From contig CAVWKV010000082.1 in NCBI GenBank assembly GCA_963755265.1, positions 13,203 to 77,202 on the forward strand: a stretch of DNA of 64,000 nt, given 5' to 3'. The position numbers and the translations under genes are program-made. Of the stretch, positions 1 to 64,000 are shown piece after piece. The notes under the pieces are model-generated. The model worked only from the letters and a program-made list of their open reading frames with translations, was not told the DNA's origin and ran no database searches. This DNA is from an uncultured Methanomassiliicoccales archaeon (lineage in GTDB: Archaea > Thermoplasmatota > Thermoplasmata > Methanomassiliicoccales > UBA472). Positions within the stretch are counted from its first letter, which is position 1, and each line of letters begins with the position of its first letter.

Positions 1-12
1 AAAGCGTTCGAG

Positions 13-765
13 ATGAGCGATGACCTAAAACGCTCTTATCTAGACGGCAAGATCAGTGACAAGGACCTGGTCTCCCGCTATATCGAAGAATGGAACGTCA
101 CAACCCGCTGGATGGAGTCGGTATTCATCTCAGGAGCTGATTGTTACGGACATGACAAGAACATGTTCATGACCAACGTGAAGGGAAGCGAGGCCGAGAT
201 AATGGCGCTTAACCACCTGCTCGATGTGAAGAACATATCAATCGTCTCTTCGAGCAACCAGGCGGGAAAGATCATCACCGATATCTGGGAACCGAACAAG
301 CAAACGATCCTGGAGGGTGTTGCTTCGAATAGTGTGATAGAGGACATCCTGAAAAGGACCGACCTGACCCCTCCGCAGATGGTGCAGGAGGCCCGCCGGT
401 TGGAACAGAACCAGAACATCTCCAGCGCACTACCTCGGTACTCCAAGTTAGGAGAGATCGGGACATACGCGGACCTGCTGGCCAGGACCTACAAGACGGA
501 AGGTAAGGAGGCTATGGTCCGCGCGACAGACAAGGGTCGACAGAAGGACCACCGAATTAAGTCGATATCTTTCGCCTTCCTGAACTCGGCTGGTGACCCG
601 TCCAAGAACTGGCAGTTCAACAAGGAGGAGACGGATTACGGTGTCTACCTGTCACAATTCGCCCAAAAGATGCTTGAATCGACCGGTCCCGCCTATGATG
701 AGGCGCTAAGGAACTTGCTGGCTGCCGCCGGTGCATCGGAACAGACAGTAATGGACAAATTGTAG
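13..765 (+). CDS. hypothetical protein
   Basis: 250-aa ORF with ATG at 13 and TAG at 763-765. The frame is open back to base 1, so the N-terminus may lie outside the window. No family motif recognised. Confidence 0.4.
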   Translation: MSDDLKRSYLDGKISDKDLVSRYIEEWNVTTRWMESVFISGADCYGHDKNMFMTNVKGSEAEIMALNHLLDVKNISIVSSSNQAGKIITDIWEPNKQTILEGVASNSVIEDILKRTDLTPPQMVQEARRLEQNQNISSALPRYSKLGEIGTYADLLARTYKTEGKEAMVRATDKGRQKDHRIKSISFAFLNSAGDPSKNWQFNKEETDYGVYLSQFAQKMLESTGPAYDEALRNLLAAAGASEQTVMDKL

Positions 766-824
766 TTCTCGATCTTCACTCGATTCAAAATCAGCTTAAA
801 ATGGGGAAGATGGCCGATTGGCCA

Positions 825-1376
825 TCAGAATTGTCTTCCGGCGTTCGTAGCCCTCTCCAAGAGATCCTTTCTCTCCTTCACTGCAGCGATGCTGTTTCCC
901 GCCGTCATCCGGATCGTGTCGACCACCTGGAAACCAAACATCTTGAGCTGGTTCGCGAATTCTTTGGCGGGCCCCTCGAACATATTCTGGTCTGGGTTTC
1001 CCTGGCTGGTCACGATGACCGCCTTCTTGCCTGGCGTAAGGCTGACCTTGAAGTCCTTGCCTAGGAACATGTACAGCCTATCTTGGAACAGCCGGAATTG
1101 ACCGTTTAGTTGACTCATGTAGATCGGCGCGCCAAAAACCACAGCGTCCGCATCCCTGACCGCGTCCATGACCTTGACAAGATCGTCCTTCAGCTTACAA
1201 TGGTCGTGACTCTTGCAGTACATACATGCTTGACATCCAGCAAATTCTAGCTCGTTGAGGTTGAACTTCTCCGTGGCGTACCCCTTATCTTTGGCTCCGT
1301 CCAGTACCGCCTGGACCAACGTTTCCGTGTTACCGTTCTTTCTCGGGCTTCCGACAATACCTATGACCTTCATCAT
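825..1376 (-). CDS. iron-sulfur flavoprotein / NADPH-dependent FMN reductase family protein
   Basis: N-terminal MKVIGIVGSPRKNGNT flavodoxin-like FMN-reductase signature. Compact Cys motif CQACMYCKSHDHC (CX2CX2CX5C) as in Isf-type proteins. Divergent from an HxlR regulator. Confidence 0.75.
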   Translation of the reverse strand: MMKVIGIVGSPRKNGNTETLVQAVLDGAKDKGYATEKFNLNELEFAGCQACMYCKSHDHCKLKDDLVKVMDAVRDADAVVFGAPIYMSQLNGQFRLFQDRLYMFLGKDFKVSLTPGKKAVIVTSQGNPDQNMFEGPAKEFANQLKMFGFQVVDTIRMTAGNSIAAVKERKDLLERATNAGRQF

Positions 1377-1461
1377 ATTCTCCGACTATCCTGATGGAAG
1401 TGGCTATATTTTAAAACCATACAATATAATATTATAGTATCTTTCATATTGGAAACTAACT

Positions 1462-1848
1462 ATGAAAAAATCGGTGGCTAACTTCGAACAGTTCGTGTGT
1501 CCAGTAGAAGCGACCGTCGCCCTTATCGGTGGAAAATGGAAGACGGTCATCCTTTGGAATCTGAAGGATGGAAAAGTACGCTTTAACAAACTGATGGCCG
1601 AGATACCGGAGATATCACCAAAGATGATGACCAAACAACTTAGGGAACTGGAGAGGGGCGGGCTTGTTGAGAGGAAGATGTATCCCGAGATCCCACCTCG
1701 CGTCGAGTACAGCCTGACCCCGATGGCCTTAAGTTTGGTGCCTATCCTTACCCAGATGGCGCAGTGGGGCATGGCCAATCTAGAAGGAAGGTCATGGATT
1801 AAGTGCAACAAGTCCTCCCATAACAGTGGGGACCTCGGGTGTAGCTGA
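1462..1848 (+). CDS. HxlR-family winged-helix transcriptional regulator
   Basis: CPVEATVALIGGKWKTVILWNL...RFNKL...ISPKMMTKQLRELERGGLVERKMYPEIPPRVEYSLT matches the canonical HxlR pattern. Confidence 0.85.
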   Translation: MKKSVANFEQFVCPVEATVALIGGKWKTVILWNLKDGKVRFNKLMAEIPEISPKMMTKQLRELERGGLVERKMYPEIPPRVEYSLTPMALSLVPILTQMAQWGMANLEGRSWIKCNKSSHNSGDLGCS

Positions 1849-2023
1849 AAAATGTTCGGGACCATTCAATTATAAAAGATAGCTATCGTTTCAGATCCCG
1901 CCCCGCCCAGTTGGATCTCTCGGCGACTGATCAGTTTGATCATGACTGTTATGATGTTTTGCCCTTACCGTGGGTCTCGATACAGCTCCGCGGATCGGTC
2001 TAGAGACTGGTCGAGCGTGGATC

Positions 2024-3046
2024 TCAGGCATGCATTCTAACGTCAATTACCATGTGCGACTTGCAAGGAGCATACGCTTTTACTTCTTTGACCTGCAGCA
2101 CTTCGAACTCCTTTTCTCCGGCAGCTTCGGCGATCGCGTCCACCATCTTCTCCGGAATCTCATCGATGGAGCATACGTCGTGATAGTGGATGATCCCGCC
2201 TTTCTTGATCAGTCTCATCGCCTTGGGTAGGCTGGCTTCTGTGGAACCGATGTAGCCCATGACAATCCTATCGGCTATGTTCTCGTAGGGTAATGTCCGA
2301 TTGTCGCCCAGGTATGTCTCCACTACCTCCTCGACGCCGTTCAATTTGATGTTCTGTTGCAAGTAGGCGTGGGCCAAAGGATTGATCTCGCACGCTATCA
2401 CGCGCTTGGCATGGGTGATCTTGGCCAGGGGAAGGGTGAAGTAGCCGATCCCGGCGAACATGTCCACGACCGTCTCTCCTGTGCAGTCTAATTCCCCCAT
2501 GCGTTTCTTCTCGTCGAAGTTGCCCGAGGAGAACATGAGCTTTGCAGCATCCAGTTTATAAAGGATCGTCCCTTCGTGATGTATCGTCTCCGTATCGGTC
2601 CCGTAGACGACCTCCATCCTTGGTGTGCGAAACACGCCGTCGATGTATCCCCTTTCGTCCATAACGGTCTTCGCTTCCAGCTCAACAGCATAGGTCTCCG
2701 CGATCCGTTCGATGGCAGGCCTAAGCTCCACAGGGAACTTGGCGATGAGCACATCACCGAGCATCTCCCATTTGTAGGGAAGAAGGTCCACCAGTCGATT
2801 CGGCAGTGCCAATCTTTCCTTGATGATGTCAAATGGTGCTCGATAGCACGCCCTTTCCCGGGGGTCTCCATCGACGATCTCCAGACCTTCCTCATCAATG
2901 ACCGCTCGATCAACCGTGGCCGTCAGGGGCAACAGCACATATCTGCCTTGCTCGATGATCCGGACATCCTTGCGTACATAACCCTTAGAGTTCAGCCTCT
3001 TTCGGATCGTTTCCGCGTCCAACCGTGGCACCCGTGCGCATCTCAC
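2024..3046 (-). CDS. TRM5/TYW2-family SAM-dependent tRNA modification enzyme (Trm5b/Taw2-like)
   Basis: Class-I methyltransferase core VVDMFAGIGYFTLPLAK...ACEINP, preceded by a Met-10+-like region (LLPYKWEMLGDVLI). Confidence 0.75.
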   Translation of the reverse strand: MRCARVPRLDAETIRKRLNSKGYVRKDVRIIEQGRYVLLPLTATVDRAVIDEEGLEIVDGDPRERACYRAPFDIIKERLALPNRLVDLLPYKWEMLGDVLIAKFPVELRPAIERIAETYAVELEAKTVMDERGYIDGVFRTPRMEVVYGTDTETIHHEGTILYKLDAAKLMFSSGNFDEKKRMGELDCTGETVVDMFAGIGYFTLPLAKITHAKRVIACEINPLAHAYLQQNIKLNGVEEVVETYLGDNRTLPYENIADRIVMGYIGSTEASLPKAMRLIKKGGIIHYHDVCSIDEIPEKMVDAIAEAAGEKEFEVLQVKEVKAYAPCKSHMVIDVRMHA

Positions 3047-3093
3047 GGGCGTTCAAGAAGAAAACCGTTATTTGTATTCTTCCGATCTTCCGA

Positions 3094-4287
3094 TCACTTG
3101 AACAGTAAAGAGCCGAGTATCTGTGGCGAGAACCTCAGCAGCGACGGGACCGATCTAAGGATGGCCGGTGCCAACTCAGTCGGCCGGTCGATGTCCCCCG
3201 ATTCTAGTATTGCCATCACGTCCGGACGGGAGAACAACTTTCCTGCGTCGTCCAGCTTCCTGTCGCTCAGCCTGACGAAGACCTTTCTGACCCTGTACCC
3301 GCGGTCGAGCTCCTTGCCGATCTTCTCTTTCCACAGGCGTTGGTATTGAGAAAGGGCACGTTCGCTCAGATCGTTTTTCTCCAGTGCCTCCATAGCCGTC
3401 GTCGCCGCGCATTCCGCAGAGATCATCCCGGTAAACAGGCCGCCTCCGCTGAGCGGTTTGGCCATGGCTGCGGCATCCCCAGCGATCATCAATCGTTCGG
3501 CATAGGTTTTTCCCCTTGTGCCGAGCGGTATCACGCCGGAATAGTTTGCCAGCCTCTTGGCCCCATCCAGCTTCTCCTTTTCCATCAATGACTTGAGGTA
3601 GGTGCTGGGCGGACCTTTTCCTTCCGATATACAGAGACCGATCCTGGTGAAATCTCCACAGGGGATCTTCCAGGCAAAGAAACCCGGAGCGACCTTTTCC
3701 CCGAGATATACATGCACATGGCTTTGTTCTGCCATCCGGTGCGCCACGTCGCATTCGATGCCCTTTACTAAATCCCGGGGTGGTGGAAGGCCCGCCATCT
3801 TTGAGACGCTTGACTTGTATCCGTCCGCACCCACCAACAGTTTGCAGCTGACATCTTCATGGCCATCTAGCCAGAGGGCTATCCCTTTCTCCGTCACCTC
3901 ATAGTCAAGGAACTTGGCTCCGGTGACGTATCGGGCACCGGCCGAGACTGCCCGATCCTTGCAGCGCTGGTCGAACTTGAAACGGTCCACCACCACCGCT
4001 TTGGTCTCATTCCCGTCCAGGCGAAGCTCCATTCCTCCCGGAAAATGCATGATCACACCGGTGATCCGGTTCAGCACGGAATTCTGTGCCCCGACCATGT
4101 CAATGACTCGCTCCGTCACTAGTCCCGCGCACTGGACCGGGACGCCTGCGTCGCCGTGCTCCTCCATGACGATAGTAGGGAATCTCTTGGCAGTGATGGC
4201 CGCTACAGCACATCCCACCGGGCCGCCTCCCACGACGATAAGGTCCGACTCCATCGACCTAAGCAAATCCGCGCCGATATTAACCAC
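3094..4287 (-). CDS. geranylgeranyl reductase family flavoprotein
   Basis: FAD fold DLIVVGGGPVGCAVA and GDAAAMAKPLSGGG motif typical of archaeal GGR. The track start is GTG 4287; ATG at about 4254 (MESDLIVVGGG) is an equally plausible start. Confidence 0.8.
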   Translation of the reverse strand: MVNIGADLLRSMESDLIVVGGGPVGCAVAAITAKRFPTIVMEEHGDAGVPVQCAGLVTERVIDMVGAQNSVLNRITGVIMHFPGGMELRLDGNETKAVVVDRFKFDQRCKDRAVSAGARYVTGAKFLDYEVTEKGIALWLDGHEDVSCKLLVGADGYKSSVSKMAGLPPPRDLVKGIECDVAHRMAEQSHVHVYLGEKVAPGFFAWKIPCGDFTRIGLCISEGKGPPSTYLKSLMEKEKLDGAKRLANYSGVIPLGTRGKTYAERLMIAGDAAAMAKPLSGGGLFTGMISAECAATTAMEALEKNDLSERALSQYQRLWKEKIGKELDRGYRVRKVFVRLSDRKLDDAGKLFSRPDVMAILESGDIDRPTELAPAILRSVPSLLRFSPQILGSLLFK

Positions 4288-4915
4288 TTTGGTCAGTCGC
4301 CTCGGCGCTCCTCGAGACCAGGTAAGCGAACATGAGCACTAGCACGGCAGTACATATGCCGACCGCCCATATCGGGAACGTCCCGAGGACAAAGGCAAAA
4401 GAGCTTAGCACCGTTAACAACCCCACCACGATCACGACGAACAAATAGGTCCCCACCCTGAGCAGTGCCATTCTAAGGGATTCGAGCCCAATTGTGCCCA
4501 TGCCTGAATCATCTGCGACAGTCGCAAGATAACCCGTCTCCAGAGATATGCCCCCCAACAGTATCGAGGCCATGCCCATCATGAGCACTGTCCATCCCAC
4601 AAAGAACGGTGTGTCCGCCCCCAGCTGGACCCAGAACGCCGCCATTATCGTCACTAGACCGTACAATGAGCGGAACGTTGTGGCCCATGCCTTGTGAAGT
4701 GACACTGAACCTGCGGCAACTCCCAACAACAGCAGTGGCCCAACGAAACCGAGCAGGTTCTGGCCCCCGAGGCCGAGCGAGATGAGCACGGCACCGAACA
4801 TCATCGCATATGAAGAATAGCGAATGGCCAGGAAGCGGTTCCTCAGCAGGTCCGTTCCGTCCGGCATTCCCTCACCTCCCTGAAATATGTCACCAAAGGC
4901 TTCCCCGTTTCCCAA
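4280..4915 (-). CDS. polytopic membrane protein, unknown function
   Basis: 211-aa ORF with several hydrophobic helices. TTG start overlaps the upstream DUF58 gene, so the start is uncertain (internal ATG at about 4867). Confidence 0.5.
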   Translation of the reverse strand: MGNGEAFGDIFQGGEGMPDGTDLLRNRFLAIRYSSYAMMFGAVLISLGLGGQNLLGFVGPLLLLGVAAGSVSLHKAWATTFRSLYGLVTIMAAFWVQLGADTPFFVGWTVLMMGMASILLGGISLETGYLATVADDSGMGTIGLESLRMALLRVGTYLFVVIVVGLLTVLSSFAFVLGTFPIWAVGICTAVLVLMFAYLVSRSAEATDQSG

Positions 4916-6096
4916 TCCACAACCTTACAGAATCGGCCCAGTTCATAGAGCGCATCGGCTCGGCGCATTGCCCCCATGCGGTATATCAGTTCGTTCGCCT
5001 GGTCTCCGGCAGGGCCGTCCATGACCGGACGGGGCGAGATGACGATCAGGTGGTGCCCCCTACCAACTAGTTCTTCCGCTGTCTCCACCATCCTTCGATC
5101 GTTCAGGGTCGTTATCAGCACAAGCATCGAGTCGCCCCGGAAGTAGCGGTTCAAAGCCAGGCGGATGCTGACCGCCGACCGTACCGCCCCCGGCTTGGCG
5201 TCTATGAGATGGTCCACTATCTTCTGCAGCTGACGTTTCCCGTAGTTCGACCTTATCACATCCACCACATGACCCAGGATGACCATCCCGACCCTATCCC
5301 TTTGCTTCAGGAAGTAGGATGAAAGGGAGGCCGCCGCTTCCACCGTGGCATCCAGGTTGCCGTCATCGCCGGCGGTCCTGGCATCGACAATGATGGTCAC
5401 GTCACCGCTCCTCTCGGTCTCATATTCGTTGGTCACCATCGTGTCCCTTCGGGCAGAAGCCTTCCAGTTGACATGCCGCAGCGTGTCACCGGGGCGGTAG
5501 TCGCGAAGCGCGAAGAACTCGATCCCTGGGCCCAGGAGCTTGGAGCGGATGTTGCCCGCATGCATCCTGACCTTGTGGGGCTGAATCGAGATCCTCTTCA
5601 TTTCCTGTATTTGAGGCGTTACCTCCACTTCCTCTGGTAGATCGTAACTGACCCGTCGTGAGGTGGCGAAGAGCGGGTCGGTGATCACGACATCCACGCC
5701 TTCGAAAAGGAACCTTCCGCGGTTGGGGAATACCACCTTGTACGAGACATCGACAGTGCTCTCCTTGGCCATCGTCAGGGGGAAATGGTTCCGCCCCATG
5801 ACCAGTCGCGCTCCGTCTGGAAGCCTGTCTTCCAGCTGCACAATTTCAAAGGCGTCGCCAAGGTTCTGGATCGTCAGCAAGATTCCCACCTCCTCCCCCT
5901 TTTGCGGACGGTTCTGGTCGAATGACCTTGAGATTCTCAGGGCTATCTTCGATCGTGGGAACATCATCGGCGCCAGTGCGACTATCAGGATCAATGGTAC
6001 CATCAGGGAAATGATCTCCCAGCGGTGAAGGGCGAGCCCGGTCACCAGAAAGAACGAGGCTGCCCCGAGTATGGCGGCGCCGGGGCGAGTACGCAC
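4843..6096 (-). CDS. DUF58 (vWA-like) protein, MoxR partner
   Basis: RDYRPGDTLRHVNWKASARRDTMVTNEYETERSGDVTIIVD is the DUF58 signature. N-terminal TM helices. Lies directly downstream of MoxR. Confidence 0.8.
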   Translation of the reverse strand: MRTRPGAAILGAASFFLVTGLALHRWEIISLMVPLILIVALAPMMFPRSKIALRISRSFDQNRPQKGEEVGILLTIQNLGDAFEIVQLEDRLPDGARLVMGRNHFPLTMAKESTVDVSYKVVFPNRGRFLFEGVDVVITDPLFATSRRVSYDLPEEVEVTPQIQEMKRISIQPHKVRMHAGNIRSKLLGPGIEFFALRDYRPGDTLRHVNWKASARRDTMVTNEYETERSGDVTIIVDARTAGDDGNLDATVEAAASLSSYFLKQRDRVGMVILGHVVDVIRSNYGKRQLQKIVDHLIDAKPGAVRSAVSIRLALNRYFRGDSMLVLITTLNDRRMVETAEELVGRGHHLIVISPRPVMDGPAGDQANELIYRMGAMRRADALYELGRFCKVVDWETGKPLVTYFREVRECRTERTC

Positions 6097-6097
6097 G

Positions 6098-7087
6098 TCA
6101 ACCGACCTTCGGGACTGGGATGCTCTTGATTAGCGCAGTCAAGATGTCCTCTGCCCTGACCCCCCTGATCCATGGGTCAGCGGCAAGGATCAGGCGATGG
6201 GCCAGCGCCGGTATCGCCACGGCCCTCACATCGTCTGGGATGACGTAGTCCCTCCCGGAGATGGCGGCCTTGGCGGCCGATAGCCTCATCAAAGCCAGAG
6301 ATCCCCTGGGGGAGGCGCCAACCTCGACCTGATCGTGTCGTCTGGTCGATTCAACGATAGAGACGATGTACTGGTCTATTCCATCGTCTACGTGCACTTC
6401 TTCCAGTGCCTTTTGCAGCTCCACCAGGGTCTCGGCTGTACAAACCTGCTGGACATCGGTCTCCTCCTTTTTGCGTGACCTACGCCTCTGCAGTATCATC
6501 CGCTCCTCTTCCGATGATGGATATCCCACCTTGGTACGGATCAGGAAGCGGTCGATCTGTGCCTCTGGCAAGGGATATGTACCTTCATATTCGATGGGAT
6601 TCTGGGTGGCCATGACAATGAAGGGTCGGTCCAACTTGTACGTTTCGCCCTCTAGTGTAACTTGCCGCTCCTGCATTGATTCCAGAAGCGCCGCCTGGGT
6701 CTTCGGTGGTGCCCGGTTGATCTCATCGGCCAGGAGGATGTTCGTGAAGAGAGGTCCTTTACGCAGTACGAAAGAGGAAGAACCTCGATCCAGAATGAAT
6801 GACCCAGTAATGTCCGCGGGTAGCAGGTCTGGAGTGAATTGTACCCTTTTAAACTCACAACCGCTTGCCCGTGCGAACGTATTAGCCATCATGGTTTTAG
6901 CAAGGCCGGGGAAATCCTCGAAAAGGACATGTCCTTCGCACAACACCGCCAACATGACCCTCTCGGTCACATCGCGTTTGCCCACGATGACCTTCCCAAT
7001 CTCGTCCAGGATCGCATTGCACTTTGTACCGACCTCGTCAACCCTCAATGCCACTCCTCCACTTTCCTTAACATATCCGCGAACCAT
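6098..7087 (-). CDS. MoxR-family AAA+ ATPase
   Basis: HVLFEDFPGLAKT Walker A variant, LLADEINRAPPKTQAALLESMQERQVT and FIVMATQNP blocks typical of MoxR. Confidence 0.9.
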   Translation of the reverse strand: MVRGYVKESGGVALRVDEVGTKCNAILDEIGKVIVGKRDVTERVMLAVLCEGHVLFEDFPGLAKTMMANTFARASGCEFKRVQFTPDLLPADITGSFILDRGSSSFVLRKGPLFTNILLADEINRAPPKTQAALLESMQERQVTLEGETYKLDRPFIVMATQNPIEYEGTYPLPEAQIDRFLIRTKVGYPSSEEERMILQRRRSRKKEETDVQQVCTAETLVELQKALEEVHVDDGIDQYIVSIVESTRRHDQVEVGASPRGSLALMRLSAAKAAISGRDYVIPDDVRAVAIPALAHRLILAADPWIRGVRAEDILTALIKSIPVPKVG

Positions 7088-7671
7088 ACAAAGAAGTTGG
7101 CGCGGATATCATTGGAATCGTCCTTCAGAAGTTCCTCGAAGTCGCGCGTGGTCCCCTTCAGGATCCATGCCAGGTCGTTATCGTCGACGTACTGCGCTAA
7201 ACGGCCCTCATCAATGACCGTTTGCAGATCGGTCCTCGACATATGGTTTCGTGCCATCACCCGGTTCGCCAATGCCTCCCTGAGGTCCTGGACCATGTTG
7301 ACCTGGCTGAAAAGATGGCCGTGTAGTGCCCCCTTCACCGTCTCCCTGTTAAGACCAGGCCCGAACTCGCCGTCTCGGAGATCGGCAGAGTAATTCACCT
7401 CATTGTACCTGAGATTCTTTGGATAGAGCCACCTGATCGCGACCAAACATAGGATGATGACCAGAACGATGAAAAACGACCATCTCAGGTCATCCGCGGT
7501 CCTTGACTCCCTTTGGGAGGAAAGGAAGATGGCCATGATGGTGAGGACCAACGTCATGACCACCAGAACGGTGCCGATCGGGAACGTGTCTTTGTGCTCT
7601 TGATAACCCTCCCAATTCATGCTGTCCAGGAATCCCTTGCGGTCATTGGGCAGTTCCGGCAACTGATTCAC
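7045..7671 (-). CDS. membrane protein of the MoxR operon, unknown function
   Basis: 208-aa ORF with two TM helices. Overlaps both neighbours, consistent with operon coupling. Confidence 0.5.
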   Translation of the reverse strand: MNQLPELPNDRKGFLDSMNWEGYQEHKDTFPIGTVLVVMTLVLTIMAIFLSSQRESRTADDLRWSFFIVLVIILCLVAIRWLYPKNLRYNEVNYSADLRDGEFGPGLNRETVKGALHGHLFSQVNMVQDLREALANRVMARNHMSRTDLQTVIDEGRLAQYVDDNDLAWILKGTTRDFEELLKDDSNDIRANFFVWFADMLRKVEEWH

Positions 7672-8530
7672 CTCGCAATCCTTCCCTGACCCTCTCGAAA
7701 GAAGTGATAGCGCGATCCTTCTCCGTTTCTCCTAAGAAATGGTCGCTGTAACGGGCTTCCTCGAAGAGAGATGTCAGCTCTTCCAGCGGTTCCTTCTTCC
7801 ATCCGAGCTCAGCAACCGCGCGATCGGTAAACTCTCTTGGGGTAAGAAACGGTTCCTCATCAAGCTTGCCCACCTGGACCAGGAGGCACATTTGTTGATA
7901 TGTGCGTATGATCGTGGAGCGTGGGTCCTCCCCAGCATAGAGGCTCCTGACGGCCGCTTCCAGAACCACTTTCGCCTCTTCCTCCTTTGATGGATTCGAG
8001 ATCTTGACCTGAGGTCCCTCACCGCGTCGCATGAACCTCCACACTAAAATAATGGATATTATGGCAATGAAAACTACGATCATTGGCAACACCAAAGGCA
8101 GGTCGCGCAAGGGTTGTTGGTCGGGCAGAACAGTAGAGTTGGTCTGTGTACTCCTGTCTGTCCCCCCTTGGCCGTTGATAAGACCGCTTCCTTCATTCGG
8201 ATTCAGGACGAACAAGATGAGCCATAACGCCAACAGCACGATGGCGTAGGGAAGAATGTTCCGTCCCTCTCCAGCCCGTCGTTGACCCTTGGCCCGGCTT
8301 CCTTTTCTCGTCGTTAGATATCGGTAAACGAAATAGCCGATCAGCGCGATCCAAAAGACCACCATGATCTGGATGATGATCGTTGTCAGTTGATCTAGCA
8401 CGTCGTTGCTGACCTTGACCCCCTGATCACTGGCGTCTTGGACGTTGGCGATAAGCACCCCAGCGGCGATGACAGTGATAGCCGCGACTATAAGGAACAT
8501 TAATTTCTGGTCCTTGCTGACAGGTGCCAT
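7643..8530 (-). CDS. DUF4129-like membrane protein
   Basis: N-terminal TM helices and a C-terminal LTPREFTDRA...EEARYSDHFL block resembling DUF4129, which commonly accompanies MoxR/DUF58. Confidence 0.6.
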   Translation of the reverse strand: MAPVSKDQKLMFLIVAAITVIAAGVLIANVQDASDQGVKVSNDVLDQLTTIIIQIMVVFWIALIGYFVYRYLTTRKGSRAKGQRRAGEGRNILPYAIVLLALWLILFVLNPNEGSGLINGQGGTDRSTQTNSTVLPDQQPLRDLPLVLPMIVVFIAIISIILVWRFMRRGEGPQVKISNPSKEEEAKVVLEAAVRSLYAGEDPRSTIIRTYQQMCLLVQVGKLDEEPFLTPREFTDRAVAELGWKKEPLEELTSLFEEARYSDHFLGETEKDRAITSFERVREGLRGESVAGTAQ

Positions 8531-8621
8531 TTTGTTAATTTTATGCGTCTGGTCACTATTAAAAAGTTATTATTCCCGCCAATGGCAGGAGAGTTCAAGA
8601 AAAATAAAGGGATCCACCCAG

Positions 8622-9275
8622 TTACTTCTTGCTGACCTTTTCCCAATCCTTGAGGAACTTCTCGATGCCAGCATCTGTGAGCGGGTGCTTGAACATCTTC
8701 TTCAGCACGTCATATGGGATCGTCGCCACATGCGCTCCGAGCCTGGCCGCCTCGGTGACATGGATCGGGTCACGGACCGATGCCACGATGACCTCACAGT
8801 CGAACTCGTAGTTATCCAGGATGTCCATGATCTCGGCGATCACGTCCATTCCGTTCTGGCCGATGTCATCCAGCCTGCCTACGAACGGAGAGACATAACG
8901 CGCGCCGGCCTTTGCCGCCAACAACGCCTGGTTCGCGGAGAAGATCAGGGTCATGTTGATCTTGATTCCTTCGGAAGCCAGTATCTTGGTGGCCTTCAGC
9001 CCTTCCTCGGTCATGGGGATCTTGACCACGATGTTCTTGTTCCCGGCCGCGATCTTCCTTGCCTCCGGAACGATGTCCACTGCCTTTATGCTCACGGCCT
9101 CGACGCTTATCGGGCCGTCAACGATTGCACAGATCTCCTTGACAAGGGTGGAAAAGTCCTTGTTCTCCTTGGCCACCAAGGAAGGATTCGTTGTCACTCC
9201 ATCCAGGATTCCCCAACTGTTTACCTCTTTGATCTGCTCGATGTTAGCCGTGTCTATGAAAATCTTCATCCTCAA
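8622..9275 (-). CDS. tal: short-type transaldolase / fructose-6-phosphate aldolase
   Basis: [16 protein letters not shown]...GVTTNPSLV...VVKIPMT...ATKIL...[11 protein letters not shown] pattern of the TalC/Fsa family. Confidence 0.9.
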
Positions 9276-10213
9276 CGCCTCCTGATTACTTCCTCTGCCG
9301 CCTCTACGACCTTACTCATTGTTAGGCCATACTTTGTCATTAGCTCGTCGCTCTCCCCCGATTCGCCGAACACGTCGGCCATTCCTACGAGCTTCATTGG
9401 CACGGGGTGATGCTCTACTAGATAAGATGATACATATGAGCCTAACCCAGAGATAACGTTGTGCTCTTCCGCCGTCACGATCCCCCCAGTCTCCGCGGCC
9501 GCCTTGTGCAATGCTTCCTCATCGAGCGGCTTGATAGTCGACATGTTGATCACCCTGGCCGAGACGCCTTTGGATTTCAGGACTTCTGCCGCCTCGAGAC
9601 AGGCTGCGACCATCTGGCCGGTGCCTATGAGCGTTATATCTGAACCCTCTCTCGGTACTGTTGCCTCCCCAATCTCGAAAGGCGTGTTAGGTTCTGTGAA
9701 ATTGGGTACGTCCACACGCCCCATCCTTAGATAGCATGGCCCTACCCTGGCGGCCACCGCCTTGGTTGCTTTGAACGCTTCCATGGCGTCCGCAGGAACA
9801 ACCACGGTCATGTTCGGTAGGGTGTGCATCAAGGCGATGTCCTCCATGGTCTGGTGCGATGCTCCATCGCCCCCGACGCTGATACCGGCGTGCGTGGCGG
9901 CGATCTTCACGTTCATCTTCGGATACGCCACCGATTGGCGAATCTGGTCAAAACAACGGCCAGTGGCGAAGACGGCGAATGTGGAAGCGAACACGGTCTT
10001 ACCGGAAGCGGCCAGGCCCGCTGCCGTGCCGATCATATTCTGTTCTGCAATGCCAACGTTGAAGAACCGCTCCGGAAACTCCTTGCCGAAGTCGGCAGTG
10101 CGGGTCGATCCAGACAGGTCAGCGTCGAGCACGACGATGTCTCCACGGGAGCGCCCCAATTCGACCAACGCCTTTCCATACTCCTTCCTTTGGCTGCTAT
10201 AGGTCCACTTCAT
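9272..10213 (-). CDS. transketolase, C-terminal (pyrimidine-binding) subunit
   Basis: [18 protein letters not shown] and [15 protein letters not shown] blocks. 4-nt overlaps with both neighbours. Confidence 0.9.
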
Positions 10214-11046
10214 TGGTCTTCCCCCAGTTCCCTAAGGGCGCGACGCATCTCATCCGCCGTGGGTGATTTGCCATGGAATGCCAGGTTGTTCTCCATGAAG
10301 GAGACTCCTTTGCCTTTGATGGTGTGTGCGATGACGACGGTCGGACGGCCTTTTGTCTCCTTAGCCCGATTCGCCGCGTCAAGTATCTGCCTCATGTTGT
10401 GACCGTCGATTTCCAACACGTTCCATCCGAACGCCTTCCATTTATCCGCTAAAGGTTCCAGGGACATGATGCTCTCGGTGGGGCCGTCAATCTGGAGCTT
10501 GTTCCGGTCGATGAAAGCGAGGACGTTATCCAGTTTATAATGCGAGGCCAGCATGGCGGCCTCCCATACCTGTCCTTCGGCCATCTCTCCGTCACCGCAG
10601 ACGCAATAAACGCGATATGATTTCTTGTCTAGTTTGGCTGCCAGCGCCATCCCATTGGTCGCACTCAGGCCCTGGCCCAGCGAGCCGGTGGACATTTCCA
10701 CGCCAGGGGTCTTAGTCCTGCATGGGTGCCCCTGCAACCGGCACCCAATCTTGCGCAAAGTGGCCAGCTCCTCGACCGGGAAGTATCCACTCTCTGCCAA
10801 TGCCGCATAATAGATCGGCGCAGCATGACCTTTCGACAGTACGAAACGGTCCCGGTCCGGCCAGTCGAGCTCTTTGGACCGGTGGTTCATTATGTCGAAA
10901 AAAAGGGCGGTCACGATGTCAGCAGAGGACAATGATCCTCCGGGATGTCCAGAACCTGCTGCATGCGTCATTCGTATGACGTGGCGCCTGAGTAGATTGG
11001 CTTTTTTCTCTAGGTTAAGGATGGTATCGTCGTTGTACGAGGACAC
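10210..11046 (-). CDS. transketolase, N-terminal (TPP-binding) subunit
   Basis: AGSGHPGGSLSSADI and GDGEMAEGQVWEA motifs. I place the start at GTG 11046 (GAGGTG 7 nt upstream) rather than the track ATG at 11139. Confidence 0.9.
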   Translation of the reverse strand: MSSYNDDTILNLEKKANLLRRHVIRMTHAAGSGHPGGSLSSADIVTALFFDIMNHRSKELDWPDRDRFVLSKGHAAPIYYAALAESGYFPVEELATLRKIGCRLQGHPCRTKTPGVEMSTGSLGQGLSATNGMALAAKLDKKSYRVYCVCGDGEMAEGQVWEAAMLASHYKLDNVLAFIDRNKLQIDGPTESIMSLEPLADKWKAFGWNVLEIDGHNMRQILDAANRAKETKGRPTVVIAHTIKGKGVSFMENNLAFHGKSPTADEMRRALRELGEDQ

Positions 11047-11245
11047 GAAGAGCACCTCTAGGATAGGATGGGGATTGGTCAATGGCCCGGTTCTATTTAA
11101 TAACTTTTTGTGCGCACAGATTGTTGGTCGTATGAACATTCAGGTCGGTCATTTACACGGTCATCGCAGGATGCTGAGGCACGTGGTGTTCGTGCCGTCA
11201 ACTTACGTGCACTCCATTTAATACTGTATCATACCGATACTGACC

Positions 11246-12025
11246 TTGATGGCGTACTGTTATGATATTCCGTGCGGGGGCAATACGGTCCTTGAGCAGG
11301 TGGTCGAGCGGCTCAATAACGATGTCGAGGTTCGCACTCTGTGGAAAGCGTCCAATGTCACCGCCATCGACCGCATGGGTTATTCCGACCATGGACCGAC
11401 GCACATCAGGATCGTATCGAAGTTAGCGCTCAAAATGCTCCAGATCCTGGTGGAGAAAGGAATGAAACCCAACATCGTGAAGAACTATGGTCTGGGAATA
11501 TCCGACGCGGAGGTAGTCGTGGTGCTGGCCGCGTCGCTGCACGACATAGGCCATGCCATCCACCGGACAAATCACGAGGAGATGTCCCTCATACTGGCCC
11601 CACCCATCATCAAGCGGATGCTGGATGGTCTGTACGACGAAGCGGAGCGGACGATCATGATGGTCGAGACCATGCATGCCATGATATCACACCATGAGGA
11701 AATATTCCCACTAACGCTAGAGGCTGGTGTAGTGAGGGTTGCCGACGCACTGGACATGGAGAAGGGGCGAGCCAGGGTGCCGTTCCGCGCAGGAAGCGTC
11801 AATATCCATTCGGTCTCTGCATTGGCTATCGAGAAGGTCCGGGTTGTCGAGGGAAAGGACATCCCAATCCATGTGGACATCACGATGAACAACTCAGCTG
11901 GTATCTTCCAGATAGACGAGCTTCTACGAGAGAAGATAGAGAAATCGGGGATAAGGGACAAGATCGAAATATCGGTGCATGTCCCGAAGGAAGAGACCAG
12001 GATTGTGGAGAGTCTTAGGCTCTGA
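11246..12025 (+). CDS. HD-domain metal-dependent phosphohydrolase
   Basis: HGPTHIRIV...LHDIGHAIHR...RVADALD HD-domain residues. Confidence 0.75.
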   Translation: MMAYCYDIPCGGNTVLEQVVERLNNDVEVRTLWKASNVTAIDRMGYSDHGPTHIRIVSKLALKMLQILVEKGMKPNIVKNYGLGISDAEVVVVLAASLHDIGHAIHRTNHEEMSLILAPPIIKRMLDGLYDEAERTIMMVETMHAMISHHEEIFPLTLEAGVVRVADALDMEKGRARVPFRAGSVNIHSVSALAIEKVRVVEGKDIPIHVDITMNNSAGIFQIDELLREKIEKSGIRDKIEISVHVPKEETRIVESLRL

Positions 12026-12029
12026 CACT

Positions 12030-12767
12030 TTAGTCGTTCTCGATCCGTGGGGCCAATAGATACTTTACCTTGCCCTTTCCACCGGCGAAATCGAATTCTA
12101 TCTTGACTGGCAGGTCATTCCCCAAGTTGATTACGACAACCGTTCCGCTCGGTATTGCACGGACCATGTTGGCGAAGTAGTCCATCGGGAACAGGGACTT
12201 TATGCTCTCCTTGCAATCGAGCGAGACAAGCAGGTCCTTCGGTAGTTTGAGCGTCACAGAGTCGGTGTCGCCTTCGGACACCATCTCGAACTGTTCCGGG
12301 GTTGCAGTTAATGCGATGTGGTCAGAGATGCTCTCCGAGGCCTTGATGCCCCGCTGCAATTCCTCTACATTGACCGCGACCTTGGCCGCCAGGTTAAGGT
12401 TCGGAACCTTTGTGTCCGCCATTCCCTCGGTGGAAACCAGGCTCATGCGCCGGGTGACGTTCCCGACGGAAAGGATAAGCCTTCCACGCTCCTCATCATG
12501 CTTCATCTCGATGACATCGCCCGCCTTGGACAGGCGGATGACCTCCCGGAGCTTGTCGAGGTCGAGCCCAATCTCCGTCTCGTTGGCGGAGAACGACTCG
12601 AACGCGCCTTTGTCGATGACTAGATCGATCATGGCCACATGGGCCGGGTCGACCGCCTTCAAAGTCATCCCGTTGGCATCGATCTTGAACTTAGCTTCAT
12701 CGATGAGCGTTGAAACGACGTCCACGACGCCCTTGAGCGTCTCGGACTTTAGCTTGGCTTGGAACAT
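12030..12767 (-). CDS. pcn: DNA polymerase sliding clamp (PCNA)
   Basis: MFQAKLKSETLKGVVDVVSTLIDEAKFKIDANGMTLKAVDPAHVAMIDL is typical of archaeal PCNA. The second ATG (12767) is preceded by GGAAGGGAG; the track start is 12782. Confidence 0.9.
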   Translation of the reverse strand: MFQAKLKSETLKGVVDVVSTLIDEAKFKIDANGMTLKAVDPAHVAMIDLVIDKGAFESFSANETEIGLDLDKLREVIRLSKAGDVIEMKHDEERGRLILSVGNVTRRMSLVSTEGMADTKVPNLNLAAKVAVNVEELQRGIKASESISDHIALTATPEQFEMVSEGDTDSVTLKLPKDLLVSLDCKESIKSLFPMDYFANMVRAIPSGTVVVINLGNDLPVKIEFDFAGGKGKVKYLLAPRIEND

Positions 12768-13098
12768 CAGACTCCCTTCCATGCAGTAAACAGGTTTGGT
12801 TTAATAATCTTTTGCAGCAGGTAGCCAGCAGGTAATCTGATTGGTGTCACCATCCCATTTCAGGGATTGGTGTGGCCATGGCAATATCCGAACGTCGCCC
12901 CGATGTCGACGAACCTATTATGATTAGGGGACAAATCGTACCGAAAGAAACCCGTTAAGACCGGCGGAAAATATTGAACTTCAAGAATTGTGAAAGCTGA
13001 ATCCAAATGGTATCGGCAATGAATCTTGAATATGTCGATGGTCTTTCGATCACCGGCATCACCAGGCACCCCGACGATTCCTATGTGATGTACAAGAC

Positions 13099-13404
13099 TT
13101 AGCTATACTCGCGCCAGGAGGCACCGCATTCGCAGCAGCGGTAGATCTTTGTCTCAGGTTCATCTGCCGCCCTGGTCTGCCTTAGCACCCAGAATGCTTC
13201 GTTGTGCTTGCATTTGGGACACTCGACCTTGGCCTTTGGCAGCATTGGTGCCGAGTTCTCGACTACCATCTGTTCCCTCTCCTTGCCCCTGATGACGCAT
13301 GTGTCAGCCTTGTTGGAAGTCACATCGTACTCTTTCTGGCATCTGTTGCACCAGATCTTGCCGTTCTTCGGCAATGCAAGGGCTTTACACGTTGGACAGA
13401 ACAT
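13099..13404 (-). CDS. tfs: transcription factor S (TFS / RpoM-like)
   Basis: N-terminal CPTC...CNRC ribbon and C-terminal TFIIS-type ribbon CPKC...QTRAADEP...CCEC. Confidence 0.9.
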   Translation of the reverse strand: MFCPTCKALALPKNGKIWCNRCQKEYDVTSNKADTCVIRGKEREQMVVENSAPMLPKAKVECPKCKHNEAFWVLRQTRAADEPETKIYRCCECGASWREYS

Positions 13405-13487
13405 TTAGATCTCGCCAACTCGCAGGAAAATTACCTCGATATATATATTCTTCTTCTCCACTGCTGTTCCAATGCGATAAAAGTGGA

Positions 13488-14471
13488 TCAGACGAAGCGG
13501 AAGTCGTCTGATTCCGATTTATTGCTAGCGTCCAGCTTCTTATGCTGGGTATGTACGCTCCTGGTTGGAGAGTCATGTTTGGCCTTGTCGAGATTGCGCT
13601 CGAACTCCTTCTGACGGCGCTTCCTGATGGGCTCTTCGTTGTCCTCTTCTTCCATTGCCTTCTCCATGGTCCTGGAATGTGCTGGCGGGTGAGGGAAAAT
13701 GCGATTGTCCGCAGAAGTCTCTTTCATGTCATTGAAATGGATGGATGGGGCTCTACGTGGCCCATCTTCCTCTTCTTCAGTGTCAACGGCTTTGGCTTTT
13801 GCGTCATGTTTTCCGAAGATCCAAAGGCCTTTCTTTCCTTTGGATTTAGGGTCTCCCACATGTACATGCATTCCGTGGTCCCCTCCGTGCTTGACTAAAT
13901 ATTCCATCTCTCGCAACGACTGTAAGGCCATGGCCCCTCCGACATAGGCGAAGGCGATCCCGAGGATATAGAAGTCTAGGCGGATGCCGGCGGTGCCCTG
14001 AATCGTCGCGATGAACGATTCCAGATAGCCAGTGGTAAAATTCACGAACGGACCGAAGACCGGCGCAGCAGATGCCAGCGCACCAAAGATGGCGTCAGGG
14101 GCAAGGTCCACTCCGAACCAGACGGTGGGGATAATCTTAATAGTCACAAGCGTGGCCACGAAGAACACGACGGCCAGAGGTATGCTGACCGCGAAGACAC
14201 CTTTCAACGGGGTTCCGGCCCGTCGGCCAGCCACATATCCGGCTATCATGGGCCCGAATATGGGGATCCACCATAGTAAAAACATCAGCACGCTGCCATA
14301 CTTCACCGCCGACCAGTAGCTGAAAGGGTCGTCCGATGACGAAAATAACCAGGACCGCCGTGTTTTCTCCTTCTCTTCGCTCTCATCTGAGAGTCGGTAT
14401 ACTCCGCTCTTCATGAGCGATTTAGTAGCCTGGTCTTTCGTGTTCGTACGTCGCCTGAAATGCAATTCCAT
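13488..14471 (-). CDS. membrane protein, unknown function
   Basis: 327-aa ORF with central hydrophobic helices and a charged, low-complexity C-terminus. Confidence 0.5.
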   Translation of the reverse strand: MELHFRRRTNTKDQATKSLMKSGVYRLSDESEEKEKTRRSWLFSSSDDPFSYWSAVKYGSVLMFLLWWIPIFGPMIAGYVAGRRAGTPLKGVFAVSIPLAVVFFVATLVTIKIIPTVWFGVDLAPDAIFGALASAAPVFGPFVNFTTGYLESFIATIQGTAGIRLDFYILGIAFAYVGGAMALQSLREMEYLVKHGGDHGMHVHVGDPKSKGKKGLWIFGKHDAKAKAVDTEEEEDGPRRAPSIHFNDMKETSADNRIFPHPPAHSRTMEKAMEEEDNEEPIRKRRQKEFERNLDKAKHDSPTRSVHTQHKKLDASNKSESDDFRFV

Positions 14472-14552
14472 CCCCCCTTAGTCTGACGTGTGTCAGACAA
14501 ATGAAAATCAGCAGGTCAATATAAAGAATTTGGGGTTCAATGCCCTCAGCCG

Positions 14553-14906
14553 TCACTTTGGCATGTAGCACATCAGATTGTACTCTCGCAGTGCTTCCCT
14601 AGTCCCTTCTGGTGTGATCGATTTAGGGCGGGTCTGGTGTTTGAGCATCTCGTCAAACGGATAGTTGATGTATGCGCTCAGGCGCTTGAGCCTATCGGTG
14701 GGGAACGCCTGCCTCCCTAGAAGTATCTGGACTACGCTCCATCCGGGATGGACTCGGGAGCGATACCCCATCTGGCGGCCCAGTTCGTTAAGGGAACCGG
14801 CCTTTTCGATCCCGATTGCTATGATCCTGACCCTGAATCCGGAGGTCAGCCATATCTTTTCTAACTCCTTGGGTTGACGGAACCCGGGAAATGCAAAGTC
14901 TGACAT
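14553..14906 (-). CDS. hypothetical protein (possible HTH)
   Basis: The ORF is open to 14990, but ATG 14906 (MSDFAFPG) avoids overlap with the divergent gene. No firm motif. Confidence 0.35.
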   Translation of the reverse strand: MSDFAFPGFRQPKELEKIWLTSGFRVRIIAIGIEKAGSLNELGRQMGYRSRVHPGWSVVQILLGRQAFPTDRLKRLSAYINYPFDEMLKHQTRPKSITPEGTREALREYNLMCYMPK

Positions 14907-15069
14907 GGCAACGCTGACATGCATATGCGGGTTAGATAAACCTTCCCAGAGAATTGGCCGAAAAATCAACATGAATCTGATAGCCAGCATGTTAGGTGAT
15001 ATCAGAATCGGGACGGGGGTGACACCTCAACATATTTATATCGTACCACGTCTAGCCTGGTCGAAATCA

Positions 15070-15486
15070 ATGGGAGTGTTCCGGACAGTCTTGAACATTG
15101 TTACGAAGGAGGAAGGCGATATCATCGACCTGACCGGGAAGGTCAGCGAGACGGTGAAGGATTCCGGCTTGAAGGCTGGCATCGCCTGCGTCTTCGTGCC
15201 CCATACCACCGCGGCCGTTTTCGTGATCGAGAACGAGTCGGGCCTGCGATCTGACCTTGTCGGGAGCATGGAAAAGGTTTTCCCCAAGGGGTTCAAGTAT
15301 GCTCATAACGCTGGCGGGGACGGTAATGGCCACTCGCACATCAGGGCCTCGGTCCTCGGGCAGTCAGTCAGCGTCCCGTTCAACGACGCATTACTTGACA
15401 TCGGTACCTGGCAGAGAATTGTACTCATGGAACTGGACAACGAAGGAAGACCAAGAAAGCTGATAATCCAGTTGGTAGGGGAATGA
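15070..15486 (+). CDS. YjbQ/UPF0047 family (secondary thiamine-phosphate synthase) protein
   Basis: VPHTTAAVFVIENE and GHSHIRASVLGQS...GTWQRIVLMELD motifs. Start moved to the internal ATG at 15070. Confidence 0.85.
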   Translation: MGVFRTVLNIVTKEEGDIIDLTGKVSETVKDSGLKAGIACVFVPHTTAAVFVIENESGLRSDLVGSMEKVFPKGFKYAHNAGGDGNGHSHIRASVLGQSVSVPFNDALLDIGTWQRIVLMELDNEGRPRKLIIQLVGE

Positions 15487-15556
15487 CACTCACAGTCCTA
15501 GCATTAACAACCATCAACATCAAGCAAGAGACGAAAAGGCAAAGAGGTAGAAAATA

Positions 15557-16810
15557 ATGAAATTAAAATTCCTAGGTGGCGCAGATGTAGTTGGCAGGCT
15601 CGGAATGCTGCTCAACAACAAGGGCGCTAATCTGTTGTTCGAATATGGCATGAAACCGATTAAACCACCAGAGTATCCGATCCCGGCCCCTCCACTGGAG
15701 ACCGCGTTCCTTACTCACTGCCACATCGACCATTCTGGCATGATCCCCTGGCTGTGCGGTAAATATGGCACTAAGGTGCACACTACCCCGTCAACGATCA
15801 GCGTTTGCGAACTGCTGATGAACGACACACTCAAGGTGGCGGATTCGGAGGGATACCCCCGGCCGTTCAACGAGAGCGACATCAAGTCCGCCATGCGGTG
15901 CTTCCGTCCAATGAAGTATGGGGACGTTCTGGATGTCGCGGGGTTCGAGGTGGAGTCGCATTCTGCTGGTCATGTGCCGGGCGCGGCCATGTACGAACTG
16001 CGAGGGGACAACACCACCGTCTTCACTGGTGACCTGCACACCTATAATACGAACCTAACTTGGGGTGCTCACCCGGTGAAATGCGATAACCTGATCATAG
16101 AAGCGACCTATGCTGGACGCCTTCACCCGGACCGAAAGAGAGAGGAGCAGAAGCTCATCGAGCGGGTCAGGGAGACGGTCGAAGGCGGCGGCAAGGCCAT
16201 CATACCATGCTTCGCCGTCGGACGTACCCAAGAAGTGATGCTAATCCTCAAGGACCTGAAGTATGACATGTGGGTCGATGGTATGGGCAAGACCGTCAAC
16301 CGCCTATACCTAGAACAGCCGGAATACATACGTTCTGAACGCGACCTGAGGCAAGCCAAGAGGCGCTTCAACGAGGTGCGAGGCGCAGCGGCCAGGGAAA
16401 AGGCAATGGAGGGCGAAGTCATCGTCACGACCGGTGGTATGCTAGATGGCGGCCCGGTCATCAGATACATACAGCAAGAGAGAGACAATCCTAAGAGCTC
16501 GGTTTTAATGACCGGATTCCAGGTGGACGGTTCCAACGGTCGCCGGCTGATCGATAGCGGCGCCATCGACCTTAGGCAGCCAGGTTCCGCGCCTGAGGAA
16601 GTGCCGACCTCGATGCGCGTTGCCTGTCAGGTGCAGCAATTCGATCTATCGGCCCACGCCGATCATAACGAACTGCTGAAGTTCATCCGCGCCTGCGACC
16701 CAGAGCACGTCGTGCTGATGCACTCCGATAATCGTCAGGCCTTAGCCAAAGACCTGAAGGACGAGTTCAAGGTGCATCTGCCGATGCCTGGAGAGGAGTT
16801 CGAACTCTAA
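15557..16810 (+). CDS. beta-CASP / MBL-fold ribonuclease (aCPSF2-like)
   Basis: THCHIDHSG MBL motif, IIEATYAG, CFAVGRTQE and SAHADHNEL beta-CASP motifs. Confidence 0.85.
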   Translation: MKLKFLGGADVVGRLGMLLNNKGANLLFEYGMKPIKPPEYPIPAPPLETAFLTHCHIDHSGMIPWLCGKYGTKVHTTPSTISVCELLMNDTLKVADSEGYPRPFNESDIKSAMRCFRPMKYGDVLDVAGFEVESHSAGHVPGAAMYELRGDNTTVFTGDLHTYNTNLTWGAHPVKCDNLIIEATYAGRLHPDRKREEQKLIERVRETVEGGGKAIIPCFAVGRTQEVMLILKDLKYDMWVDGMGKTVNRLYLEQPEYIRSERDLRQAKRRFNEVRGAAAREKAMEGEVIVTTGGMLDGGPVIRYIQQERDNPKSSVLMTGFQVDGSNGRRLIDSGAIDLRQPGSAPEEVPTSMRVACQVQQFDLSAHADHNELLKFIRACDPEHVVLMHSDNRQALAKDLKDEFKVHLPMPGEEFEL

Positions 16811-16844
16811 ACCGGCAGCTATTTCCATCGGAGGTGCAGTAGTT

Positions 16845-17675
16845 ATGGTCATGCGCATGGAGGACCTGCTTGCCGAGGACGAGGGTTACGGGGACATAAC
16901 CTCGGACCTGCTCATCGGGAATGAGGGCGGGGAGGCGGAGATCGTCTCCAACGATGACTGTGTCGTCGCTGGCCTGGCAGAAGCCCTAGAACTATTCCAT
17001 GGGCTGTCCCTGGACGCCCGGGCCCAGGTAGAAGAGGGTTGCCAGATCAAGAAGGGCACCGTCGTCATGACGATAAAGGGTCCCCTAAAGGCCATTCTTT
17101 TAGGGGAACGACTTGCCCTCAACTTCATCATGCGCATGTCCGGCATCGCTACCGTCACATCGAACATCCTCTGGGAGTGTCGCCGTATGAACAAGAACGT
17201 ACGGATCGCGGCGACCAGGAAGACCACTCCCGGATTCCGTTCCTACGAGAAGAAGGCGGTGACCTTGGGCGGGGGCGACCCACATCGCAACCGTTTGGAC
17301 GACATGATATTGATCAAGGACAATCACTTGGTCATCGTCGGATCGGTGACCGAGGCGGTGAAGAAGGCCAAGGCCTACTCGTTCACCAAGAAGGTAGAGA
17401 TTGAGGTCGTGGTCCTTGATCAGGCCAAGGAAGCGGCCAAGGCTGGAGCGGACATCGTCATGCTTGACAATATGTCCCCCAAAGATGCCGAGGAAAGCTA
17501 CAAGGCGATCAAGGAGATCGATCCCCGGATAATCGTCGAGGTCTCCGGAGGCATAACACCTCACAACGCTGCCGAGTACGCCAAGAACGCGGACGTCATC
17601 TCCCTTGGTTGGATCACACATTCGGCGAAAGCGATCCAGTTCTCGCTCAATGTCACCAAGGTCTACCGGTACTGA
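16845..17675 (+). CDS. nadC: nicotinate-nucleotide pyrophosphorylase (quinolinate phosphoribosyltransferase)
   Basis: ERLALNFIMRMSGIAT, TRKTTPGFR, GGGDPHRNRLDDMILIKDNH and MLDNM blocks. Confidence 0.9.
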   Translation: MVMRMEDLLAEDEGYGDITSDLLIGNEGGEAEIVSNDDCVVAGLAEALELFHGLSLDARAQVEEGCQIKKGTVVMTIKGPLKAILLGERLALNFIMRMSGIATVTSNILWECRRMNKNVRIAATRKTTPGFRSYEKKAVTLGGGDPHRNRLDDMILIKDNHLVIVGSVTEAVKKAKAYSFTKKVEIEVVVLDQAKEAAKAGADIVMLDNMSPKDAEESYKAIKEIDPRIIVEVSGGITPHNAAEYAKNADVISLGWITHSAKAIQFSLNVTKVYRY

Positions 17676-18503
17676 TCAAGGCAGCTTGGTCTTATGATAT
17701 TTCAGGCCAATCTGCTCCTGCGATGCTCCGAAGGCCAAGGCCAGCAATTCTGATAGGTAGAGGACCGGAAGACCCTCATTCTGACGCATATCGAACTGAA
17801 CGAAGCAGAATGGGCATGGGGTGAGGATACAGTTGGCGCCGCTCATGCGGAATGTGGACGTGGCGTCCTCCAACATTCTTGTCGAGACCATTTCGTCTAC
17901 ACCGGCGATGCCACCGCCACAGCATTTCGGCCACTTCTCGCCGACGACTGCCTCAGAACCGCACCAGGAGGCTATCTCATCCAGAACCTTTGGGGCGAAG
18001 CTGTCGTCGACCTTGAGCTTCGCGGACGGCCTGACCATATGGCAACCTGGATGGGTGGCGAACCTGAGCCGGTCCTGAGGCAAGGTGGTCAGTGACCTGA
18101 TCTTTTCTTCTCCCGCCTCCTTAATGATCTCCGCGAAATGCTTCACCTTGACGTGTCCGCCGTAATGAAGTCCCATATCCCCGAGGAAAGTGTTCACTTC
18201 GGCCCTGGTCGACGTATCCTCCAGTGCCTGTCTTGACTCTTCCAAGGAGAGATAACAGCCATTGCACAACGAGAGGATGTCACGTCCGCTTCGTTCCGCC
18301 ATTGCCAGCATCCTTGCCGTCGCCATCAGCCACGTGTCCTTCGCCAGCGAACGCAGGCCAATCGGTTCCACGCAGCAAGTAGCCCCCGCCATATTCTCAT
18401 AATCGACTTTTAGCTTGTCCAGGACATAAAGTGAGGATCGTTCTAGGAACGGCAGCCTGGTCGGGATCAGGCAACCCAGGAATAGGAAATACTTGTCATT
18501 CAA
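17676..18503 (-). CDS. hdrB: heterodisulfide reductase subunit B
   Basis: YFLFLGCLIPTRLPFLE...ATCCVEPIG...LCNGCYLSL and a second CCG-domain (KCCGGG). Confidence 0.85.
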   Translation of the reverse strand: MNDKYFLFLGCLIPTRLPFLERSSLYVLDKLKVDYENMAGATCCVEPIGLRSLAKDTWLMATARMLAMAERSGRDILSLCNGCYLSLEESRQALEDTSTRAEVNTFLGDMGLHYGGHVKVKHFAEIIKEAGEEKIRSLTTLPQDRLRFATHPGCHMVRPSAKLKVDDSFAPKVLDEIASWCGSEAVVGEKWPKCCGGGIAGVDEMVSTRMLEDATSTFRMSGANCILTPCPFCFVQFDMRQNEGLPVLYLSELLALAFGASQEQIGLKYHKTKLP

Positions 18504-18975
18504 GCTTGAGGCCCCCTAACCGTGTCCTTCTTACGATCAACGTCAGCTGTTCCATAGTTTCGACCGGAACGGTCAGATCGCCTAATCCCAAATCCTTGCG
18601 CAGCTTTTTTGTCATACCCGTGTTCGGGAAGGACAACCCAGAACGGATGAACAACTTAGCCTCATCGGAGAAGTGCTTTGGTATGTTGCCTCGGGCCGCC
18701 GCCGCCTCTCGTAACAGCGCGATCGTCTCCGCCGGATCTACTCCCATCTGACATCTCTCCGTACAGGAATTGCAGGCGGCGCACAGCCAAAGAGAGCGGT
18801 CACCCAGGTCCAATGTTCCTTGGCTGGCACGGGTCAGGATATCGATAGGACGTATCCCCCCAGCCTTCTCCGAAGGACAGATCCCGGAGCATAGTCCGCA
18901 TTGCTGACACTTCCAGAGCGGCCTTTCGGCAAGTACACTATCAAGATCGGCGGTACCGGCACGGGAGGTTTTCAC
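18496..18975 (-). CDS. hdrC: heterodisulfide reductase subunit C
   Basis: Two ferredoxin-like Cys clusters, CQQCGLCSGICP and CAACNSCTERCQ. Overlaps hdrB by 8 nt. Confidence 0.85.
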   Translation of the reverse strand: MKTSRAGTADLDSVLAERPLWKCQQCGLCSGICPSEKAGGIRPIDILTRASQGTLDLGDRSLWLCAACNSCTERCQMGVDPAETIALLREAAAARGNIPKHFSDEAKLFIRSGLSFPNTGMTKKLRKDLGLGDLTVPVETMEQLTLIVRRTRLGGLKLE

Positions 18976-19037
18976 GTTCCGAGCATCGGCGCCTCTGAAT
19001 TTTACTCTTTGCTTCGACCCGATACGGATCCGGCGGT

Positions 19038-19510
19038 TCAGAAATCCTTCTTGAACCTAGCCAGGTCGTTTCGCATGCTGGCCTCGTTATACTTCTTGGC
19101 CAGGCGGTAGGCGTCGAACATGCTGAACACCCATATTCCAACGCTGGCCAGGGATACGACGATGAATGACGGGCTCGAAATCAGGTTGTTAAGGGCGTTG
19201 ATGTCGGTATAGTCGACATTCATTGTCAGCGCTAAAGAGGCCGCGGACAATCCGAAGTATAAAACAAGGTACACGACGCCGCGCAGGATCTTGTTGACGT
19301 AAAGCTGTCCGAGCCCGGGTATGAACAGTGATAGTATGAGGGCAATGACGCCACTCTTTGGGGATATGCTGGCGGTCCGTACGGTTGAGGTCCATACTGG
19401 TTCGGGGCATTGGGTTGGTATGGTTGTTGGTTAAATGAGAATCCACATGCTGGACAGAACTGCATAGTATTATCAGTTACAGTCTTTCCGCAATTGGGGC
19501 AAACCATCAT
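19038..19510 (-). pseudogene. zinc-ribbon / TM-domain membrane protein interrupted by a 1-nt frameshift
   Basis: The N-terminal frame gives MMVCPNCGK...CPACG plus a Pro/Gln-rich linker. The conserved continuation KSGVIALILSLFIPGLGQLYVNKILRG...AYRLAKKYN is in the -1 frame. The switch is at the C4/A3 run (plus-strand gggg at 19360-19363). Confidence 0.7.
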
Positions 19511-19610
19511 AATATCACTAAGGGAATCTCATATGCCATTAATAATCAATTCCGGTGCATTCCCTCATCGAACGCAAGAATCATATCTTTCGGAGATGCT
19601 GGGAGGGGCG

Positions 19611-19796
19611 ATGGACATCGAGAAAGAGAAATGCCAGGTATGTGGCGGGCAGGCAACGCAATTCGTTTTCGCCGCCTTCGTGTGCAACAAAGAGGACTGC
19701 GTGGAGAAGGCCAGGCTGGAGCGGGGTGGCCCCGGCGGACATATGAAGAACAAACATTCAGCTCCGATTATTCAGATCGAAGACGAGAGGAATTAG
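19611..19796 (+). CDS. small Cys-containing hypothetical protein
   Basis: 61-aa ORF MDIEKEKCQVCGG...CNKEDC, with GGGAGGGG just upstream of ATG 19611. TAG stop. No family recognised. Confidence 0.3.
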   Translation: MDIEKEKCQVCGGQATQFVFAAFVCNKEDCVEKARLERGGPGGHMKNKHSAPIIQIEDERN

Positions 19797-20938
19797 TCAT
19801 GTTTTCGATCTTCCTTAATGATCCTGGAAGCCGCCAGGACGTGCAGGTCGATGAGCGGGATCCGCTCCCTTCCCTTATACGTGCCATAATCTTTCTGGGC
19901 GCATGACAGATGGACATAGCACTTGGGACAGGCGGTCACTAGTCTTTCCGCTCCGGTCTGCCGCGCCTCACAGAGCCTATCCACCTGCCATTTCTTAGTG
20001 TCGTCATCGCAATTAGCCCAGCAGGGATTTCCACAGCAGGCCGATGACGTCCTTGATCGGGGCATCTCCTTTAGATCTCCGCATGCCTGGACCACTGCCC
20101 TCGGTTCTTCGATGATCTTTGCGAAACGTACCAATTTGCATGGGTAATGGTATGTGAGCTTTTCTTCTCCAGGCAATAACCTCAATTTGCGTTCAAGAAC
20201 GGCCCGTCCGACCAATTCCGAAAGATCGACGATCTCCAGATCAAAACTTTCGATCGTCTTGGGATATATTTCCTGTAGTGTGTGATGGCATTCAGGGCAG
20301 AACGTTATCACTCGTCTGGCACCCGATTCCTTCAACTTCGCGGCGTTGAGCCGTGCCAGTTTCTCAAATGTCTCGTCCTCCCCCAACCAGTAAGAGTCAT
20401 GGCCGCAGCATAGCTCGTCATCCATAAGCTTGGGCCGTATGCCCATGGCATTGAGCAATCTGACGGCGGAACGCGGTATCTCCAGCATATCCTTGGCAAA
20501 GGCGTTGAACAAGTGGTCGAAGAGCGGGGTGCAACCAACGAAAAGTACCGTGTCCGATGATGGGTCCAGTTCCAGGTCCGGGGTCACCCAATCCGACCGA
20601 TGTCCCCTGGTCCTCCCTGCCGCCTCTGTCCTCCTCATCTCCCGGAGAATACCATTATGCGACTGGATCGGGGGGGATCTAGCATTACTGTCTGCCCGGA
20701 TGTCCCTGATGAACTCGTGGAAGCTCACGCCCGATATGCATGCGTCCGAACAAGCGCCACAGGTCATGCAGGACCAGATCTCCCAACGGTCCAGGTCCTT
20801 GCCGGAGGTGAAATCCTCCATCACCCGTCGGGGCGAGAACCGGTTATCCCGCTGGGCGGCCGGGCAAGCATACGAGCATTTCCCGCATTCCACGCATTCG
20901 GAGGCATTAAACTTGTAGGCGGAATCGAGCAGGTTCAT
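19793..20938 (-). CDS. hdrD: HdrD-like Fe-S / CCG-domain oxidoreductase
   Basis: CVECGKCSYACP and CMTCGACSDAC ferredoxin motifs, followed by two CCG-type Cys-rich domains (CCGHDSYW, CPECHH, CCGNPCW, CPKCY). Confidence 0.8.
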   Translation of the reverse strand: MNLLDSAYKFNASECVECGKCSYACPAAQRDNRFSPRRVMEDFTSGKDLDRWEIWSCMTCGACSDACISGVSFHEFIRDIRADSNARSPPIQSHNGILREMRRTEAAGRTRGHRSDWVTPDLELDPSSDTVLFVGCTPLFDHLFNAFAKDMLEIPRSAVRLLNAMGIRPKLMDDELCCGHDSYWLGEDETFEKLARLNAAKLKESGARRVITFCPECHHTLQEIYPKTIESFDLEIVDLSELVGRAVLERKLRLLPGEEKLTYHYPCKLVRFAKIIEEPRAVVQACGDLKEMPRSRTSSACCGNPCWANCDDDTKKWQVDRLCEARQTGAERLVTACPKCYVHLSCAQKDYGTYKGRERIPLIDLHVLAASRIIKEDRKHD

Positions 20939-21418
20939 CTACTCCCTTCCTGTCGGACCGAGCTCTTTAATGGTGACCGTGAACTCAGCAGCCGTGGAGG
21001 CGAACAAAGCACCTTCAGCGGCCGATACCCAGCGAAGCAAGAGCCTGTGCGGGTCGATCCCCATTAGATCGAGGAGCTTCTGGCAATCCCTCACCTTTAC
21101 CTCCGCTTTGCGGTTGCCAGCGATGTAATGGCAATCACCGATATGGCATCCCAGGACCATGACCCCGTCCGCCCCCATCTCGAAACAGCGCATGATCATT
21201 CCCGGGTCCACCCTGCCGGAGCACATGACCCGTACGATCCGGATGTTGCTCGGGTATTGGATCCGGCTCACTCCAGCTAGGTCCGCACCGGCGTAGGCAC
21301 ACCAGTTGCAGCAGAAGGCCACGATCAACGGGTCGAATATGTCCTCTCCTGTCGACGAAGCATGCTTCTCCGTCCCCAAGGATCGTAGGACATTCGGGCC
21401 AGTCAAATAGGAATCCAT
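20939..21418 (-). CDS. mvhD: MvhD-type (methyl-viologen-reducing hydrogenase delta subunit) protein
   Basis: IVAFCCNWCAYAGADLAG...VRVMCSGRV...VLGCHIGDCHY signature. Start set to ATG 21418 (GGAGGT 7 nt upstream) rather than the track start at 21628. The TAG stop abuts the hdrD ATG. Confidence 0.85.
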   Translation of the reverse strand: MDSYLTGPNVLRSLGTEKHASSTGEDIFDPLIVAFCCNWCAYAGADLAGVSRIQYPSNIRIVRVMCSGRVDPGMIMRCFEMGADGVMVLGCHIGDCHYIAGNRKAEVKVRDCQKLLDLMGIDPHRLLLRWVSAAEGALFASTAAEFTVTIKELGPTGRE

Positions 21419-21560
21419 GTGATGACCTCCGAGCGAAGCGGGTGCCGACAAAAAAGGGTTTCGATGCAGGACGATCATTTCGTGGAACAGCGGAGAGCGT
21501 TCGTAACTGTGACATCCTGAGGCAGATATGATTAATAGCGACCCTCCCGTTTCCTGTTCG

Positions 21561-22268
21561 ATGGCGCTCAGGATCGTTGGTTTCTCGAAGACATCGCTTC
21601 TCGACTGGGACGGGCATGTGGTGGCCACTATCTACCTGCAGGGGTGCAATTGGCGCTGTCTCTATTGTCACAACCCAGACCTGGTCCCAATGGAGCCATC
21701 GTTCGACGAACTCGACTTCGAGGACATTGCTGAGTACATCCTGGGGAACACTGACTTCCTGGACGGAATTGCAATATCTGGGGGTGAACCGACCATCCAT
21801 CCCGACCTGCCGATACTGATCGCCAAGATCAGGGACCTTGGCATGAAGGTGAAGCTGGACACCAACGGATCCAACCCGGACATGCTGGAGGACCTACTCG
21901 GTTCCGGCATGCTCGACTATGTGGCCATGGACATAAAGGCCCCGTTGAACGAAAAATACAAAGAGATCGTCAGGGTGAACGTGGACCTGGACGCAGTCAA
22001 GCGCTCGATCCACCTGCTGATGACATCCGGCGTCGACCATGAGTTCCGCACGACGGTCGTACCATTCCTGTTGGAGGAGAAGGACATCGAGTCCATCTCC
22101 GCCTTCATCGGTGGGGCCAACAAGTATGCACTGCACCAGTTCAAGAACGACACAACGCTGGAGAAGAAGATGGAACTGGTTTCGCCCTATCCGGAGGAGA
22201 GGTTGCGGGCCATGGGGGACATCGCCAAGATGTACGTCCGCAAGGTAGTAGTCCGCGGCACCAGCTGA
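21561..22268 (+). CDS. radical SAM activating enzyme (NrdG2 / anaerobic RNR activase-like)
   Basis: IVGFSKTSLLDWDGHVVATIYLQGCNWRCLYCHNPDLV matches the NrdG2-family N-terminus with CX3CX2C. The track start is 21528. Confidence 0.8.
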   Translation: MALRIVGFSKTSLLDWDGHVVATIYLQGCNWRCLYCHNPDLVPMEPSFDELDFEDIAEYILGNTDFLDGIAISGGEPTIHPDLPILIAKIRDLGMKVKLDTNGSNPDMLEDLLGSGMLDYVAMDIKAPLNEKYKEIVRVNVDLDAVKRSIHLLMTSGVDHEFRTTVVPFLLEEKDIESISAFIGGANKYALHQFKNDTTLEKKMELVSPYPEERLRAMGDIAKMYVRKVVVRGTS

Positions 22269-22302
22269 TTAAGAGCGGTCGCCGATAAGCACGGCAAATC
22301 TA

Positions 22303-22311
22303 TTTTATATA
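22303..22311 (+). promoter_or_regulatory. TATA-like box upstream of the KaiC-like operon
   Basis: TTTTATATA lies about 20 nt upstream of ATG 22329. This spacing suggests a leaderless transcript or use of the internal ATG at 22383. Confidence 0.35.
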
Positions 22312-22328
22312 CCAAAACCCTTGAATGC

Positions 22329-23099
22329 ATGTCAACGTACCCAGACCTTATTGGCCAGTACGTTCCTGGGAGCGCGTGTTCGATGGAAAATGTGAACGGA
22401 AGGCTGAAGACCTATATCGACGGATTTGACAGGATACTAGAGGGCGGCGTCCCCACCGGCCACATCGTTCTCCTCGCAGGCACTCCGGGAACAATGAAGT
22501 CATCGCTCTCCTATTACATGCTGTACAACCATGCTCTGGAGAACAACGCATGCTCCGTATATGTCACGCTGGAGCAGTCCCGGGAATCCCTCCTCAGGCA
22601 GATGGAGAAGATGGGCATGCACACCGACAACGTCAAGGACCAATTGAACGTCCTCGACCTTGGCATCATCCGGAAGAAGCTGAAGGAGATATCTGCCGGA
22701 AGCTCCTGGCTCCACGTTTTCAAGTCATATCTCACAAACCTCAAGGAGAACCTAAACTACTCGATCCTGGTCATCGACTCCCTCGAAGTGCTGGAAACGA
22801 TGGCGGAGATATCCAACCGCAGGACCGAACTGTTCTATCTTTTCGAGTGGCTCAGGGACCTCGATGCCACCGTCTTCCTCATCTCGGAATCATCCTCGGA
22901 AAGGATGATGGATGGGAAGTTTGACGAAGGATACCTCTCAGACGGCATCATCACACTCAAGATGCAGGTGATCAGGGACGTGGAGACGCAGAGACGGATC
23001 CGCTGTGTCAAGATGAGGGAGACGAACCACGACCCCTCGTATTACTCGCTGCTCTATAATGGTGGCAAGTTCCAGGTTACCAGGGTGATTTCTGAGTAA
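22329..23099 (+). CDS. KaiC/RAD55-family RecA-fold ATPase, paralogue 1
   Basis: GGVPTGHIVLLAGTPGTMKSS P-loop, TLEQS, ILVIDSLE Walker B. Alternative start at 22383. Confidence 0.8.
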   Translation: MSTYPDLIGQYVPGSACSMENVNGRLKTYIDGFDRILEGGVPTGHIVLLAGTPGTMKSSLSYYMLYNHALENNACSVYVTLEQSRESLLRQMEKMGMHTDNVKDQLNVLDLGIIRKKLKEISAGSSWLHVFKSYLTNLKENLNYSILVIDSLEVLETMAEISNRRTELFYLFEWLRDLDATVFLISESSSERMMDGKFDEGYLSDGIITLKMQVIRDVETQRRIRCVKMRETNHDPSYYSLLYNGGKFQVTRVISE

Positions 23100-23117
23100 A
23101 GTCTGGGTGCCACATAA

Positions 23118-24665
23118 ATGTCTAAATTCGAGTGCCCGCGGTGTGGTTCGGGGGTCAAGCCCAACGACATCCAATGTGACCGCTGCGGCGAGATGCTGAA
23201 GAAGGTCGACCCACGCAGGCAGACGGAGGGCGACATGCCTTCCAACATCGTCATTGACAAGGTCATTTCCGAGGAACAGACCCAGATACGGCTAGATTCG
23301 TCCGATTTCACCTCCCTGTCCAAGCTCAGGAAGATTCTGGAAGACAAGGACAAGGAGATCTCAGCAAGGGAGAAGGTGCTTCTCGAGAATGAGAAGCGAT
23401 TGCAGGACACCTTCGATAAGATGGAGAAAGACCAGAATCAGCTCGAGGACTCGGTCAAGCAGTTCGAGTCCGATCAGGTAATGATCAAATGCAAGGAGAT
23501 GTCCATCCGAGAGAAGGAGCAAGAATTAGAGCTGATGTCGGAGAAGTTCGACAAAGGCATACAGGAGATCATGTCGCTGGAGGACAAATTAAAGACCTCC
23601 CGTATAACCGCCGCCGATGTCCAGAAGCTGGACGACATTAGGAAGAAGTATGGTGCGGCGGTGGAGAACGAGAAGCTCAAGTTGAAGAAGGCCTTGGAAG
23701 AGGAGTTTGAGGAAAAGCTAACGGAAAAGGGCCGGCTGGAGACGGAACTTAAACTGGCCAAGGGGCAGCTCAGCGAGGCAACTCGGAAGATAGAGGAATT
23801 GCAGAGGTTTGTCAAGGCGGAGACCTTCACCACCGGCGCAAGGATGGAGGCAGAAGAGTCCCAGGCACGCGCCGATGTTAAGGCGACGGTGGCAGAGCTG
23901 GTGAAGGTGGTCAGACCAGAGTTGGATGCACAGATCGGCGCTGGTATGCCCGTTACCGTGCCAGACCAGACCATTCACACCCATATTGAGAAGTTCGACA
24001 CGATCCTGGGCGGTGGCATACCGGAAGGCCATGTCATTTTGGTAAACGGTGCACCAGGAACTATGAAGTCGACACTCACGTACACCATCCTGCACAATGC
24101 CGCTTTGTACGATGGCGTAAGTTCGATGTATTTCTCGCTGGAACAGTCCAGGGCATCCATCCTCAGACAGATGGCCCGGCTCAAGATGCCCGACCCACAT
24201 GCCGCCGATCGCATGATGGTTGTGGACATGATCGACCTGCGCAAGGAGATGGAGGACGTCCGTGGCGATTGGAGGGAAATCCTTCTCCGTTACGTCAAGA
24301 ACGTGTTCGTCGAGCGCCCGTTCCGTATCTTCGTGCTCGACTCGCTCGACTCGTTCAAGGCCGTTACTGATTACGATTTCACCCGCCAGGACCTCAAAGA
24401 TCTGTTCGATTGGTTCAAGTCCTTGGGCATCACCGTGATGTTGATATCAGAGAAGCCGATGGAGCAACTTCTGGAGAGCGTGCAGAGCGAACTGTACTTG
24501 GCAGACGGGGCCATAGAATTGATGATGAAACAGATCGATGAATCGAAGATACAGCGGTGGGTACGTTGCTCAAAGCTACGCGGGATGAACATCGACACTC
24601 GTTACTACTCCCTGTTCCACGACGGCGAGCACTTCAACCTGACCGTGCCGATCGTCGACTCGTGA
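23118..24665 (+). CDS. zinc-ribbon / coiled-coil / KaiC-family ATPase, paralogue 2
   Basis: CPRC-x10-CDRC ribbon and a ~230-aa Glu/Lys heptad-rich region, then GGIPEGHVILVNGAPGTMKST, SLEQS and IFVLDSLD. Confidence 0.8.
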   Translation: MSKFECPRCGSGVKPNDIQCDRCGEMLKKVDPRRQTEGDMPSNIVIDKVISEEQTQIRLDSSDFTSLSKLRKILEDKDKEISAREKVLLENEKRLQDTFDKMEKDQNQLEDSVKQFESDQVMIKCKEMSIREKEQELELMSEKFDKGIQEIMSLEDKLKTSRITAADVQKLDDIRKKYGAAVENEKLKLKKALEEEFEEKLTEKGRLETELKLAKGQLSEATRKIEELQRFVKAETFTTGARMEAEESQARADVKATVAELVKVVRPELDAQIGAGMPVTVPDQTIHTHIEKFDTILGGGIPEGHVILVNGAPGTMKSTLTYTILHNAALYDGVSSMYFSLEQSRASILRQMARLKMPDPHAADRMMVVDMIDLRKEMEDVRGDWREILLRYVKNVFVERPFRIFVLDSLDSFKAVTDYDFTRQDLKDLFDWFKSLGITVMLISEKPMEQLLESVQSELYLADGAIELMMKQIDESKIQRWVRCSKLRGMNIDTRYYSLFHDGEHFNLTVPIVDS

Positions 24666-24739
24666 TCGGAATCAATTATCGTTCCAGGATTTTTTTGAAG
24701 ATAGATTAAAAACTCGAGGCAACACTTACTTCAAAGGAA

Positions 24740-25465
24740 GTGGTGGGAATGCAGATTTCGCGCGTAAAAACATTCATCGAGAACCTCGACGAACGCATGC
24801 AGGGTGGTATACCTAAGGGTCAGTTGGTGTTGATCGCCGGCGCTCCGGGAACAATGAAATCATCGATCGCCTACTCAATTCTGTATAACAACGCGGTCAA
24901 GAACGGCACCAAGTCGTTGTACATGACGCTGGAGCAGTCAAGGGAGAACCTGAACCAGCAAATGGAGTCCATGGGTATGCTTCCGGAGAAAGTGCGTGAT
25001 ACCGTCAACGTCCTCGATCTGGGCATTATCAGGAAGTCGCTTACTCAACTATCGGCGAAAGGCAGCTGGATGCAGGTCTTCAAAATGTATGCTGAGAACC
25101 TGAAGACATCCCTGGGATACGAGATATTGGTGCTGGACTCGCTCGATGTTCTGGAAATGGCGGCGCAGATGAAGCCGGAAGAAAGACGGGCAGAATTGTT
25201 CTACCTGTTCGAATGGCTCAGGGGCATGGGCATAACCTGCTTCCTGATATCGGAATGTAACCCGGACCAGTTCAACTGTACACACCGTGATGAGGCATAT
25301 TTGGCGGATGGGGTCATTCTCCTAAAGATGGCGGAGACCGACGACACCGAGGTTCAGCGGCGTATACGCATCGTGAAGATGCGATCCACGAACCATGCTA
25401 GCAACTATTTTTCTTTGCTGTTCGACCACGCCGCATTCCGCGCCACCCGTGTACTGAGCGAGTAG
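24740..25465 (+). CDS. KaiC/RAD55-family RecA-fold ATPase, paralogue 3
   Basis: GGIPKGQLVLIAGAPGTMKSS, TLEQS, ILVLDSLD. C-terminus is collinear with paralogue 1. Confidence 0.8.
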   Translation: MVGMQISRVKTFIENLDERMQGGIPKGQLVLIAGAPGTMKSSIAYSILYNNAVKNGTKSLYMTLEQSRENLNQQMESMGMLPEKVRDTVNVLDLGIIRKSLTQLSAKGSWMQVFKMYAENLKTSLGYEILVLDSLDVLEMAAQMKPEERRAELFYLFEWLRGMGITCFLISECNPDQFNCTHRDEAYLADGVILLKMAETDDTEVQRRIRIVKMRSTNHASNYFSLLFDHAAFRATRVLSE

Positions 25466-25466
25466 A

Positions 25467-27596
25467 TCAGCGTCCTGGGTGCTCCAGGAAGAACCTTTTC
25501 ACGTCCGAGACCGGGTCATTGCTCTTCTCCATCTCGAGGTACTTCATGAACCTGGGAGCTCGACTGTCCAGCACGACGGCGCATCCGACGTCATTTTCTG
25601 TTCGTATCAGCCTGCCTATCGACTGCATCATCCGGCGAGCGGCGGGTACGTTCACGGCGTATTCGAACCCCTTCCCGCCGAAACGCTGGTCATAGAACTC
25701 ACGCAATCGTTCTTGGCAAAGCGAGGGCTTTGGATAAGGTATGCCTACGATCACGACCAACTGCAGTTCCTCGAAGGGAAAGTCCAAGCCTTCCGATACC
25801 CGCCCTCCCATCACCGCGAAGAAGACAGATCCTTTACGAGAGTCGCGCTTGAACCTTCCTATGTCCGCGATCAGTTTCTCCTGCGATTCTCCCTGCACCT
25901 CGCGGTAGACTTTCTTGGTGACCAGCTTCTCGTTCCGGTATAGGTAGTTATGCAACATCGCATGGGACGGGAAGAACACCATTGTGTTTCGGGGAACAGC
26001 GTTCGCCAGATCGGAAACATAGTCTTGCAGCTTCTGAACTGCATTAGGATCGGAACGGGACTCGTATTTCGCTTCGACATCCTCCACAAAGAGTACCTTT
26101 CGGTTCTCTTTCGGGAACGGGGATTCGAATACCGCGGTCTTGGTGTTCTCACCCAGGCCGGTCACGCGGACATACTGGTCCAATGGCCTCAGCGTGCCCG
26201 ACATGTGCACGGAGCCATGGACCTCGTGGAAGAACGAAAGCGCCCCCTTCGGGTCCAAACAATAGGCCTCGATCATTCCTCCGTCCTCCATGGTCGCCCG
26301 GCGAACGTAGCGAGAGTTGTCCGCGGCGACCCAGTTGGTTAGGTCCCGGCCCAAGGTGAACGTCGCCGAGGTGGGCTCCCGCCCGCTCTGGAGACGCCGC
26401 TGGGCCATCTCCTCGCCGGTGGCCTGCATCTCCGCTACCATATCTGCCAACTCTGCCCTGTCACAGCCTAGGGTTTCGCACAGCGTTCCTTCGAGGAACC
26501 CCCGGCCTAGCGCGACCTCGTCCCTGCCAGATTCTGCGACCAGTTCTGCTGCCCGGTCCAGGACGCTAAACAGCGCTCCGGCGAACTTCTTCAGGTCCAC
26601 ATTCTTGGAGAGCTTGGCGTTTCCCATCTCCCCGGCCTCGATAGTAACGATTGAGACGATCTTCTTGGTGATCCGGATGCTCTCCGCGTCCCGGGCCGCG
26701 TCAGCTAGGTTGTGCGCTTCGTCCACCACCAGGATGAGATCGTCGGCCTCCGCTTGCAGCTGTTCCAGGAAATGATGCCTGACCTCACTGGATATTATAT
26801 ATGGATAGGGGGCGATGATAACCTTGGCCTCGGGCATCAGCATCTTGCCAACTTCGTAGGGGCAGGCCCCGTCCGCCTCACAGAACTTGGAGAGCTCGTC
26901 CGACGTCGGGACATTGTCGGCACAAAAATTCTTGAAATATGAATGGCCCAAATGGACCGTGTTGGCGTAATAGGTGCAGCCACCCTTTACCCCGTCCCGG
27001 GTGTTCTTCTTCTTATGCTCGCAAACGCGGGATAGCTCTCCAGGGGTCAGGTTGTCGACCGAGAGTTCAGACAACATAGGGCAGCTGTTTCGGCGTCCTT
27101 GGAGAGAGATTCCCATGACGTTCCTTCGCTTGCTGATGGCGCGCAGCTCCTTGATCGCTATCATAGCCTGCGAGTTGGTCCGAGTGATGTATACGACCCG
27201 CTTGTCGTTCGCGAATGCATGCTCCACGGTACCGGCAAGTGCACATACGGTCTTGCCCGTGCCAGTGCCAGATTCGACGACCAGATTACTCCTGGATTCG
27301 AGCACCTTTTCGATCAGGTCGACGAAATCTAATTGGTGTGGTCTGGGCAGATACGGGAATATCGAGGAGGTATCCGGGTTTGGCGGCTGGACGGCCTCCT
27401 CGTGCTCTTCCTCCTGTCTATCCTCACGTGTCCCGGCCAGCCTGGTCTGGAACTTGGGTCTGTAGGAATGGCCCCGGTCGTTGCTCGACGATGATCCCTC
27501 ATCCCTTGAACGGGTCATCCCGCAGGTCCGGCATATCAGCCTGTCGCCTACTGGGGTCATCATCGATTTGCAGCGTTCGCAGAACATCCCGGGCAT
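25467..27596 (-). CDS. xpd: XPD/Rad3-family Fe-S DNA helicase with N-terminal zinc ribbon
   Basis: ESGTGTGKT Walker A, VVDEAHNL DEAH box, a Cys-rich Fe-S insert between them, and C-terminal GRLIR. Extra N-terminal CERC-x12-CRTC ribbon plus an acidic linker. Confidence 0.85.
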   Translation of the reverse strand: MPGMFCERCKSMMTPVGDRLICRTCGMTRSRDEGSSSSNDRGHSYRPKFQTRLAGTREDRQEEEHEEAVQPPNPDTSSIFPYLPRPHQLDFVDLIEKVLESRSNLVVESGTGTGKTVCALAGTVEHAFANDKRVVYITRTNSQAMIAIKELRAISKRRNVMGISLQGRRNSCPMLSELSVDNLTPGELSRVCEHKKKNTRDGVKGGCTYYANTVHLGHSYFKNFCADNVPTSDELSKFCEADGACPYEVGKMLMPEAKVIIAPYPYIISSEVRHHFLEQLQAEADDLILVVDEAHNLADAARDAESIRITKKIVSIVTIEAGEMGNAKLSKNVDLKKFAGALFSVLDRAAELVAESGRDEVALGRGFLEGTLCETLGCDRAELADMVAEMQATGEEMAQRRLQSGREPTSATFTLGRDLTNWVAADNSRYVRRATMEDGGMIEAYCLDPKGALSFFHEVHGSVHMSGTLRPLDQYVRVTGLGENTKTAVFESPFPKENRKVLFVEDVEAKYESRSDPNAVQKLQDYVSDLANAVPRNTMVFFPSHAMLHNYLYRNEKLVTKKVYREVQGESQEKLIADIGRFKRDSRKGSVFFAVMGGRVSEGLDFPFEELQLVVIVGIPYPKPSLCQERLREFYDQRFGGKGFEYAVNVPAARRMMQSIGRLIRTENDVGCAVVLDSRAPRFMKYLEMEKSNDPVSDVKRFFLEHPGR

Positions 27597-27619
27597 TCAT
27601 AACGCCAATGACGGCAGAC

Positions 27620-27626
27620 TTTAAAA
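27620..27626 (-). promoter_or_regulatory. TATA-like box for xpd (leaderless spacing)
   Basis: TTTTAAA on the minus strand, centred about 27 nt upstream of ATG 27596. Confidence 0.3.
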
Positions 27627-27738
27627 CCATTGCCGGAATAGCATGCCACCAGTCAAATAACAGGACACTTTAGAACAACCTTGTCGCTCTCAGTGCCACT
27701 GTTTCATGTTATACCAGTCATTGCCAGGCACCGTCAGG

Positions 27739-27746
27739 AATTAATA
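27739..27746 (+). promoter_or_regulatory. TATA-like box for tRNA-Val
   Basis: AATTAATA centred about 30 nt upstream of the tRNA 5' end. Confidence 0.35.
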
Positions 27747-27772
27747 CCTTGAAGTATTGTTGAGGGACTCAA

Positions 27773-27845
27773 GGGCTCGTGGTCTAGCGGTTATGACGTT
27801 TGCCTCACACGCAGAAGGTCGCCGGTTCGAATCCGGCTGAGCCCA
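27773..27845 (+). tRNA. tRNA-Val (anticodon CAC)
   Basis: Hand-folded cloverleaf. Acceptor GGGCTCG/TGAGCCC, anticodon stem TTTGC/GCAGA with loop CTCACAC, T-arm GCCGG-TTCGAAT-CCGGC, discriminator A. CCA is not encoded. Confidence 0.9.
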
Positions 27846-27884
27846 CTTATCACTCTATCCAGACAATTATTATTTGAATTCAAT

Positions 27885-28143
27885 TCAAACCTTTTCGGGG
27901 TTTATAGCTGGCTCGGGTAGAAACATGGTTTTGTAAGCTTCATTGACCCGAGCGAACGCAGGTTCAGCCCTGGCAGGGCAATAGTACCGCTCCGTTGTCT
28001 GTGTCGATGCGTGCCTCATGCTCTGAGATACCTGATCTTCTCAATAATCAGAAGGTACTTTGAGGTTATGGCAGTAGTGCTTCCTTGAATCGCCTGAACG
28101 CGGTCGTTGAGTTGTTCCATCGTTCAGGGTTATTCTTCTTTAA
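27885..28143 (-). pseudogene. tyrosine recombinase (integrase) C-terminal remnant
   Basis: Minus-strand reading gives ...SRKHYCHNLKVPSDY*EDQVSQSMRHASTQTTERYY.... The spacing matches the catalytic R-H-x22-H-x8-Y region of Xer/phage integrases (24 residues from KH to RH, Tyr 9 residues after His). There is an in-frame TGA and no N-terminal part. Confidence 0.55.
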
Positions 28144-28339
28144 TCCCGTGAAAGCCAAGATAGCTCATCGAATAATTTCTGGCAAGCTTCATCTTGTTCC
28201 CAATTACTAAGTCCCGGTCCTGGTGAAAATTTCAAACCCTGGCTATACTTCCTAAGTTAGGCCAAACTAATATGAACATGACCTGAAGATTATTGCCTCT
28301 ACAAGGATGCGTTACTCAGGTCCAGCATTCTGTCCTGGC

Positions 28340-28897
28340 CTATTTCTTGAGTCCTTTGCCCATCGAGAACGCCTTGCCGATGACTTCTCCAATGTGGCAA
28401 TAACTAGAACCTGAGAAGACGATCGGGTCGATCTTTTCGGTATCTGGAGCCCCACCCGTCATGCAATCTCGAGCTACATGAACATCAATGACCTCGCCGA
28501 CGTGTAGGTTGTGGCTGCCTAGTTCGAGGGTGTGGCGGAGCTCGCACTCGATGTTGACTGGAAAATCAAGTATCAGTGGAGCTGTCTTGAGCTTGCCATA
28601 GAACGTATCAAAGAGTTTGGACTTATCGACCTTGCTCCCTGAGACTAGACCACAGTAGTCGGTTTCCACCGCGTTCTTGCCGCCTGGAATATTAACACTG
28701 AAGGTCTTGTTCTCTAGAATGCCTTTCTCGGTGTATCTTACCTTGTTGATGGCTATGGCAATCATCGGAGGTTCCATGCACGCGACCCCTACCCAGGCTG
28801 CGGTCATGAAATTGGGTTTTCCTTTGACATTAGAGCCGACCAGCACTGCCGGCATTGGCGTCATGTAAGGTCTGGGACCTAGCGTTACTTTTTCCAT
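28340..28897 (-). CDS. flavin reductase-like (FMN-binding split-barrel) domain protein
   Basis: MTPMPAVLVGSNVKGKPNFMTAAWVGVACMEPPMIAIAI...TFSVNIP pattern of flavin reductase domain proteins. Confidence 0.8.
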   Translation of the reverse strand: MEKVTLGPRPYMTPMPAVLVGSNVKGKPNFMTAAWVGVACMEPPMIAIAINKVRYTEKGILENKTFSVNIPGGKNAVETDYCGLVSGSKVDKSKLFDTFYGKLKTAPLILDFPVNIECELRHTLELGSHNLHVGEVIDVHVARDCMTGGAPDTEKIDPIVFSGSSYCHIGEVIGKAFSMGKGLKK

Positions 28898-29344
28898 ATC
28901 AATACCTCTGCATGTCTAAAATATCGACATCGTTGATATTTAGATTCTTAGAATAAGGAGATGCTTCAATGTAGATTCAATCTTCAAAATAAATAGGGAA
29001 GAGGCCATTCACTTGGTTCTCTTAATGAATGTGTGATTTTGGATCTCAATAAATGCCTCATCCGTTTTTTCCTTCGATAACTGAATGAGATTGTCAACAA
29101 ATTAACCGCCGACGAGAGAATTCACAATGCGGTCCCTCCCATCGTTATCCTATGGTCGTGGTCCGAGACTTGGCGGGAGAAAATGCTTCCCGGATCCCGA
29201 GAATCCCTCCTTTGGCCCAGGGACAGGGAGAAAACGAGGTTCAAGGTCGACCTTAGCCCCTGAACCACATCAATTATAATCATTGGAACGGGCCCTTATA
29301 TTCCCGATTCGAACTAGCTGGTTAATGGATGATCCGGAGCTTCC

Positions 29345-29364
29345 ATATCTCTGGCCAGAGATAT
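29345..29364. repeat. perfect 20-bp palindrome ATATCTCTGGCCAGAGATAT
   Basis: Self-complementary when read by hand. Lies about 90 nt upstream of the RR-PAS-kinase ATG. Confidence 0.6.
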
Positions 29365-29451
29365 TAGGTCGGAGGATCAGATGGTGTTCATTCTAAATAG
29401 AGACCTCAAGGAGAGTCCATAAATACGCCCACCCATCTATGATTCGGTCAC

Positions 29452-31398
29452 ATGTCAAATCTTCCGATTAAGGTCTTGGCCGTTGATGACGAGCCTGACC
29501 TAGGCATCCTTTCCAAGGAGTTCTTGGAAGTGTCCGGAGACATCGAGGTCGACGTCATCTACTCAGTTCGTGAGGCCAGGACAGCCCTGTTAGAAAAACG
29601 ATACGACGCAATCGTTTCCGATTACCAGATGCCAGATGAGGACGGCATACAATTTTTAAAATCTTTACGGGTTGTTGGCGATAATATCCCATTCATCCTT
29701 TTTACTGGCAAAGGGCGGGAGGAGGTGGTCATCGAGGCTCTGAACAATGGAGCTGATTCGTATCTCCAAAAAGGTGGTATGCCGGCTCCTATGTATGTCG
29801 AACTTGCCCACCGTATTCGTACGGCTGTGCGCAAATACCAGACGGACAAGGAAGTGGAACAGAGGAACATGAAGTTGCAGATCGCCAACAAGGAATTGGC
29901 GGCGGCGAAGCTGGAATTGAGCTCTCAACTGGATGAGATCCGCATCGGTAATGAGGCGATGGCGGTGGCTGAGGAAGAACTGAGAACGAGCGAATCAAGG
30001 TATCGCAGCCTGTTCGAAGGCATGTCAAACGGGGCAGCGGTCCACCAGATCATATGCGATGATGATGGAACGCCTGTCGACTATCGTTTCCTAGAACTTA
30101 ACGCAGCGTTCGAGAGCATTACGGGATTGAACCGAACCGAGATACTTGGAAAGACCGTATGCGAGGTCTTGAAGGAAGTGGAGCCGATATGGATCAAACG
30201 GTATGGGCAAGTGGCCCTGACAGGCGTTCCAGATCACTTTGAAAGTTACGCCCATGCCTTGGACCGTTCCTATGAGGTTTCCGTTTATCGGAATGCACCG
30301 ATGCAATTCACCGTCATCATCACCGATGTCTCAGTCCGGAAGAAGGCAGAGGATGCTCTTCGTATGAGCGAAGAGAAATTCAAGGCGATTGCAGAATATG
30401 CGGCAAGCTGGGAATCCTGGTTCAATCGGGATGGAGAATTATTATGGATGAACTCTTATTCAACAACTCTGACTGGTTATACGCCAGAAGAGTACATAAT
30501 CGCCAAAGACTTCGTTTCCATGGCGATAGCGGAGGAAGACCGTCAAGAAGCAAGCAAGTGGATCCATGAGGCGATCCAGGGCAGCAGTGGCGATAACCTG
30601 GAGCTGCAGGCATTACGCAAAGACGGCTCCAAATTCTGGATATCCATTTCCTGGCGGCCGATTCTGGATTCGAATGGGCGTTCACTAGGTTTCCGGACCA
30701 GTTCACAGGATGTCTCAGAAGGTAAACGGGCCGAAGAGGCATTGAAGCAAGCGAGCCTCAAGCTAGGAATGTTGAACAGCATAACCAGGCATGATATCCT
30801 TAACCAGATGCAGGTCCTCACTGGATACTTGGCACTGATCAACCTTCGGGAAAAGGATCCTGAACTGGTAGCCTATCTGGATAAAATGTCCCGAGCGGCC
30901 ACCAACGTACAACAGCAGATCGCTTTCACAAAGGACTATCAGGACATAGGAAGTCAAGCACCGATCTGGGTATCGATTGGTCGCCAGACCGCAGAGGCCT
31001 TTGTCCAGCTACACCTGAAAGGTGTGGCGTTGGAGGAAAGGACCGAAGGGATCGAGATCCTGGTCGATCCGTTGGTCATGAAGGTGCCATACAATCTGAT
31101 CGATAACTCCATGCGGCATGGGGAGCACGTCAACCGGGTCAAGATGAGCATTGAGCAGATCGGTGGTGCTATGATGATTATTTATGAGGACAATGGAGTA
31201 GGCATCGGCTCTGAGGATAAGGAACGAATCTTCAATAAGGGGTACGGCAAGAATACTGGCCTCGGGCTATTCCTGATTCGAGAGGTGCTTGCTATCACCG
31301 GGACCACCATCAAGGAATGTGGACAGCCCGGAACCGGCGTCCGGTTCGAGATCACGGTGCCTCCTGGGAGCTGGAGGCGTACCGGACATGAACGATAG
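29452..31398 (+). CDS. hybrid response-regulator receiver / PAS / histidine kinase
   Basis: REC domain (VLAVDDEP...VSDYQMPDEDG...TGKG), coiled linker, two PAS-like regions, H-box ITRHDILNQ, and an HATPase domain (DNGVGI...GLGLFLIREV...GTGVRFEITVP). Confidence 0.85.
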   Translation: MSNLPIKVLAVDDEPDLGILSKEFLEVSGDIEVDVIYSVREARTALLEKRYDAIVSDYQMPDEDGIQFLKSLRVVGDNIPFILFTGKGREEVVIEALNNGADSYLQKGGMPAPMYVELAHRIRTAVRKYQTDKEVEQRNMKLQIANKELAAAKLELSSQLDEIRIGNEAMAVAEEELRTSESRYRSLFEGMSNGAAVHQIICDDDGTPVDYRFLELNAAFESITGLNRTEILGKTVCEVLKEVEPIWIKRYGQVALTGVPDHFESYAHALDRSYEVSVYRNAPMQFTVIITDVSVRKKAEDALRMSEEKFKAIAEYAASWESWFNRDGELLWMNSYSTTLTGYTPEEYIIAKDFVSMAIAEEDRQEASKWIHEAIQGSSGDNLELQALRKDGSKFWISISWRPILDSNGRSLGFRTSSQDVSEGKRAEEALKQASLKLGMLNSITRHDILNQMQVLTGYLALINLREKDPELVAYLDKMSRAATNVQQQIAFTKDYQDIGSQAPIWVSIGRQTAEAFVQLHLKGVALEERTEGIEILVDPLVMKVPYNLIDNSMRHGEHVNRVKMSIEQIGGAMMIIYEDNGVGIGSEDKERIFNKGYGKNTGLGLFLIREVLAITGTTIKECGQPGTGVRFEITVPPGSWRRTGHER

Positions 31399-31458
31399 AT
31401 TTCATACCGTTGTTTTCAGAAATTAGCTTAATTATCTTCAGCCTGCATACCAGCTGTT

Positions 31459-31877
31459 ATGACGCTGGATGGAACCTTCACCCACCTGGCGAAGCTCACC
31501 ACGAATCGGTTGTACCTTCGCCAAATGCGGATCGATGATACCGACGCGGTCTACGCATTCAAGTCCGATCTGAAGGTAACATGGCGCTATGGCTAGCAAC
31601 CTCATGGAACAAAGGAGGAGATAAAGGCACGGATCCAACGAAGGGTGACGGACTTCGGACGCCGTGACTCCGTCTTCTGGGTGATGACCTCAAGGACGAG
31701 GATATCGCGATCGGCGGTTGCTGCTTCTGGAACTTCAGCCTGGATTTCAAGTGTGCAGAGATCGGTTACGAACTTCACCAAGTTTATTGGAACAAAGGTC
31801 TAATGATCGAAGCTGTGAAGGCGGTCCTTTCCTTCGGGTTCGATGAAATGGGTTGTAGCAATTTGAACCTTATATGA
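31459..31877 (+). pseudogene. GNAT (RimJ/RimL-like) acetyltransferase, 5' part, decayed
   Basis: TTNRLYLRQMRIDDTDAVYAF...IAIGGCCFWNF...AEIGYELHQVYWNKGLMIEAVKAVLSFGFDEMG. Lesions are an in-frame TAG at 31594-31596, a 1-nt frameshift near 31680, and truncation before the N..S...GF..EG C-terminal block. Confidence 0.7.
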
Positions 31878-32005
31878 TGTAAAAGACCGGAGTCTTCTTT
31901 TTCTAGATTAATGACAAGTGTTTGGATCGATCAAGAGTAGCCGATCTGCGGAGAGTCAATATAACAAAGCATTTTATATTCCACTTCTCATTCATATGAA
32001 ATTTA

Positions 32006-33775
32006 ATGTGCATACATATGATTAATAATATTCATAATAAGATGCAGAAAAAGCAAATGAAGTTGAGAGTTGCATCCAGGACACTAATAAGCAGTGTTTA
32101 TAAAGATGCATTAAGCACGATAGCGGTATTGAGTGGTGAAACTGCAAGTGACAGTGTGAATTGGAGCGAACCTGAAAATCAGGGTGTTATGATAGTTTTA
32201 ACCGCTTCGAATCTTGAGATGAGTGATTTTAATCTTAATCCGTTTTTAGCATTCGCCGGTGGTTTTCCCCAATTCTTAGTACAAAAAAATCTTTATCCTT
32301 CATTGCCCTCGAACCCAGATGGAACGGCCAAGTTCGCTCCCTATGGTTTGAGAAAGGTCGAATCGTTACTAATCGAGGAGTTCGGGGAGGAGAACGTTGT
32401 TGTTTCGAGCCCTAAAAACCTCCATAAATTCATAGGAACGGGGACGAAGGTCATAGGCATCTCCACCATGGACCCGCTGGGGACGGGTTTTGTAAGCCGG
32501 ACCTATACCAGCATTCTCGGCCTAAATGGAAAACCAGCCACTATGGTCGAATTTGAAGACCTGCTTTCTAATCCATTACTAAAAGAAAGCAAGGCCTGGA
32601 TCATCGTAGGCGGTTCAGGCGCATGGCAAATTCCGGAAGCAAACATGCAAGAGGCCCTTGGCATCGACACTGTTGCCGTGGGCCAGGCGGAACGCTCACT
32701 CGTCCAAATATTCAGAAAGGCATTGGCAGGCGAAGAACTGAGCAGCAAAATAACAATGCAGGTACCATCGCACGAGGAGATTCCACAAATAAAGAAGGCG
32801 TCGATCTATGGTACAGTGGAGATTATGAGGGGTTGCGGGAGGGGTTGTTCTTTCTGCTCTCCAACGCTTCGACAGCGTTTCTCATTCCCTCAAGATCGCA
32901 TTCTAAAGGAAGTGGAGATGAATGCGAGAAATGGCACCAGGATGATCATGCTGCAGACAGATGACCTCTTCTTATACCAAGCAAAGTCCAACTTCATTCC
33001 CAATAGCGAGGCGATAGTCGACCTTATCCATGCAGTGGACGGGGTCGCAGGTGTCGAATATCTGCAGGTGGCCCATGCATCACTTGCACCTATGGTCTAC
33101 GACCAAAAACTCGTTGAAGCGATCGCGCCAACATTGGTCGATAAGTCCGTATGGTCATTAAAGGGCGATCGTTACGCCTCCATAGAAGTAGGAATCGAGA
33201 CCGGTAGTGCCCGCCTCATGAAGCAACACATGCGCGGCAAGATGCTGCCATATAAGCCGGAACAATGGCAGGACGTGGTCGTCAAGGCCGTTGAGATAAT
33301 GAATGACAATAGTGTCTACCCTTTGGCAACGCTCATACTTGGCCTGCCAGGAGAACAACCGGACGATGTGCTCGCTACAATCGATCTCCTGGACCGGTTG
33401 GAGGGCTCCAAAATATTCTATGTTCCCCTTCTTTTCACCTCCGAAGAGGAATCAAACCTCAGGCAACAGAAACACGGAAACCTAAAGAACTTGGATGGCC
33501 CCCAATGGGAAGTCATATCAAGATGTTGGAAGCACAACATCGATGTCTGGAGCCCCGAATTGAGCACGCCGGTTATGCTGGCCAGTCTTCTCTCGTATCC
33601 CCTTTATAGATTGAAACACGGGAAGAAGATCTTCGAACCCATCATGAGAATATCTGGATTGGAGGAGAGGTTCTTGGGCAGGAAAGTGGGGGTAAAATGT
33701 CAACCGGCCTATTGTACTCCTAATCTTGAGCTCGTTGAAGAGAATGGGGTGGAATCTTGCCGGAAAACGCAATAA
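32006..33775 (+). CDS. radical SAM protein with large N-terminal Rossmann/B12-binding-like domain (paralogue A1)
   Basis: IMRGCGRGCSFCSP (CX3CX2C), GIETGSARLM, ILGLPGEQPDD. Collinear with ORF 37678-39273. The true start may be an internal Met. Confidence 0.8.
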   Translation: MCIHMINNIHNKMQKKQMKLRVASRTLISSVYKDALSTIAVLSGETASDSVNWSEPENQGVMIVLTASNLEMSDFNLNPFLAFAGGFPQFLVQKNLYPSLPSNPDGTAKFAPYGLRKVESLLIEEFGEENVVVSSPKNLHKFIGTGTKVIGISTMDPLGTGFVSRTYTSILGLNGKPATMVEFEDLLSNPLLKESKAWIIVGGSGAWQIPEANMQEALGIDTVAVGQAERSLVQIFRKALAGEELSSKITMQVPSHEEIPQIKKASIYGTVEIMRGCGRGCSFCSPTLRQRFSFPQDRILKEVEMNARNGTRMIMLQTDDLFLYQAKSNFIPNSEAIVDLIHAVDGVAGVEYLQVAHASLAPMVYDQKLVEAIAPTLVDKSVWSLKGDRYASIEVGIETGSARLMKQHMRGKMLPYKPEQWQDVVVKAVEIMNDNSVYPLATLILGLPGEQPDDVLATIDLLDRLEGSKIFYVPLLFTSEEESNLRQQKHGNLKNLDGPQWEVISRCWKHNIDVWSPELSTPVMLASLLSYPLYRLKHGKKIFEPIMRISGLEERFLGRKVGVKCQPAYCTPNLELVEENGVESCRKTQ

Positions 33776-33866
33776 ATCGGGCCGATATGGCCAAGAGGGG
33801 GGCTTCGATTGGTATTATGCCATGGCCACTCGCCGCAGGAAACTGCCTTGCTGTCGTTAGGCGGGG

Positions 33867-35801
33867 GTGAAATTAGTCATGCCGTTCAATAAGATACTCC
33901 TGATCAAACCTTCCGGCAGGCATGGCCTCTCCTATGCATTCGACCTGATTCCCACTGGGCTTGAATATTTGGCAGCCGCAGTCGAGGATGTAGTGGAGGA
34001 TGTGACCATCTTAGATGTAGAGATGGACCGCCGACCTTTCCAACAGGCTGTTGAAGAGTCCCTGATTGCCATGGACCCAGACCTTGTTGGGATAACGATG
34101 TCAGCCACAGAGCATAGCCAAGGTCTTGAGATAGCACGTTTAGCCAAGAGTCGAGGGGCCGCGACCGTATTGGGCGGATATCATCCCACCGCCATCCCAG
34201 ATGAGCTTCTATCCCACCCCCAGGTGGATTTAGTGGTCCGGGGTGAGGGTGAGATGACCTTGCGCGAACTAGTGATAAAGGGAGATGCTCAGGGGGTACC
34301 GGGACTCTCATACAGGATGGATGATCGAATCATCCACAACCCAGATAGAGAGTTCATTAAGAACTTGGACAGCCTGCCTTTTCCCGCTCGGCACCTAAGG
34401 AAGCATGTCTATAGTACAAGACTGATGCGAGACCGGGATTATGATGTGCTGACAACATCCAGAGGGTGTTGGGGCAAATGCACTTTCTGCTGTGAACCGA
34501 CAGTAAGCAGGGGCCATCAACGTTTCCGTTCTCCCGAGAACGTGATGAAAGAGATATTGGAAATCGTCTCTTTCCATGACCACAGGCCTCTCAGCATAGA
34601 TGTCACGGACCCTCATTTTCTCGGCAGTCCAAAACATGTGGAGCGGCTATGCGACCTATTGGCCCAGCAAGAGTTTGACATTCGGTTCGGGGTCAAGGTA
34701 CGGGCAGACTCTGTAGCGAAGCACCCAGACATAGTACGGAAAATGATCGCTGTGGGGATAGAGGGTTTCGAGATGGGTATAGAAAGTCCAAACATGGAGG
34801 ATCTCAAATCGATATCCAAGGGCTTGAGTACAGATGTTCACATCCAAGCGGTCAATAATATCAAAAAATGGGGTGGTAATGCTGGCGGGACCTTCGTTAT
34901 TGGTCTTCCCGATCAGACGGAAGAGCAGATACTCGGATTCCCCACATACGCCAAGAAGATCGGTCTTACGAGCACAGCCTATGGCATCGCCACACCTTTT
35001 CCCGGAACGCAGTTCTATGAAGAGCTGAATGCTCAGGGTCTGATCATTGAAACCGACTGGAATCGCTACGATGAGATGCACGCAATATTCGCGTCCAAGC
35101 ATCTCTCCGCTGAACGAATCGAAGAGTTAGCATCCATCTGCATGGCTAGATTCTGGACCGTGGATATGTTCATAGAAAAGGAACGGATGCATGTAATTAG
35201 GAATTTGTCTAAAAGGTCTCTTGCTAAGTTCGTTGATGACAAGATGCAGGAGCTTAGTTTCTCGCTAGATATGGGATCCCAACTTCAGAATGAAAACCTG
35301 GGAAAACACGTCTTGTCTGTAATAGAAGCGTCTGCAGACCCCTGCGTGGAAAGATATACCAGGGAAGTGGGCGTTCATAACATCATTGATATGGCCCTGC
35401 TCCTAAGATTGATCGGCAATCAAACGGTGCAGCTTACAGTGAATAACAATGAGATAGCTGTCACGAGCTGGATAATTAAGACTTCACGAACGGGTGTAGA
35501 ATATATCCAGGTGATCCCAGGAAAATCGGATTTGGCAACGATCAATCTGAACGTTGATCTGGACGATTTCGAGTTCGGTGGAGGCCGAGATCTGAACATT
35601 ATCGATAGCATTCGCATAGCAGGTAGAATGGTCACCTCGGATCGGAGTATCGATAATCAGACGAATTTGGCCCGATTGATCACGGCCTGTGGCCTCGAGT
35701 TAGTAAAGTATCTATTATGCGAGCCTAGAATCGCAGTTCCAGTCATTGTTAGGTCGAGGATTGGATGTCTAAAAGACAAAATCTTGACCCAGGAATTATG
35801 A
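33867..35801 (+). CDS. B12-binding-domain radical SAM protein (class-B-like)
   Basis: The N-terminal domain LLIKPSG...PTGLEYLAAAV...DLVGITMSATEH...VLGGYHPTA...VVRGEGE resembles the cobalamin-binding domain. It is followed by TSRGCWGKCTFC and a ~200-aa C-terminal extension. Confidence 0.85.
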   Translation: MKLVMPFNKILLIKPSGRHGLSYAFDLIPTGLEYLAAAVEDVVEDVTILDVEMDRRPFQQAVEESLIAMDPDLVGITMSATEHSQGLEIARLAKSRGAATVLGGYHPTAIPDELLSHPQVDLVVRGEGEMTLRELVIKGDAQGVPGLSYRMDDRIIHNPDREFIKNLDSLPFPARHLRKHVYSTRLMRDRDYDVLTTSRGCWGKCTFCCEPTVSRGHQRFRSPENVMKEILEIVSFHDHRPLSIDVTDPHFLGSPKHVERLCDLLAQQEFDIRFGVKVRADSVAKHPDIVRKMIAVGIEGFEMGIESPNMEDLKSISKGLSTDVHIQAVNNIKKWGGNAGGTFVIGLPDQTEEQILGFPTYAKKIGLTSTAYGIATPFPGTQFYEELNAQGLIIETDWNRYDEMHAIFASKHLSAERIEELASICMARFWTVDMFIEKERMHVIRNLSKRSLAKFVDDKMQELSFSLDMGSQLQNENLGKHVLSVIEASADPCVERYTREVGVHNIIDMALLLRLIGNQTVQLTVNNNEIAVTSWIIKTSRTGVEYIQVIPGKSDLATINLNVDLDDFEFGGGRDLNIIDSIRIAGRMVTSDRSIDNQTNLARLITACGLELVKYLLCEPRIAVPVIVRSRIGCLKDKILTQEL

Positions 35802-36017
35802 GTAATAAGTGAATCTACGGTCGGACAGTATGGGAAGTTGCGTAATGTTACCTGTTACCATAGAGATATCCGTCCGGTATGCACTTAGGCACATCGACGG
35901 GAAGATTGATGGATTATTGAATTGAATCGGATCGCGAGGAAATCTAATTGGGATTTCAAATCGGTTGGTTTAAATGAACAATCAAGCTTCGCCCATCATT
36001 AAACCGACTGTCCAGGC

Positions 36018-36398
36018 TTATCGGGTTGCCTTTGAGGACTCGATTACTTTAGTAATGTCGTCAATCATGTTGTTGATTTTGTCTTCTATCTTTTCCCACG
36101 CTTCTTGAATCTGTACAGATTGATAAACATACTTCAATCGCGTCCCTTGCTCGACCCTTTTTGTCACCAGCCCCTCTTCTTCCAACCTTTTGATATACTT
36201 TCTTATTGATCTTTCCGAGATGTCCATCTGCTCCTCTATCTCTTTAATGGTAAACGAGGTCTTCAATAACAAATCGTAAATCTTGACTTCCACCGTGCTA
36301 AGGTTAAGAAATTCTAGGACGACGTTGAAAACATCAATCGGCTTGCCTTTCCGATTGAGCGCATTTTCAATATCGCCTATATAGTTGCCTTTGGCCAT
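36018..36398 (-). CDS. TrmB-like winged-helix transcriptional regulator
   Basis: VEVKIYDLLLKTSFTIKEIEEQMDISERSIRKYIKRLEEEGLVTKRV resembles the TrmB N-terminal HTH. Confidence 0.7.
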   Translation of the reverse strand: MAKGNYIGDIENALNRKGKPIDVFNVVLEFLNLSTVEVKIYDLLLKTSFTIKEIEEQMDISERSIRKYIKRLEEEGLVTKRVEQGTRLKYVYQSVQIQEAWEKIEDKINNMIDDITKVIESSKATR

Positions 36399-36627
36399 AA
36401 ATAGGATAATGGAAGCAACACTATTAGATATTTCATACGTAGGAAAATATTGACGTTGGAATGGACAGTTTCTCTATGGTTGTCTGATCGAACAAGATTC
36501 TTATCCGTGTGTTCTACCTTTATAAATTAATAATGAATTGGAGCGCCCGAATTCTTGGCGATACAGGAATTTTATTGATCACATCAGCATTGACATTTTA
36601 CTAATCTGGAAATTGTGGATTGAACAT

Positions 36628-36759
36628 ATGAAGAAATATTTTCATATATATGTAGTGTATTATGCAATTATAATCGGCGTGATAGCATCGACCATTTCAA
36701 TGATACGTGTGGAGCATCGCTCTCAGCCGTTTCAGATGAACTGTCAGGTAAAAAAATGA
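36628..36759 (+). CDS. possible 43-aa small hydrophobic peptide
   Basis: ATG 36628 gives MKKYFHIYVVYYAIIIGVIASTISMIRVEHRSQPFQMNCQVKK, with one TM-like helix. No SD seen. It could be non-coding. Confidence 0.2.
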   Translation: MKKYFHIYVVYYAIIIGVIASTISMIRVEHRSQPFQMNCQVKK

Positions 36760-36891
36760 ACGAATCCTTTTGACATTCAAACAACAAGGATTGAGACTGA
36801 CTTTGCCTAACAGGGATTCATGATGTGTGTCGCGATGGAAGTCGATTAAAAAGAGGGATTAATAGTGCCGAACGAGGGAGTCTCATTTTTT

Positions 36892-36928
36892 AATATTAAG
36901 ATACGAAATATTAAGACGAGATTTAAGA
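36892..36928 (+). promoter_or_regulatory. three direct repeats AATATTAAGA / AATATTAAGA / ATTTAAGA with about 15-nt period
   Basis: Copies read at 36892, 36907 and 36921, immediately upstream of ATG 36952. AT-rich and TATA-like; candidate operator or promoter. Confidence 0.4.
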
Positions 36929-36951
36929 CCAGGTCGTTTTGCCGAAGTCAG

Positions 36952-37626
36952 ATGATTCGCCGAGACGACAATACGGCACATCATTTGTTATTACTCATGA
37001 TAGTTGCTGGCACGACATCAATAATTGCACTGCTCATCATGGCCAGCAATCCGACTTACTTTTTTGTTTCATTATTAGCAGGAGCGGCTTCCATGGTCAT
37101 CGATTTCGTGGTCGAATATGCTGGAATCCGAAGAAAGAAATGGGATTACCCCGGGGCTTGCATAGGATTAACGTTCCGGAATGTGCCATTGGAGGTGCCG
37201 CTCCTTTTCTATTTCTGTGGAATATTCGCCACCTTCGTTACCTTTCTCGTCTCAGGGCAATCTGTTAGCACCATATTCTCATATCAAGTGGTTGCCGGGC
37301 TTGACCCGGTTCAAATTATCCTGTTAATCATAGCTTCTTTCTTTCTTATCCAATATTCATTAGGTAAGATCAAGACCTTGGTCTTTTGGACCCTTCCGCT
37401 CAGCATTACGCTATACATATCCTTTCCAGAGCCCTGGTTATTAGCAATCTCGATCATTCCCATTTACCTAGATTATTATCTTGAAAAGCAACTGGTGAAG
37501 TCCTCAGATATCGCGTATAATGGTTATGATGAAGATGTCGCGATCAATATCGCCAACAGTTACTTTCCTACCACACTCTTGATCCTGGGGATTGTAGCGA
37601 TGCTCCTGCACGTCCTAGCAATATAA
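36952..37626 (+). CDS. polytopic membrane protein with lycopene-cyclase-domain-like motif
   Basis: MVIDFVVEYAGIRRKKWDYPGACIGLTFRNVPLEVPLLFYF resembles the D..E..G....W.Y....PLEE..FF pattern of the CrtYc/d lycopene cyclase domain. About 6 TM helices. The track start GTG 36865 would include the repeat region. Confidence 0.55.
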   Translation: MIRRDDNTAHHLLLLMIVAGTTSIIALLIMASNPTYFFVSLLAGAASMVIDFVVEYAGIRRKKWDYPGACIGLTFRNVPLEVPLLFYFCGIFATFVTFLVSGQSVSTIFSYQVVAGLDPVQIILLIIASFFLIQYSLGKIKTLVFWTLPLSITLYISFPEPWLLAISIIPIYLDYYLEKQLVKSSDIAYNGYDEDVAINIANSYFPTTLLILGIVAMLLHVLAI

Positions 37627-37677
37627 AATATCAGAAGGACCAATATTTTAGGTTTGAACCAGTGAGGAGGTTATCAA

Positions 37678-39273
37678 TTGAAAGAAAACGGTGGATATCC
37701 GATTGTGCTGACAGCCGATCGAACTTTGATGAGTGAATATGGTGGCAGCATCTTCCTCGGCTTCAGCGCCGTGGTGCCGGAAAAATGGGCCCCAGAATCG
37801 ATCTATTTCTCCTTGTTCTGTCCTCCGGTCGAGGTCAACAAAGATGGTTCAGTAATAGTAGCGCCGTGCGGGACCAGGAAAATTGAATCCATCCTTTTAC
37901 ACGGAGGTTTCACCAAAAAGGACGTTATCGTGGCTCATCCTGAGCACCTCGACAAGGTGATTGGACCAGACACCAAGGTCGTGGGATTCACGGAGAATGA
38001 TCCGCTGGGAATCGGACCAGCCACGTCCACTTTTACCGGCATTTTCAAAGGCGAAGCCTATATGAAAATCAAGTTCCGGGAGGTTCTGAACCATCCTGCG
38101 ATCTTGAAATATAAGCCGAATATCGTCGTCGGCGGTCCGGGAGCATGGCAGCTGGCCGATGCTGCAGTACGGAAGGAATTGGGAATTACGACCGTTGTCC
38201 TCGGTGAGGGGGAAATGGTGGTCCCCGAATTATTCAAAAGAGCGGTCAGGGGTGAGACGTTACCGGGAATAGTCATGGGGGAAGTGACCCCTATAGATCG
38301 TATAGCTTTGATCGAAGAGGCCACAGTCGACGGTCTGGTCGAGATTTCCAGGGGATGCGGCAGGGGATGCGACTTCTGTATGCCTACCATGGCGAAGTAC
38401 CGCAGCCGTGAAATCAAAGATATTATTTCTGACGTAAAGGTCAACCTTGCGGCGGGCAGGCAGCCATGCCTTCATGCAGAGGACGTGGTCCGTTACGGGG
38501 CTAAGAAGATCGAGGTCGACCCGAAGCAGCTGATCAGTCTGTTCCAGGCGGTAAGCGAGGTTCCGGGGGTGACCCGGATGACCATATCGCATTTCGCCCT
38601 GGCATCGGTCGCCAGCGCCCCAGACGAGATGAAAACCATCTCTGATATCATGAGGGTCACCGAGAAGCAATGGATGTCCGGCCAGACTGGAATCGAAACA
38701 GGAAGCCCCGAACTGATGAAACGCTACATGATCGGCAAATGCCGACCGTTCGAACCGGATGCCTGGCAGGAAACCGTGGTCAGCGGTTATAAAATCCTGA
38801 AGAAGAATCACTGGATTCCCTGTGCCACCCTGATCATGGGACTACCTGGTGAGACAGAGAAGGATGTGGACATGACGATTGAGCTGGTTAAGAAGATTAA
38901 CGGTTATAGTTCACTAATGGTGCCCTTGTTCTTTGTCGCTATGGGTGAGCTTAACAACGACGAGAAATCGTTCACCGTTGAACAAATGAGCAAGGCACAT
39001 GCTAAATTGTTCCTGGATTGCTGGGAGCACAATCTTAAGTGGTCACCGGCAATAATCGATGACTGGGCCCAACGTAGCATACGCAATCCGATGGCTCGCC
39101 CCGCACTAAAACTAATCCTAAAATTCGGCATAACCGAAGGAATGGAACTAATCCGCATGTGTCGGAAGGATTACGACTACGATGTCCAGGCATTCCTAGA
39201 CGACGGGCGAAAGGGTAACGTTAAGATCCTGCCTCTGACGATACGTGCGTTCGGGCACTTGGTTGGACAATAA
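37678..39273 (+). CDS. radical SAM protein with large N-terminal Rossmann/B12-binding-like domain (paralogue A2)
   Basis: ISRGCGRGCDFCMP (CX3CX2C), GIETGSPELM, IMGLPGETEKD. TTG start preceded by GGAGGT. Confidence 0.8.
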   Translation: MKENGGYPIVLTADRTLMSEYGGSIFLGFSAVVPEKWAPESIYFSLFCPPVEVNKDGSVIVAPCGTRKIESILLHGGFTKKDVIVAHPEHLDKVIGPDTKVVGFTENDPLGIGPATSTFTGIFKGEAYMKIKFREVLNHPAILKYKPNIVVGGPGAWQLADAAVRKELGITTVVLGEGEMVVPELFKRAVRGETLPGIVMGEVTPIDRIALIEEATVDGLVEISRGCGRGCDFCMPTMAKYRSREIKDIISDVKVNLAAGRQPCLHAEDVVRYGAKKIEVDPKQLISLFQAVSEVPGVTRMTISHFALASVASAPDEMKTISDIMRVTEKQWMSGQTGIETGSPELMKRYMIGKCRPFEPDAWQETVVSGYKILKKNHWIPCATLIMGLPGETEKDVDMTIELVKKINGYSSLMVPLFFVAMGELNNDEKSFTVEQMSKAHAKLFLDCWEHNLKWSPAIIDDWAQRSIRNPMARPALKLILKFGITEGMELIRMCRKDYDYDVQAFLDDGRKGNVKILPLTIRAFGHLVGQ

Positions 39274-39274
39274 C

Positions 39275-39403
39275 CGTAATGCGCATATCCTTGCCGAGTT
39301 TTCTCGTTTCTCCTTCACAGGCGAGGCAGGCCACCTCCTCTCCCACTCGAGAATTGTCGCGCATGTTGTTCTATTCAGTCCTCTACTTACATTCGGCTCA
39401 TAG
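39275..39403 (+). pseudogene. possible 3' remnant of the same GNAT gene
   Basis: Reads RNAHILAEFSRFSFTGEAGHLLSHSRIVAHVVLFSPLL. The N-x4-A-x3-R-x2-F-T-x-E spacing matches the N..S..A...R.GFT.EG block of RimL/YdaF-type GNATs, and the combined length with 31459-31877 is about 178 aa. The similarity is weak. Confidence 0.3.
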
Positions 39404-39463
39404 CTGATGAAGGCACCTTGAAGGTACCTTTTTTCCGGGGAATGCCGTCAACTTCCTTCCTTA

Positions 39464-41401
39464 TCACATTCCCAAAGCTTTCCTCTTCTCCTCGATGTGG
39501 TCAGAAATCAGTGCCGCTGCGTTCTTCGGGTTCGGCTCCACCCAGAACTTGGCATGGACCAGCCCTTCGAGATCTTCGGTCAATGCCTTGACGACATTGG
39601 GGCTTCCAGCAATGTGGGGCATGACGCCTAATACCACGCTGACCCCGCTACCGACGAAATAAGTGCCGATAGCCACTGCCTTGGGCGAATACCACTCAGG
39701 CGCCGCGCCGACGACCGGCAATTGGTCGATCCTTACGCCGGCCGTTTTGGCTAGCTCCGCCACCAATACGAGTATCCTACTGTTATCCACGCACGAACCC
39801 ATATGCAAAACGGGCGGTATGCCCAATGAACCGCAGACCTCTTTTAACCCCGGTCCAGCCTGGTCGATGGACTTCGGCTGCAACAACCCGGCCTTGGCAC
39901 ATGCAATGGATGAGCAGCCAGTCTCGACGCACAAAATGTCGCGTTTGATCAGCTCTTTCGCCAGTGTCACATGTCCATAGTCATGCTTGATGCGGGGATT
40001 ATTACATCCAACGATCCCGGCGCATCCTCTTATCTTGCCGGAAACGACCGCATCCAGCAAAGGTTTCAGAGTGCCCCCCAGAGCCTTTCGTATCGATTCG
40101 ACGGAGAATCCCACCATGGCATCGACCGGTGCCTCAGGTATCAGTACCCGCTCCTTCACGCGGTTGGGGTAATTGTCAATCGCTGCGTTCAGGATCCTCT
40201 TCGATTGCTCGAAGGCATTCTCTGGCGTTATCTCTACGAAATAACTGCCTTGTATGACCGCCTTGGGCGAAGTTGTGAACAGTTTTGTGTGATAACATGA
40301 GGCAGTGTTCGCCAGAGTCGGGAATATGCACTGGTAGTCGACGACCATGGCCTCGAGTGCTCCCGTGGTTATGACCAATTCCTGGTCCAGATGATTGCCA
40401 GCCTGGGGTATCCCCTTGCGCATCAGCAGTTCGTTCCCCGTGCAGCACAATCCGACCAAATTGATGCCATTGGCGCCCACAGCCTTCGCCCGGGCGATCA
40501 TTTCCGGCAAGTTCGCCACTCTGACGATCATTTCGGAGAGGATCGGGTTATGGCCGTGGAGCGATATGTTCACCTGGTCATGCTTGAGCACCCCGAGGTT
40601 GACCCTGGAGTTCTTTATTGTGGGGGTGCCGAACAGTACGTCCGAGATCTCAGTACCCATCATCGAGCCGCCCCAGCCATCTGCCATCGAGGCCCGCATA
40701 CCCTGTAACAAGAACCCTGAGTAGTCCGCACCGACTCCCATATGGACGCGGTGCATCGCTTCCACAATCTCACGGTCTATGCTTCTAGGTAAAATACCCG
40801 CAGATCTCCAGAGATCGACGCATGCTTCGGGAGCCCTTTTGGGCATCTGCATTTCGCCCTTGATGGTGCCGAACTCTTCCAGCATGGCCAATGCAACCTT
40901 CTCTGCCTTTTGGTTTATGGAGTCGGATCCTGGTACTCCAAACTCGGTGGCCAGGAGCTTCAGTTTCTCCTCGTCTTTTACTGCGTAACCTGGTGCTTTC
41001 CCTCTGGCTGCCTTTAGAAGCGTCTCGACCACTTCCCTCCCATGGTCAGAATGGGAGGCGGCGCCGGTCGCCATTGTGTCGAGGAGGTTCCTGGCCACCA
41101 TTAGGTCGGCATCGGCTCCGCACACGCCTCGGGTTCGATCTCCGCCCATGAGTCGGCACGGGCCCATGGCGCATCGTTGACAGGATATTCCCTCCGTGCA
41201 GAACTTGCATTGCGGCTGTTGCCGTTCGAACCTGTCCCAGACAGTGTCGGTCCCTTCCTTCATCGTCTTTCTCAGGACATCCTGCGTGGATTTGTCCAAT
41301 GCCCGTTCTTTGACCTTTTCTTCGATTTCATCGGGCTTGAACTTTTTGATCGGAACCCTCAGGCACTCTACAGAATTGATCTCCGGTAGGTCATCCTCCA
41401 T
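39464..41401 (-). CDS. cooS: anaerobic carbon-monoxide dehydrogenase catalytic subunit
   Basis: CKFCTEGISCQRCAMGPCRL...GVCGADADLMVARN N-terminal cluster motifs and a conserved CooS body (HGHNP, GLCCTGNE, GSCVDN). Confidence 0.9.
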   Translation of the reverse strand: MEDDLPEINSVECLRVPIKKFKPDEIEEKVKERALDKSTQDVLRKTMKEGTDTVWDRFERQQPQCKFCTEGISCQRCAMGPCRLMGGDRTRGVCGADADLMVARNLLDTMATGAASHSDHGREVVETLLKAARGKAPGYAVKDEEKLKLLATEFGVPGSDSINQKAEKVALAMLEEFGTIKGEMQMPKRAPEACVDLWRSAGILPRSIDREIVEAMHRVHMGVGADYSGFLLQGMRASMADGWGGSMMGTEISDVLFGTPTIKNSRVNLGVLKHDQVNISLHGHNPILSEMIVRVANLPEMIARAKAVGANGINLVGLCCTGNELLMRKGIPQAGNHLDQELVITTGALEAMVVDYQCIFPTLANTASCYHTKLFTTSPKAVIQGSYFVEITPENAFEQSKRILNAAIDNYPNRVKERVLIPEAPVDAMVGFSVESIRKALGGTLKPLLDAVVSGKIRGCAGIVGCNNPRIKHDYGHVTLAKELIKRDILCVETGCSSIACAKAGLLQPKSIDQAGPGLKEVCGSLGIPPVLHMGSCVDNSRILVLVAELAKTAGVRIDQLPVVGAAPEWYSPKAVAIGTYFVGSGVSVVLGVMPHIAGSPNVVKALTEDLEGLVHAKFWVEPNPKNAAALISDHIEEKRKALGM

Positions 41402-41455
41402 TGAAATTCACCAGCATCCACAATTAACCGATGAAGGTTCTAACACTTCCGAAAG

Positions 41456-41463
41456 TTTATATT
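41456..41463 (-). promoter_or_regulatory. TATA-like box upstream of cooS
   Basis: AATATAAA on the minus strand, about 58 nt upstream of ATG 41401. GGTGA lies 8 nt before the ATG. Confidence 0.3.
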
Positions 41464-41586
41464 GGTTTGCAATTGAATTGACAGGGAAGGTGCATTTAGA
41501 AACAAGATGAGAATTATGCATATTCGATCATTATCCACTGTCCGAAAAGGGCAAAGGTTCCGTTCTAACCGACCAGCGGTGTATAG

Positions 41587-43401
41587 TTAGCCCAAACCGA
41601 GCTCATTTTTCCTTAGTTCGATCCGTTCCTTAACGTCCTTGGACATCTCTATCTCGTCCGGCCATTCCCGGGGATGTCCGTCGGCGAGCCCCTTCTTGGT
41701 CGCATCAATGATGACGCCGTTCCTGACCAGCTCTATATCCCGAAGTGGGTCGACGTTATTGAAAGCCTTCCACAGGACCAAAGAGCTGTCCTTGAGGTCG
41801 ATGTCATCGTAAAGTACCAGGATGCATCCGAGCGATGATGCTATCGGCCTGAACATCTCCCGGATGAGCTTCGAGCTGAGCCCCTCTTTCTTCACACTCA
41901 CCAGAACCGCCGGGTTCCTGGTGTGCAGGCCGGCCGATCTGGAGGAGACCGCAACCTTCGATCCCCTGATCGCCCCCAGAATGTCCTCTTCGTTCAGCTC
42001 ATTGTCATCACAGAGCCTCCTAGTCGGCTCTCCCTCAAATCTCTCGGTCGCATCTATGCCTAATTTTCCCCCGAAAAGAGGATGGGGCGCTGAATGGTCC
42101 AGTACATCAAGGACACCTTCTGTCATAACCAGATCTTGTGTCAGGTCCAGATTCTCCTGGATCTTTTCCAATAGCAGTGAAGGGTTCTTTAGCAGTGTGG
42201 GGTCGTCAACGACCACGATCATCTTGGCAAAGCTCATCTGGTTGTTGCCCCACAAGGCATTCATGACCTTACGGGCCTGCATCGGATATTCCTTGTGTAT
42301 CGCCACCACGACTATGTTATGGAAAACTCCCTCCCAGGGCATCCAGTAGTCAATGATCTCAGGCAAGACCAGCTTCAAGGGCGGGAGGAATATGCGCTCC
42401 GTGGCCTTGGCTATATAACAGTCCTCCATCGGAGGCCTGCCGACCACTGTGGCGCTATAGACGGCGTTCTTACGGTGCGTTATCGCCGTCAAATGGAACA
42501 CTGGATACTCTCCCTGCAACGAATAATACCCGGTATGATCGCCAAACGGTCCCTCCAATCGCTTCTCCTCCGGATCGACATAGCCTTCCAGAACGAACTC
42601 TGACTCGGCCGGGACCTCCATGTCTACGGTCTTGCATTTGACCATGTCCACCGGAGAACCTCGGATGAAGCCCGCAAGGATCATCTCGTCCATACCCTGT
42701 GGCATCGGTGCGGTGGCAGCATACGTGATGGAAGGGTCGGTGCCTATGGCAACAGCCACAGGCATTCTTTTCCCTTGCTTTTTGTAAGCATTGAAATTAT
42801 GTTTCCCGTCCTTGTGGACGTGCCAGTGCATGCCGGTCGTCCTCTTGTCGAAGATCTGCATGCGGTACATGCCAGCATTTCTGGAGCGTCCGTCTATGTC
42901 CTTAGTGAACACGACCGGTAGAGTGACAAACCGGCCGCCGTCCTTAGGCCAACATTGTAGGATAGGGATTTGGTCAAGATCGATGTCTTCACCGGTTAGG
43001 ACAACTTCCTGGCAAGGCGAGTGAGACTTGCTTTTAGTTCGAGGGAACGACTTGGAAAGGGAATACAATTCGGGCAGCATGCCCATTTTTCCAATGAGGC
43101 CATCCGGCAGCTTTGTGGCAAGCAGTCCTTCGACCTTCTTCTCCATCTCCTCCAGGCTATCGCAGCCTAGTGCCATGGCCATCCTGCGTTCGCTGCCGAA
43201 GGCGTTGGTTAATACAGGGAACGATGAACCGGTCACCTTTTCGAAAAGAAGGGCCTTTCCACCTTTCGGACTCTTGGACACGCGGTCTGTGATCTCCGTG
43301 ATCTCAAGGTTTGGCGATACCTCTCCCTTTATGCGGATGAGTTCCCTTTCCCTGTCCAGCCTGGAAATGAAATCCTGGAGATTGCGGTAATGCATTTTCA
43401 T
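41587..43401 (-). CDS. ubiD: UbiD-family (prenyl-FMN-dependent) decarboxylase, long form
   Basis: MKMHYRNLQDFISRLDRERELIRIKGEVSP N-terminus and a conserved UbiD body. Start set at ATG 43401, which overlaps the upstream TGA; the 77-codon upstream extension in the track looks spurious. Confidence 0.85.
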   Translation of the reverse strand: MKMHYRNLQDFISRLDRERELIRIKGEVSPNLEITEITDRVSKSPKGGKALLFEKVTGSSFPVLTNAFGSERRMAMALGCDSLEEMEKKVEGLLATKLPDGLIGKMGMLPELYSLSKSFPRTKSKSHSPCQEVVLTGEDIDLDQIPILQCWPKDGGRFVTLPVVFTKDIDGRSRNAGMYRMQIFDKRTTGMHWHVHKDGKHNFNAYKKQGKRMPVAVAIGTDPSITYAATAPMPQGMDEMILAGFIRGSPVDMVKCKTVDMEVPAESEFVLEGYVDPEEKRLEGPFGDHTGYYSLQGEYPVFHLTAITHRKNAVYSATVVGRPPMEDCYIAKATERIFLPPLKLVLPEIIDYWMPWEGVFHNIVVVAIHKEYPMQARKVMNALWGNNQMSFAKMIVVVDDPTLLKNPSLLLEKIQENLDLTQDLVMTEGVLDVLDHSAPHPLFGGKLGIDATERFEGEPTRRLCDDNELNEEDILGAIRGSKVAVSSRSAGLHTRNPAVLVSVKKEGLSSKLIREMFRPIASSLGCILVLYDDIDLKDSSLVLWKAFNNVDPLRDIELVRNGVIIDATKKGLADGHPREWPDEIEMSKDVKERIELRKNELGLG

Positions 43402-44105
43402 CACTCCTTCTCCAACACGTACAAGTGGCAGATGCCTTGGGTCTGGGATATGGAACGGACAATCTTGAACCCTTTGGACGCCATAATTTTCTCCAGCTCT
43501 TCCGGGACTGGGAATGAGAGGATCGAATCGCTCAGGTATCGGTAAGCAGCCAGGTCCCCCGACTGCGTGCTGCCGATTAGCGGGAGTATCTGAGTCAGAT
43601 AGGTGAGATATAGTGGCCTGGTGACCCGGCATATCGGCACGGAGAGCTCCAGGACGGCAAATCGCCCTCCCTTCTTCATCACCCTGTTTACTTCGGTCAG
43701 GAAAGCCCCCACGTACTGGACATTCCTGATTCCAAATGCCACCATGGCCTTGTCAAAGGATCCATCCCTGAACGGCATGGAAAGTGCGTTGCCCTGGATC
43801 GCCGGGAATACCGAACCTGGTCTTTTCTTATCCCATTTTTCGTTGGCGATCTGGAGCATGTTCCTGGATAGGTCAATTCCTACCAGTGAGCAATTCGCCC
43901 GAGATAATGCCTGTATGGCCATATCGCCCGTTCCGGTGGCGATGTCCAGGAGCAACTCTCCGTCCTTCAGCTCGAGGCAATCCAGAGCCTGTCCCCTCCA
44001 TATCCGGTCGATGGACATGGACATGAGATGGTTCAGCCGATCGTAGGTCGGGGTAATGTCATCGAAGAGACCCTCGATCCTTTCCGGGTTCTTGTCCAGT
44101 TCCAT
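43401..44105 (-). CDS. ubiE: UbiE/MenG-type demethylmenaquinone/ubiquinone C-methyltransferase
   Basis: FDDITPTYDRLNHLMS...LLDIATGTGDMAI...RVMKKGGRFAVLE signature. Confidence 0.85.
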   Translation of the reverse strand: MELDKNPERIEGLFDDITPTYDRLNHLMSMSIDRIWRGQALDCLELKDGELLLDIATGTGDMAIQALSRANCSLVGIDLSRNMLQIANEKWDKKRPGSVFPAIQGNALSMPFRDGSFDKAMVAFGIRNVQYVGAFLTEVNRVMKKGGRFAVLELSVPICRVTRPLYLTYLTQILPLIGSTQSGDLAAYRYLSDSILSFPVPEELEKIMASKGFKIVRSISQTQGICHLYVLEKE

Positions 44106-44150
44106 CTTGTCACTCCTTGAGGGTTTTGAGTTTGGCTCCGTCTACCGAAT

Positions 44151-45782
44151 TCAAGTGAACGCCCCCAGCAGCACAGAAGCGAATACCAGGATCGAAATGA
44201 CAGCGTTGACATTGAAGAAGGCCACATTCACCTTGGAGAGATCGGCCGGGCGCACGAGCATATGCTCGAGCACGAACATAGCCCCGATCACTATCACGCC
44301 GATCAGGAATAAGATCCCTAATGGATATATCCAGAACAACGCTGCCAGCGCGGCGAAGCTGATTACATGCAGGGCGGACGAGATCACCAATGCGTTCATT
44401 ATCCCATACCGCGACGGAAGAGACCATAGCCCTTCCTTCCTGTCGAAATCAACATCCAGGCAGGAATACAGGATATCAAACCCGGCAATATAAGTGGTCA
44501 ATGCCAGGCTGAGCACCCATATACCTAACGGGATGGCCCCGGTGACCGCCACGCTGGCCCCCAGCGGCATAAGACCGATGGAAATGCCCAAGATGATGTG
44601 GCTGGCAGCCGTGAATCGTTTGGAGTACGAGTATCCCATGACGATGGCTAACACCGGGAAGGAAAGCCAGAAGCACAGAGAGGAGAGCATGGCAGCGGAC
44701 ATTATGAACACCAAGGCAGACACGATGACGAAGATGAGTCCCTCCCGCATTGTGAGCATCCCGGATGGGATGTGCCTCATTTTTGTCCTCGGATTCTTGG
44801 CGTCGATGGCCGCATCTACGACCCTGTTGAAACCCATTGCCGCAGACCTTGCCCCGACAATCGCCAGTACGATCCAGAACACCATGGCGAAGGTGATTGT
44901 GTTATCCTTTGACAGGAGAACCAGCGCCGCCAATCCGAACGGTAGTGCGAACACGCTGTGGCTAAGTTTGATCATATGGCCATAAGCGGTGATCTTCTTT
45001 AGCGGGGTCAACGAGTCGGTCTCAGCGGTCTCCTCCGGGATGACCTTCCAACGGCAGACCCTCCTCTCCATGAAAGTGAATACCTCGTAGAGCGCGAGCC
45101 CCAGGATGCTCATGGCGATGATCCCTACGAATATCTGGGTATACTGCATATAGGTCCAGGCGTTCATGATCATGTAGCCCAGGCCGGAGGAGCCGGCGAA
45201 CGATTCCACGAAGAACAGGACGGAAATGGAGGTTCCGGTGACGATCCTGAGGGCGGTGAAACTGCTGGGCAACGCCGCTGGAATGATCGCCTCTCTGAGT
45301 ATGTCCTTGTTGGAGGCGTTCATCGAGCGCATCGAATCGATGTATTTGCGGTCCAAGGCGCTCACACCCTCCTTAGTGGCGACCAGTATCTGGAAGAAAA
45401 CGATGACTGTGATGAGGACGATCTTAGACATGTCCCCCAGGCCGAAGAACAGGATCAGCACAGGCAGGAACACCATCTTCGGGATCGGATACGTCAGGAA
45501 GATAAGGGGGCTGAAATAGCTGTCCATCTTCTGGCTATATCCAATGAAGATGCCCAGCGGGAATGCGAGGCACCAGGCGAGCGCGATGCTGATGACTACC
45601 CGGTAAGCACTGATGCTAAAATCGGTCCAGAACGGCTGGGTTTGGACTGTGTTGATGAAGGCTTGTATGGTCGCCTCCGGGCTGGGAAGGATCGGGGAAG
45701 AGACCAGTAACGCAGCCGCCTTCCAGATGACCAGGCAGGCCGCGAGCGAGAGCATGTAACCGAAGGCCCTTTGCCTGTTCAT
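44151..45782 (-). CDS. in-frame fusion: ABC transporter permease (NitT/TauT-type) :: UbiA-family aromatic prenyltransferase
   Basis: Residues 1 to about 250 are a 6-TM permease with an EAA-like loop (DSMRSMNASNKDILREAIIPAALP). After ...ERRVCRWKV and a ~15-aa linker comes a UbiA domain (IKLSHSVFALPF, FNRVVDAAIDAKNPRT, DILYSCLDVDFDRKEG). No stop lies between them. Confidence 0.8.
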   Translation of the reverse strand: MNRQRAFGYMLSLAACLVIWKAAALLVSSPILPSPEATIQAFINTVQTQPFWTDFSISAYRVVISIALAWCLAFPLGIFIGYSQKMDSYFSPLIFLTYPIPKMVFLPVLILFFGLGDMSKIVLITVIVFFQILVATKEGVSALDRKYIDSMRSMNASNKDILREAIIPAALPSSFTALRIVTGTSISVLFFVESFAGSSGLGYMIMNAWTYMQYTQIFVGIIAMSILGLALYEVFTFMERRVCRWKVIPEETAETDSLTPLKKITAYGHMIKLSHSVFALPFGLAALVLLSKDNTITFAMVFWIVLAIVGARSAAMGFNRVVDAAIDAKNPRTKMRHIPSGMLTMREGLIFVIVSALVFIMSAAMLSSLCFWLSFPVLAIVMGYSYSKRFTAASHIILGISIGLMPLGASVAVTGAIPLGIWVLSLALTTYIAGFDILYSCLDVDFDRKEGLWSLPSRYGIMNALVISSALHVISFAALAALFWIYPLGILFLIGVIVIGAMFVLEHMLVRPADLSKVNVAFFNVNAVISILVFASVLLGAFT

Positions 45783-46513
45783 ATGGCCTCCACAACTTCC
45801 CTGATCGCCTTGCAGGTAGTGAAGTAGGAATCAGTGCCGCGATATCCTTCGGAACCGGCCCCCTGATTTTGAACAATGGCCCGGACCGTGCATGGGCGCC
45901 CTCCGAGGACGAGGATCGAGTCCCCCAGGAAAGCAGCCTCCTCGATGCTATGCGTCACAATGACCATTGTCAGGCCGTTCTTCTTTCTGATGTCCAGGAG
46001 CATCTCCTGCATCCTTTCCCTTGTCAGTGTATCAAGGGACGAGAACGGTTCGTCCATCAGAAGCAATTTTGGTTCGGTAGCCAACGCCCTCGCGATCGCC
46101 ACCCTCTGTCTCTCACCACCGCTGAGCCTAGCCGGATAGTGATCCCGATGCTGTTCCAGGCCAAGCTCTTCCAGCAGTGTATCTGCCTTCTTTACCTGCT
46201 CTCTCATGGGAATGCCTTTGAGCTTCATTCCTAGGCGCACATTGTCCACGACCGTCTTCCACGGGAGAAGCCCGAAATCCTGGAGGATGAACGAGGCGTA
46301 TGGAGAAGGGCCTTCGACCTTGTTGCCGTTTATCTGGACAGTGCCCCCGGTCTGCTTTGTAAGTCCGGCTAGTATGTAGAGAAGTGTGGTCTTGCCACAT
46401 CCAGAGGGGCCGATTATGGCCATCGATCGACCCTTGTCCAGCGAGAAACTCAGGTCATCGATCACCTGGAACCTGCCCTCGAACATCTTGGACAGCCGGT
46501 CGACGGAGATCAT
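45779..46513 (-). CDS. ABC transporter ATP-binding protein (NitT/TauT family)
   Basis: GPSGCGKTT Walker A, LSGGERQRVAIARAL signature, LLLMDEPFSSLD Walker B. Confidence 0.9.
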   Translation of the reverse strand: MISVDRLSKMFEGRFQVIDDLSFSLDKGRSMAIIGPSGCGKTTLLYILAGLTKQTGGTVQINGNKVEGPSPYASFILQDFGLLPWKTVVDNVRLGMKLKGIPMREQVKKADTLLEELGLEQHRDHYPARLSGGERQRVAIARALATEPKLLLMDEPFSSLDTLTRERMQEMLLDIRKKNGLTMVIVTHSIEEAAFLGDSILVLGGRPCTVRAIVQNQGAGSEGYRGTDSYFTTCKAIREVVEAI

Positions 46514-46517
46514 TCTT

Positions 46518-47474
46518 TCACTCGTAGAGTTCCCTCGCGACTACCGAATCGTAGTTGATCGTGTTGCTGATGATGCCCTTGCCCAGCATCCAGTCCTGCA
46601 CTTTCTGGAACTCCTGCAGGGTTGGCAGGCATGTGTTGCTGAGAATCGGGAATGAATATCCGGCCTCCAAAGCCGGAGGGAAATGGATGTCCTTTTCTAG
46701 AACGTCATAGTAATTTGTGGGGTTAAGGTTGATCAAATTGACGGTATTGTTATAGACGCTCAGGAATTTCTCCATCTCAGCCTCATGGTTGGTTATGAAC
46801 CCGCCATTCATGCCGATCACAGAGGCGGTGATGTTGATGGTGCGGTCATCGGCCACAAGGTGTGCGCCGCCTTGGAGGGCCTGGGTGACATAGGGTTCGG
46901 GCAATATAGCCAATTGGACCTGGTCCTGCATCAGGGTCTGGTACCTGATCGGGATGGCATTGATCTGGGTCTTAGTAAGCTTTCCGGTCATGTTATTCTC
47001 TGCCAGAATGTCATCGAGTACATATTCGGTGACCGTCGCCGATGATGTAGCAACCGTCATTCCCGCTGTGGAATTGATGTTGGTGATATTGTTCCCTGGC
47101 GATGCCACTAATCCGAACATGCGGCATTCTGGGTTCGTATGATAGTCCACGGTAACAACCTTGACATCCTGACCTGTCGATTTCAACAGGAGCGTGTTGA
47201 CCATGTCCCCGAAGTAACCATCGATGGAACCGGCGACAAACGCCGAATCCCTTTCCAGGGCACTGTTAAACTGGATCAGTTCTACATTGAGGCCAGCCTG
47301 TTGGAATAGCCCCCTCTCTTCCGCTGCATATAGCGGGAGCGTATCGATCACCGGTAGGACCCCGATCCGGATTTCGTCACTATGATCCCTAGGTGTAATT
47401 GCGACATAGGTAACAGTGGCAATCAATATAATAGCCAATCCGGCCGCCAATATCTTGATTCGAAGACTTGCCAT
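46518..47474 (-). CDS. ABC transporter substrate-binding protein (NMT1/THI5-like, TauA-type)
   Basis: N-terminal TM/signal anchor, then IRIGVLPVIDTLPLYAAEERGLFQQAGLNVELIQFNS, typical of this SBP class. Confidence 0.8.
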   Translation of the reverse strand: MASLRIKILAAGLAIILIATVTYVAITPRDHSDEIRIGVLPVIDTLPLYAAEERGLFQQAGLNVELIQFNSALERDSAFVAGSIDGYFGDMVNTLLLKSTGQDVKVVTVDYHTNPECRMFGLVASPGNNITNINSTAGMTVATSSATVTEYVLDDILAENNMTGKLTKTQINAIPIRYQTLMQDQVQLAILPEPYVTQALQGGAHLVADDRTINITASVIGMNGGFITNHEAEMEKFLSVYNNTVNLINLNPTNYYDVLEKDIHFPPALEAGYSFPILSNTCLPTLQEFQKVQDWMLGKGIISNTINYDSVVARELYE

Positions 47475-47671
47475 GATAATGCTCCGACAATGTCAGCCAA
47501 ATGCCGACTCCGTTTATTACATTTCCCTTATTCCATCCTTGACATTCCGACCTATTGCTCTTGCCTTCAAGGAGTGTGCTGATCATTCCTGTTTATGCAA
47601 GATGTGGAAGCAAATAGTCTATTATACCTGTCGTTGCAATAGATTCCAGCCTAGAATCTACCAGGTATGGT

Positions 47672-48010
47672 GTGCTGATGGTCATGGAAGAATGGGTCCC
47701 GGTACTGGACGAAAAGGTGCTGGATGAGAACTTTGGAGTGTGTGTCGCACCAAAGGGATTGCCCGTGCTCATGATGAAGCGTTACGGGCAGATATTCGCC
47801 CTTTCAAATCGTTGCCCGCACATGGGATGCGCGCTCGCGGGAGGTTCGATGGACGGATATTTATTGACCTGTCCCTGCCATGACTGGCGATTTGACATCA
47901 GAACAGGCATGATGGTCGAAGGGAATAATGGCATAATTCTAAAGTCGTATGAATGGAGAGTAGATTCCGGTAAAATATCGATAAAGGTCGGGGAGATCGA
48001 TAATGCATAA
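47672..48010 (+). CDS. Rieske [2Fe-2S] domain protein 1
   Basis: CPHMGCALAGGSMDGYLLTCPCH (CxH...CxxH). Confidence 0.8.
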   Translation: MLMVMEEWVPVLDEKVLDENFGVCVAPKGLPVLMMKRYGQIFALSNRCPHMGCALAGGSMDGYLLTCPCHDWRFDIRTGMMVEGNNGIILKSYEWRVDSGKISIKVGEIDNA

Positions 48011-48260
48011 GGTCACAGGATATACGTTGAGCTATTGTCCATGGTGCAAGAAGACAAAGAAGTTCTTCCAAGAACATGGAATCCATTTCGACTTCGTTGA
48101 CTATGATCTGCAGGATGAGAAGGAACAGATGCGGATCGAAGAGGAGATGCGAAAGTACAGCAAGGGCGGAATAGCGTTCCCATACGTAGTGATCGATGGG
48201 ACCGTGGTAGTCGGCTGGAACCCGGATCGATACGAAGAACTGCTTAACATCAAGAAATAG
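48003..48260 (+). CDS. glutaredoxin/thioredoxin-fold protein (CPWC)
   Basis: YTLSYCPWCKKTKKFFQEHGIHFDFVDYD...FPYVVIDG. Overlaps the upstream gene by 8 nt. Confidence 0.8.
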   Translation: MHKVTGYTLSYCPWCKKTKKFFQEHGIHFDFVDYDLQDEKEQMRIEEEMRKYSKGGIAFPYVVIDGTVVVGWNPDRYEELLNIKK

Positions 48261-48610
48261 TGACCTGGATGAACGATGAATTGAGGAAGAAGGCGTTGCA
48301 GGACCAGTTCGGCCCGGTCGTCGACGCCCTAGGATTCAAGTTCACGTCAGATAAGGAGCTTGTCTCCGATCTGCTTGACGCCGAGGTCATGCTCATGCAC
48401 CAGACCGGTATTCCGTTCTGTCCTTGCCAGGGTCGCAGCCGCGACCGCAAGAAGGATATGAAGATCGTGTGTCCCTGCATTCCGTTCCATAAGGAACATT
48501 TTGATGCCATGAAGCGATGCTGGTGTGGGCTCTTCGTTCACAAGGACGTTGAGGATCCCAGCAAACTGCGACAGATCCCATTGGAAGAGATCGGGGGATT
48601 GAGGGATTGA
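48260..48610 (+). CDS. ferredoxin:thioredoxin reductase catalytic-subunit-like protein
   Basis: FCPCQGRSRDRKKDMKIVCPCIPFHKE...RCWCGLFV matches the CPC...CPC...CxC.LF pattern of FTR-C. The start could be ATG 48269. Confidence 0.8.
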   Translation: MTWMNDELRKKALQDQFGPVVDALGFKFTSDKELVSDLLDAEVMLMHQTGIPFCPCQGRSRDRKKDMKIVCPCIPFHKEHFDAMKRCWCGLFVHKDVEDPSKLRQIPLEEIGGLRD

Positions 48611-48990
48611 GGATCAAAGTGGCTTCGGTAAGCGATCTCCTTCCCGGGGGCCTGATGATGGTCCAGGCGCAGGGGATCGATATGGTCCTGTGCAACTTCG
48701 ATGGGATGTTCTACGCATTGGAAAGGCGCTGTGGGCACATGAACGCTCCGTTGGAGCAGGGCACCCTGAACGGGTATATCCTGACCTGCCCAATGCATAG
48801 CGCCCAGTTCTCGGTGGTCACGGGGGAAGTGATCAATGCCGCATTATCTCGGGAGCGAACAACGCCGAAGGTCGATGGTCCAGTGGCAGTTCCTGGTTAC
48901 CTCTCGAAATTGATGGAGAAGGTTAAGACCATGGACGTTCGGTCGTTCCCGGTCTCCGTCGATGGCGATAATGTTTTTGTCGATTTGTAA
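48607..48990 (+). CDS. Rieske [2Fe-2S] domain protein 2
   Basis: CGHMNAPLEQGTLNGYILTCPMH. The track start is TTG; GTG 48619 with GAGGAT upstream is an alternative. Confidence 0.8.
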   Translation: MRIKVASVSDLLPGGLMMVQAQGIDMVLCNFDGMFYALERRCGHMNAPLEQGTLNGYILTCPMHSAQFSVVTGEVINAALSRERTTPKVDGPVAVPGYLSKLMEKVKTMDVRSFPVSVDGDNVFVDL

Positions 48991-49029
48991 TTGGACGATT
49001 TTGTTTGTGAGTGTCGGTTATTGGCCCGA

Positions 49030-49833
49030 TTATTTTGAAGGGAATGCTGCCCCTGTCGAGATGTTCAGAATGATCTCCAGGCCGAGCCCGTTGAACCTCT
49101 TTTTCACCGCTGATCTCAGTTCTTCAGCGTTCTTCGAGGTAATGACCGCTGCATCATAGTAGTTGAGGTATTCCTTCATGAATTTGAGGCATGAAGGGTC
49201 ATCGGTCTTGTTTGGGTCCTTGTGGCCGGCTATGGCCATTACCGGTCGGAACGATTCGATCCTTTCCAATGACCGGATCCAATCCCTTCTCTCCTCCGGC
49301 GTCGTGTTGGCTGTCCAGGGATAGGCACCATTGTATACTATATCCCCACATATAACCGTCTTAAGCGAAGGTATCCAGATATACGAGTTGCCATGGTCAT
49401 CACCCTGTGCATTCATATAGACGGGGAACATCTCCCCTTCGAGCTCCAGGACCATTCCTTTCATCGGAGTTGGGATGATGGGGGTCGATGGGATATTATC
49501 CCCATGTACCGGAGCCCACTGCTCGACCTTGCCTTTCCATGTCTTCTTGATGCTCTCCACGGTGACCGGTGAGGCCATAATCTGGATTTCTGGGAAGGCC
49601 TTCACGATTTCCTGAAGGCCGAAATAATGATCCGGATGGTGGTGGGTGATATAGACCATCCTCAGGCTCTTGCCGCTATCTCTGATCATTGCGACAAGCT
49701 TTCCGGCATCGCTAAGAGTGAATTGAGCGTCAATGAGGATCGCGTCCCGTTCGCCGCATACGAGGGTGGAAACGTTCCAAAGGGCATCCGATGATGCCGT
49801 GAACACCTTCAGGTCCTTTCTTGAGATGGTCAT
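49030..49833 (-). CDS. MBL-fold metallo-hydrolase
   Basis: YITHHHPDHYFG motif and a downstream GH...D pattern. Confidence 0.8.
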   Translation of the reverse strand: MTISRKDLKVFTASSDALWNVSTLVCGERDAILIDAQFTLSDAGKLVAMIRDSGKSLRMVYITHHHPDHYFGLQEIVKAFPEIQIMASPVTVESIKKTWKGKVEQWAPVHGDNIPSTPIIPTPMKGMVLELEGEMFPVYMNAQGDDHGNSYIWIPSLKTVICGDIVYNGAYPWTANTTPEERRDWIRSLERIESFRPVMAIAGHKDPNKTDDPSCLKFMKEYLNYYDAAVITSKNAEELRSAVKKRFNGLGLEIILNISTGAAFPSK

Positions 49834-50052
49834 GGGAGAAACTAGTTTAGCCCAAATTATTTAAACCTCTTGAGCAGGACAGGTAGAGAAGTTTTGCCTT
49901 CTTCTTTCAATTCGCTTCTCTCACAATGAACAACTAAGATCGACAATTGACTTTCTCAGCAAATGGCATATATCACTCTCTTTTATACTTCCCCAAAGAT
50001 GACCTCTTGATGGATCAAGCGCGTACCAGATAGTATAGAAAGTCGGAGAATT

Positions 50053-51488
50053 GTGATGGAACAGAACACCGTCTCTCACCACCCTGGGTGCGAAGAAAAG
50101 CCACGTAATCAGAAGGAAGAGGACCTGCACAGGATCGAATGGATGTTGACAAACTCACCGGGAGAGGTCGACCATAAAGTCGTCACGCAAGAGGCTGCCA
50201 ATCCTACGCAAATGGAGGAAAGGGATTCGCGTCTGATTATAGATGCTGTGGGCAAAACGGTCCTGGAGGAGATCATGCTCGACACATTGAATCTGCTCGG
50301 TACCTCTGCGGCAGTTTATGAAAAAGATGGTACATGTTCCATGGGCATCTTCTCATCTGGCTGGTGTCAGTACCTCGATAACTCTTTTAGGAATGATGAT
50401 AAGGGGAATGACATGGAGAATGGAGGCTTCCTCTGTCACCATCGCTGTTGGAGTGAATCAACACGGCTCATCCAGGAGACGAACGGTCCAGTGGACAGGC
50501 CTTGTCCAGGCGGTTTCCACATCTATGTCGTACCCATCAAAGCCAATGGGGAGATCGTCGGTTCGATCAACATCGGTTACGGAGACCCACCCCAAGACCC
50601 TCAGATCCTAACGCAGATAGCTGATCAGAACCATCTGGATGGCGAGCAGTTGATAAAAGCTGCACAAAGTTATGGTCCAGGCCGCCGTTCATGGTGGAAG
50701 CGGCCAAGAGCCGCATGAGAACCTCCGCGCAATTGATCGGAGTGATCATCGAGAAGCATTTTGCTGAAACAGAACTTGAGATGCGTGCAAATGAGCTTTC
50801 CCGATCGAACAAGGAGCTGGAGCAGTTCGCCTACGTCGCCTCCCATGATCTGAAGGAGCCTTTACGCATGGTCTCAAGCTATCTCTCATTGCTGGAGAAG
50901 AGATATAAAGACATGCTGGATGATGAAGCGCTTGACTACATCGGATTCGCTGTGGATGGCGCAACGCGGATGAACGACTTGGTTGACGGCCTTTTGATGT
51001 ACTCCCGAATCGACCGGAGCACAACCCCCTTCGAACCTGTCGACATGGAAGAGGTGTTCCAGATCGTGAAAACGAATCTCGAGGTCGCCATCGGCGACTC
51101 TGAGGCCAATATCACGCATGATCCGCTCCCTCAGGTGACTGGTGATCGCAGGCAGATGATCCAGCTGTTACAGAACCTGATATCCAGCGCGCTCAAGTTC
51201 CAGAATAGCGGGACTCCTGAGGTGCACGTTTCGGCCGTGGTCGTGGGGAAGGATTGGAAGATATCGGTCAAAGACAATGGTATCGGCATCGCTCCGGAGC
51301 AATCGGAGAGGATATTCCAGATGTTCAGGAGACTTCACACTCGCAACGAATATCCCGGGAATGGTATGGGCCTGGCGATCTCCAAGAAGATAGTGGAACG
51401 ACACGGAGGCAAGATCTGGTTCTTCTAGGAGCCAGGCAAAGGAGCAACATTCTTCTTCACAATACCTTTAACAAAATCCTCCATCTGA
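50053..51488 (+). pseudogene. PocR-domain sensor histidine kinase with frameshift and in-frame TAG
   Basis: The PocR-like region (CHHRCW...PCPGGFHIYVVPIKANGEIVGSINIG) is in one frame, and HisKA/HATPase (FAYVASHDLKEPL...GNGMGLAISKKIVERHGGKIWFF) is in the -1 frame from about 50680. TAG at 51426-51428 precedes the in-frame EPGKGATFFFTIPL. Confidence 0.7.
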
Positions 51489-51795
51489 CTTGGTCTAAGA
51501 GGCTTTTATCGTATCTTAAACCGGATTCTCAAGTCAATGAACCAAGGTGCTACGTTACCCTATTGATTAACTGGACTGCCCGTTTTCGATCTTCAGGCTT
51601 AGAACAAAATGGAGAAAGGGATGGGCACATCAAGACAATGGACGGAGCGGCTATGTACGGGAGAACCGTTGTTAGAGGTCTGTCCCTTCATAGAACAAAC
51701 AGCAAATATGCGAAACAATCAAAAGGTAAGAAAAAGAATAAAGAGAGGCCGAGTAAGCCTCATTTTAACATAGAGATTTATGAAAGCGTTTTGAC

Positions 51796-53262
51796 TCACT
51801 TCTTTTCGTAATATTTGCCCCAATCGCTCGGCTGCTGGTTCGGCATCTCATAGTTTTGCTTGGGTTGCTTTGGCTGCCTCCTCCGGATCAGGACCACGCT
51901 GAGCACAACACCGATCACCACCACCGAACCGATGATTAATAGCCCGAACGGGAACGAGCCGAGCGGGTTGCCGCCATGCCCGGCCCCGGAGGATATGGCC
52001 AGGCCTGTCACTGCCTGCGAGGAGATGTCCGGGTCCTGCACGATGCTCTGCCCGCAGGGGTAGGAAATGCCGACTATGGCTGCGAAGCCGTAGTACTGCC
52101 TTCCACCGAATTGCACGTCGAACGGTATCAGTCTGGTGACCTGTGAGGTGGCGTTCTCGGTCTTGTTGTCGACCGTCACGTTCTGCACCCATTCGAACGT
52201 CCCGATCTTGGTGTTTTCCCCGCCGAAGGTCAGCCTGGGAGTTTTCAGGGAGAAGGCACTGCTCAGCGGCGACGTTCCGTTCAATGTATAAGTTCCTGCG
52301 GTCATGGTTCCGTTGTCACCAGTCGCCGCAACCATCCTCTGACATTCGGACATTTCCATCAGTGAGGTCACCGCCGGAGGGATGTAGTTCTCCACCAGTG
52401 TGCTGTATTCGGCCATGATCGTTGGGTTCGTGTCCCTGGGATCGGCGTCCCAACCGGTGATGTTCTTGTCCCACTTGACGTGGTAGGATGTTACGTTCCC
52501 GGAAAGGGTCAGGTCGCTGGCCTTCTGCAGGTCACCGAACCGGTTGTTGCCCAGCAGCCCCTTGGTCACAGTCACTTTGTACTCGGGAACGGAGATGTTG
52601 TTCACATAGTTCGTTGAGGCCGTGAGGTGGAAGGTCAGTGCGATGCTGTTGAGCATCCCGTCCCCGTTGTTGTCATCCTTGTAATTGTTTGGAATACTGT
52701 AAGTCAGGTTCGTGGCCGTCAGAGTGAAGCTCCAGGTGAGGTTGCCATTCTCCGTTCCATTCTGCCAGTTGCTGGCGGTCCAGGCGGTGTTCAGGTTGAC
52801 ACCTTTGTAAATCTGTTCTTGATCCAGAATGTCGCTCATCGTGTTGCCGATCTGGGGTGTGTAGCTTAGCACACCGTTGCTGCTGTCATTGTACTCTATC
52901 AGCCGGTCCAACTTGACCGCGTACAGGGTGTAGATCTTCAACGGCTTTTGGGTCAGGACGGTTCCGTTAGGTTCGTTGACGTTGAGATAGCCCAGGTATC
53001 TGGAAATATAGGACACGAAATAGATGTTATTGTGAGTTTCATTCGTTCCCCACAAGATGCCGAAGGCGGCATCAGAACCGAATTTCACATAGAAGTGATC
53101 TCCGCCGCCCAGGTCGGTGGTCGTACCGACTTCGGTGGTTATCTTGGAGTTCTGGCTCACGGAAATCGGTGAAGCATTGGCGGCTGGAACAGCGAATCCG
53201 GTGACAAGCAGCATCAGCACTGTCAATATTGATGTGGAAATGATGACTATCTTTTTTCTCAT
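51796..53262 (-). CDS. secreted, C-terminally anchored surface (glyco)protein
   Basis: N-terminal signal-like helix, C-terminal TM helix plus a basic tail, and at least 12 N-x-S/T sequons counted by eye. Confidence 0.6.
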   Translation of the reverse strand: MRKKIVIISTSILTVLMLLVTGFAVPAANASPISVSQNSKITTEVGTTTDLGGGDHFYVKFGSDAAFGILWGTNETHNNIYFVSYISRYLGYLNVNEPNGTVLTQKPLKIYTLYAVKLDRLIEYNDSSNGVLSYTPQIGNTMSDILDQEQIYKGVNLNTAWTASNWQNGTENGNLTWSFTLTATNLTYSIPNNYKDDNNGDGMLNSIALTFHLTASTNYVNNISVPEYKVTVTKGLLGNNRFGDLQKASDLTLSGNVTSYHVKWDKNITGWDADPRDTNPTIMAEYSTLVENYIPPAVTSLMEMSECQRMVAATGDNGTMTAGTYTLNGTSPLSSAFSLKTPRLTFGGENTKIGTFEWVQNVTVDNKTENATSQVTRLIPFDVQFGGRQYYGFAAIVGISYPCGQSIVQDPDISSQAVTGLAISSGAGHGGNPLGSFPFGLLIIGSVVVIGVVLSVVLIRRRQPKQPKQNYEMPNQQPSDWGKYYEKK

Positions 53263-53540
53263 AACAATATGCCCTTATTTGTGCGACTAGATTGCAGAGT
53301 ATATGAATCATTAGCGCAATTTTACACCGATTTTGCAGAAATTGCATTGTGATGTCGCAGATTGCATATGAGCTGAATCGATAAACAATTCTGATCACGG
53401 CCATTTGTAGATAAGGCAGACTGTTGGTTTCGCCTGTCTCTGACGGACCAATTTCCTATGTGGTCTGCCTCCTGGAAACCTGAATGTTCGCTCGGAATAT
53501 GACATTTATTAGGAGCCAGCTCATGAGTTGGAATGGATAA

Positions 53541-53557
53541 TGAATATATTATATTCA
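53541..53557. repeat. inverted repeat TGAATATA-t-TATATTCA in the divergent promoter region
   Basis: 8-bp arms with a 1-nt spacer, inside a very AT-rich stretch between the surface-protein and STAND genes. Confidence 0.5.
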
Positions 53558-53727
53558 TATAATATTACAATAATATATTATTGGATCTATGCATTTGAAT
53601 CTAGGTTTGTAGCCAAAGCCTTAGAATATTAATTGAACATGTATCTGCAGTTGCTTAGCCATGATGTTTATGAGCAATTGTACCAAATAACAATATGTAG
53701 GTTCGTATCTGGAACCGAGAGGACCCT

Positions 53728-56556
53728 ATGACCCGTTTATCTGTCTCCCATAACGAGATGCTGCAACTACACCTCATGGAGCTAGAACCTTTCAGAGCTG
53801 AGATGGAAGTGCCAAAAGAGGCATGCCAGGAGGGTATATCTGAAGTGATGGGCTCCGGCCTCCACAATATCTCCAGGGCGCTCTCGGCCATGACCGCGGA
53901 GGGATTAGTGGAAAGCCGACTATGTCACGTCCGAGGAGCGCCCAAGCGAAGGAAAGCATATTTCCTGACCGAGAAGGGGCTTCAGAGCGCCAGATCGCTG
54001 GTCAAGGATCTGATGTCACGTATGGTATCGTTGGATGATGGTAGGTCGATACGGACCGTCACTCTGGGCGTGGCCATGAAGTCCCTTGAGGACAAGACTG
54101 GGCAGAAACCGAATTTCAGGGACTTCGTGGAATGGGCGCGGATAACCGATACATTGAACCTAGAGATGCTCGCTGAACGGACCAAAGGTGCTGGGTCGTC
54201 CACGCAGCTGATGATGATGTCCTTTGGGCGTCCGGTCGTGGAGCTCTTCGAAGGAAGGGATTCAGAGTTAGCGGAATTGAACGAGTTCATTCATTCCGAG
54301 GAAATGGCATGCGCCTTGGTGATAGGGCTGCCCGGGATCGGAAAGAGCACATTAGCCTCGAAAACGTTCGAGAGCCAGATAAATCAGCGTTCGGCACTTT
54401 GGTATACGGTCCATGAATGGGACTCGATGCAGTCTGTCATGAGGATGTTGTTCAGCTTTTTCCCGAACTCGAGCGAAAATCATCGTTATCCAGATCTCGG
54501 TGGGGAATTTGATGTCTCAGACATCTATCCACTGTTGGTCCTCGGTTTGCGCGATGTTAAACCCATTATCTTCCTGGATGATGTCGATCGTGCCGCACCG
54601 AACGTTTGCGTGCTTCTCGGCCTTCTGTGCGATGCAGTGGGTTCGACCCTGCCCTCGAAGATCGTTCTAGTATCCAGATCAGTACCCGATTTCCTCATTT
54701 CCGGTGCGACTAAGTTCAAGCGGATGGAGCTCAAGTGCATGGATAATAAAGCTTCCTTTACTCTCGCATCCAAGTGGGAGGCGCCTGACCCGGAGGAAGT
54801 GGCCGAGGAGAGCAGCGGTCATCCCTTGATGCTAAGGCTCGCCTGCGAATTGGGTACTGAAGCTGCCCGGGGAAGCATAGACGACATTCTCGGCCAACAC
54901 TTTAATCGTGTTCTTACTCCTCCAGAGAAAGGCATGCTGGAGTTCCTTTCGATCATCCGACTCCCGGTACCTGCCAGGGAACTGCCCGGATTCGTTCCGG
55001 AGACAATGGCATCTCTTAAGCGGAAGGGGTTGGTACAGGAATTTGCTGAGGGGGTTGCGGTTCATAAGTTGGTCCGTGATTATTTCATGTCAAGAATCCC
55101 GCCAGAAGAGGCCATTCGAATGCATCGAATGGCGGTCGATTATTGTCGTGGTCGGACAGGTGAAAGATGGCGTCTCGAGGAGATATCACAAGATCTTGGG
55201 GCGGGGGATTGGGCCAAAGCGACAGACATAATATTAAAAAACAGTGAAGAGCTCATATCCAGTTACCCCGAGGAGTCGATGGCATTGGCCTCTGATGTCC
55301 CTGTGGACCGTTTGGAACCAAGGATTGAAGCCCAAATGTCGTACGTTCGGGGAAGACTACATTACGCACTGGGGAACCCACGCGAAGCGATCAAGGATTT
55401 CGAGCTCTCCCTCTCCATTCTATCGAAAGAGACGGACGAGGCTCTCAGGGCCACGGTCCAGGAGTTCTATGCCCGAACGTTATCGGAATCGAACATGATA
55501 ATGGAATCATTGGATACACATCGTCAGGCGCTGGCATATTATGAGAACGTAAAAGATCGGGCCGGCCAGATCAGGGAATGGATGGGAATAGGTTCGACCT
55601 GGAGAAAGGCTCACGGACTAAAGGAGGCCATGGAGGCCTTCCAGACGGCTCTTGGAATCGCTCGAGAGCAGAACGATACTGCCGCCGTGGCGGCCAACCT
55701 GAATAATTTGGCCATACTTGAATGGGAATCCGGTGATCTGAGGAAGGCGGAGGCGGCCCTCAAGGAATCCATCTCAGAAGCCACGTCGGCAAGGGATGCA
55801 GTGGGTGAGGGCATAGGGGAATCAAATCTCGCCGATCTGTATCTAATTCAATTGAGGGAGAAGGAATCTGAGAACCTTCGCTTGGAATCTGCAGAGACGT
55901 TCCGAAGGGCGGGAGACATCGTCCAGTATAAAAAGATCAAGGCTCGGTGGGCTCGCGAGATGATAGGCGTGGGTCGGAGCGGAGAGGCCAAGGGTGTATT
56001 GGAAAAGGTGATCAGGGATTCCGGACGTTCCATCCGACCCATTCGCAGCCGTAGACCGGGGAACATCGACGACGGCGACTTGGCCTTATTAATGGCATTA
56101 ATCGAGGCGTATCGGGGTTCTGGAGATCGCGAGAAGGCGATGAGGGCGGTCGAGACCTTGTCGCAATTAGCCAAGGATATGGAACGTGAGGATCTGGAAG
56201 CCCAAGCGGAGATGGAAGCATCCCTGAACGAGGAGATTTTCGGAGACCTAGCTGCTTCTCTCTCTCATCTGAAGAAAGCGGAAGGCATCCTGCGGGAACA
56301 GGGGAACAGCGAGGGTCTGGGTGCTGTATATCTGAGGTCGGGGATGATACGCTTACAGTTGGGGGAAAAGGATGGAGCCTTGGTCGATTTGCGCGAAGCA
56401 GCGAGGCATGCCGAACGTTCAGCTAACGTCATCGCTTATGCGGCCTCTCTGGAGGAGTTGGGCGAAGCCCTCGGGTCCATTTCTCCTGAGGGAAGAGGAT
56501 ACCTCGAGAAAGCAAGACAACTTAGGAAGACTGGTCTATTTCAACGGCCGGGATGA
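53728..56556 (+). CDS. wHTH - STAND/AAA NTPase - TPR repeat protein
   Basis: N-terminal wHTH-like segment (ISRALSAMTAEGLVESR...KAYFLTEKG), P-loop VIGLPGIGKST, Walker B IIFLDDVD, and a long C-terminal TPR-like repeat region. Confidence 0.75.
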   Translation: MTRLSVSHNEMLQLHLMELEPFRAEMEVPKEACQEGISEVMGSGLHNISRALSAMTAEGLVESRLCHVRGAPKRRKAYFLTEKGLQSARSLVKDLMSRMVSLDDGRSIRTVTLGVAMKSLEDKTGQKPNFRDFVEWARITDTLNLEMLAERTKGAGSSTQLMMMSFGRPVVELFEGRDSELAELNEFIHSEEMACALVIGLPGIGKSTLASKTFESQINQRSALWYTVHEWDSMQSVMRMLFSFFPNSSENHRYPDLGGEFDVSDIYPLLVLGLRDVKPIIFLDDVDRAAPNVCVLLGLLCDAVGSTLPSKIVLVSRSVPDFLISGATKFKRMELKCMDNKASFTLASKWEAPDPEEVAEESSGHPLMLRLACELGTEAARGSIDDILGQHFNRVLTPPEKGMLEFLSIIRLPVPARELPGFVPETMASLKRKGLVQEFAEGVAVHKLVRDYFMSRIPPEEAIRMHRMAVDYCRGRTGERWRLEEISQDLGAGDWAKATDIILKNSEELISSYPEESMALASDVPVDRLEPRIEAQMSYVRGRLHYALGNPREAIKDFELSLSILSKETDEALRATVQEFYARTLSESNMIMESLDTHRQALAYYENVKDRAGQIREWMGIGSTWRKAHGLKEAMEAFQTALGIAREQNDTAAVAANLNNLAILEWESGDLRKAEAALKESISEATSARDAVGEGIGESNLADLYLIQLREKESENLRLESAETFRRAGDIVQYKKIKARWAREMIGVGRSGEAKGVLEKVIRDSGRSIRPIRSRRPGNIDDGDLALLMALIEAYRGSGDREKAMRAVETLSQLAKDMEREDLEAQAEMEASLNEEIFGDLAASLSHLKKAEGILREQGNSEGLGAVYLRSGMIRLQLGEKDGALVDLREAARHAERSANVIAYAASLEELGEALGSISPEGRGYLEKARQLRKTGLFQRPG

Positions 56557-57312
56557 TGCATTTCCTCCCAGGCACCCGAGCCAGCCCATGGGACGAACTC
56601 GATCTGTTTTGGGAATCCTGACCCGTTCCTCGATCTCGGCCACAGAACCTAGATATCCAAGGCGGCCAAAGGCAAGGAAGCCTATCTGGTCCGCCAGGTC
56701 CTGTACGTCGTTCAGGATATGTGACGAGAAGAATATCGTGGACCCTTCCTTTTGGAGTTCCTGGAATATCCTCTTAATTCGAATCGGGCCGTCGGGTCCA
56801 ACCCTGCCATGGGTTCGTCCAAGATCAGGACTGAAGGCTGATGCAGGATCGCTTGGGCTATGCCTATCTTCTGGACGGTCCCGCCCGAGAGCTGGTCCAT
56901 CTTCTTTTGCCTGAGATCCAAGATTCCGACCCGCTCGAGGGCCCTCCTAGTGTGTGATCGAGCTCGTGCTCCGAGATCCCGGACAGGCGTCCGAAGGTTG
57001 TTAGCGCGTGTTCCACCGTCCTCCATTCCAGGAATCCTATTTTCTGCGGCAGATAGCCCAGCTCCTTGTTTATCATCATCTTGTTGTTCCTGATGGACCG
57101 ACCTTGAAATCTCACATCTCCTTCGAAATCGGTCAGCAGACCGACCATTTCTTTAAGGTGGTCGTCTTCCCAGAGCCGTTGGGGCAGATATAACCAAAGA
57201 TCTCTCCGCTCCGGATGCTGAACGAGACATCACTCAGGGCCACGAAATCGCCGTACTTTTTAGTGACCGAATCGATCTCTAGGAACCTGAGGTCCTTGTC
57301 CTCTCAGTTCAT
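56536..57312 (-). pseudogene. ABC transporter ATP-binding protein, heavily decayed
   Basis: Walker A ([11 protein letters not shown]), signature (LSGGTVQKIGIAQAIL), Walker B (VLILDEP) and H-loop (FFSSHIL) lie in three different frames. There is a TGA at codon 3 and at least 3 frameshifts (near 57150, 56955 and 56775). Confidence 0.75.
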
Positions 57313-57547
57313 GTCCTGTCCCATCTGATTATGTGCTGGTGATGATCTGGATAGATTTTGTTACTTTCTTATCTCGATATTGATGATCGGAAGACCGACA
57401 GGCTTGACATCTTATTCGTGGACGTTGTTACATCGATTCCGAACCAAAAATGCTGCAAATTCCATTAGGCCAGCCTAAATTATTCTTAATATCACTTTAG
57501 AAAAGTATTATGTTCCCACCAAATATTCAGATATCGATGAATAGCGG

Positions 57548-58990
57548 GTGCTGTTTTTGACCCCAAAAGAGAAAGTTGCTTTCTTTTCGGTCATCGCCGC
57601 TATTGGCCTGGTGGTCACCAAGATCGTCGTCGCAATATGGACCAACAGCCTAGGTATTTTGTCGGAGGCTCTACATTCGAGCATAGACCTAATTGCTGCA
57701 TTCGTTACGTTAGGGGCGGTTCGAATGGCGGAAAGGCCAGCGGACGCCGACCACCATTACGGTCACGAAAAGGTAGAGTCCCTTTCCAGCCTGTTCGAGA
57801 CTGCATTGATGTTCGTGACCTGCGGCTGGATAGTTTACGAGGCCATAGACCGTCTCATTTCCCCTGTCGATGTCGACGTCACCTATGTAGCCATCGGGGT
57901 AATGGTACTTTCCATTATGGTGGATTTCACCCGATCCAGGGCCTTGCATAAGATGGCTAAGCGTTATAAGTCGCAGGCACTTGAGGCGGACGCCATTCAC
58001 TTCTCCACTGACTTGATCTCCTCAATAGTCGTAATTCTCGGCATTATTGTCACGATGGCGGCCACATCCGGGGTCATACCAATAGAGTTCCGTGTGTTCG
58101 ATTCGATATCCGCGCTGGGTGTGGCAGCGATAACTGCGATCATCGGCTACCGGCTTTGGAAACGATCCATCCATACACTTATGGACGGCGCACCAGAAGG
58201 GATATCGGAACTGGTCGCCAACGAGGCGATGCGCATCAAGGAGATAAGGGGTGTGGGCCAAGTCCGGGTGAGGGAGACAGGCCCTAAAGTGTACATCGAT
58301 TGCACTGTGTTCATAGACAAGGTCGTACCATTGGAACAGGCGCACCGGGTCATTGACGATTTCACCAACCGAATCAGGAAAAGAGTGGACAACGCCGTGA
58401 TCATGGTGAATGCCGAGCCCTTCTGCGTCGAGCCTACCGACTTGGTCGACAGGATCCGGGCGGAGGCGGCCGACTTTGACGAGATCAAGACCGTCCATAA
58501 CATAAACGTGTCCGAGTTCGACAACGACACGGGTGAGGACATGGAAGTGGATTTTCATCTCGAATTGGACGGGGACCTCTCGTTGGACAAGGCGCATGCC
58601 ATCGCCACACGTCTGGAGAATCGGATCAAGACCCTGGACCAACGCATCACGCTTGTCACTTCCCATATCGAGCCGGCCGATTGCCATTCCTGCGGGACGA
58701 AGAGCGTCCGCTTGGGCGAGGAGGGGATCGCCCATTCGATAAAACAATTGGTCGGGACATTCCCTGAGATAGAGGACGTGACAAGGATATCGGTCCAGAA
58801 GAAAGAAGGGAATATTCGGGTTGGCATGTGCTGCTCCTTTGACAGAAGCCACAGCGTAAAGCAGGCGCATGACGTCGCCGAGAAGCTTGAAGGGGTCATA
58901 AGGGCCAAGCACCCCGAGGTCGAAGTCGTGTCTATCCACATGGAGCCAAGCCATAAAGATGGGCAGATCGGTGACGACACCGCGACATGA
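57548..58990 (+). CDS. cation diffusion facilitator (CDF) transporter with three tandem C-terminal cytoplasmic domains
   Basis: TM core with HSSIDLIAA...DADHHYGHEKVE...HFSTDL, followed by three successive ZT_dimer-like repeats each ending in (N/H)xEP. Confidence 0.85.
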   Translation: MLFLTPKEKVAFFSVIAAIGLVVTKIVVAIWTNSLGILSEALHSSIDLIAAFVTLGAVRMAERPADADHHYGHEKVESLSSLFETALMFVTCGWIVYEAIDRLISPVDVDVTYVAIGVMVLSIMVDFTRSRALHKMAKRYKSQALEADAIHFSTDLISSIVVILGIIVTMAATSGVIPIEFRVFDSISALGVAAITAIIGYRLWKRSIHTLMDGAPEGISELVANEAMRIKEIRGVGQVRVRETGPKVYIDCTVFIDKVVPLEQAHRVIDDFTNRIRKRVDNAVIMVNAEPFCVEPTDLVDRIRAEAADFDEIKTVHNINVSEFDNDTGEDMEVDFHLELDGDLSLDKAHAIATRLENRIKTLDQRITLVTSHIEPADCHSCGTKSVRLGEEGIAHSIKQLVGTFPEIEDVTRISVQKKEGNIRVGMCCSFDRSHSVKQAHDVAEKLEGVIRAKHPEVEVVSIHMEPSHKDGQIGDDTAT

Positions 58991-59083
58991 GACGATAAAG
59001 TGGCTATTGCGGAACGCCAATTGCGCTACCATGAAAGGATTTATTGTCGCTCTGCCCATTCCAATATAATTGGAAGGTTTTGG

Positions 59084-59560
59084 ATGAAGGTGATTATAGC
59101 ATTCGATTCGGTTTATGGCAACACGAAAATGGTGGCCAATGAGATAGCGGTGCTCTTTAGAGAGATGGGTCATGAGTCCGAGCTAATCGACCTGAAGCAA
59201 TGGGACAAGAAGACTCCGGTAGGTGACATACTGTTCGTCGGTTCGCCGACCAGAATGGTCATGATGACACGGCCATCCAAGCGTTTCGCCAAGAAGTTGG
59301 ATGAGAAGATCTGGAAGGACAAGCCGGTATATGCTTTCGACACCATCATGGTGCCCACCGACCCGGAGAAACAGGAGAAGGCGGCTGCCTACTCCGCCAA
59401 TGGTGCCGCACCCAAGCTCAAGGCCCTCATGACTAGAAGAGGTCTGATGGTCCAGGATAAGATGCTCCGCGTTCCAGTTACTGGGCTAAAAGGTCCCCTA
59501 GCAGATACTTGGAAGGACCAGATCAAGGCATTCGTGGCCGATGTTGTCGGTGAGAATTAG
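59084..59560 (+). CDS. flavodoxin-like protein
   Basis: MKVIIAFDSVYGNTKMVA...ILFVGSPT pattern. Start set at the internal ATG 59084. Confidence 0.7.
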   Translation: MKVIIAFDSVYGNTKMVANEIAVLFREMGHESELIDLKQWDKKTPVGDILFVGSPTRMVMMTRPSKRFAKKLDEKIWKDKPVYAFDTIMVPTDPEKQEKAAAYSANGAAPKLKALMTRRGLMVQDKMLRVPVTGLKGPLADTWKDQIKAFVADVVGEN

Positions 59561-59689
59561 GACTTTATCCATCGTTCTCAAGCCTCCGAAGCAAGAATTG
59601 GCGGATCGTATCTGGAGTCCTTTCGGATCACTTGGATCAATCCACGATCTTCGTCATCTCGATCACCAATGGATTCCACAACTGATATG

Positions 59690-60043
59690 TCATGTCCAGT
59701 TACCATAGCCGGCGGGATTACCTCCAAACAAGATCCGTTTTCTCGCCCCTTCTTCATGAGCTATGTTGGCCAGTACGACAACTTCCTGAGCCACGTTCCT
59801 ATATTGTTGCATCGCGATCCTGCCTTCATCCACTATCATTTCAGTCGATGATAGTGTGTAGTTGCCAGACCATTGTGCATTAGTGTATTTTGGGTGAAAA
59901 TCAAATTCAACATACTGCCAGTTCTCATCCGCGTTGAATCTGAATGATGAACTGTCGCCAGTCACTATCACGCTTTTTATGATCTGCCAGGGGCCACTGC
60001 TCCCGTACGCATCCCGTATGTCCACTAACTTGTCCCTTACCAT
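59690..60043 (-). CDS. hypothetical protein
   Basis: 117-aa ORF with no motif recognised. Confidence 0.35.
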   Translation of the reverse strand: MVRDKLVDIRDAYGSSGPWQIIKSVIVTGDSSSFRFNADENWQYVEFDFHPKYTNAQWSGNYTLSSTEMIVDEGRIAMQQYRNVAQEVVVLANIAHEEGARKRILFGGNPAGYGNWT

Positions 60044-60270
60044 TGATCATCGTTTCGTTCTGCACCAGATGTGATACGAATATCCCTGCAAACAATCAGA
60101 CGAGGAACAATCTATCGACCAGTACGATTCACTTACTTGTTAATCTCCAACGCTTCCCCCATGCACCGATTCATTATTCAAAGGCCGCCCACTATAAATC
60201 CCACCCTGGTTTTCTAACAATGGACGCCGCAAACTTATATTGACTCGACGCACGTTCATGAACTGAGCCC

Positions 60271-60945
60271 ATGGTCAAGCTTCGTTATCTCGGTCATTCA
60301 GCTTTTACGATTTTCGATGGCCGGAGGACGATCATCATCGACCCGTTCCTTTCCGGGAACAACGACGCACCGTTCAAGGCCCGGGATATCGAGGCAGACC
60401 TCATCCTGGTCACGCACGCGCATAATGACCACTTAGGGGATGCCATCGAAATGTCCAAGCGTTCCAATGCACCGATACTGTGCTCCTTCGAATTGGGCAT
60501 GTACTGCGAATCTCAGGGGGCGAAGGTCATCAACGCCCACATCGGGGGCAGATTCAAGTTCGATTTCGGTTCGGTCAAGCTCTTCCCGGCGCTGCACTCA
60601 TCCTCCCTCGATGACATACATCCCCTTGGCACCGCCATCTCGTTCATAATCAACATTGGGGGGAAGAACCTGTATCATGCGGGGGACACAGCATTGTTCG
60701 GCGATATGGCCCTGATCTCAGAGCAATATATTATCGACGTTGCCATGCTGCCTATCGGTGGACTATACACGATGGATGCCGAGGATGCCGTCAGGGCAGA
60801 GAAGTTGCTCAAGGCCAAGAAGGTCGTCCCGATGCACTACGGAAAATGGTCTGAAGCGGACCCGTACGAGTTCCGTGACCGGATCGCCGAACAAGCCATA
60901 GGGACTGCTGTGGTGATGAGGCCAGGGGATGCGATAATTGTCTGA
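60271..60945 (+). CDS. UPF0173-type MBL-fold metal-dependent hydrolase
   Basis: MVKLRYLGHSAFTI...IIIDPFLSGN...THAHNDHLGD...PMHYG pattern. Confidence 0.85.
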   Translation: MVKLRYLGHSAFTIFDGRRTIIIDPFLSGNNDAPFKARDIEADLILVTHAHNDHLGDAIEMSKRSNAPILCSFELGMYCESQGAKVINAHIGGRFKFDFGSVKLFPALHSSSLDDIHPLGTAISFIINIGGKNLYHAGDTALFGDMALISEQYIIDVAMLPIGGLYTMDAEDAVRAEKLLKAKKVVPMHYGKWSEADPYEFRDRIAEQAIGTAVVMRPGDAIIV

Positions 60946-61023
60946 TCATCAAAAATCAAATATTGGATTCCAGAGTAAAACGTTTATCCTGATGTCGGTT
61001 GTATTGTACTAGGAGATTCAGAA

Positions 61024-62160
61024 ATGGCTACGCGCATAGCGATCATCGGCGGTTTCCTGGGCGCAGGCAAGACCACATTGATTAATAAGATCGCAAAGGG
61101 TTTGAGCGAGGATGGCAAGTCCATTGGCCTGATTATGAACGATCAGGGCGAGGCACTGGTCGATACAAAATACTCCAAGGCCATGGGTTTTGAAACCTCA
61201 GAAGTGCTGCGCGGCTGCTTCTGCTGTCGGTTCAATGACCTGATGTCATCGGCCAGGAACATCGTTTCCCATTCCCGTCCGGACTTCATCATCGCGGAAC
61301 CGGTCGGTTCGTGTACGGATCTCCTCGCCACCGTCGTCGCCCCCCTGAAGCTGATGTACCCGAACGAGTTCGAAGTGGCTCCGCTCATCATCATCGTGGA
61401 CGCCCCTAGGCTGGTGCGGGAAGGATTGGACCCCAGTACCCTCAGCGGATATTTGAGGAAGCATCAGATTGAGGAGGCTGAACACATCGTCATCTCCAAG
61501 ATTGACATGGTCACGCGTGACGTGTTGCTGAATTTGGTTGATGCCGTCAAATCATTCAACCCAGAGGCAGAGGTAATACCTTATTCCGCTATCACTGGCC
61601 ACGGTCTCGACAAGATATTGAGCGTAGTCCGTTCGGGGAAATGCAGCGACCGGCAACCGGTCGAGATCGACTATGACACCTATGCCCGAGCGGAGGCGGA
61701 GCTGGGATGGTACAACGGCACTTTCGGTTTCCAGACAAAGGAGAAGGTGGATGCTTATGACCTTGCGACCAAGATAATAAGGGCCATCTCGCTCTGCTAT
61801 GATCCGAGCGATATAGCTCACGCCAAGCTGATATTGGTCTCTGATACGAATTCTCTGAAGATGTCGGCTGTGTTCGACAATATCTCGATCGACGGAATCA
61901 AAGGATCCAGGTACGCCGAAGGTAAGGTTACAGTGACTATAAATGCCCGTGTCGTTTCGGCACCGGAAGAACTTAAGTCCAACATCCGCAATTCGGTGTT
62001 CGAGGCGATGGAATCAATAGGCAATCAGACCAATGATTTAAAGGACGAGTGCTTCTCTCCCTCACGTCCAAACCCCACCCATCGTATAACAGGAACAGCT
62101 CAGGGCGAGAAACAGGATCGTATGTCGGTCAATCCGATGGATTACAGACTCAATAATTAA
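61024..62160 (+). CDS. G3E-family P-loop GTPase (CobW/HypB/UreG-like metallochaperone)
   Basis: IAIIGGFLGAGKTTLINKI P-loop, GCFCC metal-binding-like motif, IIAEPVGSCTD and ISKID blocks. Confidence 0.75.
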   Translation: MATRIAIIGGFLGAGKTTLINKIAKGLSEDGKSIGLIMNDQGEALVDTKYSKAMGFETSEVLRGCFCCRFNDLMSSARNIVSHSRPDFIIAEPVGSCTDLLATVVAPLKLMYPNEFEVAPLIIIVDAPRLVREGLDPSTLSGYLRKHQIEEAEHIVISKIDMVTRDVLLNLVDAVKSFNPEAEVIPYSAITGHGLDKILSVVRSGKCSDRQPVEIDYDTYARAEAELGWYNGTFGFQTKEKVDAYDLATKIIRAISLCYDPSDIAHAKLILVSDTNSLKMSAVFDNISIDGIKGSRYAEGKVTVTINARVVSAPEELKSNIRNSVFEAMESIGNQTNDLKDECFSPSRPNPTHRITGTAQGEKQDRMSVNPMDYRLNN

Positions 62161-62177
62161 ATATCGGCCGCTTTGAT

Positions 62178-62807
62178 ATGAAGACAGTGTCATCGAATTG
62201 CAGGATTGAGATAGCTTACATAGACCCCGAAACCTACTCGTCCATCGTGAATCATGACATGAGAAAACGAATTTTACGCACTCTTTATACCTCTACAAAG
62301 GAAGCGCCCATATCCAAACAGGATTTGGCGGATAAGCTTGGAGTGGGGTATCATCAGTTGGTCTATCAGCTCAACAACCATCTCAAGGATTTTTGGGCGG
62401 TGAAGGAGGAGCGCAAGGTCAGGGGAACGAGGATGGAGCTAATCGAGCCTTCGAAACCTTCCACTGTCTACATCACCTTCGGGAAGGAGAGCGGTATCTT
62501 CATGGTAGATCCGGCCGCGAACCTTTTCGGACCGCTTTTGCGAGTTGGGACCAGATGCGATGCCTGTTCACCGAACGATGCGGCGAAATGCATGTCCTCG
62601 GTAAGTTCTAGCTGTTCCTGTGCAACGGTGCCGAACGAGGCGGAGAAGGGAATATTGCTTACCAACGGACGCAAGACTCCTTTCAAACCGATGGACCATG
62701 CGATTTTGTGTGCCCTAAAAGGCATACCGCAGGGTGAGAAATGCGTTCTGGAGATCCCCTGTGAAGGATGCGCATTCATGCGGCAACCGATCACGATAAA
62801 GAATTGA
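62178..62807 (+). CDS. ArsR-like wHTH protein with Cys-rich C-terminal domain
   Basis: MRKRILRTLY...ISKQDLADKLGVGYHQLVYQLNNHL HTH, then a Cys-rich tail (CDAC, SSCSC, CEGC). Confidence 0.55.
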   Translation: MKTVSSNCRIEIAYIDPETYSSIVNHDMRKRILRTLYTSTKEAPISKQDLADKLGVGYHQLVYQLNNHLKDFWAVKEERKVRGTRMELIEPSKPSTVYITFGKESGIFMVDPAANLFGPLLRVGTRCDACSPNDAAKCMSSVSSSCSCATVPNEAEKGILLTNGRKTPFKPMDHAILCALKGIPQGEKCVLEIPCEGCAFMRQPITIKN

Positions 62808-62834
62808 GCAAAACTGCTTATTGTTAGGGTTCAC

Positions 62835-62842
62835 TCTTTTTT
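62835..62842 (+). terminator. oligo-T tract downstream of the wHTH gene
   Basis: CTCTTTTTTAA about 28 nt after the stop; archaeal terminators are typically T-runs. Confidence 0.3.
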
Positions 62843-62993
62843 AATTGACTCGGATGGACAAGAGTCCGCTTTCCGCATCATAATGACCGCGGCGGTCCAC
62901 CGATGTGGCGTAAGACGCGTTAATTATATATCACTGTGACAGCTAAGAAACAAACGCAGATCGGGTGTATCAGGTTTGGTTGCTGTCGACCAG

Positions 62994-63419
62994 ATGAACA
63001 GAAAGATCATTGGGCTGCTTCTAGCGGACGGGCGAATGACGTACAACGACGTTTCTGTAAAGCTGAGACGTTCGTCATCGACCGTTCGAGATCGGATTCG
63101 CCGTCTAGAGGAAGACAAGGTCATACTCGGTTATTATGCGATCGTCAACGCCGAGCGCATGGGCATGAACGCAGACGCGATTGTGCTGGGGAATCTGGTC
63201 AATGAGATAAGCGCGGCAGACCTCAAGAAACTCACTAAGATTGAAGGAGTGCGCGAGGTAATCCAGATATCAGGACCTAAGCGTATAATGATCAGAATCT
63301 TTGCCCCGGACAATCACGCCCTGGAGGACATCGTTACACGGGAGCTGATTCCGATGGGATTGAAGGACATCGAGCTGAGAGTGGTGCTCGATTCTGTGTC
63401 CCGGCCGCCTGGCCTTTAA
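62994..63419 (+). CDS. Lrp/AsnC-family transcriptional regulator
   Basis: MNRKIIGLLLADGRMTYNDVSVKLRRSSSTVRDRIRRLEEDKVILGY plus a RAM-like C-terminus. Start at ATG 62994. Confidence 0.85.
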   Translation: MNRKIIGLLLADGRMTYNDVSVKLRRSSSTVRDRIRRLEEDKVILGYYAIVNAERMGMNADAIVLGNLVNEISAADLKKLTKIEGVREVIQISGPKRIMIRIFAPDNHALEDIVTRELIPMGLKDIELRVVLDSVSRPPGL

Positions 63420-63423
63420 GGAT

Positions 63424-64000
63424 TCAGATGTTCGTCTTGTCGTAATATCCGCTGAACGGTCTGGATGACGAAGGTTTGATCTTCACGTAAATGGAGTAAT
63501 CCTTTTCTATCTTCTCCCCGAAATATCCTTCGAACTCCTCTAGTAGCGAAGTCAATTCGGCACGATCCTCGGCCGTCAATGATGAGATGACAGCACCGGG
63601 CCCAAGCTGGCCACTGTCTACCTTGCCCCTTACGTAGATGCGTCCTCCATGCATGCCAGCCCCTATATTATGCCCTACAGGTGACTCCAGGTCATTGCGG
63701 AGCCCCAATACTAAGATCGTCCCTCCCGCCATGTACTCGCCAAGATAGTCTTTGACCGTCCCTCCGATCACCAGGGAGGGGCGCATCTGGCCGAATTCCT
63801 TCATGTGGATGCCGACCCGGTAGCCGGAAGACCCTTTGATCATTATCGTTCCGCCTCGGGCGGACAGTCCGGTCACGTCCCAGGCATTCCCGTGCACGAT
63901 GATCTTGCCTGAGTTCATGGTGTTTCCCGTCATGTCTTGGGCGTTCCCCAGAACCTCGATCGTCGGGCCGTTCAGGAAAGCACCGAGGCTGTTGCCCGGA
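63424..64000 (-). CDS. GXGXG-motif protein (glutamate synthase domain-3 / FwdC-like), 5' end outside the window
   Basis: Repeated beta-helix pattern: GNAQDMTGNTMNSGKIIVHGNAWDVTGLSARGGTIMIKGSSGYRVG...MAGGTILVLG. The frame stays open to base 64000. Confidence 0.75.
   Translation of the reverse strand, partial: PGNSLGAFLNGPTIEVLGNAQDMTGNTMNSGKIIVHGNAWDVTGLSARGGTIMIKGSSGYRVGIHMKEFGQMRPSLVIGGTVKDYLGEYMAGGTILVLGLRNDLESPVGHNIGAGMHGGRIYVRGKVDSGQLGPGAVISSLTAEDRAELTSLLEEFEGYFGEKIEKDYSIYVKIKPSSSRPFSGYYDKTNI

Follow-up and report, generated by a model that had tools for sequence, protein, structure and literature searches.

A truncated acetyltransferase pseudogene beside a radical SAM gene cassette in an uncultured Methanomassiliicoccales archaeon

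The question raised by this locus is whether a cassette carrying three radical SAM genes was inserted inside the coding sequence of a GNAT acetyltransferase, leaving half of the gene on either side. A preliminary description of the window (the whole stretch of 64,000 nucleotides analysed here) had claimed this split, with a 5' half at 31459-31877 and a 3' half at 39275-39403. Such a split would have provided exact insertion junctions and a case for a gene-disrupting mobile radical SAM element, but the claim fails. The GNAT gene is very probably a decaying pseudogene that lost its end through a later deletion, and the cassette an insertion beside the gene that did not split it. The features on which this reading is based are listed in Table 1.

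Table 1. Coordinates of the features at the GNAT-CooS locus, counted from the first nucleotide of the window.
Feature	Position	Strand	Evidence or remarks
Hybrid response-regulator/PAS sensor histidine kinase, conserved left flank	29452..31398	+	NCBIfam and Pfam matches
GNAT pseudogene remnant (RimJ/RimL-type, Acetyltransf_3)	31459..31852	+	Pfam, lineage profile, DNA alignment
In-frame TAG, GNAT codon 46	31594..31596	+	CAA/CAG (Gln) in intact orthologues; also in sister lineage L001
1-nt deletion, frameshift	31687..31688	+	In window, not in L001; DNA alignment, column 230
Deletion junction	31852..31855		blastn break points against L001
Rest of MFS/radical SAM 1 intergenic (promoter) region	31855..32005		~91% identity to L001 from 12129 to radical SAM 1 start
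Radical SAM protein 1, 589-aa ORF (585 aa as called from 32018)	32006..33775	+	Pfam Radical_SAM, BLASTP
B12-binding radical SAM protein, 644 aa	33867..35801	+	Pfam B12-binding (PF02310) E=6e-20, Radical_SAM (PF04055) E=1.9e-14
TrmB/Lrs14-type winged-helix transcription regulator, 126 aa	36018..36398	-	Pfam TrmB E=1.2e-9; NCBIfam Lrs14 and Sta1 below cutoff
Multi-pass membrane protein, rare family, 253 aa	36865..37626	+	All-helical predicted model
Radical SAM protein 3, 531 aa	37678..39273	+	Large uncharacterised archaeal family: Methanomassiliicoccales, Bathyarchaeia, others
Non-coding spacer between convergent radical SAM 3 and CooS genes	39274..39463		No GNAT similarity; holds 39275-39403
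83-bp segment, most of the claimed right half	39331..39413		In window and L074, missing from L001/L002
CooS, anaerobic carbon-monoxide dehydrogenase catalytic subunit, conserved right flank	39464..41401	-	NCBIfam TIGR01702, E=1.5e-202, above cutoff

The GNAT remnant and its supposed second half

The sequence to the left of the cassette is indeed GNAT-derived and truncated close to where the preliminary description placed its end, but it is not one open reading frame, and homology reaches only to 31852. Once repaired, the fragment matched Pfam Acetyltransf_3 (PF13302) over positions 1-117 of 138 (E=5.6e-23; 82.6 bits, cutoff 25.4). A lineage profile of 192 positions, made from 11 intact orthologues, matched it over positions 1-133 in three separate frame pieces (E from 5e-28 to 1e-9), so that the last ~59 residues, and with them the C-terminal third of the domain, are absent. 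Profile search and tblastn with GNAT tails found no match to positions 134-192 anywhere in the 64 kb. The reading frame is broken by the in-frame TAG and by the 1-nt deletion, and the last seven codons quoted for this half (CSNLNLI, before the stop) are not GNAT sequence: the frame runs into intergenic DNA by accident. Between the window and the sister contig L001, pN/pS is 0.35 in the GNAT remnant and 0.07-0.10 in the neighbouring genes, a comparison that rests on only 25 differences. Intact orthologues in related archaea are 58-75% identical to the left fragment and 188-203 aa long; the two supposed halves had been added up to ~178 aa, taken for a normal GNAT length, and fall short of this range.

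The claimed right-half peptide sits in a real open frame (39245-39403) and had been thought to supply the missing GNAT block. Pfam gave no match to it at E<=10, and joining it to the left piece produced no longer alignment; the two fragments therefore do not cover contiguous, non-overlapping model positions, as the right one does not align at all. Against the lineage profile it scored -2.3 bits, even in a database of 19 pieces. Aligned with 12 genuine GNAT tails, the peptide had a Smith-Waterman score of at most 22, a value that 81% of shuffled peptides also reach. The best six-frame match to GNAT tails in 39274-39463 (score 37) is EGTLKVPFFRG at 39409-39441, a 12-residue match to the GNAT motif EGTLRERQFFRG. 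Such a score turned up in about 10% of shuffled sequences or random windows; the match is thus at chance level, but it adjoins cooS at a possible remnant position. Moreover, most of the claimed half consists of the 83-bp segment, flanked by GG(C)CACCT direct repeats, and indels relative to L001 disrupt the reading frame. Homology to empty-site relatives restarts only at 39456 (L005) or 39464 (L013, L009). The stretch 39275-39403 is strain-variable non-coding spacer with no detectable relation to GNAT.

The sister contigs and the deletion junction

Two sister contigs (L001 and L002), ~94% identical to the window and 92-99% identical over most of the region, carry the sensor kinase, a full-length GNAT, an MFS transporter gene on the minus strand, the same five cassette genes and CooS, in this order. 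Their GNAT lies wholly to the left of the cassette and reaches its natural end there, followed by the unrelated MFS gene; it bears the TAG and a late frameshift, which in L001 is a 1-nt insertion. Relative to L001, the window is without exactly 1,922 bp (L001 10207-12128), comprising the GNAT 3' end, the spacer, the gene for the 485-aa MFS transporter and 88 bp of DNA upstream of that gene. The GNAT truncation is a secondary deletion of these 1,922 bp; what meets at 31852/31855 is therefore the two sides of a deletion, not the edge of an insertion.

These contigs speak against a cassette inserted within the GNAT coding sequence, an explanation to which we give hardly any credence. The truncation falls approximately where a domain break would be expected, and relatives do have an uninterrupted GNAT at the locus. 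However, the right fragment aligns no better than shuffled sequence, the greater part of it is an indel missing from the sister lineage, and a whole GNAT stands to the left of the cassette in contigs that bear it. We rejected the split because both findings that the preliminary description had itself named as contrary to its claim were made: the right fragment gave no significant alignment, and the left fragment ends naturally in related contigs, with unrelated sequence downstream. Insertion junctions within a few nucleotides of 31872 and 39274 are equally untenable, the left break being the deletion and the right piece a spacer.

Alternatively, the left junction could have arisen through replacement by a divergent cassette allele that had no MFS gene, with one illegitimate end inside GNAT. 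A tract within 32250-34650 is only ~64-85% identical to L001 (~78% on average), compared with 92-99% on both sides, and recombination with a divergent cassette allele therefore did occur. Nonetheless, the junction and the start of this tract, to its right, are 250-400 bp apart. Just past the junction, the first 200 bp (31855-32052) are as similar to L001 as the flanks (92% over the first 200 alignment columns; 143 of 158 aligned bases in the intergenic region). As the DNA between them is flank-like in identity, junction and divergent tract are separate events, and allele replacement is a quite improbable origin of the junction.

Less probable still, and close to negligible, is that the junction is a chimeric join made during assembly, or that the TAG is read through as pyrrolysine and the GNAT still expressed. 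Members of Methanomassiliicoccales are known to use pyrrolysine, and the TAG is conserved in two lineages. Yet a 46-mer spanning the 31852/31855 junction occurs identically in three other assemblies from different runs (L074, L075 and L076). In addition, TAG is the ordinary stop of 7 of the 47 long ORFs in the window, among them the kinase gene just upstream, and the independent frameshifts in the window and L001, together with the lost C-terminal third, exclude a functional product.

Cassette-free sites and the history of the locus

Copies of the cassette occur in the window, in L001 and L002 and in L074-L076; it is missing from L005 and L009-L013. Two of the latter have an empty site in which an intact GNAT is separated from CooS by a short spacer (192 aa and 80 bp in L005; 190 aa and 101 bp in L013), while L009-L012 hold only a 146-aa ORF between the two genes. 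The sensor kinase is syntenic in L001, L005, L009 and L012, and CooS in L001, L005, L009 and L013. The expectation of uninterrupted GNAT orthologues at a cassette-free locus is thereby borne out, as is that of an insertion relative to relatives. No insertion break point was found inside GNAT; since L001 and L002 keep the entire gene to the left of the cassette, the insertion point lies after its stop codon. We infer a lineage-specific gain of the cassette, which entered the GNAT-CooS spacer downstream of GNAT, rather than a loss elsewhere. The insertion can be placed only within the spacers (L001 10386-10582 on the left, 19791-19893 on the right), as empty-site relatives share only 73-83% identity and no alignment is obtained across their spacers.

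In agreement with the preliminary description, we saw no terminal inverted repeats or target-site duplication: no repeat pairs the cassette ends, whether in L001 or in the window. When the five cassette proteins of the window were scanned with Pfam and NCBIfam, no integrase, transposase or other mobility protein came to light, and the sixth gene, present in L001, encodes the MFS transporter. The sole mobility-like signal was an IS630 helix-turn-helix match to the regulator that stayed below cutoff (18 bits, cutoff 100). No tRNA gene is adjacent; the only one in the window (Val, 27773-27846) lies 3.6 kb upstream of GNAT, beyond the kinase gene. In 500-nt windows, G+C content drops to 37-43% at 31750-32250 and 35750-37750, around the intergenic DNA of the cassette and the genes for the regulator and the membrane protein; in the remaining windows of the cassette it is 46-56%, and the flanks shown have 46-57%.

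The opposite polarity, in which an ancestral cassette was lost from L005, L013 and L009-L012 (the GNAT truncation still being a secondary deletion), seems improbable. All relatives without the cassette stand at a similar distance (~80% nucleotide identity in cooS), and if they formed one clade, a single loss would be as parsimonious as a single gain. However, in every other genome sampled the orthologues of B12-radical SAM and radical SAM 3 (the latter 81-86% identical) are located elsewhere, without other cassette genes; for B12-radical SAM, none occurred within 10 kb of the orthologue in 52 of 52 genome loci tested. Three species (L018, L020 and L054) share a flavin-reductase-like gene ~2.9 kb downstream of it, and in OW818644.1, the genome with the empty site L005, it is found ~370 kb away (L018). 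Furthermore, a four-gene core of the cassette (radical SAM 1, B12-radical SAM, TrmB regulator and membrane protein) recurs in unrelated contexts in L077 and L078. The probable polarity of gain thus depends on parsimony and on gene locations in other genomes.

The observed gene orders, break points, lesions and missing GNAT tail suggest the following order of events. Relatives have the order sensor kinase, GNAT and convergent cooS. A block of ~9.4 kb with six genes (MFS transporter, radical SAM 1, B12-radical SAM, TrmB-type regulator, rare membrane protein and radical SAM 3) would have entered the short spacer between the GNAT and cooS stop codons in an ancestor shared by the window and L001/L002. 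A CAG-to-TAG nonsense mutation probably arose in the ancestral GNAT, either before or after the arrival of the block, and the gene would have decayed since. The late 1-nt insertion in L001 and the 1-nt deletion in the window may have followed. Finally, a single 1,922-bp deletion in the window would have taken away the GNAT end (~180 bp), the spacer and all of the MFS gene, so that GNAT codon 131 now abuts the radical SAM 1 promoter region. For annotation, this means that 31872 and 39274 are not the ends of a cassette element, and that the peptide at 39275-39403 is not a gene fragment. What emerges is a well-documented variable locus, in which the spacer is empty or holds a small ORF, a 9.4-kb cluster or a shortened 7.6-kb cluster, together with a dated series of lesions within one pseudogene.

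Cassette function and comparison with known systems

Radical SAM 1 and radical SAM 3 are paralogues (35% identity), and the exact radical SAM 1 protein is also found in L074-L076. The B12-radical SAM protein has class B features, namely B12-binding and radical SAM domains and a CxxxCxxC motif (CWGKCTFC). Its NCBIfam matches, including the similarity to HpnJ and BchE, are all far under the cutoffs; among solved structures, the MCR glutamine C-methyltransferase 9CCB comes nearest (E=1.6e-14). Relatives are spread across Methanomassiliicoccales, Bathyarchaeia, Methanobacteriota and Asgard archaea. The membrane protein has no Pfam or NCBIfam match and no annotated relatives, and its family comprises only 17 clusters among 5.8 billion proteins.

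A tentative reading, which we consider possible but rather unlikely, is that the cassette is a lineage-specific operon modifying a membrane isoprenoid, for example by desaturation, methylation or backbone alkylation of tetraether lipids. The circumstantial basis may lie in the UbiA-type and geranylgeranyl-reductase-like genes that adjoin the core in L077, in the CDP-alcohol phosphatidyltransferase gene beside the radical SAM 3 orthologue in L073, and in the Ted-like spread of B12-radical SAM. The predicted operon would have been assembled from genes dispersed in other Methanomassiliicoccales, with radical SAM 3 and an MFS exporter added to its four-gene core in this lineage, and moved into the GNAT-CooS spacer. 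Here, three radical SAM genes whose counterparts are scattered in relatives are clustered with a regulator, which makes the cassette a sensible choice for functional work on archaeal membrane-lipid chemistry. The PDB contains a tetraether synthase structure; no such chain was retrieved with radical SAM 3 (E<=0.01) or with the radical SAM 1/radical SAM 3 family profile (E<=1).

Among B12-dependent radical SAM enzymes, Gmm, Cgm and Ted are modifiers of archaeal tetraether lipids, and an MFS transporter has been reported beside cgm (bioRxiv 10.1101/2025.10.20.683597). The cassette also has a B12-binding radical SAM protein, whose taxonomic spread resembles that published for the tetraether desaturase Ted, and its longer form likewise carries an MFS transporter. 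The likeness is one of domains, taxonomic spread (Ted) and gene context (cgm), and homology to Gmm, Cgm, Ted or Grs is at most putative. Compared with RimJ/RimL-type GNATs (PF13302), the left fragment is alike over the N-terminal 117 of 138 model positions, but the window copy is a pseudogene with a nonsense codon and a frameshift that has lost the C-terminal region in which an N..S...GF..EG block had been expected. Gene disruption by mobile elements or genomic islands offers a partial parallel, for here too a multi-gene block occupies a site that is empty in relatives, beside a damaged gene. In this case, however, the block lies downstream of the GNAT stop in the sister lineage, the damage is a later deletion, and a second gene half, target duplication, terminal repeats, integrase and transposase are all lacking. 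Closest is the decay and deletion of prokaryotic pseudogenes at variable (hot-spot) loci, matched here by the shared nonsense mutation, the lineage-specific frameshifts, the 1.9-kb deletion and the raised pN/pS. The same spacer is empty (L005, L013), holds a 146-aa ORF (L009-L012) or carries a long (L001) or shortened (window) cassette. Against that category nothing about the locus is unusual, and it is an ordinary case of pseudogene decay at a variable locus.

The GNAT remnant left of the cassette

By its sequence the locus is an ordinary, variable one, in which a pseudogene cut by a secondary deletion lies beside an accessory gene cluster. The preliminary description had proposed a RimJ/RimL-type acetyltransferase (GNAT) gene with one half on either side of the cassette, and the observation behind it is confirmed only in part: a GNAT remnant is present on the left, but no GNAT end is found on the right. 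The left piece (31459-31877) was correctly recognized as a GNAT that lacks its end, although a nonsense codon and a frameshift had been overlooked. Translation of the window yields more than one ORF here. Frame 1 runs to a TAG (Table), GNAT-like sequence continues beyond it in the same frame up to about 31687, and frame 3 carries the gene onward from there (LKDEDIAIGG...FGFDEMGCSNLNLI, then a stop). The repaired translation of 139 aa aligns to positions 1-117 of the 138 of Pfam Acetyltransf_3 (E=5.6e-23), and it is a RimJ/RimL-type GNAT without its end. Intact orthologues from a database search (n=11; 188-203 aa, 58-75% identical) have tails of the form LHRIEANPL.TNE.S.RLL.KLGF..EGTLRERQ.F.GRFVDQMYFGLL..EW. 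Therefore, about 59 residues are gone from the GNAT of the window, rather than about 40. When a profile made from these 11 orthologues was searched against the full window in all six frames, only three pieces matched (Table); positions 134-192 were unmatched, the next best hit being elsewhere in the window (E=0.14).

Codon 46, where intact orthologues have CAA or CAG, is the TAG in both the window and the sister contig L001, and the mutation is thus older than their split. Later, independent lesions are a 1-nt deletion and a 1.9-kb deletion specific to the window, and a 1-nt insertion specific to L001. The order to which the window belongs, Methanomassiliicoccales, is known for the use of pyrrolysine. 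Pyrrolysine at this codon was nonetheless rejected: because TAG closes 7 of the 47 long ORFs, among them the kinase gene directly upstream, and the gene carries further lesions, we take the codon for a simple nonsense mutation. In the comparison of the window with L001, the GNAT remnant has a pN/pS of 0.35 versus 0.07-0.10 for the kinase and rSAM3 (small counts), as would fit relaxed constraint. The GNAT is a decaying pseudogene.

The left junction and the sister contigs

Over most of the region the window shares 92-99% identity with two sister contigs, L001 (JGI, 65 kb) and L002 (ENA). Both run from the kinase through GNAT, a 485-aa MFS transporter (minus strand), rSAM1, B12-rSAM, the TrmB-type regulator (minus strand), the membrane protein and rSAM3 to the CO dehydrogenase gene CooS (minus strand). 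In both, the GNAT is full length in DNA and ends in ERHFFHGRFFDQMYFGLLDKEWGDRMAGK before its stop; it carries the same codon-46 TAG and, after EGALR, a 1-nt insertion. The entire GNAT therefore lies to the left of the cassette. Together with the missing HMM alignment of the right fragment, this refutes the view that the cassette splits the gene. From the break points relative to L001 (Table) it follows that 1,922 bp are missing from the window; this stretch takes in the 3' end of the GNAT, about 190 bp of spacer and the MFS gene with 88 bp of its upstream DNA. The junction reads GATGAAATGGG, TT, GTAGCAATTTGAACC, and the closing peptide CSNLNLI with its stop is a translation of the MFS/rSAM1 intergenic region. 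An identical junction 46-mer occurs in three more assemblies, L074 (99.99% identical to the window over 14.2 kb), L076 (99.94%) and L075 (97.9%); the left junction is real. In L075 (7434-9381) the kinase gene is called as two ORFs of 424 and 209 aa, and 13 gaps open in its alignment with the window; indel errors of long reads, and not biology, may be the cause.

Other differences from L001 were also observed. Most of rSAM1 and the N-terminal half of B12-rSAM (32250-34650) are about 64-85% identical to L001 (average about 78%) while the flanking DNA is 92-99% identical, and the tract looks like recombination from a third, more divergent cassette allele. At 28207, L001 and L002 hold 2,963 bp (L001 3597-6559) absent from the window and L075, encoding a Condensation-domain protein, a TetR regulator and a 99-aa ORF; the window's only tRNA gene (tRNA-Val, 27773-27846) ends 361 bp before this break. 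Additionally, at 35869/35871 the window is without 232 bp of L001 (16155-16386) between the B12-rSAM and regulator genes.

Features of the GNAT-CooS locus and related loci (window coordinates unless a contig is named)
Feature	Coordinates	Detail
GNAT frame 1 TAG	31594-31596	ends MTLDG...VTWRYG
GNAT profile piece	31432-31593	profile positions 1-45
GNAT profile piece	31597-31800	profile positions 47-80
GNAT profile piece	31668-31874	profile positions 78-133
Match to L001, left of break	28207-31852	L001 6560-10206
Match to L001, right of break	31855 onward	L001 12129 onward
Extra segment relative to L001	39331-39413	83 bp; GG(C)CACCT direct repeats at its bounds
146-aa membrane ORF	L009 10711-11151; L012 4113-4553	also in L010 and L011
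Four-gene core elsewhere	L077 637-3979; L078 1918-7763; L079 1580-7425	

The right spacer and the insertion site

The right fragment (39275-39403) had been proposed as the missing GNAT end. Open in one frame over 39245-39403, it lies within the 190-bp spacer between the rSAM3 stop (39273) and the convergent CooS stop (39464). Alone, it had no Pfam match at E<=10; fused to the left fragment, it did not extend the Pfam alignment (17-136 both ways, 82.6 vs 81.9 bits), and against the profile of 11 GNAT orthologues it scored -2.3 bits. Smith-Waterman alignment of the peptide to 12 real GNAT tails reached at most 22, equalled by 81% of shuffled peptides. Across 39274-39463 in any frame the top score was 37, a value that shuffles and random 190-nt windows reach in ~10% of cases, and tblastn of the 12 tails gave chance-level matches only, in the whole window as well as in 39200-39500. 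The proposal thus fails, with neither a Pfam nor a profile match and scores no better than shuffles. The best local tail match, EGTLKVPFFRG (39409-39441), was rejected: an equally good spurious match lies in rSAM3 on the opposite strand, and ~10% of shuffles equal its score. The bulk of the right fragment falls inside an 83-bp segment (Table) that, among all sequences fetched, occurs in the window and the near-identical L074 only and is absent from L001 and L002. The remainder (39275-39330) has frame-breaking indels relative to L001. No part of the fragment behaves as coding sequence. After the segment come a near-palindrome (GGCACCTTGAAGGTACC) and a T-run (39412-39434), which might act as a terminator; in a terminator scan of the right spacer nothing met the rule of the tool.

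Cassette-free relatives lend support to the broader idea that the cassette is a lineage-specific insertion. In L005 (NCBI OW818644.1, a 2.55-Mb chromosome) a kinase gene is followed by an intact 192-aa GNAT, 80 bp, CooS, then UbiD and others. In L013, whose intact GNAT is the closest (75% aa identity), CooS (94% aa identity) follows after 101 bp, and the DNA homology to the window restarts exactly at the CooS stop, 39464. In four further relatives (L009-L012) only a conserved 146-aa membrane ORF without a Pfam family separates GNAT from CooS (Table), so that the spacer is a site of recurrent gene gain or loss; no remnant of this ORF was traced in the window or L001. Synteny on both sides is otherwise kept among these relatives. 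Relative to them the cassette is an insertion, and comparison of the sequences places it in the GNAT-CooS spacer. We found no direct or inverted terminal repeats or target duplication at the cassette ends, no mobility genes among its proteins and, in a tRNA scan of the window, no adjoining tRNA. We infer arrival by recombination rather than as a self-mobile element.

Cassette genes elsewhere and a possible lipid role

A scan with the B12-rSAM protein, one genome per species, gave 58 loci. Identity to the orthologues is 69-81% for most genomes of Methanomassiliicoccales/Thermoplasmata (56% at L027), 48-55% for those of Bathyarchaeia and 37-42% for those of Methanobacteriota and Asgard archaea. 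None of the 52 loci tested (L014-L065) had another cassette gene within 10 kb, and in the genome with the empty site L005 the orthologue is about 370 kb distant (L018). Likewise, rSAM3 orthologues (81-86% identical) occupy other locations without the remaining cassette genes. Contigs with the rare membrane protein, a family of 17 clusters, carry a conserved four-gene core (rSAM1, B12-rSAM, TrmB, membrane protein), found in unrelated contexts at 59-76% protein identity (Table). Given these dispersed orthologues and other contexts of the core, the GNAT-CooS arrangement is most likely derived and lineage-specific.

In L077 the core is followed by a flavodoxin, a UbiA-type prenyltransferase and two FAD-binding proteins resembling geranylgeranyl reductases. 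In L073 (5637-11925) an rSAM3 orthologue (82-83% identical) adjoins another B12-radical SAM gene and is separated from a nearby CDP-alcohol phosphatidyltransferase gene by a 199-aa ORF, a TetR regulator and a 160-aa ORF; this neighbourhood hints at a link to membrane lipid synthesis. Downstream of CooS, 41587-47474 is conserved with L005 and encodes a UbiD-like decarboxylase, a UbiE-like methyltransferase, a UbiA-type prenyltransferase fusion and ABC transporter genes, which suggests a prenylated-aromatic or quinone-like pathway.

rSAM1 and rSAM3 are paralogues (35% identical) of a large family in archaea, which has a Rossmann-like domain at the N-terminus and the motif RGCGRGCxFC. Among solved structures, the B12-dependent MCR glutamine C-methyltransferase 9CCB and MiaB/RimO come closest to them; identity as a tetraether synthase was rejected, as no such chain appeared in PDB sequence or profile searches. 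The 644-aa cassette protein has B12-binding and radical SAM domains. We make no claim to a lycopene-cyclase-like motif (W.YP...VPLEVP). No paper on a cluster of GDGT radical SAM genes in Methanomassiliicoccales was found in a literature search. A lipid role of the cassette might be hypothesized, and only that. Lipid methylases of the B12-radical SAM type are the subject of a recent preprint, together with a tetraether desaturase, and one of the methylases, cgm, often adjoins MFS exporters (10.1101/2025.10.20.683597). The taxonomic spread given there for the desaturase is similar to that of the cassette B12-rSAM (10.1101/2025.10.20.683597).

Follow-up and report, generated by a model that had tools for sequence, protein, structure and literature searches.

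A soluble disulfide-reductase relay of the FDR type is rather likely to be encoded in the 64,000-nt stretch of DNA from an uncultured Methanomassiliicoccales archaeon analyzed here (the window), in which electrons would pass from Rieske [2Fe-2S] centers to the [4Fe-4S]/disulfide site of a homologue of the FTR catalytic subunit (FTRC), then to a glutaredoxin-like protein (Grx) and finally to target disulfides. The four genes concerned form a compact cassette which is conserved across archaea and bacteria, and homologous domains also occur in natural fusion proteins.

Organization of the gene cassette

The four ORFs all lie on the plus strand in the order Rieske1, Grx, FTRC and Rieske2, with overlapping or nearly abutting ends. 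Rieske1, a soluble Rieske [2Fe-2S] protein (47684–48010; PF00355, 4.8e-16), is found in an ORF (47672–48010) opening with GTG at 47672, while its likely start is the ATG at 47684, giving a 108-aa product identical to the database protein P0379. The ATG of the Grx gene at 48003 is located inside the end of Rieske1, whose stop codon occupies 48008–48010. The Grx ORF itself (48003–48260; 85 aa; PF00462, 2.4e-13) encodes a thiol-disulfide oxidoreductase resembling NrdH and methanoredoxin, and the last nucleotide of its stop codon is position 48260, where the FTRC ORF (48260–48610) opens with GTG. Since FTRC homologues begin with MNDE or MDDE and are 113 aa long, the ATG at 48269 is the likely start of a 113-aa protein (48269–48610; PF02943, 2.7e-22). 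The FTRC stop codon TGA (48608–48610) is in turn overlapped by the TTG at 48607 of Rieske2, a soluble Rieske-type ferredoxin of 127 aa (48607–48990; PF00355, 6e-15; PF22543). These junctions are as described in a first-pass annotation, which had proposed a four-gene operon with overlapping or abutting ends, and its four domain assignments and motifs are likewise reproduced by Pfam (PF00355, PF00462, PF02943 and PF00355). Altogether, the module comprises four proteins of about 50 kDa summed mass. By-eye inspection of the four translations revealed no N-terminal hydrophobic or twin-arginine leader, suggesting that all four are soluble proteins of the cytoplasm, as would suit a role in thiol reduction.

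On its 5' side, the operon is preceded by a divergent intergenic region (47475–47683) and, on the minus strand, a gene for an NMT1-like binding protein. An AT-rich TATA-like element (tattatac, 47620–47627), positioned about 57 nt 5' of the ATG at 47684, may be regarded as a candidate operon promoter. T-rich tracts (gattttgtttg) are found at the 3' end of the operon (48991–49030, plus strand), as is a weak hairpin with a T-run behind it, and there is a terminator-like site at 49013–49030, although promoter and terminator scanning gave counts of such sites no higher than in shuffled sequence and employs a sigma-70 model that is inapplicable to an archaeal host. The downstream gene (49030–49833, minus strand) encodes a protein with metallo-beta-lactamase fold (PF00753) and is convergent with the operon.

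Co-conservation of the four genes and natural fusions

From a scan of about 185,000 species genomes, 383 FTRC relatives were obtained, and the neighborhoods of the closest 80 of these were inspected as loci of 12 kb chosen by FTRC peptide patterns alone. All four genes are present in the same order and on the same strand in 70 of the 80 loci, the remainder consisting of 4 loci cut by contig ends and 6 true variants, which bears out the co-conservation implied by the first-pass annotation. At least one Rieske gene is adjacent to the FTRC gene in every one of the 80 loci, and Rieske matches elsewhere within the 12 kb are rare (2 loci). Junctions measure 20 nt or less in 90–96% of the loci, and pairwise divergences of the four proteins correlate with rho values between 0.39 and 0.64. 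The loci are distributed over about 4 archaeal (Thermoplasmatota, Bathyarchaeia, Halobacteriota and Asgard archaea) and about 10 bacterial phyla, with hosts ranging from methanogens to Actinobacteria. Such a four-gene arrangement is far beyond chance, and the genes make up a small module that is strongly conserved and horizontally mobile. Among the cultured carriers are Methanolobus vulcani B1d, bearing a cassette variant with three Rieske genes, as well as Candidatus Ferrigenium straubiae KS and Methanocella sp. CWC-04. In databases, the cassette proteins bear generic names, such as nitrite reductase/ring-hydroxylating ferredoxin subunit or Rieske (2Fe-2S) protein.

All-against-all clustering of flanking ORFs and Pfam analysis of immediate neighbors at the 80 loci did not yield any flanking gene common to several phyla. 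The idea that the flanks hold a conserved donor or target gene was therefore rejected, only lineage-specific synteny being found. In Elusimicrobia, this synteny involves the DAGK/YegS family and Cys-rich repeats, in Actinomycetota the cassette lies between a nitroreductase-family flavoprotein gene immediately upstream and an Fe/Mn superoxide dismutase gene immediately downstream, and in Methanolobus a nitroreductase occupies the position of Rieske2. The nitroreductase and superoxide dismutase neighbors may be taken as weak physiological hints for a thiol-redox relay. In Chloroflexota loci devoid of Rieske2, a downstream 486-aa gene was considered as flavin/2Fe-2S reductase and rejected, its product being a PMT_2 glycosyltransferase.

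Two kinds of natural fusions connect the cassette proteins. On the one hand, P0235 and P0241 are single-ORF fusions of a CWC-type FTRC with a Rieske domain, with both Pfam domains detected at 1e-15 to 1e-21, and the gene for P0235 directly follows a Grx-like gene. The fused Rieske domains (CRHAFG...CPWHGW) are without extra cysteines, score similarly against the Rieske1 and Rieske2 profiles and are no clear orthologues of either; their layout parallels the FTRC::rubredoxin arrangement in 4TPU and P0308. On the other hand, Grx and FTRC are fused in P0231 (CWC-type), P0309 and P0360, and a concatenated Grx plus FTRC sequence is colinear with 7PWE, the solved glutaredoxin/FDR fusion (E 2e-15). 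Five further candidates (P0232, P0242, P0237, P0246, and P0261) were set aside as apparent frameshifted chimeras, and database searches with Rieske1 and Rieske2 returned neither fusion proteins nor informative names.

FTRC belongs to the FDR branch and is genetically linked to a redoxin

With 79.2 bits against PF02943 (cut-off 22), FTRC is a member of the FTR catalytic-subunit superfamily. It shows the pattern CPC-x14-CPC-x13-CWC (C54-P-C56, C71-P-C73, and C87-W-C89), motif and spacing being invariant in 81 of 81 sequences, and the six cysteines align with the CPC/CPC/CxC residues of 2puk, 4tpu and 7pwe. In line with this alignment, FTRC is predicted to carry a [4Fe-4S] cluster beside a redox-active disulfide, with Cys54, Cys71, Cys73 and Cys87 as putative cluster ligands and Cys56-Cys89 as putative disulfide. 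AF2 modeling from 15 sequences was poor (pLDDT 66), so that a model based on 115 sequences was used (pLDDT 81.2, pTM 0.74), for which Foldseek returned matches to FDR/FTR structures only, with 7pwe at a TM score of 0.67 and 4tpu at 0.65, classical FTR ranking behind them with about 0.55. Hence, the FTR-like fold is supported by the model, and the register of the six cysteines by alignment.

FTRC falls into the FDR branch, as judged from its cysteine spacing, the aromatic residue of its last motif and the structures closest to its model. The FDR of Methanosarcina (4TPU; sequence E 2.5e-6) has the same cysteine spacing (CPC-x14-CPC-x12/13-CxC), with an aromatic residue likewise replacing His in the last motif, although this motif is CYC there and CWC in the cassette protein. 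Moreover, it also pairs with a small Grx/NrdH-like redoxin and has a non-ferredoxin one-electron metal center beside its catalytic domain. However, this center is a fused C-terminal rubredoxin-like domain, whereas FTRC stops after the catalytic domain (113–116 aa), a Pfam scan finding no further domain in it, and is accompanied by two separate Rieske proteins instead; in addition, the cassette is without a ribonucleotide reductase gene context. Even closer to FTRC, both by structure and by concatenated sequence, is the Desulfotalea psychrophila glutaredoxin/FDR fusion (7PWE), whose domain order, Grx then FTRC, equals the gene order of the cassette. In 7PWE, however, both domains lie on one chain and have CGFC and CYC as their motifs, versus separate proteins with CPWC and CWC in the cassette, and the entry shows no evident Rieske partner.

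Similarity to the classical FTR of cyanobacteria and chloroplasts (1DJ7, 2PUK) is weaker (E about 1e-5). These enzymes have PF02943 and the six cysteines in common with FTRC but differ in the CHC motif with catalytic His, the x16/x8 spacing, the obligatory FTRV subunit, the plant-type [2Fe-2S] ferredoxin as donor and thioredoxin as substrate. According to a published report (PMC9025218), FTRV is confined to oxygenic phototrophs, and at the 80 loci inspected the cassette contains no further conserved small ORF.

The Grx-like protein has a thioredoxin fold with a CxxC active site (C12-P-W-C15), as is typical of glutaredoxin/NrdH-like redoxins, and the C[PL]WC motif is found in 74 of 79 orthologues. 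Among NCBIfam entries, the YruB family matches it best. The closest solved relatives are the glutaredoxin/methanoredoxin structures from Methanosarcina (3nzn, E 2.5e-12; 5cax, 5.5e-11), which are alike in size and in the CxWC-type site (CVWC). Methanoredoxin has been described as coenzyme M-dependent; the gene of the cassette Grx, in contrast, is linked to that of an FTR-like reductase, and it is also found in bacteria lacking coenzyme M.

Two classes of Rieske proteins

Both Rieske proteins match PF00355, and their CxH...CxxH boxes are kept across orthologues. In Rieske1, the ligand boxes (C48-P-H50-M-G-C53 and C67-P-C69-H70) include an extra cysteine pair (CPHMGC...CPCHDWRF), both residues of which are present in 82 of 83 orthologues. 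Its nearest PDB entries are the dioxygenase ferredoxins 5bok and 2qpz along with 8hn2, a small b6f-like Rieske protein. The corresponding boxes in Rieske2 (C42-G-H44 and C61-P-M-H64; CGHMNA...CPMHSAQF) have no such pair in any of 75 orthologues, and an insertion of about 23 aa precedes the last strand. Rieske2 is best matched by the HcaC-type dioxygenase ferredoxin among NCBIfam entries (2.7e-15) and by 2qpz, 3dqy and 1vck in the PDB, with residues 85–107 falling outside the alignment. Judged by these features, Rieske1 and Rieske2 represent two distinct conserved classes, which argues against redundancy. Together with the FDR class of FTRC and the existence of a solved Grx/FDR fusion (7PWE), this distinction goes beyond the first-pass annotation.

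Among characterized proteins, the dioxygenase Rieske ferredoxins (NDO, TodB, BphF, and CarAc) are the best sequence relatives of both cassette proteins and share their size and single-domain soluble architecture. Nevertheless, the cassette has neither an oxygenase nor an FAD reductase gene as a neighbor at any of the 80 loci, many cassette hosts are strict anaerobes, and the bc1-type cysteine pair of Rieske1 and the insertion of Rieske2 set them apart. Neither can be assigned to the high-potential bc1/b6f-type Rieske proteins (CTHLGC...CPCHGSxY, membrane- or TAT-targeted): Rieske1 shares the cysteine pair but not the Ser and Tyr donors, having DW-x-F in place of GS-x-Y (CPCHDWRF), and Rieske2 (CPMHSAQF) has neither the pair nor Ser/Tyr. 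Dioxygenase-type Rieske ferredoxins have potentials near –150 mV. Considering these nearest relatives and the absence of Ser and Tyr, both cassette proteins appear to be of low-potential character. The premise of the first-pass annotation that Rieske centers usually have much higher potentials is thus only half true and overstated for this cassette, and the residues flanking the ligands speak against it. Nor is the accepted precedent, the rubredoxin domain fused to the catalytic domain in FDR, a low-potential carrier, and to find Rieske proteins next to an FTR-like enzyme is thus less paradoxical than had been claimed.

Proposed relay and alternative electron flows

In the proposed relay, a donor from outside the cassette would reduce the Rieske proteins, which would pass single electrons to FTRC. 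There, the [4Fe-4S] cluster next to the Cys56-Cys89 disulfide would turn two one-electron inputs into a dithiol, which could then reduce the CPWC disulfide of Grx by thiol-disulfide exchange, and reduced Grx might pass the reduction on to cellular disulfides. The free-standing Rieske proteins would thereby replace the fused rubredoxin domain of FDR and the ferredoxin of classical FTR. In the simplest division of labor, one Rieske protein would be the enzyme-proximal center and the other a shuttle, or both might jointly provide the two electrons per disulfide. The presumed contact between Rieske protein and FTRC is supported by the fusions P0235 and P0241, while the Grx step is backed by colinearity with 7PWE, the Grx-FTRC fusions and the precedent of FDR acting on redoxins. 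According to citing papers, FDR reduces an NrdH-like redoxin serving a class III ribonucleotide reductase and also a thioredoxin of Methanosarcina acetivorans.

Several points count against this reductive relay. The cassette itself supplies neither an electron donor nor a target, FTRC has Trp where the classical CHC motif has its catalytic His, the Rieske domains fused to FTRC are no clear orthologues of Rieske1 or Rieske2, and the reductive model leaves the retention of two Rieske classes and of the bc1-like cysteine pair of Rieske1 unexplained. In addition, typical Grx/NrdH dithiols (about –200 to –250 mV) are stronger reductants than Rieske ferredoxins (about –150 mV), and the FTR disulfide (about –320 mV) is far more reducing than the latter, so that electrons could move forward only if the Rieske pool were strongly reduced or the potentials shifted.

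With these textbook values, electron flow from thiols to the Rieske proteins, above all to Rieske1, would be downhill. The cassette might instead work as a thiol:Rieske oxidoreductase, in which the Grx dithiol, or a small thiol via Grx, is oxidized by FTRC and electrons leave singly through the Rieske proteins to an acceptor, for the purpose of disulfide formation or disposal of thiol-derived electrons. The bc1/b6f-type pair in Rieske1 orthologues and the resemblance to 8hn2 would be in accordance with such a reversal, as would the many hosts at oxic-anoxic interfaces (peat, groundwater, and soil), including Ferrigenium and Methylococcaceae. We nevertheless deem it unlikely, as the potential-raising Ser and Tyr are absent from both Rieske proteins, the cassette shows no linkage to an oxidase or another acceptor in the lineages examined, and disulfide formation would have no obvious use in the cytoplasm of the many strictly anaerobic hosts, where the proteins by eye appear to reside. 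Furthermore, according to the cited literature, the characterized FTR and FDR enzymes are all reductive.

Somewhat less probable still is a division of roles in which Rieske1, with its bc1-like cysteine pair probably the center of higher potential, and the ferredoxin-like Rieske2, probably that of lower potential, handle the dithiol/disulfide electrons separately, making the cassette a bifurcating, confurcating or thiol-oxidizing device instead of a simple reductase. Here, the two potentials would be served through a one-electron intermediate stabilized by the [4Fe-4S] cluster.

The Rieske proteins could also be clients rather than carriers, with FTRC/Grx reducing or switching the cluster-adjacent cysteine pair of Rieske1, thus tuning or protecting its cluster, and the cassette forming a redox sensor or repair unit. 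Strict conservation of this pair in Rieske1 (82/83) versus Rieske2 (0/75), the position of the Rieske1 gene directly 5' of and overlapping the Grx gene and the superoxide dismutase neighbors in some lineages would agree with this role. We regard it as quite improbable, however, since Rieske domains without extra cysteines are fused to FTRC, pointing to electron transfer, and FTRC would still need a donor, for which the cassette offers just the Rieske proteins. That the genes are merely co-located and independent, or serve Fe-S/metal trafficking rather than disulfide chemistry, would suit their generic annotations but is very improbable in view of order, strand and overlapping junctions kept across two domains of life, the existing fusions and the invariance of CxxC, CPC/CPC/CWC and CxH/CxxH, which fits working redox centers.

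Implications

FTR-like [4Fe-4S] disulfide reductases are, to our knowledge, widespread outside phototrophs, yet only the rubredoxin-fused FDR has been studied. A paper on the cassette, or one linking Rieske proteins to FTR/FDR, was not found in the searchable literature, although Balsera 2013 may mention the class. The cassette hence looks like an undescribed route feeding electrons into thiol redox control, with the Rieske proteins as its only candidate electron carriers. The small size of the module and its presence in cultured strains make this directly testable. If the proposed relay holds true, the cassette would represent a thioredoxin-reductase-like system requiring neither ferredoxin nor an NADPH-dependent flavoenzyme at the catalytic step, and the soluble Rieske proteins of anaerobes would obtain their first assigned role.

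Organization and Conservation of the Cassette

ORF calling and sequence reading resolve positions 47672–48990 of the window into four ORFs, all co-directional on the plus strand. These encode a first Rieske protein (Rieske1, 47672–48010, +), for which ATG 47684 is the likely start since it reproduces a 108-aa protein identical to database protein P0379, a glutaredoxin-like protein (Grx, 48003–48260, +), a homologue of the FTR catalytic subunit (FTRC, 48260–48610, +), likely starting at ATG 48269 because its homologues have 113 aa and begin with MNDE or MDDE, and a second Rieske protein (Rieske2, 48607–48990, +). The junctions are as read in the first-pass annotation, with Rieske1 and Grx overlapping by 8 nt and FTRC and Rieske2 by TTGA; Grx and FTRC have one base in common (FTRC start GTG 48260) or are separated by an 8-nt gap (ATG 48269). 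Pfam assignments of all four proteins are well above threshold, and the expected motifs can be found in Rieske1 (CPHMGC...CPCH), Grx (CPWC), FTRC (CPC-x14-CPC-x13-CWC) and Rieske2 (CGH...CPMH). By eye, no N-terminal leader could be seen in any of the four translated sequences, and the proteins look soluble and cytoplasmic. The window is similar to peat and soil Methanomassiliicoccales MAGs, and its FTRC is 87–88% identical to that of loci L001–L003, where also the neighbors are the same. Elsewhere in the window, a 543-aa ORF (44151–45782, −) appears by eye to be an unusual fusion of an ABC-transporter permease-like N-terminal and a UbiA-type prenyltransferase-like C-terminal half; its operon also includes an ABC ATPase-like ORF and the gene of an NMT1-like binding protein. 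Cysteine-rich ORFs at 17676–18975 (−) and 19793–20938 (−) resemble, again by eye, HdrB/HdrC heterodisulfide-reductase subunits, which would fit Methanomassiliicoccales-type energy metabolism.

A scan of 185,579 species, each represented by a single genome, with only two FTRC peptide patterns resulted in 383 FTRC relatives, the best 80 loci of which were taken for neighborhood analysis; cassette content was scored by phmmer searches of all their ORFs, the four proteins of the window being the queries. Among these best 80 of 383 loci, 70 show Rieske1-Grx-FTRC-Rieske2 in the same order and on the same strand, four are interrupted by contig ends and six are true variants, namely three Chloroflexota loci without Rieske2 and the three Methanolobus loci described below; at least one adjacent Rieske gene is present in all 80. 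Lack of co-conservation had been named in the first-pass annotation as a condition that would refute its reading, and the 70 complete loci clearly favor the four-gene unit. Hosts are archaeal (Methanomassiliicoccales, Bathyarchaeia, Methanoperedens, Methanolobus, Methanocella and one Asgard archaeon) and bacterial (Elusimicrobiota, Nitrospirota, Actinomycetota, Acidobacteriota, Chloroflexota, Bacteroidota, Planctomycetota (Brocadiia), Fibrobacterota and Pseudomonadota (Ferrigenium)), with protein-level matches extending to Omnitrophota, Methylococcaceae and Thermodesulfobacteriota. Junctions are not longer than 20 nt in 90–96% of loci, the divergence of the four proteins is correlated (Spearman rho 0.39–0.64), and no flanking gene common to different phyla was found around the best 80 of 383 loci. 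Hence, the cassette is self-contained and evidently moves horizontally. FTRC is its most conserved component, at a mean pairwise identity of 0.65 versus 0.47–0.51 for Rieske1, Grx and Rieske2. Individual loci deviate by an additional Rieske2-like gene upstream (L079, 4769–5209), a second, distant FTRC-like ORF downstream (L067, 7199–7708) or a 1.6-kb insertion separating Grx from FTRC in Fibrobacterota (L073, 3564–6819).

Relationships of the Cassette Proteins

By sequence, FTRC is nearest to 7PWE and 4TPU, then to classical FTR. Its AF2 model (pLDDT 81, pTM 0.74, 115-sequence alignment) matched only FDR and FTR structures in Foldseek, with TM values of 0.67 for 7PWE, 0.65 for 4TPU and about 0.55 for classical FTR. 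Nearest sequences and modeled fold thus place FTRC in the ferredoxin:disulfide reductase (FDR) branch. According to its PDB title, 7PWE is a glutaredoxin/ferredoxin-disulfide-reductase fusion from Desulfotalea psychrophila, and the concatenated Grx and FTRC of the window align colinearly with it (E 2e-15). The FDR of Methanosarcina acetivorans (4TPU) bears a fused rubredoxin-like domain, which is missing in FTRC. In contrast to classical FTR, Trp replaces the catalytic His in FTRC; across 150 representatives of the superfamily, this position is variable (Y 28, W 27, H 21, F 19). Directly past the second CPC, the CWC subfamily has an invariant His77 and a nearly invariant His80 (CPCIPFHxxH; 116-aa numbering, window 48488–48499), and from this pattern one or both might assume the catalytic role that His has in the classical CHC motif.

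Grx is nearest to the Methanosarcina glutaredoxin/methanoredoxin (3NZN, 5CAX; CVWC) and NrdH-type redoxins, and the nearest relatives of both Rieske proteins are soluble Rieske ferredoxins of dioxygenase systems. The two Rieske types form sharply separate classes. An extra cysteine pair (CxHxxC...CxCH), as also known from bc1/b6f Rieske proteins, is present in 82 of 83 Rieske1-type but in none of 75 Rieske2-type sequences, the latter being longer by an insertion of some 23 residues. In both classes, the Ser and Tyr that mark the high-potential CPCHGSxY box are missing.

Proposed Electron Relay and Natural Fusions

In the proposed mechanism, a donor would reduce the Rieske [2Fe-2S] center, from which electrons would pass to the FTRC [4Fe-4S] cluster adjoining the Cys56-Cys89 disulfide, then to the CPWC site of Grx and finally to cellular disulfides, the ligand roles in FTRC being deduced from motif-by-motif alignment with FTR and the established FTR mechanism. 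As reported in citing papers, an FDR passes electrons via an NrdH-like redoxin to a class III ribonucleotide reductase, and a thioredoxin of Methanosarcina acetivorans is reduced by FDR.

Several natural fusions turned up when 1.84 billion representatives were scanned in full with HMMER: Grx-FTRC fusions (P0231 with CWC, P0309, P0360), an FTRC-rubredoxin-like fusion (P0308) and, most relevant for the cassette, two genuine FTRC(CWC)::Rieske fusion proteins (P0235, P0241), P0235 being encoded directly 3′ of a Grx-like gene on two independent assemblies of one seawater sample. The FTRC::Rieske fusions are the strongest evidence that a Rieske center may communicate directly with the FTR-like cluster, as is thought for the rubredoxin domain of FDR. 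The fused Rieske domains show no clear orthology to Rieske1 or Rieske2, and the fusions therefore back the principle but do not assign a role to a specific paralogue. In the marine two-gene variant (L081, 82–1067; L082, 173–1092), the Grx-like gene overlaps the start of a single-ORF FTRC(CWC)::Rieske fusion, the active site of the Grx-like protein reads SPYC, with the first cysteine lost, and the upstream Rieske1 is absent. Five further candidates joining FTRC to Rieske2-like or Grx-like sequence (P0232, P0242, P0237, P0246, P0261) were rejected, as they resemble frameshifted read-through chimeras.

Rieske ferredoxins have potentials of about −150 mV and Grx/NrdH couples of about −200 to −250 mV. 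On these textbook values, Rieske ferredoxins are not more reducing than Grx/NrdH couples, and forward flow is only marginally favorable. The first-pass annotation had pointed to the usually much higher potentials of Rieske centers compared with known FTR donors; since rubredoxin, the accepted FDR partner, is no better reductant here, this paradox is weaker than stated, albeit still present. The reductive relay also leaves unaccounted for why two distinct Rieske classes are retained and why Rieske1 bears a cluster-adjacent cysteine pair. Together, these points leave room for a reverse, thiol-oxidizing electron flow, for Rieske1 acting as client or switch, and for a device splitting two electrons between centers of different potential.

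Novelty and Lineage-Specific Neighbors

Database names of the cassette proteins are generic, and full-text literature searches found no description of an FTR/FDR enzyme partnered with Rieske proteins; a prior mention, as in the key evolutionary survey by Balsera et al. 2013, is possible. Neither the components nor the FTRC-to-Grx logic is new; apparently undescribed so far are the partnership with Rieske proteins, the architecture with two of them and the breadth of conservation.

In Methanolobus (L044, 1875–4049; L052, 4767–6935; L071, 4760–6972), including the isolate M. vulcani B1d, three Rieske1-type genes stand in tandem, each encoding the extra cysteine pair, and are followed by Grx, FTRC and a nitroreductase-family gene in the usual place of Rieske2. 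In Actinomycetota/Thermoleophilia, a same-strand nitroreductase-family flavoprotein is encoded upstream of the cassette (L046, L054, L057, L061, L065, L066, L077) and a same-strand Fe/Mn superoxide dismutase downstream (L032, L049, L050, L057, L065, L066, L077), an arrangement that looks like an oxidative-stress operon. The flavoprotein is a candidate for electron input into the cassette, and the neighbors in both lineages give a weak, lineage-limited hint at flavoprotein input and a role in oxidative stress.
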